Of a stretch of DNA of 64,000 bases, positions 1-64,000 are shown piece after piece; position 1 is the stretch's first letter; the number at the start of each line of letters is the position of its first letter. A program made the translations under genes and the position numbers. The notes under the pieces are model-generated. The model worked only from the letters and a program-made list of their open reading frames with translations. It ran no database searches and had not been told where the DNA came from. This DNA is from Utricularia gibba (taxonomy: Eukaryota > Plantae > Magnoliophyta), in contig NEEC01000010.1 in assembly GCA_002189035.1 (NCBI GenBank), positions 434,001-498,000 on the forward strand. The letters run 5' to 3'.

Positions 1-774
1 ACTTACTCAGTGGATCAGCCCCAAACATGATGACATGACCACCAGCAGGTCCATCATTCTTATACAATTTAGCATGTTCCTCAGCCGTAAGAATTCTCCA
101 TTTTAGAATCTCCAAGAGTGGATCTAGCAACCTGGTTCACCTTACCCTGAAGTAAGTTTCAAACATTCTCCTCAACCGCCAACTAGAGAGACTGAATCAG
201 GAATGGGTTCCTCATCCACAGACACCATATTCATTAACGCAATAGGAAGAACCAATGCTGCAAATAAAATCGGACCCTGTGAATATATCAATACAAGGGC
301 GAAACAGAAGCCCACAACGAACCGATAGTTTTGTGATTCTGTGAAATGAAATGCACCATATGATTACAAATACGGGCGTTCATTACACGACAATTACCGT
401 AAACCAATCAGCAGGAGGGCGAAGACGGAACAAAAAGCATACTTGGACCCACGCGTGGTAACGTATCAACATGTGTTCACCTTCCAGGGGTAATTACCCA
501 AGAAAGTGTTTCCCGAGTAAACTTGCCCGGCAGATGAGAAAAATGCTCATTGCAGAAACTTCAATGAAAATTCTGTAACTGTATGTTTATTGATTTTCAG
601 AAAAGTTGAGGTGACTTTCTTTTATTAAATTTACTTTATGAAATTTTTTAAATTACTTTATAAATTTTCAAAAACATTCTTTACAATTTAAAATCTAAAT
701 TTCATAATATTAAAACATTTTCAACACAAAACATAATATGAAATTAGTTGATTAACTACTAATCATAGAATACA

Positions 775-1900
775 TCAATTTAAATTAATCCAAATATGTT
801 CGATCAAATTTTTTTTCAAGCGATTGAATACTGCTATCACAAGAATACTTCACTCAATCTAGATAATTTTACATATTCATTCCAATATCTTTGTAACTTA
901 CTAAGGGTTGGATTATTATAGATCAATCATATCCATCTATATCAGTATCTCCAAGAATAAAATGTACTTCACTTTCAACAATCATATTATATAGTATAAT
1001 AAATGCATACATGATATCCTGAATTGACTTTGCAATATTCCAAAAGTAATTTCTATGTCTTTTTTAGTACTCTCTTGGAATTGAGCAAAAAGATGTACTT
1101 TTTGTCCCTATGAAAGTGTAATAGATTTCATGAGCAAAGCTCAATCAAAATAAATGTCATTAACCAAATAATATTTCATGTCATAAATAGAACTATTTAT
1201 TGTGAATTGTACTTGAAGGGCAACATCATTATGCAATTCATTTAGTAATGAAAAATGCCATAAAACATTGAGATTATTATTCACCTATCATTCCAAAAAA
1301 AACATGTCAAATCCACGTACCTGCAGAGGCTACTGCTTCTAACATGAGTCATATTTTGCGATGATCATCACACTGAAATTGACTATGTCATGCAATTGGA
1401 TAATTTTTTAATTCCCAATGCATACAATCCACATTATCAAGCATGTTTGGAAAGCCCCAAGATTATGCTTAAGCAAGCAAAACTTCCAAATCTTCAACCG
1501 TAGAAGCTCTCAAATATTATTTTAAAAAACAAATACGAATAGCAATAACATAATGCTATATACATTGAATAGCTGTTGTCTCTCCAATTCGAATATATTC
1601 ATCTACACTATCACCACAAGAACTAAAAGGTAACATACGTATAGCAACTATGCACTTTTGCAAAGAGCTTAGCCCTAAATGACCTGTGCAATCCATATTT
1701 TCTTGAAAAAATGAATCCTTACTTTGGAAAGTCTCAACTATTCTTACAAATAAATATATTTTCATTCGAAATCTCCTACGGAATTGTTCATATGTGTAAG
1801 TTGCATCATTACAAAAATAATAAGCCACCAACCTTTTATGTCCTAGTTCACAATTGCGCTTCACACGTTGGCGTGATCGTCACTGTCTTGAGGTTTCTTA
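775..1900 (-). pseudogene. Pong-like (PIF/Harbinger superfamily) DDE transposase, decayed
   Basis: ORF 1556-1864 has GHKRLVAYYF..FRRRFRM..LSSLQKCIVAIRML..DEYIRIGETTA. Manual translation leftwards gives GFPNMLDNVDCMHWE, LEAVAS, YYLVNDIY, QESTKKDIEITFGILQ and LIEHIW, with many stops and frameshifts. Confidence 0.9.
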
Positions 1901-2699
1901 TTGCTCTGCATGTATTTCATTACGGATGAAATCAATCCCTATGAATGATCACTGTATAATCAATATAATTTTTTTATGAAAAACTCCAGTGCATGACTCC
2001 CAAATGATGAATTCATGATATGAATGTAATTATTATATTTAGATTTTTAAACAGACAAAGTTTTTAACTACCTTTTTTTATTATCACATGCCATTTTTAT
2101 ATTTTATATACCATTTTTATTTCATCAATCACTTTTATTTTTACCTACCATTTTTTTAATTTTATCCGCCACTTTAATTTTCATCTAATACCATTTAATT
2201 TTGCTTACCACTTTTAATTATATCTAACAATATAAGTTACACTTACCATTTTTATATTCATCTAACAATATTATTTGCAAGTATGACTTTCATTTAAACC
2301 TAACAATATTATTTGCAATTATAAGTTTAAATAAAATCTAATATCTATAAAAATAAAATAACATAGCATAAGTAGATCAAATTGAATCTAAATATCAATA
2401 AATTAGAACAATACATGAATATCAAAATAAAAAAAATATAATTAAAAGAGAAATCATTCTAAGTTCGAAAGAACATTAATACACTTCAAAATCTAATCAA
2501 TCATCTGAATCAGAGAGATAACACATGCATTATCTTCTTTTTCTTTCGAAATGTTATGAAGTATAGTTAAACTCTTGACCTTTGTAAGACTATGAAATGT
2601 CAATTCATACATTTTCTTTTATTCAGGGCTCATCTTATTTACATCATTTTGAGACATCTTCAAGCAACGATCCATAAAATATAATTGATTGTAAATCTC

Positions 2700-3194
2700 C
2701 ATCAACTCATTTTTTTTTTGAAGCTCACGATGTAAGTTGTTGACAACGTTCTTGTATTCTCCAAATTATTTCTCATTAGTAGCACTAGTAAAATTCATCA
2801 ATTGTTTTTCTTTTGCTTTACGCTTTACAGCCTTTTGTCCTATAGACCTCTCTTCTTTTTCAACACTTGGAGAAGATTGCAAAGATGTAGTACGTTGCTC
2901 ATTAGATCCAATTTTTAACCTCTCCTCCAAACCTTTTCCAATGACATGATTTGGTATCAACAAAACAATAAAGTATACATACCGACATCCATTTCAACTC
3001 AAAACGCAAAACTTCTCAACACTTAATATCAACAAATCATTCTTTTTCTCATTCTTGAATAGCTCTAAAGCTTGGAGTTTGAAATCGTATTCATTGTAAC
3101 CACTTCCTCTTCTTGACATTACTCTATCTATACAATCTCCGAATTTGTTACAATAATAACTTATAATATCCCACTTGTGTCTTATAGTAATCAA
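2700..3194 (-). pseudogene. Pong ORF1 (Myb/SANT-like, NAM-associated domain) remnant
   Basis: IRHKWDIISYYCNKFGDC..SGYNEYD and ERSIGQKAVKRKAK motifs. It lies upstream of and co-oriented with the transposase, as in Pong elements. Confidence 0.75.
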
Positions 3195-3500
3195 AAACTT
3201 TCTCCTTGGTGTAGAAGGTGGTTTTCAGCTGATCCTTCTCTACGACGAAAATTTGGTGGTACCCGGAATATGCATCCATTGTGCTCAAAAATCACGATCT
3301 AGCAATGTCATCCACCAACTTATCGATCTTCGGGAGGGGGTATGGATCCCTCTTGTAGCAAGCATTGAGTTCGGTGAATTCGACACACATTCTCCATTTT
3401 CTCCCGAGCTTTGGGACAATGACGGGGTTAGCTACCCATTCGGAATATTGAATCTCCTTGATGTAGCCAGCCTCCAGCAACTCTTTCGTTTCTTTTTTAT
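3190..3500 (-). pseudogene. Ty3/gypsy Tat-lineage reverse transcriptase fragment
   Basis: LEAGYIKEIQYSEWVANPVIVPK..WRMCVEFTELN..DPYPLPKIDKLVD, continuing as FLSTMDAYSGYHQI..KTTFYT. Confidence 0.9.
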
Positions 3501-3589
3501 AATCCGATACTTTTCTTCAGAGAAATGTCACTACTTATGTCGAATCAGCTTTGCTCCCGAATAGATATCAATATGATGTTTGGCGACGG

Positions 3590-3758
3590 ATTGATTGATA
3601 CCTACAAAATCTACGATTTAGTCTCAACTAAGACTAAAATGACATAACTACGGTACTATGCGAAAAAATATAGAACTTGGCAGTAAAATCTGATTTTTGT
3701 AGCACAATATGAGTAATTTTCCATGCACTCAATCACTCAAAAATATGTATTATCAGCA
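3590..3758 (-). mobile_element. Terminal fragment of a family-A (Athila-like) LTR
   Basis: Near-identical to 63030-63172 (gatttttgtagcacaatatgagtaattt..ctcaaaaatatgt.ttatca). Confidence 0.6.
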
Positions 3759-3769
3759 GGGCCTAAATG

Positions 3770-4362
3770 TTGACAATGTATCGGGTCGTAAATAACAGCA
3801 CCAATTCCCGATAAGACCTCACGCTGCAAGGTTCTAGCTACTTGAACCAAATCTTTCTTCCCTTCTGGAGCGAACAAGCGAATAGCTTGCACTTCATAGC
3901 TTCCGAGTGTCGGACCGTTGCCATTCTCAAGTCGAAGTCGGTCACATGGGATATAAGGTCTCCTTTTCCGTCATACGTGGGTAATCCATCAGGGAACTTG
4001 AATCCCTTCTCTGATTCTTCCCCAATTAACTCGTCCGAGAAAGGGTTAAAACGTAGTGTTGGGGTACCCACTACTCCTTCGACATTGCTTTTCAGGGCCA
4101 AATCGATATTGGCCAAAATGTCCCCTCTCCCAGTACACACGTTCTGGTCGAAGGAATCTTTGAACCCTCTGCTCTTTCTCGCCTTGGGTGGTGTTTCTCT
4201 GCCGATTAGCCTTTTCTTCTCGTGAATCTCGTCTAATCCTCTCCTCAACTCTTCCTCTCTTTTTTCCATAATTTCGCTAGCCGTATTCCCTCCCCCTGTA
4301 CCCGGCTCATAGATGACTTGGTTGCGCCTCTTCCTTCGCAATATTTCTTCCTCAGTCTCAGA
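3770..4362 (-). pseudogene. Tat retrotransposon gag, 3' part (interrupted by the hAT element)
   Basis: PFSDELI..FKFPDGLPTYDGKGDLISHVTDFDLRM..EAMKCKLFACSL..WF is a retrotransposon gag motif. It joins in frame to 18144-18245 across the TSD. Confidence 0.85.
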
Positions 4363-4528
4363 TAGAGGTGGGTTCGGTTCGAACTGAAATCGTCGGTTCC
4401 GGTTCCGGTTCGGTTCCAAGGGATGGATGTCCGTACGGTTCACGGTTCCGAATAGTAAGGTATATAAGTATATTTAAATATAAATTATACCAGTATTGCT
4501 ATCGCGAGTGTTGAATTTTGTTTTTAGG

Positions 4529-5199
4529 CAACCATTAAGGGACTGAAAGGCTTGAGAAATAAGGTATGGCCTTTTTATGAAGATTGGGTAGAGATTTTTG
4601 GAACAGATCGTGCTACCGGGAAAGATGAAGTTGCTCATGAGGAAGCTGCCAACCGTGCATCCACTGAAGTCGAAGGCAATGACTATCATGCCAATATGAA
4701 CAATGAACCAGAATCTCCAACAACTCAAATACCAGCTTTTGTGCCAATTTCAGAATCCGAATCATCTGCTCTTAATGGTGATGCTGTTGAGAATAGTGTA
4801 GGGTCACACAAGAGGAAATTTAACAAGAGACAAAGAGAGGATGAAGTTATTGGAGAACTTATTGGAGAATTAAAAGCAATGCGTAAAGGATCAGATGCTA
4901 TCACTGAACTTATACAACAAAAATTGATGGCACCTGTTGATGCTCAATTAAAGCAACAAAATGAGGCTATATCCATCCTTCGTAAAATGGACATGTTACT
5001 GACACCCATTCAGATTGTGCATGTGTCTTAGGTATAGTCTTACACAACTCTCATCATTTTTAATATCCCTATTGACAGATAATTAAATCAGTTTTCTTAT
5101 ATTCAGCTTGTGTTGAAGACGCCTGCGGACGTGCAATTGTTTTTGTGCCTCTCAGATGATGAGTGCAGAGCATTGGTCCAACAACTTTTCAGGGAATAG
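4529..5199 (+). pseudogene. PIF/Harbinger ORF1 (Myb/SANT-like) C-terminal exons
   Basis: KGLRNKVWPFYEDWVEIFGTDRATG after an AG acceptor. Last exon LVLKTPADVQLFLCLSDDECRALVQQLFRE*. The N-terminus is missing. Confidence 0.8.
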
Positions 5200-5329
5200 G
5201 TTTTATCAATGGTGCAATATTTTTTTGGGCAGCATCATCTGTTGGTGCTATTCAAGACCACGGAAAGGATCAGTTCATCCGACTTCTTACATGCACCATA
5301 GACATTATATAGTTTTGAAACATCATAGT

Positions 5330-5746
5330 TTTGAGATCATTTTCCAAGCACCCACATCTATCGTCAGCGTGTCTGGGAATGAGTGTTTCAGAAGATTTTC
5401 CAGGCACCCACTTCCATTGTATGGGTGTCTGAAATCATATATATTTATTTATTTATTTATTTTTTAATTTTTTTAATGTTTTTTAATTTTTAATTTTTTA
5501 ATGTTTTTTAATTTTTAATTTTTTAATTTTTTTCTAATTTTTAATTTTTTTATTATTTTTTAATTTTTTTCGGTTCCGAACCGAAACAGTCGGTTCATAC
5601 ATGGGTCGGAACCGTCGGTTCCATGGTTCCAAATTTACCGAACCGAACCGGAACCGTACGGACATCCATCTCCTAGAACCGAACCAGAACTGGAATCGCG
5701 GTTTCGGTTCGAGCCGCGGTTCCGGTTCGAACCGAACCCACCTCTA
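5330..5746 (-). mobile_element. Extra internal hAT terminus, inverted copy of the left-end type
   Basis: Reverse complement begins TAGAGGTGGGTTCGGTTCGAAC and shares GATGGATGTCCGTACGGTTC with the 4363 end. No matching TSD partner was found. Confidence 0.85.
5445..5570. repeat. (TTTTTAAT)-like AT minisatellite in hAT subterminal region
   Basis: Repeated ttttt(t)aat(g) units visible directly. Confidence 0.8.
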
Positions 5747-6153
5747 CTCCCGAGGCACCTACATGAGGGAAGTGGGTGCTTGGAAATGATCTTACCCACT
5801 CTTCCCAGACATCAACACAATGCATTATTCTGTAGGTGCCATTCAAAGTATAACTAAGGATCGAATGCTAATAAAATTAAAAACTAAGAAACTTTCATAT
5901 TTATCATACGGTTTAATAAATAACATATTTAAATTATTTATATTTTTAATAAACATATGTCATATGATTATAAAAATATTTTTTTTAATTGTTGCATCTC
6001 GCATGTTCTCGCATGCTTAGAAATAAATATGATTTATAAAAATGCTGATAATATTCTTAAGTTCACTTTTCAACGACATGTTCTACCATGTTTAAAAATA
6101 ACAAATGTTCAATCTTGGATATGATAGTTAACAGGAACACAAAAAATGAATGC

Positions 6154-7450
6154 CTATCTATTCATATACTCATTCCACATAATTCTTGCAAGCTCATCAC
6201 GCCATGTACACCACCGTGGAGAGGTTTCAACAGCTGTTATGAACTCACTAGCCCCTTGCTCAGCAGATTCAGTAAAATTCTCTGACACTTCGGCTTCCAA
6301 CAGATCATATGCCATATTCATTCTTACGAAATTGTGTAATAAAGCACAAGCAAGAATAATGCCACTTTGTGTTTGAACTGGATAGTAGGATGCTGACCGA
6401 AGAATGGCCCATCGAGTCTTTAAAATTCTCCATGCTCGCTCAATTACATTTCTCGCTGAGGCATGCCGCATGTTAAACAACTCTTTCGCATTTTGAGGTG
6501 CTGAATTTCTAGTACTCCATTCTTTTAAATGATAGCGTACATTCCGATATGAAGCTTGGAAGCCATCACAATTGGTGTAGCCATTATCCCATAGATAATA
6601 GCAACCTGCAATCACAACATGCATTTGTATAGTAGAATGTTTCTGAAAACAGCCTGAAACAATGGAAATTCATGCATGGAAAAACCTTTAAAAATCTTAG
6701 TAACTTCACAACTAACCTTTACATACTCGTAGACCACCAACTTCCTTCAACAAAGCACTTTTAAGTATATGGCTGTCAGCAGTCGATCCTTCCCAACCAG
6801 CAAGCATGTAAATAAAATTCATATTTTGATCACATACACCCAAGACATTGAAGGCTATTGTACCTTTTGACTTATCACACTCAAGCACCCCACGCCTCAA
6901 TATAGGACCCATCTAAAGCACCTAAACAATTCTACACTTATTACAAACATTCAACAATTAATAGTTATTAAGATAAACATTGCATAACCAAAAAATGAAA
7001 TAGTACCTCAAAAAAACATAACCTTGCTGTGGCACTGGTAGTAGTCACAGGTTCACCCTTAACTAACAGCTTATCCTGCAGGCATAAAACAGCTGCAAGA
7101 ACGGCCTTGAAGTGACAGCTAATTGTCCAAGTCGATCTTTTGAAGGATGACTTTTGAACTCGCATCTTCTTATGATGGGATAAAATACCTAAGAAAATAC
7201 AGACTTTCTCACTGATAGTTACATACTTCGAGTCACGAAGTAGACAACACAATCGTCTAAAGACGTCTCGATTCATCCTCAATTCCTCCAAAGTTGTGTT
7301 GTTCATGTTGCTAACTAATTCATGGAGATGTTCAATTTGTCATGGCATTTTCGATGTATATGAGTATCAGCATTGCTGTCTTGAACCATAAGAACGTAGT
7401 CGGAGTAGCACAATAAGCACAATAATATGAGCAATTTCGAAATTCCTTTG
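6154..7450 (-). pseudogene. PIF/Harbinger DDE transposase, decayed
   Basis: LRMNRDVFRRLC..EKVCIFLGILSHH, CLGALDGSY, NVLGVCD..AGWEGSTADS, YYLWDNGY, ELFNMRHASARNVIERAW..LK.RW..LHNF, W..RDELA..MW. Confidence 0.92.
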
Positions 7451-8140
7451 CAACAAATATGCCAATAGCAATAACTGAGCATTCTCATCAATTGATTCCA
7501 TCCAAAAAAATATTTTGGGTTCCTACAATTAATTCATCACATATAATAATTAATGCAAGAGAGACTACATGCTTATGCGTACACATATCAGGAACAAAGC
7601 AAACAATCAGAAAATACAAAATGACTATGTTTGCATTATTAAAGAAATTATTCATTCATCTTGGCTGCTAACCTTCGATTTTGATGTCTCCAAATGGTGG
7701 GACACCGAATGAATACTTTGTTGTGCCGCCGAACAGTCAAAACATGGACCTCAATTACTTGAATTTGAGACCCAACAATGGGTCTACGATCCAAATTTTC
7801 CAAGCCGGTATAGAAAATATTCACAGGTTGAGGAAGTAAATCTGTAGATGGAGGAAGAAATTCGTAGATTGAGGGGAAACAGAATCGTTAGGGTTGAAAA
7901 ATAATTTTCCCCCAAATTTAATTCAAGACAAGATGTAGATGTATTTATGGGTATTTTAGACTTTTCATAATCAAAAAGTTATCCATGTATAAGGTATAAA
8001 ATTAAGGAGGGGTTTTGATGGGGATACTTTTATGACTTATATAAAGGAAAAAAGTATCCCGAAAAAATTTATTTCTGCTTACCAAACATGTTATTATTAT
8101 CCCGCATATGGATATCCCATCTTATCCCATCTTATACTTA

Positions 8141-8156
8141 TTACCAAACACGGTCT
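8141..8156 (-). repeat. PIF/Tourist-type terminal inverted repeat (right end) next to TTA/TAA
   Basis: Reverse complement reads (TA)AGACCGTGTTTGGTAA, followed by GGGATAAG subterminal motifs. The left TIR was not found. Confidence 0.6.
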
Positions 8157-8526
8157 TAAAATACTAATGTGAAGACTAATGTGGCATCATCATATCTGAA
8201 ATTTTTATTTAAAATATATTTATTATGTATATGTTTATCTCAACGGCTAGTACATGTATTTGTGACTGTGCAGACTGTGGAGTTGCACATGGTTTTGAAA
8301 TTAACCGTTGCTATTACTTTATTAATAAAATTTTTATATATATATGATATGGTTATCTTATAGTTTTCCACTACTTTCTCATATTGTCTCATCACTCAGT
8401 ACTAGAAATAATTCTATTTCAACTTCTACGTGTTTGGAGGTACTCTCAAGTGTCAAGTTTCAGATTTCTACTTGGACGACATTGGTGAAGCCTGCAGGGT
8501 AATAGGTTTTTTTTATTTTTTACAGA

Positions 8527-10620
8527 ATGGAGGGGTCTGGTTTGCAAAATTCTTCTCAAGCATTTCAAGCTGATTCTTCTATACCTTGCGTTTTTGAAAA
8601 TGATAGAGAATTTTCTTTTGGGAAAGACCTTCAATTTTTACAAGAGCTTGAATGTGGTCCTTTACCCGAACAAGATAATTTTTCTAGTTCTCAAGAAGCG
8701 GGTTCTTCTACCTCATCGAGTCTCCTTTGTCATAAAAGATCGAAAAACACTAGTAATGATTCTTTGGATATTCGAGAACATTTTGTTTTTTGTAATCCCG
8801 AAAAAATTTCCTGCAAATATTGTGGTAAAGAGTACACTTTCAAAAAGGGTTGAGGAACCGGTACATATAAGAGGCATGTTAGGGAGAAGCATAATGATAA
8901 ATTACCTCAGTTTCGTCAAACTAAATTATGTTTAGGGGGTGACAATAGTGTGGGATTATCTAATTTTGTTTTTAATTATAAACTTTTTCAAGTAAGTTTG
9001 GTGCGTTATTTTATACTTAATGAACTTCCTTTTTCATTAGTTGAAAAACCTTCTTTTAATGATATGTTGAAACAAGCTCAACCGGGATACACAAATTTTT
9101 CTAGGAAAACCGCACATCATATGACACTTGAGGATTTTAAAAATATGCGTGACACTTTAATTTCTACTTTTGAATCTCTGCATTGTAATTTTTGTTTGAC
9201 TTGTGATGGTTGGAAAGATTGTAACAATGAGATTTATATTGTTATTACATGTTCTTGGGTAGATAATTCTTGGTGTATGCAAAAATGAATTTTTCAAGAA
9301 TAGCTATCACCACATAATGGTTTTCCTATTGCTAAAATCATTGAAAAGTTCACAGCATTTTATGGAATATCTGATAGGATTTTTTCTATTTGTTTGGATA
9401 ATGCCTCTGCAAATACAAATGCTATAGACATTTTGAAAAGTAGCATGAATTCTATCTTAAATAGCATTTTTTTCCACATTAGGTGCACTTTTCATATACT
9501 AAATTTGTGTGTTCAACATGGTTTGAAAGAATGTGAAAATTTTTTAACTCCTATTCGTGATTTAATTAGTATGATTAGAACTACCCCTAATACAAAAGAT
9601 GATTTTAAAAGGATTTGTCAAGAAAGGAACATCTCTTATTGTAAATTTAAAAGTGATTGTCCAACTAGATTGAATTCTACATATGACATGTTACAATTTT
9701 TTATTCCTTATGAACATGTTCTTATTGAATTTTGTGAATCTGTAATGGGTTACAATTTCTTGACTCATTCTAATTTTGAAAAAATAAGAGGTTTAGTAAA
9801 TTTATTAGAAATATTTTATTCTTGTACTAAGATTTTGAGTGGTATTTACTATCCAATTCTCAACTTGTGATTTCATGTATTTGTAAAATTTCGTTTGCTT
9901 TTTATAACCATCAATGTGATTGTGATTTTTTGGGAGACATAGTGCGAAATATGAAAAATAAGTTTTTGAAATATTTTGATGAAATCTCACATTTGTTTCT
10001 TATTGCACCTATTTTGGATCCCCGGGTTAAGTCTAAAGGTATGAAAACATTACTTGAATGTATTTCAGAATCATTTAGTGTGGATGATGTTGTTTTTTTC
10101 ATTAAAAAATTTGAATAAATAGATGTTGATGCCAATAATGTTCTACGTGCCATGTATTCCCTTTATGCTTCTAAATATAGTGATCTTAGTGTTCCTATTC
10201 CTAAAGCATGTAACAATTCGATATTTGGTAGTTGCAATCCAATGGACATTATTCGTAGGAAGCATAGTTCATTTGTGTCCTCCACTTCATCATCTTCATT
10301 AAACTCTGTTGATCAAATTACACTTTACAATAATGCTCCTATTGTTGAGGGTATTGATGATGACAACTTTGATATATTGGGTTGGTAGAAGACAAATTCT
10401 ACTACTTACCCTATCTTGGCTAGAATGGCCAAAGATCTTCTAACACCTTCAGCATCTATAGTGGCATCCGAAAGTGCATTTAGTGCAGGGGACAAGTTCT
10501 TAATCACAAGCGCTCCAAATTGAACGTAGAGACTCAGGAGACATGCATTTGTCTAAAGGATTGGTTGGAGGCTGTGAAAAGAAATCAAACCTTATCCTCA
10601 AGTTCAAGTGAGAGATGAAG
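8527..10620 (+). pseudogene. hAT transposase (BED finger, catalytic core, dimerisation domain), multiple stops and frameshifts
   Basis: CKYCGKEY..GTGTYKRH; LPFSLVE; LTCDGW; DNASAN; HIRCTFHILNL; DCPTRLNSTYDML; APILDPR; DILGW..YPILARMAKDLL..VASESAFS. Confidence 0.95.
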
Positions 10621-10745
10621 TTGAAGACTCTTAATTTGAAAACATTTAGTGCTTCATGAAATAATATTACTTTGTAAGAAAATGTTGTATTCATGTTTTT
10701 AATTAAAAGAGGGTGCCTAGAATTTGGTTGCAGACTTGCAAATAT

Positions 10746-11290
10746 CCTCCCGAGGCACCCACATGAGGGAAGAGGGTGTCTAGAAAACTGTATCAAATAC
10801 TCCTTCCCAGGCACCCATATAAGCGAAGTGGGTGCCTGGAAATCACTCTTCCTAGACACTCACATGATGCATTATTTTGTAGTTGCCATCCAACTCTCTT
10901 TCCTGGACACCCTCATGAGGCACCCACATGAGGGAAGAGGGTGTTTGGAAAACTATCTCAAATACTTCTTCCCAAGCACCCATATAACAAAAGTGAGTGC
11001 CTGGAAATCACTCTTCCCGAACACCCACACAATGCATTCTTTTGTAGGTGCCGTTCAACTCTCTTTCTTGGACACCCTCCCGAGGCACCCACATGAGGGA
11101 AGAGGGTGTGTGAAAAACTGTCTCAAATACTCCTTTCCAGGCACCCATATAACATAAGTGGGTGCCTAGAAATGACCTTACCCACTCTTTCCAGACACCT
11201 AAACAAGGCATTATGGGTTCCTAGAAAAGGCTATCTGACTCTATTTCCAGACACCCACACGAGGCAATGTGGGTGTCTGGAAAATGGTCT
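10746..11290 (+). repeat. Tandem array of ~165-bp units (about 3 copies); one more unit at 5747-5845
   Basis: Recurrent (C)CTCCCGAGGCACCCACATGAGGGAAGAGGGTGT at ~10747, ~10914 and ~11078, with internal GGCACCCA..TGGGTGCC inverted motifs. Confidence 0.9.
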
Positions 11291-12003
11291 ACGTGATAGA
11301 CGAATATTCTCTATTTATTGAAATTAATTTGTAGTAATTAGGATATATAAAATCATTTCATTTTCAAATTTTTATATTCCAATTAATGCAGCAACAAATT
11401 TTTATATTTATGAAAATTAAGAATACTTTCAAATATTGCGCAATCCCCAAATTTCGGGTACGGGTGCCTAATTTTGCATTTCTTGTGCCAGTCGCCCACA
11501 TTAGCGATTCTGGGTGCCTCAAAATTAGAGTATTAATTACACGATGGGTTCACAATTCGCATCGATTCAAATGAGCGGCACACACCTTGTCTGAAAACAA
11601 TGGAAACTATTACCGACAACCTACGAAAGTAGGGATATCATTGCGCCTAATCATTAGCTTATGATTTGGTGTATTAAATCAAATCCCCATGCACCCATAC
11701 ACAGTGCTACACATCACCACCCCACTCCCCACTTTACCCACTCCCCACATTGTCAATTAAGAAAACCCTAATCTCCACCCATCTGGTAAGAAATTTTTTT
11801 TACCTCTTTCCCCCTCCCCCCCTCCCCAGCCGAAAGCGACCGGATGCCCCCATAGTCCCATCACCTACTTGGAGTGTTCTTTAAATTAAACAAGGTAAGT
11901 GATTTATTTTCCACCATGTGTTGCTGATCTATGTTCCAAATTGTAATACCTTGTCGAATTATTGTAGTTTGAATTTTTATACAATTCCTATGGGTGTTTG
12001 TAG

Positions 12004-14023
12004 ATGCACACTTCTAAAAAATTGAGAACTAGATTCTTGATACCGGATGAATATGAGATTTGGGACAAAGAACCGGATGAGTTGATTGAGAATAAAATTC
12101 CAAACTGTGTGGGTCCAATGGGATTTGCCTAAAGCACAGAACATTTTCGTTGTGATTTGCGATTATCATTATTGCCCTTTTTAGAAGAAATATTAGAATG
12201 TTTAGAGATTCTTTTATCTTATTTGACTCCAAAATCTATCTCATATGTGTTGGTCTTTATTAATATTTGTGAGGAGTTATGTCTTGAGATGGAACTTCGC
12301 TATTTTTTTGCTGTGAGTGTATGCTCTAAGACTCTAAACAAGAACCACTACACCCTAAAGGGAAAAAAAAGGTTGGTGCTAGTGAAGTATGTGAGAAGAG
12401 GATTTGAAGAATGCTAGACAAGTTTTGTTTGGATATGTACTCCAATGAAAATCAAATTTGCTCAAATTTATACTAATTTGAGCGAAGTAGGCAAGGCGAA
12501 AGGTAAATCTTGCTTTGTATTGTTAGAAGAAATATGAATAAAAATATTCCATATTTTTATTGAAATATTCCATATTTGTATTGAATGTTTTTATTGAAGT
12601 TATTATGATTGAATGTTTTTTTTAATCTACTCTTATTAAAACTATTTTTATTGAATATTTTTATTCAATACCTTTTTCGAATATGTGTATTGAATTTATT
12701 GCTGTCGAGTTTACACTTATCATGTTGAATATTCTTATTTAATATTTTTGTTGAATATATTCTTAATAAATTTACTTTTATTGTAGGATTTGATACCTTG
12801 TCCAAGAGGAATATACAAGATCTTATTCTCGTCTTCTCAAGTATGCAAAGGAGTTTTGTTGACATTTTACCACCATTTGTGGATGCACCGGGGACAAAAC
12901 CCTATTGGTGTGGTGTGTTGAAAAACCCTAGAATCTCCCAAAAGAATGAAGACTTGTCTAGGAATGAGAGGACACAAGATGGAAATGATGTTAAAGGGGA
13001 CGAGGTCACACATGGTCTCGATGATGTCGATGATAAACTTGAATTTATAACAGAGGAGAATGAAGAGCTTCGCTACAAGTTGGATTGGTATGAGAGTCGT
13101 TGGGCATATACTAGACCTCCTTTTAGTGCCTCTGAGCCTCAACGAAAGCTGATTATCTTGGATGTAAATGGTGTGCTAGCAGACATCATTTATAGGGCTG
13201 GAGCGTCAAGGTCACGAATCCCTCCAGATAAAATCATATATGGCCGATCAGGTACGTTAACACAAGACTTATTTTTTGTGTGTTATGTGCATTCACGATT
13301 TATGAGATATCATAGTTAACTTTTGGTGCAAATTATGCAGTCTTTCTACGTCCACATGCCCGCGATTTTATTAGGTGGTGTTTGGATAATTTTGATGTAG
13401 TCTTATGGTCATCTCGTGGGGTTACGTGTGCTGCATCTTTTTTTCTTAGGTTGGTATTTAGAATTGGTGCAAACAATTGCAAGTGATTTATTTTGTAGGG
13501 AGCAACTACAAGCAATCACTAAATGGGTCTTTCCACCTTCGTTATTCGGCAAACTCATTTTCGTATGGGACCAAACCATGACAACGGACACCGGCGTACG
13601 TGTTCACAACAATCATAGCAAACAGTTTACATGAAGGAGTTGAGTCGTGTATGGGCTGTCAACAATGGATTGAACACAAGATATGACCGTCACAATACCT
13701 TATTAATTAATGATTCACCTCACAAGTCAATGAAAAATCCGGTAAGTCATTTTTTGCTAGTATACTCTTGCATACACTTGGTTATACATCAAAACTAACC
13801 CTTCAATTTTTAGAAAAATAATGTTGTTTTTCCAAATCCCTATTCGCATACTAATAGGGATGATGCATCACTCAATGTTGATGGTGAGATGCTGACTTTC
13901 CTTAAAGGGTTATGGCATGCTAATGATGTTCCAAGTTATGTTAATGAGAATCGAATAGGACAGCCTCCCATACGTGAGGGACATGCCTTATGGGAGTATT
14001 ATGTATGCCTACATAATTGTTAG
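12004..14023 (+). pseudogene. Spliced cargo gene: gypsy-type-transposase-like (PF04195-like) exon plus FCP1/NIF HAD phosphatase-like exons
   Basis: Inferred exons 12004-12502, 12787-13251, 13341-~13420, 13499-13741 and 13814-14023 with GT-AG introns. FCP1-like motifs: KLIILDVNGVLADI, VFLRPH..FIRWCLDNFDVVLWSS, KLIFVWDQ, NTLLINDSPHK..NP, FPNPY. Two premature stops and two 1-nt frameshifts. Confidence 0.8.
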
Positions 14024-14224
14024 ATGGAGCCTCTGATTTCTAAAGAGCCGTCCCATTTATTTTCAATTAGACAGACACTTACCAAATGTCACATTTTGAT
14101 TATGCCATTGAATTTATTTTAAAATAAATGAATAAATTAATGACAATACCTACGAAACAACTTATTTATACTGTATGGCGCTTATTTTGATTTTTTCAAT
14201 TAATTTATAGGGACAGAACATACA

Positions 14225-15520
14225 TAAAAATGTTTCTTGTAGGGGTCACCGAAATATTGAAATACTATTAAATTTGATTACAGGTGTGAATTGTTTATTA
14301 AACGATTTCCAATTACAATTGGCATCCATATTTTAAAAAATATTTTTTCGTACATAATTATTTTAAATAATTTTATGCTAAAACACAGAATTATAAGTGT
14401 GTTGTTGACATACAATCACACTTTAATTTAAAACATTTTTAGCAAAAATATAATACGAATGTAAGTTCTTGTCTAACTTAACCTCAGATGTTGTGAGGCT
14501 TAATAGAGTAAAACATTTGAGATACAATATACATATACTTGTGTGAAAAAATTTCATTTTTATAATCCTACCTTAAATATTTAGCACATTACAACATTTA
14601 TGATGATAAACGTCATCATCAAGGACCATTTATATTAAAAAATACATAAATTTCCACTTCGTGGTTTAGGGTTTTCAGGGTTTTAGGGTTTAGGGTAAAT
14701 GAAATATCTGAAATATTCCCGCCTTTTAATATGTTGCAAATGTGAAATTTTGGATGGTACATATGTAACATTGTGTTTTAGGGGCGGCAAAAAAAATTTA
14801 TGGAAACACTCTCAAATGTACTTACGGATGTGAATTGTTTATTACATAATTTACAATTCAAATTGATGTCCATCAGATACAAAATATTTTTTGTATCGAA
14901 TTTCTATTTAAAAAAACCGGTTCAAAAATCTGAAATTACAAATGTATAATTCAAAGGCAATATAATGACATTAAAGTTTATAAATAATCATCCACATTTA
15001 CATTAGACACTAATGTATCTTGTTCTCTAATTTAAATGTGAAATATTATGATGCTTTATAAAAAAAATATTGAACATATATTTGCAAAGAAACGTGGTTT
15101 TTATTATTTTTAAACTTTATTTTAATTATCGACATTTACATAGTAATGATGATAAACTTCATTACTATGAACAAGAACTACTAAAATTTTTAATGTGTAG
15201 TTTAATTAAGGGTTTAGGACAATTAAATTTGTAATAAATTCTCGTCATTTTTTTAAAAAATTAAGAATAGTTGGATTTTGAGAATGTACATTCAAACACA
15301 AGTAATGCATAGGTGTCGCTGAAATATATCCATAACTTTTTCGTTTATCATTTTTAAAATACTGAAAATTTGAAATTTGGGATGGCACATCAAATAATGA
15401 GTATTTTGTAGGTGCCGCAATTTTTTTAATTATTTTAAATAATTGATTTAGACTATATATAGATGTGAATTATTCTATGCAATATGATTTTCTGAAAAAG
15501 TTGGCATCCATTGTATAAAT
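14225..15520 (+). repeat. Old degenerate tandem repeats of ~540-600 bp
   Basis: Recurring (TGT)AGG(G/T)G..., GATGTGAATTGTTT and TTG(G/AT)(C/G)(A/T)TCCAT blocks at ~14235, ~14775 and ~15405; ATGATGATAAAC at ~14600 and ~15145. Confidence 0.55.
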
Positions 15521-15764
15521 GTACAACCCTACCTAGTTTACATCACCTTATGCTGCATACAAAGGCTCTTCTTATCAGTGTCGTCGCGCTCTTGAAAACC
15601 TAGAATTCGTCGGCTTAAAATCGGGTAATCTTGTTGTTGCAACTTACATTATTTTTGTGAAATGTATTCTATGCATTTGTTGCTACAGTATGCGTTATAT
15701 ATTCAGTTGGGTATAGTTATTAAAAATTATCTTTTCATATAATTATGTATCCTTTATTGATTAG

Positions 15765-16113
15765 GGAACGGATAGATTTCGTGTTAAATATTTCATCCCA
15801 ACAGATTGGTTGACAATTCATGCTCTGCAAAACACACCTCTTGACGCCAATCCCCCTCATGAGCATCCAAATGCTTGGCTTGTGTCTCGTAAAACATTTG
15901 ATGCTGGTCTTAGGCTACCTATTCATCCCTTTGCTCTTGATGTGCTCACCTACTTGCGATTGCCTATTAGGTTTTTAGCATCATCTTCCTATAGTATTAT
16001 ATTAGCCTTCTTACACTTGTGTGAAGAAGAATATGTAGAACCTTCCTTGTCAAATTTTTTTGCACTATCTCTTCCAAAAAAAGCTCCTACTCAAACATGG
16101 ACTATAACAATAT
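15765..16113 (+). pseudogene. Second gypsy-type-transposase-like (PF04195-like) exon, cut by a solo LTR
   Basis: After an AG acceptor: DRFRVKYFIPTDW..KTFDAGLRLPIHPFALDVLTYLRLP..SSYSIILAFLHLC..EPSLSNFF. Confidence 0.7.
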
Positions 16114-17490
16114 TGATAAACGGGAATTTCCTAATATCGTTGCAAATAAAAATAAAAAATCCGTATCAAATAAATTTATAATCCCTAATCTACACAAAAT
16201 AAAAATTTGGAAAACTTGTACAGTGGATATCGGGGTCGATCACGAAGACCTTGTGCTTGCTAAGTGTTTTAATACATGCATAATTTCGGATAACAATAGG
16301 TCTTAGTCTAAGCTCGGACTAACAGTGGTAAACAAGTTCAGTAAACAAGGTAGGTAAGCAATATCAGGTTTCTACGCTAGGGTAATAGGTACTGGTTTTG
16401 ACTCAGACTAATATGAGGATGCCTTAAGGGTCTGTGGGTTGTGTTATGCTAAGATTCCTAACTCAATTTATTATCTTCCTACACTCACAACTTCAAATAA
16501 CCTAAGTCTACCCAGGTCATTCATCATATTTTTGGCTTAAACTAGTCCCCAATATCATAACCAATTTTGCAATTGGGTCTACCCGCATGCAAGGTATATA
16601 GAACTAAATCTACCCGGTTCTACTGGTTCTACCCTGGACTAACACCGACTGCTCCCGTCTTGGTTTGTTGGTCTACCTCTAAACGAAGCATCTAAGTTGT
16701 GAAACTACTTGTTTCCCTCCTTTGGTCTACCCATGGTTTGTTAAAAACAAGAGTTAAGGAATACACATAAATTTCATTATCAAACCTAAGCACACACCAC
16801 ACCCCTTCACCTTAAGGCATCCCTAAGACTCTAGCCACTCATGCTTTGGAAATAAAACACGATTTCATTCATATAAGCTGGCCAAAATGGCAGAAACATT
16901 GTAACAAGTCAAATGCAGAAACTTGAAATGTTCAGAAAAACGGAAAGCAAATAGATATTGTTTTTCCGCCCGCTATCTACTGTTCACAGCTCTGAATAGT
17001 AGTGCTGGACTGGGCTCCGGTTGTGTTCATGATGATGAAGGCCTCTCTTCCCCCCTCTGGTTGGTGTTTCTCCCGTTGGGGAAGAAGACCCCCTTGCGTC
17101 CCCCTCGCTATGTGTTCTCCTTTTCCCGCTCTCTCCTTTTCGAAAATAATATCTTCCCTCATTTACTCCCACGCACAGTTTCTGACACCATCACTGTTCT
17201 CGCCCTGAACTTTTAGACTGTAGGTGGCGGAACAGTGCTCTTTATCTCTTGCAGCTTGGTGACTTTCACGAAATTCAGATCTCTTCCTTGATTCTTGGGT
17301 TGCTGCTAGACTCCAAAATCGGGTTAGATATGGGGTGGGCTAAATCAAAGAATTTAGCCCACTAATCACACCAAAAATTACATTTTCCTAAATTTCATAA
17401 AAACACTTAAAATTATAAAATAAACACATAAACAAGATTAAAAATTCATGATTTTTCATATCCTAAAACCTGAAAATTTGTGTGCTATCA
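16114..17490 (-). mobile_element. Solo LTR A1 (Athila-like)
   Basis: TG...CA termini; TSD AATAT on both sides; highly similar to 28940-30357. Confidence 0.92.
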
Positions 17491-18143
17491 AATATTTATT
17501 AATTTTTAGTGAAATTAACTTATTTCGGATTATATTATATATTAAACTTATACCAAATTATTTATTATATATTGAACTTATACCAAATTTATTTATTTCA
17601 TATTATTATATTAAACTCTCACCAAATTACTTATTTTTACAGATAATGTTAATATAACATTGTTATGTTTTATTTTTCTGTGAATATGTAAGACTAAATT
17701 CTTTAAATGTATTCACTTTTTAATAATAATAAAAATTTCAAAAATATTAAAGATTTAAACTAAAAATAATTTATTAGTAATATAGTTGAAAAAAATACTT
17801 TTTCGTACATATATATTAATATGATTTAAAATAAAAATCAATTCTTGAAATATTTAATATTTATTAAAATTTTCACTTCCAAGACACCCATAAGGATTCA
17901 TATGGGTGCCTAGAAAGCACCTACAAATAGTAACCATGTTTTCGGTTACGGTTCAGTTCGTAAATCTTGGTTTCGGTTTTGAATCGAAACCGTCTGTATA
18001 GTTCCAGTTTCGGTTCAGTTCAAGCCTTCCGGATACGGTTCCAAACCGAAACCGGAACCGTTGCCCACGGCAAACCGCGGTTTTGAAACCGACGGTTCGC
18101 TGGAACCGCTCGGTTCCAAACCGAACCCACCTCTAGTCTCAGA

Positions 18144-18245
18144 TGCAGTCTCCATCTCCTGGAGATAGTCCAGTAGTAAGGGTTGCTTATCCATTCGTCG
18201 TTTTGTTTCGGGCGTCCCCCCTCTTGCGCGTTGGAGTTCACCCAC
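18144..18245 (-). pseudogene. Tat gag, 5' part
   Basis: GELQRARGG..QEMETA joins S-E-T-EEEILRRK at 4362 in frame. It lies downstream of the PBS and LTR. Confidence 0.8.
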
Positions 18246-18436
18246 GAGGATAACTTAATGTCGGAAATATCTCCGTCATGAGGGCTTTAAGTTGTTCCGT
18301 GTTGATTACCATAAGGTCGGGGTCTTATACACCGGAACTGCCTTCGTTGCTGGAGTTGGTGGACGTGTTGTTTTCCACCATAATGAATGTTTGGTGGGTA
18401 ACTTCTGTGGATTTCTCAAGTGGAACAATAGATCTT

Positions 18437-18454
18437 GCCCCATGGTGGGTGCCA
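18437..18454 (-). promoter_or_regulatory. Primer-binding site, tRNA-Lys type
   Basis: TGGCACCCACCATGGGGC versus TGGCGCCCACCGTGGGGC (complement of the plant tRNA-Lys(CUU) 3' end); two G-to-A transitions; adjacent to the LTR end. Confidence 0.8.
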
Positions 18455-18457
18455 AAA

Positions 18458-19010
18458 TGTTGTGATTGAAAATCGGCGTTAGGATGGAAATTGATTTACA
18501 GGTTACGAATGCATCTGGATGCATCATACCCGACTACAACTCTAGTGCTCTATGTGATGCGATGCGGTTAATAGAAATAAAGGAAGGTGGGGATTTTAAC
18601 ATGGAAACCGTCATAGAACAGAAAAACTACGGTGCTGTCGGAGCTCGCCGGAAAATGACTTCACTAGATAGAGATAGGGGAAAGATAACAGTTATAGGGC
18701 TTGGAGTCCAACCCTTTTTTTTTTTTGAATTTACTATATTTATAGAAGAGGTTGGTCAAACTGAATTCTGAATTTTGTCGATGTCAACTACTTTTTGCAC
18801 CTGTTGTACACACTGTGGCCTTGCTTTCAAATACCCGCCGACTGCTTAACCATAGCCGTAATTCGGCTACTTTTCATACTGTTCAAAACGAACACTGTTA
18901 GCAAATCTCTAACACATATCGGTTTGTCAGCCTGCACCAGTCTACTAGGACAGGTTTTTGGCTACTTTTCAGAGGCCGGTTATCTTGATCCGATTTATCC
19001 TCCATCAACA
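18458..19010 (-). mobile_element. 5' LTR of the Tat element (~550 bp)
   Basis: Minus strand starts TGTTGATGG and ends ATCACAACA just before the PBS. It contains TATAAATA near 18740. The outer boundary is inferred. Confidence 0.65.
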
Positions 19011-21699
19011 ACCAAAACATTCCTTGGTGAATCAGGAAAAAAACTACGTACATACATGTTTTTAAAAAAATAGTAAAGACAACAAACATATAAAAATCAG
19101 AAAAAAAACAAGGGGTCACTACCCCACCAAAAAGGAATAGGAAAGATGCAAAAGTGATATTATATAGAGAAAAGAATGTAAAATGTCTAGGGAAAAGATT
19201 CAATGTACCTGAAATGAGTTCGAAGATAGTAGCAAAGAGATCCAAAGAAATGAAGTGGAGAATAAGAATTGGAAGAATTTGGATGAAAAAAAGTAGGACA
19301 TAAATTCATGCTTTTTTAAGTCTCATTTCTACAAGGAAACGAGACTTCCTTCTTCCGGTTTTTGTGAAGTAAAATTTCCCCAAATTACTAATTTTCATAA
19401 AAATAATATTGCTTTCTGGAAAACAATGTCAACATTTACGAAAACCACTAAAGATAATCTAAGTCCCATTATACAATCTCCCACAACTAGAGCAATAAGA
19501 TTTAACACTATTCTCATTACATAATTTTTTGAATTTATTTTTTAGTTTTTATAAATTCTAATATTTAATCATTTTATAATAACATTAAATATTCAAATTT
19601 GACAATAAACTTCAACAAGTATTAAATTTATTCAAATTTATCTTAAACATTAATTAAAAAATTAATTAAAAACATTTTACTTCAAACGTGTTTAAAATTT
19701 TTCGCTAATTGTATCATATAGATTCAAATTTTTGTATTTACTTTGAATATATTTAAACCTTTTTTTTATTACATCAAATATGATTTTAACTATTTTATTC
19801 AAGCGGGTACTACACACGCTTATATTAAAAAACAATTAGAAAAATATCAGCTATAAAATTTAACATTAACATCAAATATGACTAAATTTCATGAAAAATT
19901 ATTCATTATTTGCATTCACATATATCTAAATTTCATATTTACTCCAAATATATTTAAAATTTTATTTTTCTTACATCAAATATAATCTTAACCATTTTAA
20001 TCGACCCTGTATTACACACACATGAAAATGAAGAACAATATTAGTTATAAAATTAACATTAGCCTCAAATGTGATTAAGCATTTAAAATTTACTTATAAT
20101 ATACATAATATTAACAAAATTATAGCAATTTTTAAATATGACATATGATTAAATTTCATATATATAATCTCATTATATATCTTTTTTAAAAATTAAATAA
20201 TTATAAAATAATAAATTATTTTATCGAAAAGAATATTACTTATTTAAAATTTCAGTTTTTCCTTCGTGGATTTGTTTATGTGCATACATAATATTAAACA
20301 TCTATAAACTATTTAGTACATGAGTTTATATAGCTTAATATATTAACTCGTACTAATAAGTATCTTGCATTTGATATTATTTACCCCACTGATTTGAATA
20401 AATCAAATACAAACCTATAGTAAAGGTTTAATAAAAATTGATTGGGAGATAGATTATCTAAATGTGAAACTATTTAGAGTTCGAAAACCGAAAACTTTTA
20501 CCACATAAATTTTGTAATTTTAGAGCATAATATATGTAAACATTCATACTTACAATATTATTTTAATTATATATTTATACTCATACACAATACACATATA
20601 TAAATTATTTTCCATGTTATATATGTCAATGTATTTTTTAAAATATTAGATTTCTTTTAATTAGACAAATAAATGATCACTAATTTGCAAAGGAATCGTT
20701 GAGATTGTTCATTCTCAAATTGACACACTTGCCATACGCTTTTGTATCGTCTTACCTTCATATGCCATAATTAATTTGTGCAAGTCTTTGCCACGTGGGC
20801 TAAATCTGATCGACAGACGCTCTCACACACTTGGTACATAAATGTGTTTGGTTATTTTCAATGGCAATCAATGTGTTCGTAGGGTTTATATTTTTTTTTA
20901 TCAGTAAATGTTATTAAAGGTAAAATAGCTAAATATTTTAGCAATATTTATAAAATTTGAGAATGTAATTCTCTCATACAATTTTATAAAATGAGTAATG
21001 TTATTAGTTTGCATAATTAAAAGTAGAATTTAATTAGAATTAAATATTATCTTTAATCGTAAAGGGCACGTTTTGGTGGTTATAAATAAACGTGTATTTA
21101 ATAGATAGATATTAAATATTTTATTATTGAAATAAAAAATAAATTAAATTATATTTAAAAATAAAGTATTACAATTTTTTATGCAGTTAGTTGTTTAAAA
21201 AAGTATATTTAAAAATAAAGTATTTAAAAATATATGTTTGATAGGTATATGCTCTCGAATTTATAAAGAAATTATAATTTAACCTTTATGTAAACTGGCT
21301 ACATAAAGTATGCAACTAAATATGAAATATTTTTGTTTAAATGTATGTGCATTTTTATTTTAGAAGTAATGATTATAAATTAATTGTTTAATTATTTTCT
21401 GCCCTTCTAAATCATCTTAAATACAATTTTATTCAGTCTGTTTATTCAACGAACGCCACTTTATATAACAAAATAAATATTTTACAGTAAATTTTATATA
21501 AATTTCACAATAATTTTTATAATTGATTTTATCTTGCTCCAAAATATATTTTTTATGAATATTTAGTATTTTTTTTTTACCTATTTTATATCTACTTTAC
21601 CATTACGTTTTATTAATTTTACATTTTTTATATTATATTAAATTGATATTTGCTTACCGTTATGATCTGGATCTAATCCTCACTCATCCTAATGGTGCA

Positions 21700-22290
21700 T
21701 GAATATCCAAAATCATTGTACTTGATATTGATCCCATAATCATGCTGCACATATCCATGGATCACATACAATGTTAACACAATGGGCCTATTGCATGTTT
21801 CATCTTCCACTTCAACTTGCATGCCTTCTATCTTCAATATTTAGCTTAGTGTCTTGCTTTTACTTCCAAAATGAAGTCCCTAGCTATAAAAGATATATAG
21901 AAAAAGGATATTAAAATAAAATAAAACAAAAATATGTGTATTTTTTATATAAATATTTAATTATTTAGATTAACTCCTAAGTGGACGTAATACAATAAAA
22001 AACATATCCAACACCAACTAACACCAACTTAAAGCATTTAGAATGTTGCATCTAGCACCAACTTAAATCCATATTCCAGAATTTGCCAATGCTCAACAAA
22101 TTGTAACCAAGATTAGGAACATAGTAAACATCTGAACCATTGACAAGACATAAATCAATATATGTTTCTCTTACTATAAATTTTGAGGTTTCGTCTGTCT
22201 TCCAATTGAACATCCTCAATCTAAGTTTACTCTAAAGAGCTTAAAAACTCCCTCTTTTCTGTCATATGGATAGTACAATCACTTTCCAAC
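21700..22290 (-). pseudogene. Ty1/copia protease and integrase remnant
   Basis: LESDCTIHMTEK (W.LDSG..HMT type) and DVYYVPNLGYNLLSIG at ~22050-22290. The integrase assignment further left is weak. Confidence 0.6.
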
Positions 22291-22701
22291 AATCAAATGT
22301 CATGTAATTTAGGTGTTATGAAGCATTTTATATTGTAAATGTTTTGATATTGGGCATTTAATTGTACATATTTTTAAGCCAAACTTTAATTATTGCATCC
22401 TTCTCATATGAACCTCGAATTTATAGAGATTAGCAACTCATGAACATCAGGAGATTTAATGTTTAAAAATGAATCCACCCAAGTTTATCCTCAAAAAAAT
22501 GAGTATCTTGCAATTAGATTATGAAAGAAATGAGAAATAAGGAGTCACATTTCAAATAGAAAATGAATTGGAAGTAATAATCCTTAAACATTACAAGCTC
22601 AAAATATTGATAAGTTAAGAGTGATTCAAAAAAGAGAAAATTTCTCATAAAAGTCATAAAAAAAAGTTAAAGATACTTCAAAAAATACATCTTTAGAGTA
22701 T

Positions 22702-23750
22702 TTATACACGGAAATTTCTTAATATCGTTACAATAAAAATAGAAATCCCTATCAAATAAATTTATAAGCTCTAATCCTCACAAAATATAAATTAAACACA
22801 AAGTGTACAGTAGAATTTAGGGTCGATCACAAGGAGCTTGTGCTTGCAATGTGTTTTTTGTGATGCAAAATGCGGTGCAACAGTGGTTCTTAGTCTAATC
22901 TTAAACTAACAGTAGTGAACAAGTTCAGTAAACAAGATTGGGTCTCAATGCTAAAAGTAAAAAGTGCTAGTTCTAACTCAGAGTAATACTAAGATGCCTT
23001 AAGGATTTGCAGGTGATGTGGTGCTAAGGTGTCTAATTTAATTTATCATGCTCCTACACACACAACTCTAAATAACCTAAGTCTACCCAAATCATTCATC
23101 ATATTTTCGACTAAGCTAGTTCTCAATATCATCACCAACATTGTAATTAGATCTACCGGTATGCAAAGCACATAGAACTAGGTCTACCCGGTTCTACGGG
23201 TTCCACCCCAGACTAACACCTACTACTCCCGTCTTGATTTGTTGGTCTACCTTTAAATCAAGTGTCTAAGATGCGAAGCTGTTCATTTCCCTCCTTAGGT
23301 CTACCCATGGAATATTAGAAACAAAAGCTAAGAAGCAATGATGAATTTTGTTATGAACCTTAGCTCCCACATAACCATTTTACTCTCTAAGGCATCCCCT
23401 AAGGCTTAACTACTCATACTTTGATGGTAAAACATAATAATATTAACATCAAGCAACGAAAATACCAAAAACATCGTGAAAGAGTTGGTTGCAGAAACTA
23501 AAAATGTCAAAAAATGAAAGTAAAATAGAGATAGTTCTGGTTTCTGTCGGCTACTGTTCATAGGCCGGAACAGTAGCGCTGGACTAGGTCTTGATCTTCG
23601 CTCTTCACGCTGGAGGTTCTTCTCTAGAAAAATCGCCTTCCTTTTTCTTTTTGGTTCCTGTTTGTCGTGTTGGAGTTGGGGGAGAAACCCCCTCGTATGT
23701 GTTCTGTTCGAATTGGTCACCCTCTTTGCGATTCTCTCTCCTCCGAGAGA
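22702..23750 (-). mobile_element. Truncated family-A LTR
   Basis: Homologous to A1/A2 from its terminus (acggaaatttc.taatatcgtt..tcaaataaatttata). The other end is missing and there is no TSD. Confidence 0.75.
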
Positions 23751-23754
23751 GGCT

Positions 23755-24205
23755 TAGCATACTCTAGTAACATGTCCCAAAGTTTGACACTTGTCACATA
23801 AGCCAATGGATAAAGTTTTTTTCTTTATAATTCGTTTTTTTGCAATGAGCATAGGGAGGGAACTTTCCAATTTGATGAACTTTTTTTGAAGGACTTTGCT
23901 GTGGCTTGCTTGTAAGGCAAATTTCGCATGACTTCTGATGTCTTTTTTTTTTCCAACATGTTGGAAGGCATTTCGAGTGGCAATGTGAAGTTCTTCAGAC
24001 AATGTCTCAATGGTGACTTCAGAGTTGTTGCTCATGGATTCTAGCATATAGATCTTTGAATTATATTGTTTAGGAAGAGATACCAGTAAATGTTCAAGGA
24101 TGTCCTTTTCCTTTAACTTTCCATCAAGAAGTCAAATATGTTATCTTACACATATGGTCCTGCCCAAATATTGAGTAAACTTCTTTGTTTCTTTCATGTT
24201 CATAG
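23755..24205 (-). pseudogene. Ty1/copia gag remnant with zinc knuckle
   Basis: GKLKEKDILEHLLVSLPKQYNSKIYMLES..TIETLSEEL..CDKCQTLGHVTRVC. Confidence 0.75.
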
Positions 24206-24218
24206 AGGAAAAATCTTT

Positions 24219-25225
24219 TGATAACACACAATATATTAGTTATTATGTTATTTAATTAATGTGTTTATGTTAAAAAAGAGAGAAGATATGTTTCAAGCGT
24301 CCATTCAGAATGAATACAAAGAACTTCAACCAAGGGGAAGGAGATGATGGTTTAAAAAGAACTTCACCCGGATCTATTCCATCACTACAACCAGTTTCAG
24401 CATCATTGTTTCGAGTTGGCAATAATAACTGATGGATAATAGAACTTGAATTCAATTGTTTTATGCTTTTTGAATATTCAATGTTATTATCTCTATTTTC
24501 GGATATGGATATTACTCTATCTTTAGTGTTAGTTTGTGAAATTGTAATTTTCTCCTTTAACATGTGGGGCGGGCTAAGTTGTAGACATGTCTTAAGATTA
24601 GCAAAGTTGGTGTGATGGCTCAGTTCTTTTTCTTTTTCTTTTTTTTTTTTTTGTCTCCGTTTCAATTTATGGTGTTGTCTTACAATGAGTAGGGTAGACA
24701 TCAGGGATAATGGAATTAGTAAACACAATTTAGAAACCTAATTTTGAGGTAGAGTAAAGAATTATGATAGGTAGATAGGTGATATTCTTGAGTGAAAATC
24801 TATAGAACCAAATAGATGTCATTCTATTAATTTGGAAAAATAGTAGACCTAAATGTGAAATGATTAGAGAAACTTGAATATATCATTTCAAAAATAAAGG
24901 AAATTACTCAACTAGATCTAGGTTATTTAAAGTTGTGAAAGTGTAAAAATGTGAATTAGACTAAAGAGTTGATTTTATCACACCACCAAGATTATTCAAT
25001 GACATCATTGTTTTTATTTTCTAAACTGTATCGAATTCTGTTTACTATTTTTATATGTAACTTTTAGTTTTACTGAGGACTTACATTGTGATTAAGTTAT
25101 CATTTTACATACTATTTGCACATTATAAGTACAAGCTCTTCATATTCAACCATACTTTCTCTATATATTTGAATTGTGTTTTTATGTGAATTGAGTTTTG
25201 TGAATTATATTTTATATTGAAATTT
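24219..25225 (+). mobile_element. Degraded family-A-like LTR pieces in sense orientation upstream of the FT-like gene
   Basis: Starts TGATAACAC. 24740-25225 matches the reverse complement of A1 (ctaggttatttaaagttgtg..). Interrupted by unrelated sequence. Confidence 0.5.
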
Positions 25226-25850
25226 CTAATATGCGCAATGATGCAAGAATTTTTCTTTATCTGTTTTAATTGAAGTTTGGCTTTTGATCTTATTCATTTG
25301 CTTACCACCTTTGTAGAGTGAAGCCAGAGTTTCCAAAAGATCCTTTGGCAATACTTTCTTTCCAATTCTTCCCATTATACTTGATTCAAGAAATTGTTGG
25401 AGTACAACCAAAGCTTTAAATAATTTGGCCACTTCTTCTACATAGTATTTTTGTTTAGAGATACACCGGTGTTTGGAGTGGGCATTGATCTTGTGTCAGT
25501 TTCTAAAAGTCTAGTTTTTATGGAGAAGTTGGTTGACTTTAGTGGCACTCCCTGAAATTGAATTTCAACACCCTTGTCTTGATTTTTAAAGCTGAAAATC
25601 GTTTTCTCCGAAGAAATGAAAAATGAACCTTAAACTTCATATGAAACATTTTGTCCTCCAGTACTTAATAAAAGGCTATTCGCTTTTGTTTCGTCGCCTG
25701 CATTTTTTTAAGCACTAAAGCCTTCTTTCGTCCTCTAAGAAGGACCACTATTTTGGCCTGTATCTCCCCAAAAAATGCTAAATACTCGGCCGCGCTAAAC
25801 AAAAAAGGCATCAGGCTAGGGTTGCGCTTGTTCACGCAAGCGGGGCTAGA

Positions 25851-26668
25851 ATGGGAAGACGAGCCGTTATCCGGCACCCTTTAGAATACGGGCGCGTGGT
25901 GGGAGACATCACTGATCCCTTCACGCCCTCCATTGCGCTCCGGGTGACCTACCGTGGAAACGTGGTGTCCAACGGTTGCGATCTTCGCCCATCCAGAGTC
26001 GCATCCACGCCGGTCGTGCGAGTCGGGGGCGACGACCTTCGAACGTTTTACACTCTTGTAAGAAGCTTCATCTTTTACTTTATTTGTAGAGGTACATGAA
26101 CATGTTTATCTAGGTTCAAAAAATCAACTAACCCCAGCTCAGATTTGATTAATTTATTTGTTAGGTTATGGTGGATCCGGATGCTCCAAGCCCTAGCAAC
26201 CCTCATTTGAGGGAGTACTTACACTGGTGCAAATGCTTAACCCTTAAATAGACTGCAATCATTTATTTTAGTAAAAACTCATATATCATATCTTGCATTC
26301 ATAGGATGGTAACAGACATCCCAGGAAGCACGGGTACCAACTTTGGTAATTTTTTTTCTTACATTTTATGAAGTTATTTTCGATTTGTGTCGAGGGTGAT
26401 TTAAGAAGAAAAAAAAATATATGGATCATTTGAAGGGAATGAAGTTGTACCATATGAGAAACCGGTGCCAAAGATGGGTATCCATCGTCTGGTGTTCATG
26501 ATTTTCCGGCAGCTGGGGAGGAAGACGGTGTACCCGCCGGAATGGCGGCACTACTTTAACACGAGGGAATTTGCTCGGCTCTACAATCTTGGGTCTCCGG
26601 TGAATGCAGTCTACTTCAATTGTCAAAGGGAGAACGGCGCTGGCGGCCGGAGGGCCATTGGCCGCTGA
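25851..26668 (+). CDS. FT: FT-like PEBP (florigen family), 180 aa, 4 exons
   Basis: Exons 25851-26057, 26165-26226 (62 bp), 26305-26345 (41 bp) and 26436-26668 give the canonical PEBP exon sizes, totalling 543 nt. DPDAP, REYLHW (FT-type Tyr85), GIHR, LYN triad and NCQRE are present. Confidence 0.97.
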
Positions 26669-27188
26669 ATAAAAAACGGAAATTTATTTCACGATCGACG
26701 TTTGCGTTGGGGTTTCCATCACTGTATGAGTGAACATCCCTGATTAAGTGTTGTTTCCGTATTGTAAGGTAATTAAGAGCTTAACTTGTTTCTTCTCAAA
26801 GGAGGCTCCTGGATTTGAGTGATTTCTAGGGCTCCATAACATGAATCCTTCCGAATGGTAATTCACAGCAAAACGATTCCGTGTGCGCTAAAACGTTGCA
26901 TGTGGCTAATTTGCCGATTATTAGAGGTTGATTCAATTTGTAACGGCATACCAAATCTAATGATTCCAAAGAGAAGCCCATGAACCAAGCAATGAAGATC
27001 TGTTTGAGAATTAGTCCATCTGATAATTATTAAATGCTAAAAATGACCCCTGCAGTGAAACGGCATCTGGAGCCTCTCGCGTTTGAGACACGGCAGTGCA
27101 AGAAAGAAAAAGGATGGGCGACAACAGTGATTTGGTACAGTGCTACTACTGCGTCGTAATAAGCACTTTGCCTCCCTTTGACCGCGAC

Positions 27189-27580
27189 CACGTGTTCGTT
27201 TGGTCGTTTTCTTCCCACAGCCTTCTTGGATGCTCGATTCAAATTCAATACTTTGCCTCTGTTCTTAATCTAACAAGATTTGGCCCGTCTGCGAGTTTCA
27301 GTATACGAGGTTTTGGGTTTCCAGTTTTTAAAATACCTGCAAAATGAATTAATCCAATAATAATAATAATATTATTATTAATTCAACCATGTATGCTGAG
27401 TGATGGGCAGGCGCAGCCACGCTCTTACTGTCGGCAGAGGTTGTTGACAAAAGCTCACGTTCCAATGTCCTGGCGGCCATACTGTAGTGCTCCGTGTAGG
27501 TTGTTGACAAAAGCCCATATTTCAGAGCCGTGAGTCATGCTCCTACTGGTCCACGTACTTGTTGATCAAACCCAACACAA
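27189..27580 (+). promoter_or_regulatory. Candidate downstream cis-regulatory block (G-box, ACGT cores, 17-bp direct repeat)
   Basis: CACGTG at 27189-27194; AGGTTGTTGACAAAAGC at 27438-27454 and 27498-27514; GC-richer non-TE sequence. Function is inferred only. Confidence 0.3.
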
Positions 27581-28709
27581 AATAACTTAAGTTATTTTTA
27601 TTTAAGTTTATACTTCAAATTAAGTGATTTTGAAATGGTTTTTATTGAAAACAGAAATAACTTCTGTTTTTTTGGAACAGTTTCATATCTGCTTCTATCA
27701 CCTTTTGAATCACTTTTTTTGAAGCGCTTTTAATAAAGTGGAAATAAACATACCTTTAGTTTTTAAGAAAATTGCACTCAGGTCGTCCAGATCGAACTAT
27801 ATCCACCTAAACAATTCTATTCAAATGAAAACATTAATTAGTTTATATTGTCAATATGAATAAACAAAAATTCACACTTGGAAATATTTGAAATTGTTTG
27901 ATGCATTTTCATCAACTATGCGTTTTGGATTTACTAATAACTTATTTTGTATCATAAGTAGAGTATTTAACATAATATTAAAATATTTAAAGATCATGTA
28001 AGTTGATCTTTCATAGTCTCATTTTTGTAAACAAACTTAAATATGATGTGCTAGTATCTCTAATAAAAATATCAATCTGCTCCAGCACTTTAACATATAT
28101 TATATCTAGAATCATGTAAACAATAATACATAATAATACAACACATACATAGCCTCCCAAATGTATCTTTGTTCATTTTCAAACTTTAGAAAGCACTATT
28201 ATTAAAATCAAACACAAATCTACTGAGACTCTTCATTTGTCTTGAAATTTTTTCTAGATAATAATACTTTCTCATTTCAAGTCTTTTATATAAATCATCC
28301 TCAGCTATTTCTTTGAAATATTCTTTAACATACTTCATAAATAGCAAATTCCATGTACTGATTTTAAAAACAATCAAACACATGGCTTCTTCTACAATGT
28401 TATCATCCATAATGTTATCTACAAAAAATATGTCCAAGAAAATAATATTTTTTAAAAATATAATTCACATAATCCAAAAAAAAAACTAATCAAATCAACA
28501 TAAAAAGATCAAAATTAATGTTTTCTTTTGTTGAATGCATAAAATACTTAAAAGATTTGGGATTTGGGATTTTCTTAACGCTATCGAGATAAGGATTTGG
28601 AATTTTCTTAGAGAATAATAATATTAAATAAATTTATCAATAAAAAATTAAAAATGTCCAAATCAATCATTTAAAGTCTGGATATTAATAAACTCATCAA
28701 TATGGTAGG

Positions 28710-31292
28710 TGATAATCATGGTTTTTAGTAATTTTAAATTAGAAAAATGACTGTTATTATTGTGCATAATTAAGATTTTGTTAAGTGTTTGATGTTTTTG
28801 TGATTAGCAAAGCTATTTATATATTTTATTCCAGATTGGGTCTAAATCCTTGATTTAGTTGAAAAACCTTGATTTAATTATTTTCCTTAGAGCAATGCAC
28901 CACAATCCCAATAATCCAAATCATGAAGAACTGAAAATGTGATAAACGGAAATTTCCTAATATCGTTGTAAATAAAAATAGAAAATCCGTATGAAATAAA
29001 TTTATAGTCCCTAATCTACACAAAATACAAATTTGGAAAACTTGTGTAATGGATATCGGGGTCGATCAAGAAGAGCTTGTGCTTGCTAAGTATTTTAGTA
29101 GATGCAAGATTTCGGATAACAGTAGGTCTTAGTCTAAGCTCAAACTAACAGTGGTAAACAAGTTCAGTAAACAAAGTAGGTAAGCAATATTAGGTTTCTA
29201 CACTAGGGTAATAGGTACTGGTTTTAACTCAGACTAATATGAGAATGCTTTAAGGGTCTGCAGGTGGTGTTATGTTAAGCTTCCTAATTCAATTTATTAT
29301 CTTACTACACTCACAACTTCAAATAACCTAAGTCTACCCAGGTCATTCATTATATTTTTGGCTTAAGCTAGTTCTCAATGTCATAACCCACATTGCAATT
29401 GGGTCTACATGCATGCAAGGTATATAGAACTAAGTCTACCCGGTTCTACTGGTTCTATCCTGGACTAATACCGACTGCTCCTGTCTTGGTTTGTTGGTCT
29501 ACCTCTAAACCAAGCATCTAAGTTGTGAAACTACTTGTTTCCCTCCTTAGGTCTACCCATGGTTTGTTAGAAACAAGAGTTAAGGAATACACATAAATTT
29601 CATCATCAAACCTAAGCACACACCACACCACTTCACCTTAAGACATCCCTAAGACTCTAGCCACTCATGCTTGGGAAATAAAATACGATTTCATTCATGT
29701 AAGTTGGCCAAAATGGCAGAAACATTGTAAATAAGTAAAACGCAGAAACTTGAAATGTTCAGAAAACAGAAAGTAAATAGGATTGTTCTCCCGCCCGATA
29801 GCTACTGTTCACAGCCCGGAACAGTAGCACTGGACTGGGCTCCGGTGCTGTTCTTGATGATGGAGGCCTCCCTTCCCCCTTCTGGTTGGTGTTTTTCCCG
29901 TTGGGGAAGAAGACTCCCTTGCGTCCCCCTGCTGTCCGCTTCACTTCGTGCTCCCCTTCTTTTTTCGAATTAATTTCCTTTTCTTTTGCTTCACTCCATT
30001 GCACTGTTTCTGACTGCCAGTACTGTTCCTGACCGCGAGTACTGCTCCTGGCCTGAACTTGCAGACTGCGGTGGCAGCAGAACAATGCTCTTTGTCCTTC
30101 TCCGGATTTTGCGCCCTTTTTTGCTTGTTTTACACGCTTGCAAGTCTGATTTTCGGCTCATCTCCCTGCTGAACTTACTGAGACATTAGTAACAAGAGTT
30201 GTGGACTAAATCAAAGGATTTAGTCCACTTTTCAACATAATCACATAGGATTAACATAAACACCACTAAATCATGAAAAATCACATTTATCTAAACTAAA
30301 CCATAATAAAATATAACCATTTTGTATTTTGAAATTTAGGAAAAATGTGTGTCATCAAAATGCATACTGGATGTGGCAGTAAAATGGGACAAAAAGAAGG
30401 AAAGAGAAACACCAAATTTCAAAGAGACAAGAAAGTAAACTTTTGAACAAGATAGGATAGATCAACTTCAAAAATATGAAAGGAGTCTTGAAAGGGGATC
30501 TGGAGAAAAATCATAGAAGAATGATGAAGGAAGATGGAAGAAACCAAGAACCAAACTCGTCTTTGAAGATTTTCTTTATTTATCAAAAATATTACTCTTA
30601 GTTAGAAATAAATCACAACGATTTAACATTCTTCATTTAACTATTTATATTTCATTCCTTTTTATTTTCTTGGTATCAAGGTGTGATATGAACATATTGT
30701 GGATGATGTTTTATGTGCTAGTTTTCTTCTACATGAGTAACTAGTATCAAATGGTGCCTTAGAACCAAAGAGGACAAAAATGTTCATTGTTCATTAAATC
30801 ATATTAACCATATAATTGTGCTAGTTGCTTAACAAACTACAGGAAGGGAAAATAATGGTATGTTCATCATAAGCAAACCTTAATTAGAGTTAGATCAAAG
30901 ATTAAGGGAAAACAAGGGTTTGGAAAGACTTGAACTTTTATTGATTAGATGAATGATTTTTTGTTTGGATGAGATAAAGATAGTGATGAACATGTTCTTT
31001 GAAGTCTTAAGGCATTGCATTGATTTCCTTTAGATAGAACTTTGATTCACTCATTTATTTTTTTTATTATATTGTATTAGAATTTTGCATTCAACCTAAC
31101 TTAGACTTAATCTTTCATCATGAAAGAATAGAATACATTATCTTTTATATGATAAGCACAAAACTCTTCGTGTTCGATATTAATCTACTATGCTTGTACT
31201 TGTCTTATGATTAAGTGTGAATTATATTTATAAATTTATTTGGTAGTAAATTTTGCATTTTATTCAATGATCTACGAATTTTTCGTTTATCG
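28710..31292 (+). mobile_element. Older family-A-like LTR hosting solo LTR A2
   Basis: Starts TGATAATCAT.., ends ..TTTCGTTTATCG, and is similar to 59537-60693. Its TSD is not convincing. Confidence 0.6.
28940..30357 (-). mobile_element. Solo LTR A2 (Athila-like)
   Basis: TG...CA termini; TSD AAATG on both sides; highly similar to A1. Confidence 0.92.
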
Positions 31293-32305
31293 GTGTGTTT
31301 GTGAAAATCCCACCAACCTGAGAAATCATAGGTTTGTATCAAAGAAGGATTTAAATAAATCAGGGTTACCAAATGTGTATGGTGTATTTTCTATCAAAAT
31401 AAAACCAATGTATTCTATCTAAACCAAACTGACCCTTAAACCCCATGTTTTCCCATAGGAATTTGCGCAGGTCAAGGTATTAATTCTTTTTTTAAACTAG
31501 GGCTGAGTGTTCTGTATACCAAAGCAAATACCGAACTTCCAAATTCCAAAATTCATAAAAAATCATCTACCAAATCCAAATCAAATTAAGTGTCAATCGA
31601 AATTTCAAATACCAATATTATTTCAGTATTTGGTATTCAGTTAATGAAGTTCTAAATTTTTTATCTCATTAAATATTAATTACAAAATGTATCCGATATA
31701 TTCAAGGTGCCAAAAAATATATCTCACTTATAATGCATAACAAAATACACTTATCTTCAAAATATAAAAGTCTTAGTTTAGTTACACAAAATAAAATGCA
31801 ATGACTTAGACTTCACGAAGAACTGATAACTTTTTACTACAAGGTAATGGAAGAAATTCTCGTTCTTTCTAAAGCAATAGGATTTAGAAAACAAAATATT
31901 GATTTACAAAGGCAATATTAAAAATAATAATATATGATTGTAACTAATGGAGTGAGAAATTGATAGGTGTCACATGGAAGAATCACAATAAGATGACATA
32001 AAGCAGCCGAAGGATAGGATATCAAATTGATTTTTACTAGTCGAAATCTGTACGTGAGCAGAAAATGGACCCCTAACAACCTAAAAAGAAGCGTATGCCT
32101 ATGGGAACACAATAACATCAGTCATTTCAAAATAATCTGAAAAATGGTCGACTTGCAAGAACCTAGTGCATTCGGCAGTTATATGCTAGTAAGATCACGT
32201 GTGGTTGGCATAACCACTGAGCAAAGAAAGTAGCTGACATACAAATAAATTGACCAGGGAAGCTTCTCCTATAAATAAGAGAATGTTTGAGGAACAAAGG
32301 AAGCA

Positions 32306-33318
32306 TGATAAATGAAAAATTTGCAACGTCGTTAAATTGCAATTTTCCCCTATCAAATAAATTTATAACCTAACACACATTTAAGCATAATACAATTATG
32401 AACATAGTGATTAGGATCGAACACGAAGAGCAGGTGCTTATCAATGCATGCAATCAGTGCCACGTCGATAGATTTGGTCTTAGCTAAGACAAAGACGGAG
32501 TTGTGATAAAATACAGTAAAGAAAAGTAACAAACTTATGAACTCGGATGTTTCTTGAATGAAATGGGTGATGCCTTGGGACTCCTAAGGGATGTGTGGTC
32601 ATCACTAAAAATGCTCACACAAACCATAACTCAAACAACTAACATACTAAAATCTAGGTCTACCCGGATTCTTGTTTTCCCTCTAATCTTTGGTCAACCT
32701 CTAATTAGGGTTGTTAAGCTGGGTTTCACTACTTCCCTCTTTTGCATCTATCCTGGTTTGTTAAGAAAGTAGCATGACTTATGGTTGATTAGGTTTAAAA
32801 ATTGATTAGTATGTTTCTCCTCTTTTCATTCCAAGGCACCCCTTAAACGCTTAGCCACTCATACTTAAGGTAAATGAAAATAGAAAAGAAAATTTCATCC
32901 ACATTGTACTCATCTCACGGTCGAATACTAGAAAGGAAACAAGCAATGAATTTAAAATGTCAACAGAAAACTAGAAATGTCGCTAGCTACTCTTAGCTAA
33001 GAATAATAATTTTTGGAAACAGAAAATAGTCTTCAAGCATAAGATTCATTCCTAGTTCATCTTCCTCCTTCTCCCCCTAGAAATCTTCTCCAGAAAGTTG
33101 TGTCATGTGTCTCCAATGAGGTAGATATTTTTCTCTATCCATCTTGTCCTCTTTTTTGTCAAAAATCCTACTTTTTTCCTTCCTTGGATTTTGTGTGTAT
33201 TCCTTTTTAGACTTCTGCCTCATCCTCTATTACTACATTGTTCATATCCGGCTTCTTGGAATTTGTGTTGCGACCTGTGCTGCATTGCTCACAGAAAACT
33301 ATGAGATGGTTGGCCTTG
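32306..33318 (-). mobile_element. Truncated, diverged family-A LTR
   Basis: TGATAAATGAAAAATTTG..TCAAATAAATTTATAA terminus; internal similarity to A1 and to 62900-63050. Confidence 0.6.
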
Positions 33319-34439
33319 ATTGTTTCTAACATCTTCATTCAATTTTTCATCCAATTTCGATCTATTAACTTTAACTCTCATACATTTGTTGTTCGTCCAT
33401 CGATCCATACTTTTTTGTCCCCACCATCACTATCACTTACATTATTGCTCATCACATCATCTATATTTTCCATCATCGATTTCTTTTTATACTCTTCAAA
33501 TAAAGCTAGAGAATTTTTCTTATCTCAAAAATCATATCAACTGATTTTTTTATCACAAATATCATTTAAGCAATCGTAATACTCAAATTTTTTACGAGGA
33601 TAAAAAATAACAACAATGAATAGTAACTTATTCATCTTTTATGCATCACCTCAATACTTCAAATACTTTTCTCTTATTTTTATTGCTATTTCAATCAAAT
33701 TCACATTACTCGAGTTTTGCTATTCACATAAAGCTTTATCAATGTTAAGTGTCATTTTTTAGTTATCATTATGTATTATTATGTGTTAATTTAGTATCAA
33801 GTCGTCTAAATTAGGAGTCATATTGATAAGTATTTGATTTTATTAACAAAATCCTATTTTTGTATTTTGTACATATTTTGTTTTTTTTTTCGTGCACTTT
33901 CACCTAAAATGTCAGGAGGCAAGCTTGAAGTGTTGCAAGAGATTTTCAGGAGACCAGACACTGACGTTTCATACCTTTCACACACTTTGGTCAATTTTGG
34001 ATGAAAGACTCACACTAGTCAGTACCTTTAACTTACAGCATTTCAGAGTCTGCAACAATGATTGGGCATTTATTTGCATGCATGGGAAAACTAGTGGCGC
34101 ATGCAAGACAAAAAGAATGATGGGAAGGGTAGCATAATGAGTTAATGCATGTGAGGAGTGAGATAAAATCAACTTGGAACACTTGTTTTGGGATTTTTGA
34201 CACTTACTTTTCGCACTTAAAACTTTTGGTTCTTCCTCTTCTCCAAGTGAGGAAGAACACTTTAGCTTTTGAATTTCATTTTTTGTTTTCATGGCCATTC
34301 GTGGCTAAATCTTTTTAGTTTTTGGGAGTAGATGAAGTTTCCTTCCAAGTCTTGCGCATTAATCTCGGTTCTTTGCTGAATTCATTTCGGATTTTACATA
34401 CTTCCATGCATCTTGTTGTAGTCTTTCTGTAACATCTTC

Positions 34440-37251
34440 TGTTGGGTTTCTTGTAGACATCGTATGTCTCAAAAGCAGCGGAATTTTAAAAATTTTCAGA
34501 AACCCCCAACGCAGATTTTGGAATACGGTATAAATCAGACTAAGGGATGCTAAAATACCTTTCAGATTACTCCGTTGTTCACCAACCGCCAATAGGAGAC
34601 GGCCTCTATGGTATCCACACGTGGAGCACTCCGTCGATAACCTTCTCAAGGCTCTTGAATGCTGGTCGAATTCCTCAGGTGCTAGTAGAGAAAAACGCTT
34701 CCTTGTGGATTAGTCTCAGAGAGCACGAAGACCTTCAGAACAGATCTCAAGATCTAAATCTTTTTGATAGATATATGGTAACATATCAAATCATATCTCC
34801 GTAAAGATCTTATCTTGTGGAGATATGTATATGTTCCAAATCTTATCTATATATGATCTTTTATTTTGAGTTTAATCAATATTAATCTCAAAATAACTCT
34901 CAATTTAATTTATCCACTTTACCAATTACATCTCATGTAATTGTGTCATTCTATTTTATATCGTTGAGTGACTCCACTATTGTGTGTGACTCTATAGGCT
35001 TCTTCAATCAAGGCCGTAATAATGGATTTATTAATTAACTCTTAATTAATCAAATCCATCATTATCGATCATGATTGATGTCTAGCAACATATCATGATC
35101 CCCAAGATGTAAGAATAATCAGGTGAACTGATTGAGTCTTTCCATGACCAGCCACCATGCAATGAACAGCTTTCATCATACTTATATCTCATTCGATACT
35201 AGAACATGGGTGTTGTTAAGTGTCATTTTCTAGTTATTATTTAGGTATTATTATGTATTAATTAAGTGCTAAGTCATCCAATTAGGAGTCTTATTATTAA
35301 GTATTTGATTTTTACTAGAAAATTCCTATTTTCCCATTTTCTGTATATTTTATGCATTTTTTCTCACACTTTGACCGAGGCATGTCAGGAGACTGTCAGG
35401 AGTGTTGCAGGAGGATTGCAGGTGGTCAGACTCTGAGTTTTCGTACCTTGTACGCGAGTTGGAATGATTGTGGGCAGAAGACTGACACTGGTCAAGGCCC
35501 ATGACTTACGGCATGTCAGAGTCTGCAGCAATTATTGGGCGCAAACTTGCACGCAAAGAAAGTCTGTTGGCGCACGCAAGACAGAATGAATGATGGGAAG
35601 GGGACCCAAATGAGTTAATACACGTGGGAAGTCATATAAAAACCACTTGGAGCACTTAGTTTAGAACTTTTGAACATTTTCCCTTGTACTTAGAACTTTT
35701 GAGTTCTTCCTCCCCTCAAGGAGGAAGAACACTTAGTTTGCTTTTCGTTTCTGTTTCTATGGCCCTTTTGGGCTAAAAACCTTTAGTTTCTGGAAAGTAG
35801 ATGAAGTTTCCTTCCAAGTCCTGAGCAATACACTCGGTTCTTCACTGAATTCCATTCGGATTCCGCATACTTCCACACGTCTTGCTACAGTCTTTCTATA
35901 ACGACTCTTAGTCAAGGTCCATGAGTAGCAAGCCACTTCTCGCGGATTTTGGTGAAGATCAAGGTGAAGAGCACCAACTCCAACCCTGCTGGTTCGAGGG
36001 AAGTAGCAGATTGTTTGTGGCCTAGGTACCGCGACAGTGGACAGGTTGTGACCTCGGACCTGCCACTGGCCATTGGCAACAGCTGGGCACACGCGCACAA
36101 TTCGGTTTTGAAGGCAATCGAAGGCAATCCTCTTGTCTTCCTAATCGTCCAAGGGGGAATCACATGAGGCTATTCCCGTGCCTCCTTGTCAATCAGAGTG
36201 TAAGGGAGAGTAGGCTATTCCTTGCTCCTATAACCAGCTTTTCGGAAGAAATCAGTGAAAACCGAGGCAAGGACGGACAAAGGAAGGAGATGGAGTCTTA
36301 TTCCCAAGAATTGCGTCCCGTAGTCAAGGCCCATTACTTAGGTTGTATCTTTCATTTCTACATCTTAAAAACTCCCTTTTACAAAACCGTGACATTTTGT
36401 AGAAGTTGCTTGCAAACACTTTTCACGAAAAACAACTCCCTGAGATCGATACTCGTACTATGCTTTCTAGTGTTTTACGTTTTAAAATATTTAAAATTTG
36501 TTGAGGAAACGACACACAACAGGTGTGTGTCTTTCTGATGTATCGAATTTATAATTGCATTCAAGCACTAACACTCAATGACCTACTCAAACAATTCGAG
36601 TGTCATTACCCTGGGCCCAGGACTTACTGTTAGGCTTTGATGCAATTACTTGAGATATGATCTCATCGCTAACATGAGTGATGAATCCTTTATTGATCAA
36701 TCAACTATCTCCAACCTTAAGGAGTTACATCCCTACTCATCCATACTAGGTAAGCCATGGTTAGACTCCCATTAGTGATGAGCGAAAATGTTAGCTAATC
36801 AAGATAACTTTGTTGACCTCAAGTCTAAGCTTACTTGCACGACTGTCATATTCGAGATCTTGCTACTGACACTTGGTTAGCTTCCCATAGTAGCATCTCG
36901 AAGATGAGTCATCCAGTGAATCGATTCTCTAATCGACACCCACACATAGGTTCTAGTAATCTCATTACGTCAATTGTGAGAACCATTGCCTAAATAGTTT
37001 AGGGAACTCAATGTGTGCCAGCTTATCCGTATTTGTGATATCCTCATTTCACAAACACTCTAGCTAGGGAGTTTTTAACTTGATCATGAGTGCTTGAAGA
37101 ATCTCACATTATGATCTCATCATAATTTCTATAGCACATAGATCAAGTAGAGGATTTTATCAATGATATAAATTTGATCACAATTCAAAGTAAATATCAT
37201 AAGATAAGATTTTCCAATGAGTTGATTGTCTCTAGAACACATACACCAACA
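34440..37251. mobile_element. Solo LTR C (~1.5 kb, probably copia Angela-like), interrupted by B2
   Basis: TGTTGGG...CCAACA termini; TSD TCTTC. The family call is inference. Confidence 0.85.
35214..36521 (+). mobile_element. Solo LTR B2
   Basis: TGTTAAGTGTC...CACACAACA; TSD GGTGT. Confidence 0.92.
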
Positions 37252-38419
37252 TCTTCTACTCACGGTCCATGAATAGTAGGCTACTCCTAATGGATTTTGA
37301 TGAAGAGCAAGGTGAAGAGCACCATCTCCAACCCTACTGGTTTAAGAGAAGTAGCAAATTGTTTGTGACTGAGGTATCATAAAAATGGATAGGTGGTGGC
37401 CTCATACCTGTCATTGGTCATTGGTAACAATTGGGCACATGCACAAAATTCGGTTTTGAAAACAATCGATGACAATCCTCTTGTCTTCTCAATCGTCCAA
37501 GGGGGAATCACATGATGCTATTCCCATGCCCCCTTGTCAATCAGAGTGTAAGGAAGAATAGACTATTCTTTGTTCCTATAACTAGTTATTCGGAAGGAAC
37601 CAGTGAAAACCGAGGCGAGGATAGACAAAAGAACGAAACGGAGTTCCTTTCCCACGAACTGCATCTCGTAGTCAAAGTCCATTACTTATGTCATGTCTTT
37701 TATTTCTACACTTCAAAAACCCCTTTTACAAATGCATGATAATTTCTAAAAGTTTTCTACAAAACACTTTTCTCAAAACTCAATCTGTGAGATCGACACT
37801 TGTACTCCTTTGTGTTTTACGTTTTTCTAAATTAAAATTTATTTAGAAAACGACATGCAACAATCAAGAATTCTTATCTCAGGTAAAAAAACAACTAGCA
37901 GTCTTCAACATTTTTAGAGTAAGTTGATAAAGGTGTTCAAGATATTTGACTAGTCTTCTAACATCTTCCCAATCACTTGTACTTGGTATGATATATATTC
38001 CTACATTATTTTCAAGATCTTTTCTAAATATGATATTATATATAAGTGTGGCTTCCAGCATTAGATAAGTAGCATTCTACCTAGTTGACACATTTAATAT
38101 CAAAGAATATTTACAATGAATATTTTCAACAACTACACATTCTTTAAAATTGTACAACCTTTGAGAAGATTCTCTAATATATAGTTTATCTTCTCTAACT
38201 TTTTTTACAGCATATGTTGCCAATTTTATACCATTTCACACAATTAATTTAATTATGTAAGCAGCACACTACATATGAAGCATTTTATATTTCATCACAC
38301 TTTCTTTCTGTTACAATACTTCCCTTAAAAACCGAATAACAACATCATTTGAAATAGTATTATCAATTGTAATTGTAAAAATTTTATCCAATCCCCAATC
38401 ATGTAAGCATCTATCAATA

Positions 38420-39607
38420 TGATAACACCGTTTTTATTATATTTTTATATATATATTTTAAGTGTATTTTGTAAGGTTAAATGTCGCTAAGTGTGCTAAA
38501 ATGTCTTCTTTTGTGTATTTAATCTTTTAGAATGTGTTTTTTTGTGAAAATAGTATATATTTCGTCTAGTCTGTGTTTTAAGTCTTACCAGGGTGAGAGC
38601 TAGTACTATAGCAGCGCACTTTCTGCGTTGACAAGTCAAAAGGGACAGAAAAGCTGTAAAAAAGCCACTTTCCACCGAAAGTAGCCGCCCTTCTGAAGAG
38701 ATAAGATATGGAGCAAAGATCTCCATTCTAGAAGCCAGAGGAAAAAGACCAAGCTGCCCTTACTTTTGAGTAGCAAAAGGGAAAAGGAAGGGAGAGAAGA
38801 AAGAGAGTAAAATGTGCACGCAGAGTGCATAGACAGCGACCAGGAGCAAGCGGGAACGAGAACGTCGTTTCTCCGGTGAAAGTCTCCGGCGACCTCCAGA
38901 TCTGCGTGTCTACACCACTGCTCCGGCCAGAATTTCGATTTCCAGCAGATCTCTAGCCCACAGAAGCATCCTACAACTTTTATTTATAGATTTCTGCACT
39001 CCCTTTTCTGCATGAACTTGCTACTGTTATTGTCGTCGTTTTTATGCTCTCTGTTGTGTTTCGGTACCCTGTTGTGAACGAGAAACTAGTTGTAGACATT
39101 GTTTTAGCTTATGAACATGCTGTTGTTTACCCTTTTCGTGCTTTGCCTTACGTTTAACACAATTTACTGTTCTTGCAAACCATGCTCTGTTTCTGCAAAC
39201 CATTACTCTGTTTTTAAGCATTCCAAAGCTAGGTTTAAGTCTATGGGCCCCCTTGAGTGACACAAGATAGACCATGATGTAAAACCCAATCAAATTACTT
39301 TTATTTTATGTTTTCTGCACCTTCACGTCAATTTCAATCCCTTTTCACCCCTGCAACTCGCTTATTCCAGTTACTGTTATTTTAGATCTTACCCGCGTTA
39401 GAACTAAACTTCAGAAACCCCCCTTGTTTCCAGTAAATGTGTTAAACTTCAGGAAATTACAACCATTCCCTATGGATTCGACCCTTGCTTGCCACACTAC
39501 ATTAATTCTTGTGATTTGTGTAGTAGATTAGCTTGGTTTATAAATTTCTTTTGATGTGTTGAATGTGCTAAACCGCGACATTTAGCAACCCATTCCAACG
39601 TCCATCA
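38420..39607 (+). mobile_element. Solo LTR D (Athila-like)
   Basis: TGATAACACC...CCATCA; TSD CAATA; its removal restores the hAT transposase reading (NIRVTIDRCLHDWG). Confidence 0.85.
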
Positions 39608-41693
39608 CAATAGTAACTCTAATGTTTTTTCCCTCTTGAGATGAAATTGGATAAAAACTCAACAACCATTTGTGCAATATCCAATCCTCATCAATATAAT
39701 AAATAGTCAAGTATATGTAATTCATCCTTTGAATTAAACTCTAACTATCAGTAGTTAAACTTACTCTTTGGTATGAGCTTCTAAAATACTTTTTTAATTT
39801 TTCATTTTCCAGATAAAACAAGTCATATATATTATGTTATGCTGTCCCTCTTGAAGGGACTTTAAACTTAGGACAAACAAGAAACATAAAATAGACAAAT
39901 TTAGACCTTGAAACAAATAAAAAAGGAAGCTTAGAAGATGTTATTAATTACATCAAAGTTTTTCTATAGTTTAAAAATCACACATGATAGTAGTTATATT
40001 AGAATTGGTTGTAGAATTGAATGCAATAAATGTTTGCTTTGAATCAATATCAATAAGTTTTATCCTTTTCTTGAAAGTTGTATTATGATTCTTCAGTGAA
40101 GATGTCTCATTTATAGTATTAACTCTTATTTCAAATCCACATGCCTTAAATTGAACCTTCATTATCTCATCAGAATCTCCAAATCTTTCATAACTAGATC
40201 ATAAAGATGATCTTAAGGGCATTTGTTTTCTCTTCTTCTGACTAGGTCTACCAATAGCAGATATTCAAGTTATTGCATTGCCAAGAAGGTGGTGGAGGAG
40301 GAGGTGGGCAATTAGAAGATTATTCAAGAGGTAGTGATAGAATTCAATCATTACCCATGGTAGAGAAGAATGGTAGAAATTGAACTTGGACTAGACTCCT
40401 TAACTACAGAGTGTGTTGAAGGTGGGCGATTAAAAGATTATCATAGTGTGTTGAAAAATGAAGAATAACAATGGTGCAATTCATAAAAAGAATAAAATCC
40501 TAATAATTCTTAAATATAGAATATATTATATATTAAATATACATTAAATAATAATATAAAAACTTTGATCTATTCGATATATACTAAACTACATAACCTA
40601 CTTTCAATAACCAGATTAAATTTCAAAATTTTTGAGACTCATCTGCAAACCATATACCGAATTTCCTACTTTCAAATACCAAATAGCATAAAATTTAGTT
40701 TGGTATTTGAAATTTCATTAATTTTGCACAGCCATATTTTAAACAAAAAGTCTTTCAACATGAGTACTCTAATATGTATATGCTGCAAACAGTATAAAAC
40801 TATAATTCTGACCTTGTGCATTATCGTACTTGTAAGTCGATGCGGATGCCATTGAGCTTTTTATTTATAGTTACGATGCGTCCATAATGTACATGCAATC
40901 ATAGGTCTCCATATTTGTTGAAGGTGGTCAGAGCAAACCATTTTTGGAATTTAGAATGTATCATTATCATTCACCAATTTTCTAGGGAATCTCCGTAATT
41001 TGCACCCGATGTTGTCATGCCCCCATCATTTCATTAAATATACTTTGGATGAAAGACATCTAACCATATAAAAAATTGGATTTTAATGGATAATGACACT
41101 ACTGCTTGCACGTAACAATCTTTTAATATTTCTTAATATAAACACTTTGAAAAATTTACAAATATAGCACCTATAAATTGTCGATCTGAGTTATATTTTA
41201 TCGTCGAGTCACGTATCACTGAACAATTGAAGGGTCATTGTTTGATCCTCCTCGATCAGCTCGAGTGGTTTACCCACGCAATCCCATGCTTCTTGAACAG
41301 TGCCTTATCTCTTGAATACCTTGGCACATATTATTGGGCGAGCGCTCTTCAAATGAGTCTTTTCCATCCCCAATTCCCCATGGATGTTAAAACCAACAAT
41401 TAATATCCACTTGGGAGACTTTGGCCGTGCTAATTCATTCAAACATCGTTTTCTCTTATTCTTTTGCTCCAGCTTTGCAACATACATTGATTACCTCTAC
41501 AGGAGCAGGGTCGTGCTGGATAAAATGAGTAAACAAAGCCTGAATACAGACAGCATCATCTGTAAATAGAAATATGTTTCAATGCTCTGACTTCGATGAA
41601 GATGAAAAGATCGAGCTTCAAACAGGAAATACACCACAAACAAACCTACAAACAGAGCCCAAGTCTTGCGATATAGAGAAACATCCCGCCGTC

Positions 41694-43367
41694 TCAAGAT
41701 ATGAGAGCTTGAAAAATGGAGTCAGCTTTTCCAGCAGCAAAGAGGAATAAATGGCCGCTGTCAGGCAACTCATGATAATGAATCCATGGAAGTTTACTTG
41801 CGATATAACGCTGAAGGGAAGCCGGAACAAGAAGATCACTTTCTCCATGCCACAAATGGACAGAACCTTCGCCATTTGGAAATGGATTATGGATTTCCGT
41901 GGGATCGAACTCCCAGTTCCCAAAGCCAATGATCATGTCACGGTGAAGCGACTCATATTCACCTTGCTGTCTTGGCGCTGGCAGCTCAAGCTGGAAGAGG
42001 AGAAACTTGCAGTTAATGACAAAAACAAATGCCACTGCAAGACTTCAATGGCTGAGTTTTCCAGGGTTTCATTACCGGATTCCTAGCTTTGAATGCTGAT
42101 ATCGCTGGAATAAGATCGAAGTCAGACTTGGAGAATACTGATGGGCTGAGGGCGATGACACTTGAAGACGGGAACAATTTCTGTGTGTTCCACCAGTACG
42201 TAAGCCATGGTAAATAATGTCCGATGCGCAGGGCCCATTGGTCTGGAAGAGGCTGCAGTTTGTATGCCTGCTGAGACAAATTTGCAGGAAATGAAGGCCA
42301 CCAATAGTTCACAACTGGTGCCACTAAAGCTGCTCCTTGCAATCTGTTTAGTAGAAACAATGCCAAAGTATCGTGGTTATGGTGATGAAAAGTAAACTGT
42401 TGAATTCAAAACAACACCTGTGTGGAATATATTTCAGGACACCCCATACAGCTTGTCCACCCATAGAGAATCCAGCAACATAAAATTTGGATCCTAATCC
42501 CAACTGATCACCAAGCTCCTCAATGTCATATGCCAAACTCTTAACCGTGCGTGTAGGGTGAGGATCACTTTCACCATAACCAGGTCTGTCAAAGGAAACA
42601 ATGTAGATCCCTTGGCTTTCGACGAAACCCTGTAAAGGAGCTCAAGAACAAGCAAGATAAAAGAAACCAATCCAACATGTCATATATAAGCCACAGAACA
42701 GTAACCAGCATTACCTGCGAGAGGGATGCGATTACTGGAGAAACAGAGTGCCTACATCCATCAAATTGATGCACAAATATCAATTTATGTTTTGCAATAA
42801 CCTTTGGAACACCATATTCTCTATAAGCCAAGTGTCTTCCATCCCTGAGCTGTATTCTAGGTGCAGTAACTGGAGGTCCGTCAGGAGAGCCACATGTTTT
42901 AGGAGATGGCGGTCTAATTTTCTGATATGCTATTGCTATCAATCCCATAAAAGAAACCAACAGAATATTCCTGAAAATTCCTGAAAAACTAAGCTTCAGG
43001 AAAAAAGAACATAGGGCAGAATCAAACAGAAAGGCAGGAAGCCTCTTCAGTTAGGAAACGCAAGTCTGTAACTGCAGACTGTGACTATCTATTGACAAAA
43101 TAGTGCCTCCGCACAATTAAATCACGACAAAATTGAACCAAATTTCTTATGTATCATAAACCGCCCACCATATCAATGCAAAAGGTGTAAAAGTGATAGA
43201 GCGAAATCAGATTCCTGATTCAAAATGGTACGGCGAAACAGTGGCAAATAAAAAGGAAGCAGTCGCGCACCCGAAAACTTGGATGAGGTCTTAGTCTTAG
43301 CCTTTGGCTTCCTCGTGTGAGCTCGCGCAGAAGCCGCAGATATCTTCCGAGAGGTTCCCGCCGCCAT
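41694..43367 (-). CDS. Alpha/beta-hydrolase fold protein, 379 aa, 5 exons
   Basis: Exons 43367-43271, 42980-42715, 42629-42418, 42343-42076 and 41990-41694 total 1140 nt. N-terminal RKISAASARAHTRK, TM segment, DGRHLAY, FDRPGYGESD, GFSMG nucleophile, HGESD and SGH. Confidence 0.95.
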
Positions 43368-44282
43368 TTTCACCCTCGCACTCTCCACCTGTTGTCCGCG
43401 TTCAACAGGCGAACACCCACTGACGGATCCTCCAATTCCAAACGATGAACACAAAATTCAACAAGAGGGTGCAAGTAGATCCCCAGAGAGGCCGGGGTTG
43501 TTGGTACACAGCCAGAGGAGAACAATGTCGGCCCACATTAGTAGCTTAAAAAAAACAAGAGAGTCGCACAAAAGCCCGTCGTGACGGTTTGGGCTACTGA
43601 AATATAAATAAAATAATATTAAAAATGGTAACGAAGCCATATTCTCCCTCTAATAATGGACCGTTTTAATTTAAAAGGAAAAATCCGAAATGGGTCATAT
43701 AAAATAAGAATGGAGTGAGCGTATAATGCACCTCATTTTCATTTCTTCACTTTATTTTAATATGAAAGAGGATTCCAAATAGAGTTGATGGCTGCACAAT
43801 CAAAATTCGAAAAAATGGAATAAATGTGCGAAAAGCACCATCAAACCTGTGGGCTGCTGTGGTTTTCAGTTCACAGATCTACCTGCCTGCGGCTAAGCTG
43901 CGGCCGTTGACGGAATTATCCTTCCATTATCTTTATTGCTCTTTCCCCCTCCAACTTATTTATGACGCAACTTTTTATGTTACTAAATACACGGGGCTGC
44001 AATTAGGGTTTATGCAATAAGGTTTTTGAACCATTCAAAGCCATATTAATGAAAAAAAAAAAAAAGTTGATCGATTTCCTACACTCGGTTTCATCTCCAA
44101 TACGCCTTTTCATTTCATTTTTTTTCGTTAATATGGATTTTAAAATACAAGTAAAAGATTGAAAACATTGCGAGTGGAGAAAAAAAAATGGCACACAGGT
44201 CGAAATATTCGCAGACGGACGCTGCCAGTCCGGCCCGCGAAGGATCTCACCGATGATCATTCGGGAAATCCGACGGTTGACA

Positions 44283-44729
44283 TCAAATCTTGTGCAACTT
44301 GACGCCCTTGACTACGGGGTTGGCCCTGGCGATTTCCTCCCTCCCCATCGCCTTGAAATCAAACGTACAGCCGTGTTTCTCCGGATACCGATGGACCCCA
44401 CAAAAAGAAGCTTCGCATCGGCACCGGAAACCCATCAGACCCACCTTCTTCCGGCAGGCGGAGCACCTGTTACTGCCCTCTGGTCCCCTTTGCGGCGGCG
44501 CGTGGGTCGCCGTCGAGGCGGAACGCTGAATTTTCTCCAGCAACGAAACCGGCTCCACAGAGGAAGTCGACGCCAAGCCGAAGGCCGTGGTTTCTGCTGG
44601 TTTCTCGATTTGGAGGTCCCTGTAGCATTTGGTGCAGAGGTTTTGCATCGCCGGGCTTCCGATGAAGCCACAGTTGTTGACGCACATGCGGTGGCCGTTG
44701 GTGGCTTGAAATCCTTGCTCTTCAGCCAT
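44283..44729 (-). CDS. SAP: A20/AN1 zinc-finger stress-associated protein, 148 aa, intronless
   Basis: A20 CVNNCGFIGS..LCTKCY; AN1 CSACRKKVGLMGFRCRC..FCGVHRYPEKHGC. Confidence 0.97.
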   Translation of the reverse strand: MAEEQGFQATNGHRMCVNNCGFIGSPAMQNLCTKCYRDLQIEKPAETTAFGLASTSSVEPVSLLEKIQRSASTATHAPPQRGPEGSNRCSACRKKVGLMGFRCRCEASFCGVHRYPEKHGCTFDFKAMGREEIARANPVVKGVKLHKI

Positions 44730-45121
44730 AGCGCGTTGGATTTTCTAATTTTCGGAGGAGAGGAATTGCGGAAAATGAGAATTTGACCGATTTATATAGA
44801 GATTCAGGAGGAGGTGTCGAAGTTATATTGGCAACTCCATCGGAAGCCTCACGGAAATAGGACAAACACGCACAAGTCGCCGACTTCTTATATTTATTTA
44901 ATATTCCTGATAATTAAAACCCCCAGATATTTTTACTTTTTTTTGTTAATTACTCCTCATGTACTCAATTCTTAGGTAATTGCGAGGGCAACCCTGCCTG
45001 GGGATTATTTGCAACAAAATCTCGCTAATTCTCATTAATTGCATTCGTATATATACATAACCCTAATTTTTTGGGCATTGGGTTTCATTTTCACCTGAGT
45101 CGTCTCTTGGAAGTTGGAATC
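44730..45121. promoter_or_regulatory. Shared divergent promoter region of SAP and TAF12
   Basis: 392 bp between the ATGs; TATATAAA on the minus strand near 44790; telo-box-like AACCCTAA near 45059. Confidence 0.55.
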
Positions 45122-47656
45122 ATGGAAGAAAGTACATCCGCGGCACCGGCACCTCCTAGTGAGCAACAGCAACCCTCGGTGAATCCTCAGCCGCCGACAC
45201 CTGCCGCCTCGAACCCGGTAGCCGCCATGACGTCTTCGAATCCGGAGTCAGAAGCGCCATCGAAACATGAGCAATCTGGTACCCCGCAGACTAAACCAGC
45301 GTTTAATACACGCCCATGGCAACAGCCTTCATTCTCGCACTTCTCTCTCCCATCCCCTCCTTCGCCTGCTTCCGCGGCTTCGACGTCGTCAGCAGTTGCC
45401 CCTCCAGCTCCTCGCGGCGCATTGGCCATTGGAGTTCCGGCTTCTACTCCTTCGATCGCATCGCCGCCCCAATCACAGGTCAATGTTCTTTGAATTGTTG
45501 GTGTAATTGTGGAGTAAGTTGTTTTCGTCTATATTTTGAGTTCGCCTAACGTTTAGAGTTTGTAGTTTTTGGCCGATATCTGCTTCTTTTCATATATTAA
45601 TTACATCTCAGAAAATAGTTCCTCCTCTAAGATGCTTGCAATTCAGATGAAGCAGCCACTTCAAGGCGCTGGTACGTCTCCAATTTGGCCAACAGGAATC
45701 CCTACCCATCAGCTGAGACCTTCACAATCTTCCCTGAGGCCTCAGGCTAGCTCAAGCAGCCAGTCTCCATCTGTCCAGGTTACTAAATTACTTGATGAAT
45801 CAACTTCTAAATTTGACGAAATACCTTCTTCCAATTTAAATATGTTGTATTCGTGCAGCCCAAGGTCAGCCATGGCAGTCCTCAGGAACACCAGGAAAGC
45901 CTCCCTTGCCCAACACAACAGTTAGACCGATGCAGCAAAGATCGTATACCTCTCAGCAGCAGCACACTAATATGGCTAGCCCTGCACAGCAGCAGCCCAC
46001 TAGCACTACCCAACAGTCACCACAATCGTTGGCTGCAAACCAGCAACAGGAGCCCAGTCAGGCATTTACGAAACAATCCTTAGTTCATCAACCAGTTGTC
46101 AGGATAGCAGGATCGGGCACCCAAAGGCCAGCGGTTGGCATGAGCCACTCTGGTGGGCTTCATGCTGGAGCTTCCAGTCGTGCACAGTCTGTGGATGTCG
46201 AGGAATCTCCTAACCGAATTATAAGCAAACGAAGCATTAGAGATATTACTCACCAGGTCAATACGCCACCATTTATTACTTTTTTTTCTTCTACATTGAA
46301 TCATGTGCATTTGGCTTTCTTTTTCATAAGAGTGTCAGTAAAGGATACGATTCAGCGTGTCTGCAAATACCATTTTCCAGATTGATCCCTCTGAAACTTT
46401 GGATCCAGAGGTCGAAGAAATTCTCATGGACATTGGTGAAGAGTATCTTGAATCCGTGAGCTATATACTCAAAGTTCTCCTTCAGTGGTTATTTTTGAAT
46501 TTCTTCATGCTGAGTTCTGGATGTTTGTGTATTGCTGCCTTCGTATTTGATGCTATTTTATATTTTGTTACTGTTGCCGTACTTGTCAAGTTTCACATTT
46601 TTCCAATCTTGATTTCTATTTTTCATGAATGATAGAGTCTGGGACTCTGCGTTGGTGTAACTATATATTGCCTGGGGTAGCCTTGCATAGATTTATTGAG
46701 TTGCCTCACTTTCAGTCGTATTCTATTTGTATTTGTATTTCTCTTGGTTTGTTCTTGTTCTTTGCAATTGGTTATTGTTTGGATTGAATTCTCCAGGTTG
46801 TGACATTTGGGTGTTCATTAGCCAAGCACCGAAAGTCTTCCACTTTGGAAGTTAAGGACATACTTCTACATGTTGGTTAGACCATTCTGCCTTTTCTCAA
46901 TACGTAGTTATATGCTTTTGTTCTGAAGGTTGAGCTTCAATTTGTTCCCTAAAATAGAAAGAAACTGGGGCATGGCTCTACCAGGCTTTGGTGGAGATGA
47001 GATTAAGACTTTCAAAAAACAAGTAAGACATTGTGTGTTTAATTTCTTCTGGGCATCATTTTTTCCAGCTATGTTCATATTTCATTGAACTCTCTTTGCC
47101 TCACTCGTGATTTTGTAGGTTGCTGCTGATGTTCACAAGGAAAGACTTGCTGCTGTAAGTTTTTGCCGTTTTATTCACCATCAAGTTTTTCTAAAGTGGG
47201 CAAGTTTTGGGTTCTCTTTTTACGTGTTCTCTAGAAAACCTAATTCCTAATTGACTGCCCATCTTCAACACAAATCATATGTGGCTACAGACATCATTTC
47301 AGGCATGCAACGTTAACTTCGTAGCTTCCCATAATCCTCCATGCCACTCGATCATTCATCGCTTATATTCCTTGTTATAAGTTTTGTTTCCACTAATTGG
47401 GCTTCAGTCACAGTTGGCCAGTTTCCTGCTTGCCTTCAGTACACTGTTATCCACAAAATGCATCAGCTACCAGTGAGCGAATTCACCTTGAACCTTTTCG
47501 TGTCAACTCCTCCAGGTCAAGAAGTCGATTACGCTTGCCGATAAAAGCTCGGGGCTCCTGCTACCGGTGGTGCCAAGAGTCATCTGGCAAAGGGGCTGCA
47601 AGCATCTTCTGGCCATCCTTGAACTTGTATGTAGGACAAGCTGCATGCCAGTTTGA
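45122..47656 (+). CDS. TAF12: Transcription initiation factor TFIID subunit 12
   Basis: Q/S/P-rich N-terminus and histone fold [51 protein letters not shown]. Exons about 45122-45478, 45647-45778, 45870-46256, 46381-46455, 46797-46875, 46958-47022, 47119-47154 and 47516-end. The exon-3 acceptor and last-exon frame are uncertain. Confidence 0.93.
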
Positions 47657-49249
47657 CTAGTTTTTTCGAATTCGACTGGCTCCAGTAATGGTAGCATATT
47701 TCCCTGTTGATCTGTGAGAGGGCGAACTGCCAACTATTCTCAACCGAGACTCCAACACAGGCATAGCATGTGTTTGTCGCCATCGGGTGCTTTGGAGTGC
47801 AAGCTGCAACATGATGTGTGCTCCACCCTTTACGCTTTAGTAGTGCAATAAAGGGTTATTTAAAAAAGGGTTTTATAATTATATGTATATAAAAGTTTTA
47901 TTAAATAATCATAATTAAAAAAATTTTAATAGAAATTTATTTCTCTTGTTGTCATCATTTTGTGTCGGTTAATATCGTATGTGTTAGACAAAAAAAAAAT
48001 CCTCCAACTATAAAAGAAATTAAATATTTATTTAAAAATACCTTATTCATATCAACTCAATCTTCTAGCTTCAAAGAATTAAACCACATTTTGATTCCTT
48101 CTTCGAAATTAAGCAAAAAGGCACTCAAACGAATCTTTGTTCCATTACATCATCACTTTTAAATGAGGTACAAACACTTGTGACATTGTCAAAGTATTCA
48201 TGTAGGTTGTCTCTCATTTCTTTCATAGACTTTATTAGAAAATTGATCATGACATGCTTGAGGTAATTTGTTTTACTTCAGGACATTAAACGCTTTGATA
48301 TTGCAATCCTCGCTTATATGCTTCAAGCATGTGCCCCTCAACATAGGGGTTGTTGTTTTTATGTTACACCCCGGGCGCCATGTGCCCCTCGTGCACGGCG
48401 TCGGCCACACGGGCATCGGCATGGAGGCAGAACCTCCAACAAAGACGTCGGTATGGAGGGGCGCATTCCCCTCAAGCCGCACCGCATGCAGGCGGGCAAG
48501 CACGTGCGAGACATCATGCAATAGTATATTATTATATGCTTCAAATTGTCTCAACTCAATGGAGAATTAGCTTAAAAGATCGAAGGGTTTAGTACTCATT
48601 GAGATAAAGGAAATTCCTAGCACACAACTTACAATTTCAATGAACTGTCATTGATGCTTAGCTTGAAAGACCAAAAGGTTAACATTGCAGGAGGCAAATG
48701 CCAAGCCCATCAACCTTTAGATCATCCTCTTGAGGTATTGTGCTCACCTGACAACATTTCACCTTATTGAAAACGAAGCTCTAGAGCTACTTAGTCCGAG
48801 AAACCACAAGGCTAATATGGATCAGAGGGTAGTCACCCTAAAGAGATCCTTGTCATTTTTTGCAAATCTGAGAGTCGCTATCTAGAAGGATTTTGATAAC
48901 ACATAATTGTTTATGGTTTTTTTGGTAAAGTTAAGTGCCATGGCCAACGCTCCATGCAACACGAAAGGGAATGCAATGCCTGAGTTGATTCTAAATCCTC
49001 CTCCTTAGCTCAATCTCTTAAAAAAAGAGAGAGACAAAAGCAAGAGACAACCATGACCTCTTGGTATGTTGAGTAAAGCTAAGTTCAAGAATTTAATCTT
49101 TGAAAGCACTTCTCAAGAGGAATTATCATAGATGCTTGAGAGATGAGAGGATTAGTGCATTGGCACTCTGTCGATTCATGTATTTGGAACAAAATGTCGA
49201 GCATCTTGATCATGGTTTAGAACTCCCTTACTTCTTTCCATTCTATTAG

Positions 49250-52200
49250 TATTAGGTTGAACTTGGGACAAGTTAAGTATTGTTATATCATAATATAATA
49301 ATACATAAAATTGAAAATTAGGATTTAGAATTAATTAAACCATTTTTAAAATATTATCTTTTTTTATCTTTTGTTTAAATTGAGAGCTAAATCAATAATT
49401 TAGTCCCGACCTGCAATTAATCATGTTGTTGAGTACAACAACATTATTTTAAGTCACATCCCGAAAGTTCATTTCTATCATATTCTATTCTGACATGAGA
49501 ACGGTAAACCAAAAGTTTAAAGAGATAAAACTAAAAAGAGGAGTAATTAGGTACAATCACATTCTAAAGTGATGAAGAAAGAGATAGAAAAGAAAAAAAG
49601 GATTTTGCAAGAAAAAAAGAATGCAGGAGAGAGAGTACAGAACTCAAAAAAACCTCAAAGAATAATTGAAGAATACATTGAAGAGTAAGGAGTTCTCTCA
49701 TTGGCTTGATCAAGAAATAATAGGAGAAATATGACTCCTAGCATGGAGCATATTAAACATTTTATTTTCTCTTTTATTGAAAACTTACTTTATTTAGCAT
49801 CTGCTTGTCTTTTTTGCTTGACAATTAATACTATGAAAGTGTTTGCTATGTTTTAGTTTTATGTTTTTACCTTGTTCTTACCTTATATGAGTAGTTAAAA
49901 TGAATAAGTGATGTCTTAGGGAAGAATGGAATGAGTATTTTTTTACCTCTTAGTTTATAATTGAAATCCTCTATTATTTTTCTATTAAACCATTATAGTT
50001 ATAGGAGGGAGGGAGGGTAATATATTTATCCCCAAAATCTAACTAGAGGTATACCAAGGTTAGGTAAGAAGAGAAATTTAGGTAAACTTAAATCTCTTGT
50101 GGGAAAAAAGAAATTCATGTTCGAGAAGTGATACATCTCTAAAACCTGAATGTGTCACCTTATCTTTATTGTAATTTAAATTTGATCTATTTCACCACAT
50201 ATTTATGCTTTACTAAGCCTAACTTAGACTTAGTACCCAAGTGTAACAAATAGAATGCATTGATCTTCATATAATGTTGCGTGTCGTTTCCTTAACAAAT
50301 TTTACAAAATTTTCCTTAGTACAAGTATCGATCTCAGGAAGTTGTTTTTTTATGAAAAGTGTTTTGTAAGAAACTTCTACAAAATGTCACGGTTTTGTAA
50401 AAGGGGTTTTTGAAATACAAAAATAAAAGTTACAACCTAAGTGATGGACCTTGACTATGAGACGCAGTTCCTGGGAATGAGATTTTATCCCCTTCCTTTG
50501 TCCATCCTTGCCTCGGTTTTCACTGATTTCTTTCGAATAGCTGGTTATAGGAGCAAGGAATAGTCTACTCTCCCTTACACTCTGATTGACAAGGAGGCAC
50601 GGGAATAACCTCATGTGATTCCCCCTTGGACGATTAAGAAGACAAGAGGATTGCTTTCGATTACCTTCAAAACCGAATTGTGTGCGTGTACCCAGTTGTT
50701 GCCAATGGCCAGTGGCAGGTCCGAGGTCACAACCTATCCACTGTCGTGGTACCTAGGCCACAAACAATCCACTACTTCCCTCGAACCGGTAGGGTTGGAG
50801 TTGATGCTCTTCACCTTGATCTTCACCAAAATCCGTGAGGAGTGGCCTGCTACTCATGGAAGTATGCGAAATCCAAACTGAATTCAGCGAAGAACCGAGT
50901 GTATTGCTCAGGACTTGGAAGGAAATTTCATCTTCTCCCAGAAATTAAAGAGTTTTAGCTACAAAGGGCCATGAAAATAGAACAAAATTGGAAGCTAAGT
51001 GTTCTTCCTCATTAGAGGGGAGGAAGAACTCAAAAGTTTTATGTCTAGAAAGAAAATGGTAAAAGTTCGAAATTAAGTGTTTCAAGTTGCTTTTATATCA
51101 CTCTCCATGTGCATTAACTCCTTCTGGTCCACTTCCCATCATTCCTTCTGTCTTGCATGTGCCACCAGCTTTCCTTTGCGTGCAAGTTCGCACTCAATCA
51201 TTTTTGCAGACTCTGACATGCCGTAAGTTAGGGGCCTTGACTAGTGTCAGTCTTCTGCCTAAAATTGTTCCAAGTCACGTAGAAGGCACAACAAGTCAGA
51301 GTCTGACCTCTTGCAATACTTCTGCAACACTCCACGACAATCTCTTGACATGTCTCGATCAAAGTGCACGAAAAAAGATAGAAAATATATACAAAATAGG
51401 AAAATAAGATTTTTCTAAGGAAATACAATATTTATCAATATAAATCCTAAATTGACAACTTGACACCAGATTAATACATAATAATACCTAATAATAAACT
51501 AGAAAATGACACTTAACATACAACAAACACTTTGCTCTTTGTGATTGATTATAATTCCATTACATGCTTACATTTTCTTGCTATTTCATGGCAAATTAGG
51601 TTTATAAATTAATTTGGTATAAAAATTAACACTTTGAATGATGATGTGAAATTTTTCGTTTATAAAATTGACATTGTTGTTGGAGAGCATTGTTTAATTG
51701 TTGTGTATTATAATTGATGCATTTGTGTTCTAGTGCAGATGATTTTGATTTTAATTCTAAAATTAAGAGGGCTACTAGAAAGAGCCAAAGGAGAATGAGG
51801 GAAGTTGTCAAATTGAAAACACTCCTAGCAACAAATCAACTAAATCTGGTTATGGTAGAACAAGATCCTAGCCATCAATGAATTTGATCCAGCCATGATC
51901 AATTTTCTGTCAAAATATGATGAAAAAAATTAAAGAGAATTCGTATGTGAACTTGGATAATGTCACAGTAGTTTATACATCCTTCAAAAGTGCTGGCATG
52001 GCAGAGGATGCTATTTGCTTAAGAGCATTTCAAGTCACATTAGAAATGAGTATAAAGACATGATTTAATTCTCTGAAAACGAGAAGCATAATTTATTGGT
52101 TTGGTATGAAATAATGTTTTTAAAGAAGGATTTTCCAGCTCCTAAGGTTGAGGGAATATGAAAAGAAATTAATGATAGTGAGCAGTCAAACGAAGAATCC

Positions 52201-52330
52201 ATTCTTGAATATTGGGAACATTTTAATCATCTATCAGGATCCTGTCTATGTCATGGATTTCAAACTAGTGTATTGGTAATGAATTTTTATAATGGATTAC
52301 TTTGTGTCGATCGTGAAATGGTTGATTATT
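49250..52330 (+). mobile_element. Decayed Athila-like element: LTR, degenerate tRNA-Asp PBS (51669-51686), gag remnant (~51900-52320)
   Basis: LTR end TTTTTCGTTTATA; PBS-like TGACATTGTTGTTGGAGA; EDAICLRAF..L..EQSNEESILEYWEHF..CHG..NFYNGL gag motif. Confidence 0.7.
50275..51518 (-). mobile_element. Solo LTR B3
   Basis: Reverse complement of B2; TSD TATAA/TACAA (1 mismatch). Confidence 0.88.
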
Positions 52331-53949
52331 TTTTATGATGAGCTACTTTGTATTAATCGTACAAAAGAACATCAAATCCCATTGGATCTTCATAGTTTTA
52401 CTTGTAGCCTTCATGCCATGTTTCCAAGTAACATAAGGCTCTATTATCCTATTAACTTAAGTTTATAAAAAAATTAGATACATTTTAGTCAACATCACAT
52501 AACAACAATGTAAAACATAAGGAAAGTCTTTCGCATAACCATAGTAAAGCAAGGTGTTGACATCATGTTTAGTTTTAGTTACACAACTCGCTACACGGAC
52601 ACAAAGTTTAAATGACTCACAAAGATAGAACTTGTTTGGAAAGCTCTACTCTGAAGGACCAATCTAGGATCACAAGTGAGAAGCATCAAAATAGTCGGTA
52701 ATCAAACCTCTTCTCCTATGACCTAAATCATAGCATCTAATCCTTCCTTTCCCATTCATTTCCTAGAATACAATCAAGGCACTGAATACAATATGTAGAG
52801 TCAAGAAGCCATGTAAAGCAAGTATATAACCATTCAAAAAAAATATCACTTGGAAACATGAGGAATAAGTGATAACATTTAACATATCATGAGTCTCTTA
52901 GCTATGTAACCATTTAAATGCATGGTTGCACCCTTTAAACCTTAGTAACTTCAATCTGCCAACTTTAGAAACCATGTTTATGAGGTTCTTTTGGCTTTGG
53001 TCTCATTAAATAAGTAAAGAAATGGCAACTCCTTTACCAACCTCACATAGTTCTAGACCTTTTTTTTCTTTTCCTTTCAATTTCTCAACCTCTACCATTT
53101 GATGGGTAAAACTCTATAAGGAGTTGCCTCAAGATTGCTTGGCATAAAGGAGTTTGTATCTACACCACCTCTATAAGTCTTCTAATTCATAGAGTCAGAC
53201 TACAATTTAATCTCATGACACATCATGATATACAAATCATGATACATGTGAACACTAGATCTTATCTCATGGACTTTTTTTATTTAGAGCTTTCTTTGGA
53301 AACAAAAATCATTGAAATTCGAGCACTCAATAGAGAGTTACAAAATTTAGAAGTTGAACTTGAAAAGCAGTTTCAAGGGCTCAACATATTTGAGAGGTTA
53401 TACAAACAAACTCATAACTTCATGTTCATGTCTCCAATTTAAAAAATTCATTTTGAAAAATAATCAAAACTTAAAACGATACAAAAATCACGTTCACCAC
53501 CCCAAGAATCATAGCAATCAGTACATGAAATCACGAAACACAAAGATAGTCACATAAGCACATATTTGGACATAGAGCATAGATTAAGAATCCATCATCC
53601 CTCTCACCTTTTTCCAAATCAACTAATCCAAAGCAAAACTCTGCATATACGTCTGTACTATAAGCCAGAGAAATTCCATGATTTTGACACCACTAAAAAG
53701 GTCTCAGTAGATCGAATGCCACAGTGGTGTAAATTCTTTCTATGATATCATTGTCAGCAATTCTCTCTTTGATCTCCCACGTTTTCCTCCTTTAGAATGT
53801 TTTTCCCTTTACATGTGCTCTTTTCATAATTTGAGTAATGTTTATCCATAAGTCCTCAAAATGAAATGCATGTCATCACTTTAATAAAACACATGGCGCT
53901 TTTTAATTAGCAACTATAGAATGTTTGATTTTTGCTTGTTCTAAATGAA

Positions 53950-55080
53950 ATACATGTTATCACCAAGCGCTTTTTAATTGGGCATTGTTGCATGTTTGAT
54001 CTTTGAGTGTTCTATCAGTTCTTTCTCTCATATTTTAATCCTAGTTCTAAAACCTGACATCACTAATGTAGCCTTCAAAATATGGTCGGTTGAGGCTTTG
54101 TTAAATGGTGGTGGTCGAGAAAAGTCTCGAGAATCCTTAGAATACCAAAATGAAAAGAAATCTTCAATGAAAAAGACATCACAAGAGATGAATACATATT
54201 TTATATGCACATTTAATGACCAATAGTTTCATTATGTCATTATAAATCCCAAGAAAACTTTTGGCATATTTCTTGGAACAAATTTATCCTTGTGAGGTGT
54301 AGTATCTACAACATTGGTTAGATATCCAAAAAGACACAAGTGAAAACATTCTAGGGTTTCGTGGAAAAGATTCTCATAAGGAGTCTTCATCGAAAGAGCT
54401 AATTATGGAAGGCAATTAATCAAATAAGCTGTTGTAAGAATTGCATCTCCCTAAAAAATTTGAGGTAATCTAGAATGAAGAAGCATTGAGCAAGCTAATT
54501 GAGTAAGGTGACGATGTTTTCTTTCAACACGATCATTTTGTTGCACCAAATGACTACATGTAAAATTATGATAAATTCCTCATGTCAAAAATGTAGTAGA
54601 GTAGGTGAAATTCGCAAATTCAGTCCCATAGTAAGATCGAATTTCTCAAACAATGGCATTGGATTGATTTTTGACAATGAAATTCATAATTCTTTTAGTG
54701 ATATAAGACATGTCGAAAGAAGATAATTACAAAAAAATAGTTGAGAAATATACATGATGTTCCTAACTATAGTATCATATATACTACCTACCATATATAC
54801 TAGTGACAAATATGAGAAAATCTATATTGATGGTAATACATATCATAACATGTTCCCTACAGCCCATAATATTAGGAGTTTTGATCTTGTTTAGTATGGA
54901 AGACCAAAAGGCTAACTCCAAAGAAATCACAATTAATGCCCCACTATCTCTACATCATTATGAGAGTAAGGTCATGAACTGTTATATCTTTCCGTTCAAT
55001 TTGACACAAATTAGGGAAATGATATCATAGCATCTAACGAATGAGATGGTAACAAAGTTAGGGTAATGACATACGTCAGG
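53950..55080 (-). pseudogene. Ty1/copia integrase remnant
   Basis: QQNDRVERKHRH, DAILTTAYLINCLP and DKFVPR..VFLGF. Confidence 0.65.
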
Positions 55081-56109
55081 TAATCACCATCCCTCAAATC
55101 ACAACAATCAATAAAGACTAAGCAATTAAGGGTGAGTAAAAACTCACGATCCTTAACACTAAGAATTGTACCTTAAACCCGAAACCTTATGAGGTGGGGA
55201 TAACTAGGGCTCTTTTAAACCCCACAACCTGATACATTGTCTATGAGAAGAATTGAGTAAGTGATCCCAATGAGCTCCCCAAAATATGTAATCCATTTCA
55301 TAGCATATTGGTTCTTACCTATTATTTACTAGAATTGCAATCATTGACATTCATTTCCACCCACAAGATCTAAATATAGGATCTTCCTTTGTAGAATGAG
55401 AACTACAAATCTCTTGCCAAGATTGATTCTATATCTCGATGAACTTGTTGTTCATTACAAGTTACACCATAATGATCAAGATTGCCCAAATTTTGGTAGA
55501 TCAAGTTCAAGTAATCTCATTCGAGATGTGGTCATGCAACAACTTAGCATTAGGAAGGAAGACATATTACTCTTAAAGTCAACTTGTGGTCCTTCAACCA
55601 ACATGCTATTGCTCCCATGGGAAAAGTAATGCTAAACTTTACCTTTAGATATAGAGATTCCTATGCTCATAAGATTGTAAGTTCATAGTGGTGTAGTCTC
55701 AAATGGTCTATAACATCATCTTCTAGAGAATTGGAATCAATTCTTTTGACATGGTATTGTCTTTGGTACATAAAGATTAAATTCTCCATTTGAGCAAGAT
55801 TGCAACTCTGTATATTGATCCAGCTCAAGTAAAAACCTACAATGAAGTGTCATGTAGAGCCTCAATAGAAACCACGATACAAAATATTGAAATGACTCAA
55901 GCAAGTGCACCTAAAGAAGATATCATTGAGGAAGAATCAAACAACATGCAAGACATAAAGCCTATCAAGTATAATGAAGTCATGCTACTAGATGTAATAC
56001 CCTTGATCGAGACCCGCAGCATGGTGACTAGGATGTGGACTTGGAAAGAGATGAGAGGATTGACTCATACATGAATAAAGGCTGGTCCAAGTAAGCTTAT
56101 AGGCTAACA

Positions 56110-57365
56110 TGTCATTAGGGGTGGCCCTAACGAGCTTACAGAAGGCCCGATAGGTTTAACTAAGGTATATATAGAGAGACTAAACCCCAAGGCGAGGAAT
56201 CTAGGCATTGGAGAGGAGATGAGACAGCCATCTAAGGGAGAAGAGTAGAACCCATGCAAGGTAAGGGCTTTATATCTTAGCATGGCTTACGGTATATGAT
56301 ATAGCGAGAACTAACCTTCATAAGGATAGGATTTTGGATTATGTGATATGCATGATCTTGATAGTTATGATAAGCTCCTATAAGAATGGGCAAGGTTGAG
56401 AAGTGCACCCTTGACGAAAATGTGACAAGGCCATGAGAGAGGCCTCAGGCGCTCGTGTAGGGATGGACGGGGTGACAAGTAAGACTATCACGGAAAGGTT
56501 GTGTGTGCAAGCTCAATAGGATGTATGCCAACCATGTACCATGTGTAAGGACATTGGCACGCAATAGGATAGATGCACTTGGTGTAAGGACCATGGCACA
56601 CATGTAGGATGAGAGCTCAGGTAGGGATGGGTGGGGCTACAAGCAAGGCTATAGCGGCAACGATGAACAAGGAGGGCTTGGCGGATGGAGACCAATATAG
56701 GATACACACACATGGGCACAGGCAGAGGAGGGATAGGATGCATACAGACAGAGGCTATCGCTGAGGATGGCAGAGATGGAGGATTTATGAATAGAATAGT
56801 TCAAGGGATCATATAGAGGGAGTTTTTGCTTAGTTGGGCATAGTGTGCTTGTTTGGAGTAATATAAGAATTAGGATTGACCCATTGCACTATGTAGGTGG
56901 CAAGCATGGCAGCAAGGTAGGGGCGGTCGAGTAGAGTCTTGAGTGAATCTGGAGTCAGGCACGTAGTGTGTGGCGTTGGGTGAGTGAAGAGGGAGTATCA
57001 CTTGCTTGTTTTCCTTGCATGCTACTAGTTTTGTGTTTCCATGTTTCCTTATGGTTGTTCTGAACCATGATCACGTTTATCTAAAAAAACATGATTTTTC
57101 TGCTCATTGTATGCAATGGGGTGTGTCATGGCGAGAGGATGTGGTGAGGGGTTACTGAATGCCTTGTGCCTTGTGACTCACTATGAATAGGTCATCATGG
57201 ATTGCTACGTGTCCATGGCAGGTAGTCTGGCAAGGAGCATGCACTCAAACACATGTCGCTAGTTTGTTCCCTTCAATGAGTGGACACTCGGGGCGTGGGA
57301 GGGTGTCGGTAGTGGCCTAGCATCTAGGTTGCAGGTCGTAGGTCATTACAATTGATATCAAACCC
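56110..57365 (+). mobile_element. Gypsy (Tekay/Del-like) LTR followed by degenerate tRNA-iMet PBS
   Basis: GC-richer ~1.2-kb block ending GTCATTACA, then TGATATCAAACC (versus TGGTATCAGAGC). The 5' boundary is uncertain. Confidence 0.5.
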
Positions 57366-57869
57366 CTCGCCACCCTAGTGCTGCTAGGAGTATATCATGA
57401 TAGGATAGGATATGAGGACTAGATCGTGAACCATTTTTTTGTGAACTAAGGGAAATGAGAATGAGGTACCAGGGAATGACCAGGCAAGGATACCCAGGAA
57501 CAGCATACCTCAACTGCCCGCTATGAGAGGTTTCTCAATGCAACAATTAGCTACTACAGTGGCGGCCATCATAAGGGTAAGTGTGGATGGGAGTGGTCAG
57601 CAAGAATAGTAGTCAAGTCAATGAAAAGAGCAGAAGCTATAGAACTAACCATCTAAGTTTTATTCAAAAATGAGTGTTTTAGCATGTGTAGAATTTTGAG
57701 GACTTGCATTTCATACTCATTTCAAATGTATTTGAGGCATTTTGTCTAGTATACATTCAAATGAGATTATTAATAACAAAAAATTTGTCATTAATCTAAC
57801 TTACAACCACATCAAGTTTTTCTTTTATTAAAGATCCTTGCTCAAAAAAAATGGAGATCATGTAAGGTT

Positions 57870-58500
57870 TTCTTGAAGGTAGATATATTCAAGAGGTACA
57901 ATATTCAAGTGAGCCATCAACCTCATAATCATACCAAAACTTGGAGTTAAGTGAAAAGTGTACATCAACTTCATAAATTTGAACAAAATGTGTGAGCATC
58001 ACTCTTATCCATTGTACACATCAACGGATTGGTGGATATTGTGACACCAATACCATGCTTAGTATGATGAATGCCAGCCAAGGCTACCCTCAGATGTTCT
58101 TTAAGATCAATGATTAAAGTAAAACCACTTTTTTCTATTAGAGATCATGGTTACTATTGAATAGTTATGCCTTTGGCACAAGAATATTTGAGCCACTTAC
58201 TAGAGGATGGTCAACAAAGGGATATCATGTAAATGACATGATTGTAAAGTCAAAGGATGAGAACTTGGTGTATGTCCAACATCTAATCAATTGATTCATT
58301 ACTCTATGAGAGTATGGATTGAAGCTTAAATCATCCAAATGTTGCTCTAGGTTAGGAGTAACAAGTTCTTGGGTTATTATATCTCCACAAAGGTATTGAG
58401 GCCAACCTATTTAAAATTAATGACATCCTTGAGATACAACTCACAAGACTCAACAAGAGGTACAAGTCCTAACTAGGATGTCAGCCGTTTTTTATGTCAT
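57870..58500 (+). pseudogene. Tat-lineage reverse transcriptase remnant
   Basis: RYIQEVQYS, IPKLG, SYPL, LSMMNASQGY, VMP, VNDMIVKS, KFLGY and GIEAN, with many lesions. Confidence 0.75.
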
Positions 58501-59230
58501 TTTCCAAAAACATTTAATTAAAAAAACGTAAAACACAATTAAGTGTAGCATGAGTGTTGATCATAGACAGTTAAGTTTTTATGAAAGATGTTTTATACTC
58601 ACATTAAAAACTATCATGAGTTTTGTAAGAGGGGGTTTTAAATTCTGAAATAGAAAACAAAACTTACATAATGGATCTTCATTAGAGAAGCTCTTCTTGG
58701 GAAAAAAGAATCTGTTTTCTTTTTGTCTCCTATTGCCTCGACTTTCATAGGTTTCTTACATATAACTTGCTATAGGATCAAAGTATAACCAACTCTCTTC
58801 CTTACACTTTCTTACAAGGAGGATAAGAATTTTATGTTGTTCTCCCTTAAAAGATTGAGAGGACAAGAGGTTTGTTATCAATTGCCTTAAAAACATAATT
58901 CTATGCGTGTCCTCAATTGTTGTCAATGACCAATGGTCCAAGTTCTTCACTACCTATCCATTAATGAAATTCTATCTCTCTCGAGTCAATAGGATAGGAG
59001 ATGATTCTCTTTACCTTTCTCTGCATCAAAATTTGTGAGTAGTGCTTGGCTGCTCATGGACCAAGACTCGAAGACAATACACAAAGATTGTATTTCCTAG
59101 GGAAGTTCAAAATATCTTTGTAATGCTTAACTGCTCAAAATATATGAAATTCAGAAGAAATCCAATGAATAATAGGAAAGTTATTTTCAAGACATTGAAG
59201 AAAACTTCATAAATTCCTAGATATTAAAAA
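58500..59230 (-). mobile_element. Degenerate family-B LTR fragment
   Basis: Similarity to 50275-50900. Confidence 0.5.
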
Positions 59231-59233
59231 CAT

Positions 59234-61150
59234 CTAGTCACGAATGAACATCACAACATATAAGAAAAATAAAAACGAAAGGTCTTCTTCCTCCCTCAAG
59301 ATGGAGAGGAAGAATAAAAGTTGCAATTCAAAGTTCAAGTTTGAAAAGATGCCAATTGCATTTTCATAAGTAGTGTTGTATATCCATAATGCCACACTTA
59401 GTCTTAAGCTCCAATCTTGTCTATTTGGTTTCACGGTCCACTCCAATATCCTCTTCGCTTCTTGATTTGATATCTCCACCATGCCATTGTTTGAGGATGC
59501 CTGAGTGTAGAAAGGCAATGATTAACTCTATACTTGTGATAACACATATTTTTTAGTGTTTAAAGGTAGGAAAATGACTCATGTTTTGCTACAAAACTTA
59601 AATTTTATTGTGTATTTCTATATTTTTGTGACTAGTACCACCATTTGTGTTTTTTATTCCTAATCTTTGTTCTAATAGTTTTCCTAGGCAATGCGGCGTA
59701 AGTCAACAACTCAAATCCCAAGGAGCCGAAAGAGAACAGTGAAGTGGCAGAAGGTAGGGACAAAATCTGAAAAGAAAGAATACCAAAATCCAAGGAGATA
59801 AAGATTGGATTTTGGAAATGATGAGAAATGATGAGAAATGATGAAGAGTGAAAAAAAATATATGAAGGACCTTGAACAATGTGCCATAGACTTCTAGGGT
59901 GGAGATCTAGAAAAACTTACAAGAACGAAAAAGACGACCCAGAAACGGAGCTTAGATCTGAAGATTGCGTTTTGTTTCTCAAGAATATTACTCCTAGTCA
60001 AGAGTAGCCTATGACAGTTTTAGTTTCCTGCTTGAACTTTTTACATTTTGTTCTTGCTTGTTTCCTGGTTATCAAACTGTGATATGAACACAATGTGGAT
60101 GATGCTTTATGTTCTAATTTTATTTACCTTCAGCATGAGTGGCTAAACACGTAATACCTTGAGGTAGAAGGAAGTGTACATGATTATTGCTTGTTAGACT
60201 ACATTAGCTCAATAATTAGACTATTTCCTTATCAAAACTGGGTAGACCCAGAAGGGAAAAGTAATTATGTTCATCATAAGCAATCTAATTAAAGGTAGAC
60301 CAAAAGTTATAAATATCAAAGGTTTGGATAGACTTGAATCCTTGTATTGTTAAATGAATTATTATCAAGTTGGATGGTTAAGTGTAGTAATAATCATGTC
60401 ACTCCTAAAAATGTCAAAGCATTGCACCACCCCATTCTAGTTAGTAGTCGAATTTTTCTATCATTGCTTACTGCATTTTATCATGAACCTCCTTTATTCT
60501 TGGCTGAAACTTAATCTCTTATCCGTGATATAAACTAAATGATTGACTTCACATAACAAGCACATAGCTCTTTGTGCTCGACCCAAGTCTACTATGCTCA
60601 TATTTGTTGTATGATTAAAGGTGAATTAAGTTATAAATTTATTCGATACATGAATTTGCATATATACGATGTGTGCAAAGTTTTTGTTTATCAACTTGGT
60701 TCACAAAATGAGTGGCATGATCATAAATGATGAGTTTTGGATAATGAAACCATTGAAATAACATGGAAGTTAAGAAACATTGTATAGTTTTGACATCATC
60801 TCTTTCACAAGCTAGAGCTTCCACCCAAGCAGAATGTAGATTTTCCCTTTGAAATCGATGCTCATGTATCATAAATTTCATATATAATAATGCGTTGAAT
60901 GAACATTTTTTTCTGTTATCCTAAACTCCTCTTTAATAATTTGGACATCTTGCAATAATGATAAGTATCCTTGAAGATTGTAGGCTAGTAAAATCCTACT
61001 TCCAAGACTTTCTTTGCAGTGATATTCACAACTTATGAAAATGCAAAACTATAGAATGCACTTTATCTTGCAGGACACCTCTTTAAATAATCTGATCAGT
61101 ACATACTTTCCAGAGATATGGGTCATCCCAGAAGAAGGGTCTCATTTTAT
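59234..61150 (-). pseudogene. Athila-type integrase remnant, split by solo LTR A4
   Basis: WDDPYLWK, TAKKVLE.GFY*PTIFKD, WVEALA..DVKTI..YPKLII, NGMVEISNQEAKRILE..RQDWSLRL..ALW. Confidence 0.85.
59537..60693 (+). mobile_element. Solo LTR A4 (Athila-like)
   Basis: TGATAACAC...GTTTATCA; TSD ACTTG. Confidence 0.9.
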
Positions 61151-62879
61151 ATTATGGACAATTTTGGTTGTAATGTATTTTTAAAGCAATATACCTACTT
61201 CTAGTTCTCGTAGAACTTCAGATTTATCAAACATTGGTTGTGGTATCTAGTGTAATTCATTACTCTCATATTCTTCTTATTTATCATAACCCATGCCTAG
61301 GCCTATATGTCATGTGTCATGACTAACAAGAATAGCAACATTAGGACTTAAGTCAACTTAACTCTTACATAACCTAAGTTTACACATACATTGTAACATA
61401 ACTATCCTAACATGCCTGGATACTACAACCAGCCTACATATGACACATCTCATAACATAGCTAAAGATCTTAGAGCCAATAAAATGCCTCTCACACCTTG
61501 AATAACCATACTCCTACTTTGGTTGATCAACTGACCATTAGCTATTCCCTTCCACATCTACAACAACTTTAAAACATGAAGTAGTCATGCTACTATAATT
61601 TGGTAAACAATACACATGTATAAAGAAAATAAAGAGTGTTTGAGAATTGAATCTCAAAATCTATTTTTGATCAAATCCCTTGACCCTTTGGCTTAGGCAT
61701 CACCTATAGGTGTTAGAAAGTGAGTAATGTGTTGTCTAAATTGATAAGTAGTCATTAGAAGAGCCACCACCTCTAAACTCACACTATATCATGCATACAA
61801 CATGCTTTGATGTCTTTCTTGTTTGGCTTACCCCAAAAGGATGCCTCACACATGTCTAACAAAGTTAGCCTTGGATCCCATAGTTAAAACCATGTTCCTA
61901 GGAGTATGGGTTCACACTTATTTTCTAAGGTATAATCATACAGCACATAACATAAAAAACTTTGAATAGTTCTTAGGCTTCTTCTATCAAAACCCATGAT
62001 TACTATGTATATCAAATTAGCCAAAGCTCTTTTATACAAACAACCAATAGGGGGCACTTCATCTTTACATAAATTGATAAGCCTAATTCAAAAGGATATT
62101 AAAGACTCCAAACTCATTTGAAAACACATAACAACAAAATAAATATTATTTTAAGAATCCTGCATTCTACCCTATTGGCTTTTCAGAAACAATGAAAGTC
62201 AAAGAAGAAAACTACATTTTGCAAAACAGGGAACAATCCCTTCCAAAATAAAAAGGAATCACATGAGCAAGTAGATATACTTGTTCCAAAAAAAAATATA
62301 AGAAACATGTTCATTATAGCAACAATAGCATTCATTCCACTTACCGTATTCCTTTATTGTACAATACCCCTTTCTTACAGCTAGAATCAAGCACTTCCCT
62401 TACTCTCTTGTTATATCCTCTACTTCCCTTTCTCAACAACTCTACACCTTAAGGTTTCCCAAAGTACTCTCATCACCATCATTTACAAAACTACATGTGT
62501 TAGCATCCCCCCTATCCTAAAGTTACCATGTGGGTTTTCCTTTAGATAGCACTTGCAACACTACTATTGGTTGCTTTTGATACTATACATAAATTATGAC
62601 CATTTAGAGAAATAATTTGCTTAATTGTAGATGGCATATTCCTAACCTCTTAGATGATCAAATGGATTCAGAGATTGCAAACCATTACATTGTTTTGTGA
62701 GTGTGACATCATTTCTATATATTGAGTTGCAAGGATATTGATTTCTTTAGGCCAACTTTGTTTCCTTGAAGGATTACTTTATTGGAAAATCAAGATCTAA
62801 TTTGTCAAACACTTCTTGTTTGGAGGATCACATCATTATTGTTGATTTGAATAATCAAGATTCATCTTGTCCCCCTTTT

Positions 62880-63172
62880 TGTCCAAAATCTCCCTTTTTC
62901 TCTTTCTTGGATTTTGTGTGTACTCATTTTCAGACTTCTATCTAATCCTCTGCCACTTCATTGTTCATATTCGGCTCTTTGGGATTTGTGTTGCAACTTG
63001 TACTGCATTGCTCAAAGAAAACTATTAGAAGGTTGGGACTAAATAAGACTAAAATAATACAGCTACAGTACTTTTCGCAAAAATATAAAATTAGACAGTA
63101 AAACTTGATTTTTGTAGCACAATATGAGTAATTTCCATGTACTCCATTACTCAAAAATATGTGTTATCAACA
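62880..63172 (-). mobile_element. Family-A LTR terminal fragment
   Basis: Ends AAAATATGTGTTATCA; matches 3590-3758 and 33230-33318. Confidence 0.6.
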
Positions 63173-64000
63173 AGATTCATAGAATGAGGATGAAGCATTG
63201 ATTGAAGTATCAAGTAGCATTTCAATATTAAAGTTATGTTGGTTAATTAGACTATAATATGCAAGATACATTTGGTTTTTCTTCTTTACGGCTTGAGATA
63301 GCTAATTTCCAAATTCATAAGAGAGAGAGAGAGGACTTGGTGACAAGAGCAAATTAACTTAGTTTCGCTTTATACTTATCCAATATTCAGTATTGCTACT
63401 TTAGTTCAAATTATACATATAACTATGTCCTTAGTTTTATTTTATTATGTAATGATTCTGCCTTCCATCATGCGAGGATAGGTTTAGAAAATGTCTTAAG
63501 GGAAACAAAGGTGATGTTGGTTGAATCCATAGTTTTTATCATAATTTTCGAATAACTACTATCAATAGTGTTGGATAGATCTAAGGGATATAACAATCAA
63601 TAGCACAATCAATACCAAAGAACCTCGTTAAACCTAGGTACACCACACATCTTAAGTTACCTTAAGACATCATACTTTTTTTCTATATAAAAACTTTAGT
63701 CTATTACCTTTTGCAATGTTATCTATTTTAAATTACCCATCTAGTGTGCTAATGTTAATTTAGCTCAAGATTAAAATAGAAATTATTTTGAATATTGCAT
63801 TTCAAAAAATATATTTCAAACACCTACTCTTTATGATCAATCCCAATGTCGTTATACATTTTACAGTCGAAAATGTTTCTATATCAAATGAGATTATAAA
63901 TTTTATTTGAAATGAAAATTTATTTTTGTCAATAATTTTTTAAAAAAAAATTATCAAATGGCATTTCAATTATTTTTCAAAATATTTTTAAATAAATGAT

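Follow-up and report, generated by a model that had tools for sequence, protein, structure and literature searches.

The 13.8-kb hAT insertion in a dead plant retrotransposon, first noted in this region of Utricularia gibba, is real. The inserted DNA, positions 4363-18135 of the window (the 64,000-nucleotide stretch that was analysed), is dead and is most likely a composite, in which a complete short hAT element is joined to the main part of a large hAT element with several genes; such a structure agrees with a known route of hAT growth. The short element, designated element A, occupies 4363-5746 and the remaining ~12.4 kb on its right, 5747-18135, was designated element B.

The outer termini of the unit are formed by a 17-mer, TAGAGGTGGGTTCGGTT, which occurs exactly at 4363-4379 on the plus strand and at 18119-18135 on the minus strand. 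Allowing 3 mismatches, ~0.11 matches to this sequence would be expected by chance across the window. The 8-bp target-site duplication, GTCTCAGA, lies immediately outside these termini, its left copy at 4355-4362 and its right copy, abutting the terminus that ends at 18135, at 18136-18143, and the two copies are identical at 8 of 8 positions. The first-pass annotation had described identical 17-nt inverted termini with a perfect 8-bp duplication, and both were recovered exactly, as was its ~13.8-kb hAT-superfamily unit (13,773 bp by the present coordinates), delimited by the termini and the duplication and interrupting a gag-like frame. An unbiased scan of positions 4300-18200 for terminal inverted repeats accompanied by duplications returned 4363/18135 as the sole clean pair. 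The features found for the hAT superfamily were the 8-bp duplication, termini matching at 17 of 17 positions, subterminal CGGTT/AACCG motifs and an internal transposase with the RNase-H-like core insertion and the C-terminal dimerisation domains, which is the putative partner of the termini. A search of the literature for TAGAGGTGGGTTCGGTT returned primer matches only, a metagenome scan with the 21-nt terminus pattern gave no match, and Rfam gave no match in positions 1-24000. The termini of the rice nDart elements may start like those at 4363/18135.

The interrupted frame is read on the minus strand and, on translation, comprises 171 codons in the downstream flank (3841-4354) and 37 codons in the upstream flank (18144-18254). 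On that strand the two copies of the duplication share one reading phase, TCT GAG AC-, and their first codons begin at 4362 and 18143. Without the unit and one copy of the duplication, the empty site consists of 37 codons, the 8-nt duplication and 514 nt, or ~211 codons from stop to stop, a continuity obtained by arithmetic from the two flanks, which were translated separately; the uninterrupted gag frame proposed earlier, of ~209 codons, therefore stands. The frame terminates at a stop at 3838-3840, within the gag-like domain. Its resemblance to gag comes from an FKFP..YDG..D motif seen by eye in 3841-4354 and from a language-model comparison of the same piece, in which all ten of the best named clusters carried Retrotrans_gag (PF03732) with a score of 0.90. 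The flanks had no Pfam match even at E values up to 10, a word search with the gag flank gave no match within its length window, and no empty-site paralogue of gag was present within the window. N-terminal reverse transcriptase motifs (YPLP..D..VD and SGYHQI, by eye) are located on the minus strand at 3151-3516, a region that gave no Pfam match and in which only ~120 codons of the reverse transcriptase of the host, a putative Tat-lineage Ty3/gypsy element, remain. The gag stop precedes these motifs by just ~325 nt, a spacing that indicates an internal deletion in the host, and a PIF element interrupts the retroelement further on. No open reading frame of 220 aa or more was found anywhere in the window. 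The effect of the insertion was to split an already defunct retroelement; the copy is dead and otherwise without functional consequence.

The terminus occurs exactly a third time, on the minus strand at 5730-5746, a copy that the first-pass annotation lacked. No fourth terminus was detected in 4363-18135 by searches for the terminus and for CGGTT/AACCG clusters, the latter being confined to the three ends. Element A (4363-5746, plus strand), with the outer terminus at 4363-4379, the inner terminus at 5730-5746 and CGGTT/AACCG clusters at 4351-4500 and 5501-5800, is a complete, symmetric, non-autonomous hAT unit of 1,384 bp. With three termini, and with such a unit making up its left end, the insertion is not the single simple element that it had been taken to be. 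The two ends of element A are alike over ~97 nt, with an alignment score of 89 vs 5 ± 2.6 for shuffled sequences. The right end of element B, a CGGTT/AACCG-rich subterminal region with the 17-nt terminus (17940-18135, minus strand, by motif search), differs in that its similarity to the left end past nucleotide 17 was within the range of the shuffled controls, and it probably represents a different subtype from the ends of element A. The right flank of element A, CTCCCGAG, is unlike its left flank, so that no duplication belonging to element A is present at this site.

With no such duplication, and with no independent copy seen, element A is no more than a candidate mobile element. If the family requires unlike 5′ and 3′ ends, element A might be immobile, a mere passenger structure. 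Its interior contains an open piece of 167 codons (4528-5028, plus strand), perhaps the C-terminal portion of a gene of the Myb/SANT (At2g29880-like) type, a lead that comes from language-model look-alikes (scores of 0.82-0.93 to plant clusters with PF24769 or PF12776); Pfam gave no match to this piece and neither did a word search within its length window. Element A also contains an AT-rich microsatellite-like tract (5442-5569) and two palindrome (PAL) units on the minus strand (5341-5434), which are reversed with respect to the main PAL array: the alignment score with 11189-11290 was 61 as the reverse complement and 28 in the forward direction.

The earlier description of cargo going well beyond a transposase was borne out, and several further gene remnants were identified inside the unit. 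From 8677 to 18135 the order is transposase, PAL array, Transposase_28/NIF-like gene, second Transposase_28, palindrome and 3′ end. The near full-length, Ac-like hAT transposase pseudogene (8677-10618, plus strand, by Pfam and alignment) has PF14372 (E=2.5e-10) and PF05699 (E=1.3e-9) domains and aligns colinearly, in three frames, to residues ~31-688 of hAT relatives of 663-706 aa. The several stops and frameshifts reported previously were counted as 5 premature stops, beginning at 8851, 9286, 9301, 10116 and 10386, and 2 frameshifts. HMMER returned 2,954 hAT relatives, the best of them 40-47% identical and none close; one among the best is named 'putative AC transposase'. A word search with a 188-aa piece of the transposase gave no match within its length window.

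The spliced Transposase_28 (TRP28)/NIF-phosphatase-like gene remnant (11690-14020, plus strand) was recognised by Pfam on separate exons, which were searched one by one and not as a joined sequence. PF04195 was found at 12133-12414 (E=7e-6), while the match to PF03031 at 13316-13483 (E=0.0018) was weak and under Pfam's cut-off. The remnant has a promoter-like CT-rich leader, seen by eye, and an in-frame stop at 12130-12132, within the conserved domain. The second Transposase_28 fragment (15765-16178, plus strand; PF04195, E=2.8e-9) is distant, the two copies being 35% identical. Window self-comparison identified a copy of a ~1.25-kb repeat at 16114-17360 (plus strand) that is also present outside the unit, with 92% identity to 28940-29930 and 74.5% to 22699-23588. 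Near the left end of element B, Pfam and the reading frames revealed a Harbinger-type transposase pseudogene (DDE_Tnp_4; 6157-7339, minus strand) with at least one frameshift as well as stops, matching PF13359 at 6157-6669 (E=2.5e-11) and 6715-6912 (E=2.2e-5); no convincing terminal repeats or duplication of its own were found around 6157-7339. The search of the unit for nested elements, by repeats with 5-, 8-, 9- or 10-bp duplications and by 9-mer border repeats, gave AT-rich chance matches only. If the Harbinger sequence and the 1.25-kb repeat were nested after integration, the unit could have been shorter when it moved.

The PAL motif is largely a property of the unit, which holds 17 of its 18 matches in the window. 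The main array (10678-11525, plus strand, by motif and repeat search) directly follows the transposase stop and includes, at 10746-11173, a 165-bp unit repeated 2.6 times in tandem. One PAL unit together with a partial unit (17874-17927, by motif and alignment) is situated just inside the right subterminal region. Another unit (5747-5846, plus strand, by alignment) begins at the first base past the inner terminus of element A; it is 75-91% identical to the units at 10747-11214 and is in the forward orientation (scores of 85 forward and 24 reverse). Because the PAL units inside element A run opposite to those just beyond it, the idea of one palindrome array into which a piece of an end had been inserted was disfavoured. 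A MULE with the palindromes at 5750/17917 as its ends was rejected: there is no 9-bp duplication, and each palindrome is self-complementary, which makes the apparent 'inverted repeat' trivial.

From the three termini, the duplication at the outermost pair, the completeness of element A and the gene content, we infer a sequence of events in which the unit would have moved whole. The account that we favour, if tentatively, is that the outer end of element A and the 3′ end of element B were used together in the manner of an Ac macrotransposon. At the donor site, element A would have been in direct orientation in or beside the 5′ palindrome region of element B. A transposase supplied in trans may have paired the outer terminus of element A with the 3′ terminus of element B, and the entire 13.8 kb would then have been excised and integrated into the gag remnant of the retrotransposon, producing the 8-bp duplication. 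The 5′ end of element B, lying outside the chosen pair, would have been left behind at the donor, which would account for three termini instead of four. Consistent with such an event, a single duplication flanks the outer termini, pairing 4363 with 18135, and element A has none; the inner terminus at 5730-5746 is intact, and the second one to be expected is absent; and the left terminus belongs to a 1,384-bp unit with matching ends, whereas the right element lacks a left end of its own and shares with element A only the 17 nt and the composition of its end. Inside the unit, no nested element bounded by clean terminal repeats and a duplication is detectable. It is also conceivable, although we hold this part somewhat more loosely, that the unit is a preserved natural intermediate of transposon growth by end-skipping, in which a short hAT element and a large one bearing accessory genes were fused into a single mobile unit and one inner terminus stayed perfect.

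The same final sequence would be obtained if element B had integrated alone and been altered later. Element B would have entered gag by itself, element A would have inserted afterwards, in direct orientation and a few hundred bases inside the left end of element B, and a deletion would have removed the left terminus of element B. Recombination or single-strand annealing between the direct left ends could have eliminated the left duplication copy of element A at the same time, leaving its terminus flush with the gag duplication. This history yields the exact three-ended structure, accounts for an element A without a duplication and agrees with the frequent local, same-orientation insertion of hAT elements (PMC8903248); moreover, the right flank of element A is a palindrome unit like others in element B, so element A may have landed there. 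It needs two extra events, however, one of them an in-register deletion, and the homology between the A-type and B-type ends is limited to the 17-nt terminus and the motif composition. Taken alone, this history of later insertion and loss is possible rather than probable, and in likelihood it comes close behind the co-use of the ends. A related proposal, which we consider improbable, is that 4363 is the end of element B itself and that 5746 marks a truncated member of the family nested in inverted orientation in the 5′ region of element B, so that a plain single-element integration was followed by nesting and decay. The 5746 end does resemble the left end, inverted, palindrome units flank the AT-rich tract and the terminus, and nested Ds-like elements are known (PMC3260210). 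Yet the other end of the nested element is missing, no duplication flanks it, an extra deletion would be required, and the opposite orientations of the flanking palindromes argue against an array split by insertion. A false join in the assembly of two hAT-bearing regions, for instance at the repeated terminus or a palindrome, is very improbable: the region is repeat-rich and an assembler could be misled by the three identical 17-mers, but the reading frame runs on from one outer flank to the other and the duplication is perfect, which a chance misjoin would not produce, and the window has no Ns.

The first-pass annotation had read the unit as a large Pack-hAT-like element that may have moved in trans once it was already decayed; on a reading of this kind, a single very large element would have captured its cargo piece by piece, and the internal terminus would be inert. 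The perfect outer repeats and duplication and the carriage of several non-transposase genes agree with it, and Pack-hAT elements, as well as Ds elements with gene fragments (PMC3260210 for Ds), have been documented. Pack-TYPE elements are, however, non-autonomous by definition (PMC8903248) and have no transposase-coding sequence, whereas this unit retains a near full-length transposase pseudogene at 8677-10618. Moreover, the recognisable passengers (Harbinger DDE_Tnp_4, Transposase_28, the weak NIF match and the possible Myb/At2g29880-like piece) appear, as judged from their sequences, to be transposon-associated genes and not Pack-type fragments of host genes. The timing argument also failed. 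A stretch of 633 nt would stay open ~10% of the time at the disruption rate of the transposase (7 per 1,942 nt), and since the host has itself been cut short, partly deleted and broken by another element, its open frame carries no statistical weight as evidence that the unit moved after the transposase decayed. We regard the Pack-hAT-like interpretation as unlikely.

If the co-use of the ends of elements A and B is correct, it would show, for a plant other than maize and in the absence of genetic selection, that giant hAT elements are built by macrotransposition, and the three-ended structure could cause further alternative transposition and rearrangements. A unit that moved whole would be a clean natural example of hAT enlargement by pairing the ends of neighbouring elements, a process known so far mainly from maize genetics and from comparative inference on Pack-TYPE elements. 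For annotation, outer repeats and a duplication are no guarantee of a single element, and internal termini should be searched for.

In double Ds, one Ds is inverted inside an identical copy, giving four ends and a chromosome-breaking structure. Like the unit described here, it places more termini of a single hAT family close together than the usual pair and can drive aberrant transposition, but the present unit has three termini and unlike partners. Compound Ds-like elements of maize B73, such as the 7,344-bp Ds-l4-483, have hAT ends that enclose extraneous sequences including other transposons, and many of them lie in repetitive DNA and are unresponsive to transposase (PMC3260210). The unit is larger than these; it also contains the pseudogene of a near full-length transposase, and one of its ends is occupied by a complete short relative. 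In the neighbouring-insertion model of Pack-TYPE growth (Catoni 2019; Gisby & Catoni 2022), neighbours with compatible ends are mobilised as one, the external ends being recognised and the inner ends lost or mutated, and 'AB'-type elements holding two smaller elements have been documented (PMC8903248). Unlike Pack-TYPE elements, which carry coding DNA of the host and are non-autonomous, the unit has a transposase pseudogene and transposon-associated genes, and one of its inner termini is still perfect (17/17).

PMC9910405 describes two sizes of Ac macrotransposon, 10.3 and 28 kb, that excise and reinsert with 8-bp duplications, and PMC3260210 describes compound Ds elements and a Ds-Ac macrotransposon that moved ~100 kb; both cite Huang & Dooner 2008 for maize Ac/Ds macrotransposons and alternative transposition. 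The maize elements have four termini and were followed genetically, whereas here the end product alone is seen, with three termini, its movement is inferred, the family is not Ac and the copy is dead. In the Ac/Ds macrotransposons, as may have occurred here, the termini of two elements act as a pair and the tens of kb between them move together, with an 8-bp duplication or footprint.

The 17-nt terminus of the hAT-type element was present in exactly three exact copies in the 64-kb window, at 4363-4379 (+), 18119-18135 (-) and 5730-5746 (-), against a chance expectation of about 0.11 matches even at three mismatches. The outermost two were paired by an 8-bp target-site duplication, GTCTCAGA, located immediately outside them at 4355-4362 and 18136-18143. 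When 4300-18200 was scanned for terminal inverted repeats of any kind with flanking duplications of 5 or 8-10 bp, the 4363/18135 pair was the sole clean solution. The first-pass annotation had described these inverted termini and the duplication, and both its observation and its limits of the integration unit (4363-18135, 13,773 bp) were confirmed; the third terminus was absent from its account. Clusters of the CGGTT/AACCG motif were found only at 4351-4500, 5501-5800 and 17901-18200, indicating that the unit has three ends, without a concealed fourth one.

Over about 97 nt, the left end at 4363 resembled the inverted end at 5746, with an alignment score of 89 (shuffled controls 5 ± 2.6, maximum 22), so that 4363-5746 is a complete and symmetric unit of 1,384 bp, a short non-autonomous hAT designated A. 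The end at 18135 had only the 17-nt terminus and the motif composition in common with the left end, with a score of 23, inside the shuffle range. A contains an AT-rich tract, two self-complementary palindrome units, which run inverted relative to those immediately outside it, and a 167-codon open piece that was blank in both Pfam and the word search and whose weak look-alikes were plant Myb/At2g29880-like proteins. The right flank of A, CTCCCGAG, does not match the left one, so its present position was not reached by an insertion of A alone.

The remaining 12.4 kb (5747-18135), designated B, is a large hAT body without a left end of its own. A palindrome unit (5747-5846) begins at the very first base past A; next come a minus-strand Harbinger DDE_Tnp_4 pseudogene (6157-7339) and an Ac-like hAT transposase pseudogene (8677-10618). 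The latter was colinear with residues ~31-688 of relatives 663-706 aa in length, in three frames with five premature stops; the relatives found in a large HMMER search were all at most 47% identical, the two named ones coming from Ananas and Genlisea. The main palindrome array (10678-11525), which includes 2.6 copies of a 165-bp unit, lies directly 3' of the transposase stop codon, the last palindrome (17874-17927) precedes the right end, and 17 of the 18 palindrome-motif matches in the window were inside the element. Between them are a spliced Transposase_28/NIF-like gene with a promoter-like leader and an in-frame stop (11690-14020), searched exon by exon only, a second, distant Transposase_28 fragment (15765-16178) and one copy of a 1.25-kb repeat (16114-17360, +). 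No nested elements with recognisable borders were found within the element. Word searches with the open piece of A, the transposase piece and the gag flank gave no match within the length windows used, nor did a terminus-pattern scan of metagenomes.

The leader of the spliced gene (11690-11900, +) combines a telo-box-like AAACCCTAA with a CT-rich tract and an apparent 5'-UTR intron, with GT at ~11896 and AG just 5' of the ATG at 12004. In the NIF-like part (13250-13290, +), the expected DxDx(T/V) phosphatase motif was read by eye as LDVNGVL; Asn occupies the position of the second catalytic Asp, and the protein may therefore resemble a phosphatase without being active.

The ~1.25-kb repeat, of no recognised class, has two further direct copies outside the element, at 22699-23588 and 28940-30190 (+), which were 74.5% and 92% identical, respectively, to the copy within it. 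It is probably non-coding, since matches occurred in all six frames, and it has a small conserved hairpin near 17333-17362. Just upstream of the 28.9-kb copy is a weak second Harbinger-like N-terminal region (27875-28266, -), with 32-40% amino-acid identity to 7004-7366. There is a further, unrelated hAT transposase remnant at 37900-39965 (-), with 26-31% identity to the same set of public relatives, and neither the palindrome motif nor the TAGAGGTGGG terminus was found near it. Another repeat family of 0.6-1.3 kb, 75-82% identical, has several direct copies at 33.7-37.9 kb (33742-37862), an inverted copy at 50.3-51.5 kb (50275-51519) and weaker copies at 58.5-59.1 kb.

The unit lies in a gag-like frame on the minus strand, open in the flanks 18254-18144 and 4354-3841. 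Both copies of the duplication are in the same codon phase (codon starts 18143 and 4362), so the empty site would be one frame, about 211 codons from stop to stop by arithmetic on the separately translated flanks; this supports the earlier proposal that the element broke a gag frame, putatively of the Tat lineage. Pfam gave no recognised domain in the flank. By our own reading, the end of the downstream flank resembles the beginning of a capsid domain of the Ty3/gypsy type, and Retrotrans_gag is present in every one of the ten best named language-model look-alikes (score 0.90), a result we treat only as a lead. The longest open pieces in the window, about 211 codons, are at this flank.

Several observations establish that the host is a dead, rearranged retroelement remnant, 1) the frame ends prematurely at a stop (3838-3840) within the capsid-like domain, 2) reverse-transcriptase-like motifs (3516-3151) start only ~325 nt beyond this stop, so that the remaining gag and the protease have been deleted, 3) these motifs extend over only ~120 codons, 4) the same strand carries a PIF-type element still further downstream (Plant_tran, 926-1284, E = 4e-5 to 4e-6) and 5) no ORF of at least 220 aa was found on either strand across the 64-kb window. 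The PIF/Pong-type element (900-3224, -) comprises Plant_tran pieces (926-1063, 1144-1284), an N-terminal transposase region (1559-1879) and a Myb-like first-ORF piece read by eye (2997-3224), all on the minus strand.

It had also been suggested that the element may have decayed before it moved. Over 1,942 nt the transposase pseudogene is disrupted seven times, a rate at which a 633-nt stretch would stay undisrupted about one-tenth of the time, and the host frame itself ends in the premature stop, with the deletion and the further insertion beyond it. There is consequently no ground for placing decay before movement. The Pack-hAT reading was likewise not supported: the recognisable passengers are all transposon genes or transposon-associated genes, none an ordinary host-gene fragment. 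In Retand retrotransposons, Transposase_28 (TRP28) is described as the accessory ORF encoded in antisense (PMC11963269).

The most economical history of the composite places A, in direct orientation, within or beside the 5' region of B at a donor site; a trans-acting transposase would then have paired the outer end of A with the 3' end of B. The left end of B would have remained behind, giving a product with exactly three ends. Nearly as good is a sequence of events in which B integrated alone, A later entered its left region, and the terminus of B was lost when the two direct left ends recombined. Less probably, the left terminus is that of B itself and the inner one was left by a nested relative that became truncated. 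All three histories are compatible with the sequence of the window.

In sum, a short hAT and a large multi-gene hAT are combined here into a dead composite with three ends. The pairing proposed for A and B is the same reaction as the alternative-end reaction of Ac/Ds macrotransposons, whose units measure 10.3 kb, 28 kb or as much as ~100 kb and show 8-bp duplications or footprints (PMC9910405; PMC3260210), and their joint mobilisation matches the growth model proposed for Pack-TYPE elements, in which neighbouring insertions are mobilised as one (PMC8903248).

Follow-up and report, generated by a model that had tools for sequence, protein, structure and literature searches.

A probable relic of a transposon-borne accessory gene with TRP28 and NIF/FCP1-type domains inside a hAT element of Utricularia gibba

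To our knowledge, few accessory proteins of plant transposons are understood, VANC being the main example. The domain TRP28 is found across the transposable elements (TEs) of flowering plants. Domains of the NIF type (SCP1/FCP1 family) act on phosphoserine of the polymerase CTD and on related substrates, and UBLCP1 is a CTD phosphatase of this family. VANC, an anti-silencing protein encoded by VANDAL MULEs, targets short motifs in the non-coding DNA of the element, which often occur as tandem repeats (PMC5735166, PMC10398659). TRP28 has so far been reported only from TEs. In Retand LTR retrotransposons it is encoded by accessory ORFs in antisense orientation and is predicted there to act as a DNA-binding domain; its conserved residues in the Retand alignment are G21, P25, L34, P46, N47, and F55 (PMC11963269). 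A domain of transposon origin and a phosphatase-type domain also meet in the PMD-PP7 fusion (MAIL3) and in the MAIN/MAIL1-PP7L module, which act in TE silencing and gene expression; this fusion arose more than once (PMC7156037).

The locus described here lies in a window of 64,000 nucleotides from Utricularia gibba (GCA_002189035.1, NEEC01000010.1:434001-498000), by which the whole stretch of DNA that was analysed is meant; all positions are counted from its first letter. Six-frame translation and splice-site contexts delineated a plant-type split gene of five exons on the plus strand, at 12004-14023 (Table 1). With a probability of roughly 70%, it is a pseudogene derived from an accessory gene of five exons that transposons carry in many copies, and it rides in a hAT element of 13.8 kb. 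Part of this best explanation is that the family protein was probably ∼499 amino acids long (the length of the conceptual product when an N is placed at both frameshifts of the window copy) and consisted of an N-terminal TRP28 domain, an acidic, possibly coiled linker, and a C-terminal HAD domain of the NIF/FCP1 type.

Table 1. Positions of the hAT element, the gene it carries, and associated features in the window.
Feature	Position	Strand	Description
hAT element	4363-18135		13.8 kb; 18-bp TIR TAGAGGTGGGTTCGGTT
PIF/Harbinger DDE transposase fragments	6154-7306	-	PF13359 42.4 bits, PF04827 27.7 bits; inside the hAT element
Decayed hAT transposase	8527-10520	+	weak zf-BED (E 0.066); hAT-like RNase-H PF14372 40.7 bits; Dimer_Tnp_hAT PF05699 38.2 bits
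Array upstream of the gene	10746-11290		165-bp unit, 2.6 copies, with palindromes of 29-30 nt
Exon 1	12004-12502	+	499 nt; ATG at 12004; donor CGAAAG/gtaaat, phase 1; N-terminal region and TRP28 (PF04195)
Intron 1	12503-12786	+	GT..AG; largely AT-rich tandem repeats of 13 and 21 bp
Exon 2	12787-13251	+	acceptor ttattgtag/GATTTG; donor CAG/gtacgt, phase 1; linker, acidic segment, start of NIF with LDVNG
Motif I	13158-13172	+	LDVNG (LDVNGV to 13175); first Asp (nucleophile) present, second Asp replaced by Asn
Exon 3	13341-13420	+	NIF motif II VVLWSS; altered donor
Motif II	13397-13414	+	VVLWSS; Ser present
Exon 4	13499-13741	+	NIF core, motifs III and IV; donor CCG/gtaagt, phase 0
Motif III	13628-13645	+	YMKELS; Lys present
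Motif IV	13700-13720	+	LLINDSP; NDSP in the window copy, DDSP in other copies (29 contigs)
Exon 5	13814-14023	+	C-terminal end of NIF and tail; TAG stop 14021-14023
Second, diverged TRP28 fragment	15810-16112	+	PF04195 37.9 bits; cut at about 16113 by a ∼1-kb repeat; no NIF part follows

That the gene is transposon-borne, as the preliminary description had proposed, was borne out by the boundaries of its carrier. The hAT element is flanked by a perfect 8-bp target duplication (GTCTCAGA, at 4355-4362 and 18136-18143), and when the element and one copy of the duplication were removed in silico, a gag-like ORF of 211 amino acids was restored on the minus strand. Like the TRP28 domains described so far, the one encoded here thus resides inside a TE, as witnessed by the hAT TIRs, the target duplication, and the high copy number of the family (see below). 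The transposase of the element has itself decayed; it carries an in-frame stop (10386-10388), and its ORFs are split among several frames. The hAT element is a mosaic that includes fragments of Harbinger genes. Several further features were observed within it. An ORF at 4552-5031 resembles, by eye and with no Pfam match, the tail of a Harbinger Myb-like protein; an extra, inverted hAT left end (5717-5746) has no target duplication of its own and lies next to array units that share homology with the array preceding the gene; and the nested ∼1-kb repeat that cuts the second TRP28 fragment spans 16114-17105. A small separate element nested around the gene was also considered and was rejected for lack of a flanking inverted repeat: no inverted-repeat or TIR pair was found directly around the gene within the hAT element.

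The array upstream of the gene, whose 2.6 copies of the 165-bp unit span 10746-11173, is composed of units containing palindromes with conserved 9-nt arms (AGGCACCCA and TGGGTGCCT) and variable spacers of 11-12 nt. The window contains nine such palindromes, every one of them (9/9) inside the hAT element, compared with 0.25 expected from shuffles. Single palindromes are situated at 5402-5430, 5753-5781, and 17882-17911, the last of them just inside the right subterminal region of the element. Conserved arms combined with free spacers are what the site of a dimeric DNA-binding protein would look like.

Whether the gene belonged to the hAT family from the outset, or is a segment derived from Harbinger or a MULE that was swept up between hAT ends through macrotransposition or alternative transposition, is the question on which an alternative reading fares best. 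Foreign origin is entirely possible, if short of an even chance. It agrees with the presence, in the same hAT element, of Harbinger DDE fragments and the tail resembling a Harbinger Myb-like ORF, with the extra inverted left end devoid of a target duplication, and with the homology between the array units next to that end and the array upstream of the gene. Against it stand the missing TIR pair around the gene and the position of the palindrome at 17882-17911, just within the right subterminal region of the hAT element itself.

The splice sites of the gene are all canonical, with phases that fit: GT and AG bound all of its exons, and the codon split as G/GA between exons 1 and 2 keeps the frame across 12502/12787. 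The preliminary description had announced an exon at 12004-12502 ending in a phase-1 donor, and a phase-1 acceptor at 12787 leading in frame into an acidic segment and an FCP1-like domain with LDVNG; donor and acceptor were both confirmed, as was the in-frame continuation, the acidic and possibly coiled segment occupying about 12950-13090 in exon 2. Likewise, the two stops it had placed at 12130 and 12415 are both present in the frame of exon 1 (TAA 12130-12132 and TAG 12415-12417), and the frameshifts it had placed near 13420 and 13630 could be positioned at 13419/13420 and 13621/13622, respectively. At the first of these, one letter is missing, such that exon 3 ends in phase 0 while exon 4 needs phase 2; the second changes the frame within exon 4.

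The window copy was compared with contigs of the same organism that came from two DNA runs, taking into account pieces with at least 80% identity and dividing 11700-14100 into 30 bins. The two runs yielded 1078 and 1304 contig pieces, respectively, which covered all 30 bins, including the introns and the upstream region; 113 and 74 pieces, respectively, were at least 99% alike. More than 1000 repeated pieces over the whole gene indicate a family of high copy number, some members of which are closely alike, and a host gene merely interrupted by transposons was rejected on the same grounds. Of the four lesions, three proved to be private to the window copy. In 18 contigs of other copies, A>T at 12131 turns the TAA into TTA (Leu); in ten contigs, an extra C behind 13621 puts exon 4 back into a single frame; and at 13419, other copies read CGTGG-C-GG/GTATGT, which is the phase-2 donor required by exon 4. 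For the stop at 12415, no counterpart was found among the differences listed for the other copies. As three of these lesions are missing from other copies, the gene of the family had been intact at one time, and the window copy is a relic. Two residues of the domains differ in the same manner: T>C at 12166 exchanges Ser for Pro, which results in LRLPLLPF with the conserved proline of TRP28, and 13709 is G in 29 contigs, which converts NDSP of motif IV to DDSP.

Assignment of the N-terminal domain is based on a marginal match to PF04195 (Transposase_28, TRP28) at 12133-12414, which reached 26.6 bits, just above the gathering score of 26.2 (E 7e-6), and corresponds to profile positions 5-61 of 69 when the stretch between the two stops is subjected to hmmscan. 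The upstream exon had previously been labelled gypsy-type-transposase-like. The domain behind this label is present, the score exceeding the gathering value, but the label itself does not hold because the Pfam name is a misnomer and TRP28 is a domain of accessory ORFs (PMC11963269). TRP28 of exon 1 and the second fragment at 15810-16112 are 36% identical (E 2e-9), with 25 invariant columns in the core alignment. The core of the window copy reads DLRLSLLPF, its Ser being the residue replaced by Pro in other copies. An AlphaFold model of the domain computed from a two-sequence alignment had a pLDDT of 43.9, which is too low for use.

For the C-terminal domain, PF03031 was scored on exon-sized pieces rather than on the whole domain, and exon 3 was the only piece to score (15.6 bits, E 0.013, profile positions 39-61), a value below the gathering score of 21.8 for what is an exon-sized query only. 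In the PDB, exon 3 matches UBLCP1 best, and its match to TIGR02245 (HAD-IIID) has an E value of 0.087. The nearest Atlas clusters of exon 4b (13628-13741) are NIF clusters at 0.90 (78/100 hits), and those of exon 2 are NIF clusters at 0.88. Because exons 2, 3, and 4 each point to PF03031, the NIF assignment is supported by three exons independently. Exon 5 alone gave no family match and no usable Atlas lead, and PDB searches with exon 2, exon 4b, exon 5, and the motif I piece returned nothing. The four HAD motifs (LDVNG, VVLWSS, YMKELS, and LLINDSP) follow one another in the correct order. Motif I does not conform to DxDx(T/V) but reads DxNG, a form that the preliminary description attributes to a plant and fungal subfamily, with Asn at the position of the general acid/base, and no well-supported difference in the codons of motif I was among those listed for the other copies. 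Judged from this replacement, the domain may perhaps not be catalytic; as the nucleophile is kept, it may bind its substrate rather than turn it over.

The pattern of differences among the copies also bears on whether the gene ever served a function. A Pack-MULE-style capture of a host NIF/FCP1-like piece next to a TRP28 ORF (neutral transduplication) would have produced a functionless chimera that became abundant only through amplification of its carrier. That the window copy is dead, that no RNA contigs were obtained from two putative RNA runs, that the catalytic acid/base Asp is an Asn, and that protein databases offered no relatives is all compatible with such an event. So are the many deletions seen in individual contigs of other copies and the substitutions among copies, with their strong excess of C>T and G>A, a pattern expected of methylated, silenced repeats. 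However, neutral capture should leave no coding constraint among copies, and this, judged indirectly, is not what was found. Three of the four lesions are restricted to the window copy, other copies retain the TRP28 Pro as well as DD in motif IV, and among the indels listed, excluding the lesions of the window copy, nine are non-coding versus one that is coding, although coding sequence makes up 62% of the stretch (binomial P about 0.001; AT-rich introns, it should be considered, gain and lose letters readily). In addition, a complete domain, four HAD motifs, and phase-correct introns have been retained. Neutral transduplication is thus decidedly unlikely. The preliminary description had preferred the relic of an accessory protein acting on the transcription or silencing machinery to a random captured fragment. 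What stands of this is a transposon-borne gene whose two parts form one repeated unit and which belongs to a decayed, once-intact family; the action on transcription or silencing is only inferred. With both parts in one repeated unit, three lesions being private, and the TRP28 and HAD residues being kept, a once-functional accessory gene fits better than a random fragment.

The block from exon 1 through intron 1 to exon 2 recurs as a whole, its parts having similar depth, and in some of the other copies intron 1 is shorter by 8 or 209 nt. The boundary between exon 1 and intron 1 is bridged by records from other copies. At the boundary between intron 1 and exon 2, depth is continuous and no bridge of at least 31 nt occurs among the contig records listed; the evidence for the fusion consequently consists of the phase of the splice sites, tiling, and equal repetition. 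That exon 1 with TRP28 and the exons encoding NIF instead form two adjacent transcription units, with the NIF gene starting from ATG 12843 and the splice at 12502/12787 being only apparent, is very improbable, for despite the in-frame Met within exon 2 at 12843, the lack of a spliced read, a one-in-three likelihood that frames are compatible by chance, and the occurrence of stand-alone TRP28 fragments such as that at 15810-16112, the donor (AAG/GTAAAT) is strong and phase-matched to an acceptor with a polypyrimidine tract and TAG/G, the frame of exon 2 is open from 58 nt before the acceptor and for ∼120 codons ahead of the NIF domain, and the three segments are co-repeated.

Searches for transcripts and relatives were negative within their respective scopes. 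No RNA run containing the stretch was found, and in two putative RNA runs no contig fell on the gene even at 80% identity, which is no proof of silence; RNA spanning 12502/12787, to which the preliminary description had looked for support, was not encountered, that is, there was no spliced read and nothing from the two putative RNA runs. Protein word searches with exon 2, with the start of NIF in a stop-free stretch of 196 amino acids, and with the second TRP28 ORF, all of them limited in the length of candidates, revealed no relative. HMMER with exon 2 against 1.84 billion representatives gave 0 hits, which for so short a query does not imply absence. A metagenome locus scan resulted in no confirmed match, and a look-up of the exact products of three ORFs found none on record. 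Among the papers searched, none described a gene of the TRP28-NIF type or reported that plant transposons carry NIF/FCP1 genes. The terms phosphatase, FCP1, and PF04195 are absent from the text of a 2026 Arabidopsis atlas of TE products, and a phosphatase partner for TRP28 has 0 occurrences in the study of the Retand ORFs (PMC11963269).

What the protein of the preferred reading, a once-functional accessory gene of the transposon, might have done can be outlined from its domains. It would serve the transposons that carry its gene. TRP28 would bring it to element DNA, for which the 29-30-nt palindromes upstream of the gene and near the element ends are candidate targets, and the NIF domain would bind or dephosphorylate a phosphoprotein that belongs to the machinery of transcription or silencing, for example the RNA polymerase CTD. 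The outcome would be that expression of the element is favoured, a logic resembling that of VANC but achieved with different domains. By analogy, and with low confidence, the protein may thus be viewed as a regulator that is targeted to the element and controls its transcription or silencing, comparable in logic to VANC (PMC5735166) and in architecture to PMD-PP7 (PMC7156037). A further-reaching proposal, which we regard as unlikely, is that TRP28-NIF represents an undescribed class of accessory proteins, encoded by a cassette that brings along a palindrome array as its own promoter and is common to hAT, MULE, and PIF/Harbinger elements; TRP28 would dock on the palindromes and the DxNG-type NIF domain would capture or dephosphorylate the CTD or a silencing factor, thereby shielding the elements from silencing. 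If true, this would for the first time assign a function to TRP28, which is a widespread domain. Irrespective of that proposal, a TRP28 domain joined to a CTD-phosphatase-like domain, and intact during amplification of the family, suggests phospho-dependent control of transcription or silencing, and the palindrome arrays constitute concrete candidate binding sites.

Compared with the systems known, the gene differs from each in a particular way. Host small CTD phosphatases of the NIF/FCP1-like type (SCP1/SSP/CPL and UBLCP1; PF03031) share with it the HAD motifs I-IV in order, exon 3 has UBLCP1 as its top match in the PDB, and plant NIF clusters are its Atlas neighbours; the host proteins possess DxDx(T/V), whereas the protein described here has DxNG and an N-terminal TRP28 domain, and its gene is present in high copy inside transposons. 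With PMD-PP7 it has in common that, be it in cis or in trans, a domain of transposon origin is combined with one of the protein-phosphatase type (PMC7156037). There, however, PMD and a PPP-family phosphatase are encoded by host genes, while here TRP28 and a HAD domain of the NIF type are carried by a transposon. The resemblance to VANC would be one of logic only, both being accessory genes of plant DNA transposons, with the upstream palindrome array and the single copies near the element ends as the possible counterpart of the VANC targets; no sequence relationship was seen, and Pfam on the gene gave only PF04195 and PF03031. The TRP28 ORFs of Retand encode the same domain, whose conserved core reads LRLP..PF in the family described here, in a non-enzymatic, TE-encoded accessory protein with predicted DNA binding (PMC11963269). 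In contrast to the retrotransposon that is the carrier there, the carrier here is a hAT DNA transposon, and its TRP28 is part of a spliced gene and fused to a domain of the NIF/FCP1 type. To this, the window copy adds a precisely delimited hAT carrier, private lesions, and a palindrome array.

The hAT element (13.8 kb) that carries the TRP28-NIF pseudogene is inserted in an LTR retrotransposon, where it splits a gag-like ORF into two parts (Table). When the hAT sequence is removed, this ORF is continuous over 211 aa; its left part gave no match in Pfam.

All nine palindromes of 29-30 nt present in the window reside within the hAT element; the majority of them belong to a tandem array, with a 165-bp unit, that precedes the TRP28-NIF gene. 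Each consists of an arm AGGCACCCA, a spacer of 11-12 nt, and an arm TGGGTGCCT. The arms are conserved while the spacers vary, and the palindromes are a candidate protein-binding site.

The element also harbors PIF/Harbinger DDE transposase fragments and a second, diverged TRP28 fragment, which is truncated, lacks the NIF part, and shares 33-36% identity with exon 1 of the TRP28-NIF gene in the same hAT. This second fragment is cut by a copy, nested in the hAT, of an ∼1-kb repeat (beginning TGATAAACGG), of which the window contains three copies (92% and 75% identity). Intron 1 of the TRP28-NIF gene consists mostly of AT-rich tandem repeats of 13 and 21 bp; from this region, 8 or 209 nt are missing in other copies of the gene.

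Table. Features in and around the hAT element (window coordinates)
Feature	Position	Strand	Remark
Gag-like ORF, left and right parts	3841-4362, 18144-18254	-	
hAT left ends	4363-4392, 5717-5746		inverted
Interval with inverted left ends	4363-5746		
PIF/Harbinger DDE transposase fragments	6154-7306	-	PF13359, PF04827
Palindrome array	10746-11290		
Further palindromes	5402-5430, 5753-5781, 17882-17911		
Intron 1 repeats	12542-12695		
Second TRP28 fragment	15810-16112	+	PF04195, 37.9 bits
∼1-kb repeat	16114-17105, 28940-29930, 22699-23588		

The left end of the hAT element is present in two copies, in inverted orientation; the inner pair lacks a target duplication. An ORF between the two copies resembles, by eye, the tail of Myb-like Harbinger proteins; a Pfam search of this ORF returned no match. 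This layout is reminiscent of double-Ds and suggestive of alternative transposition or a macrotransposon.
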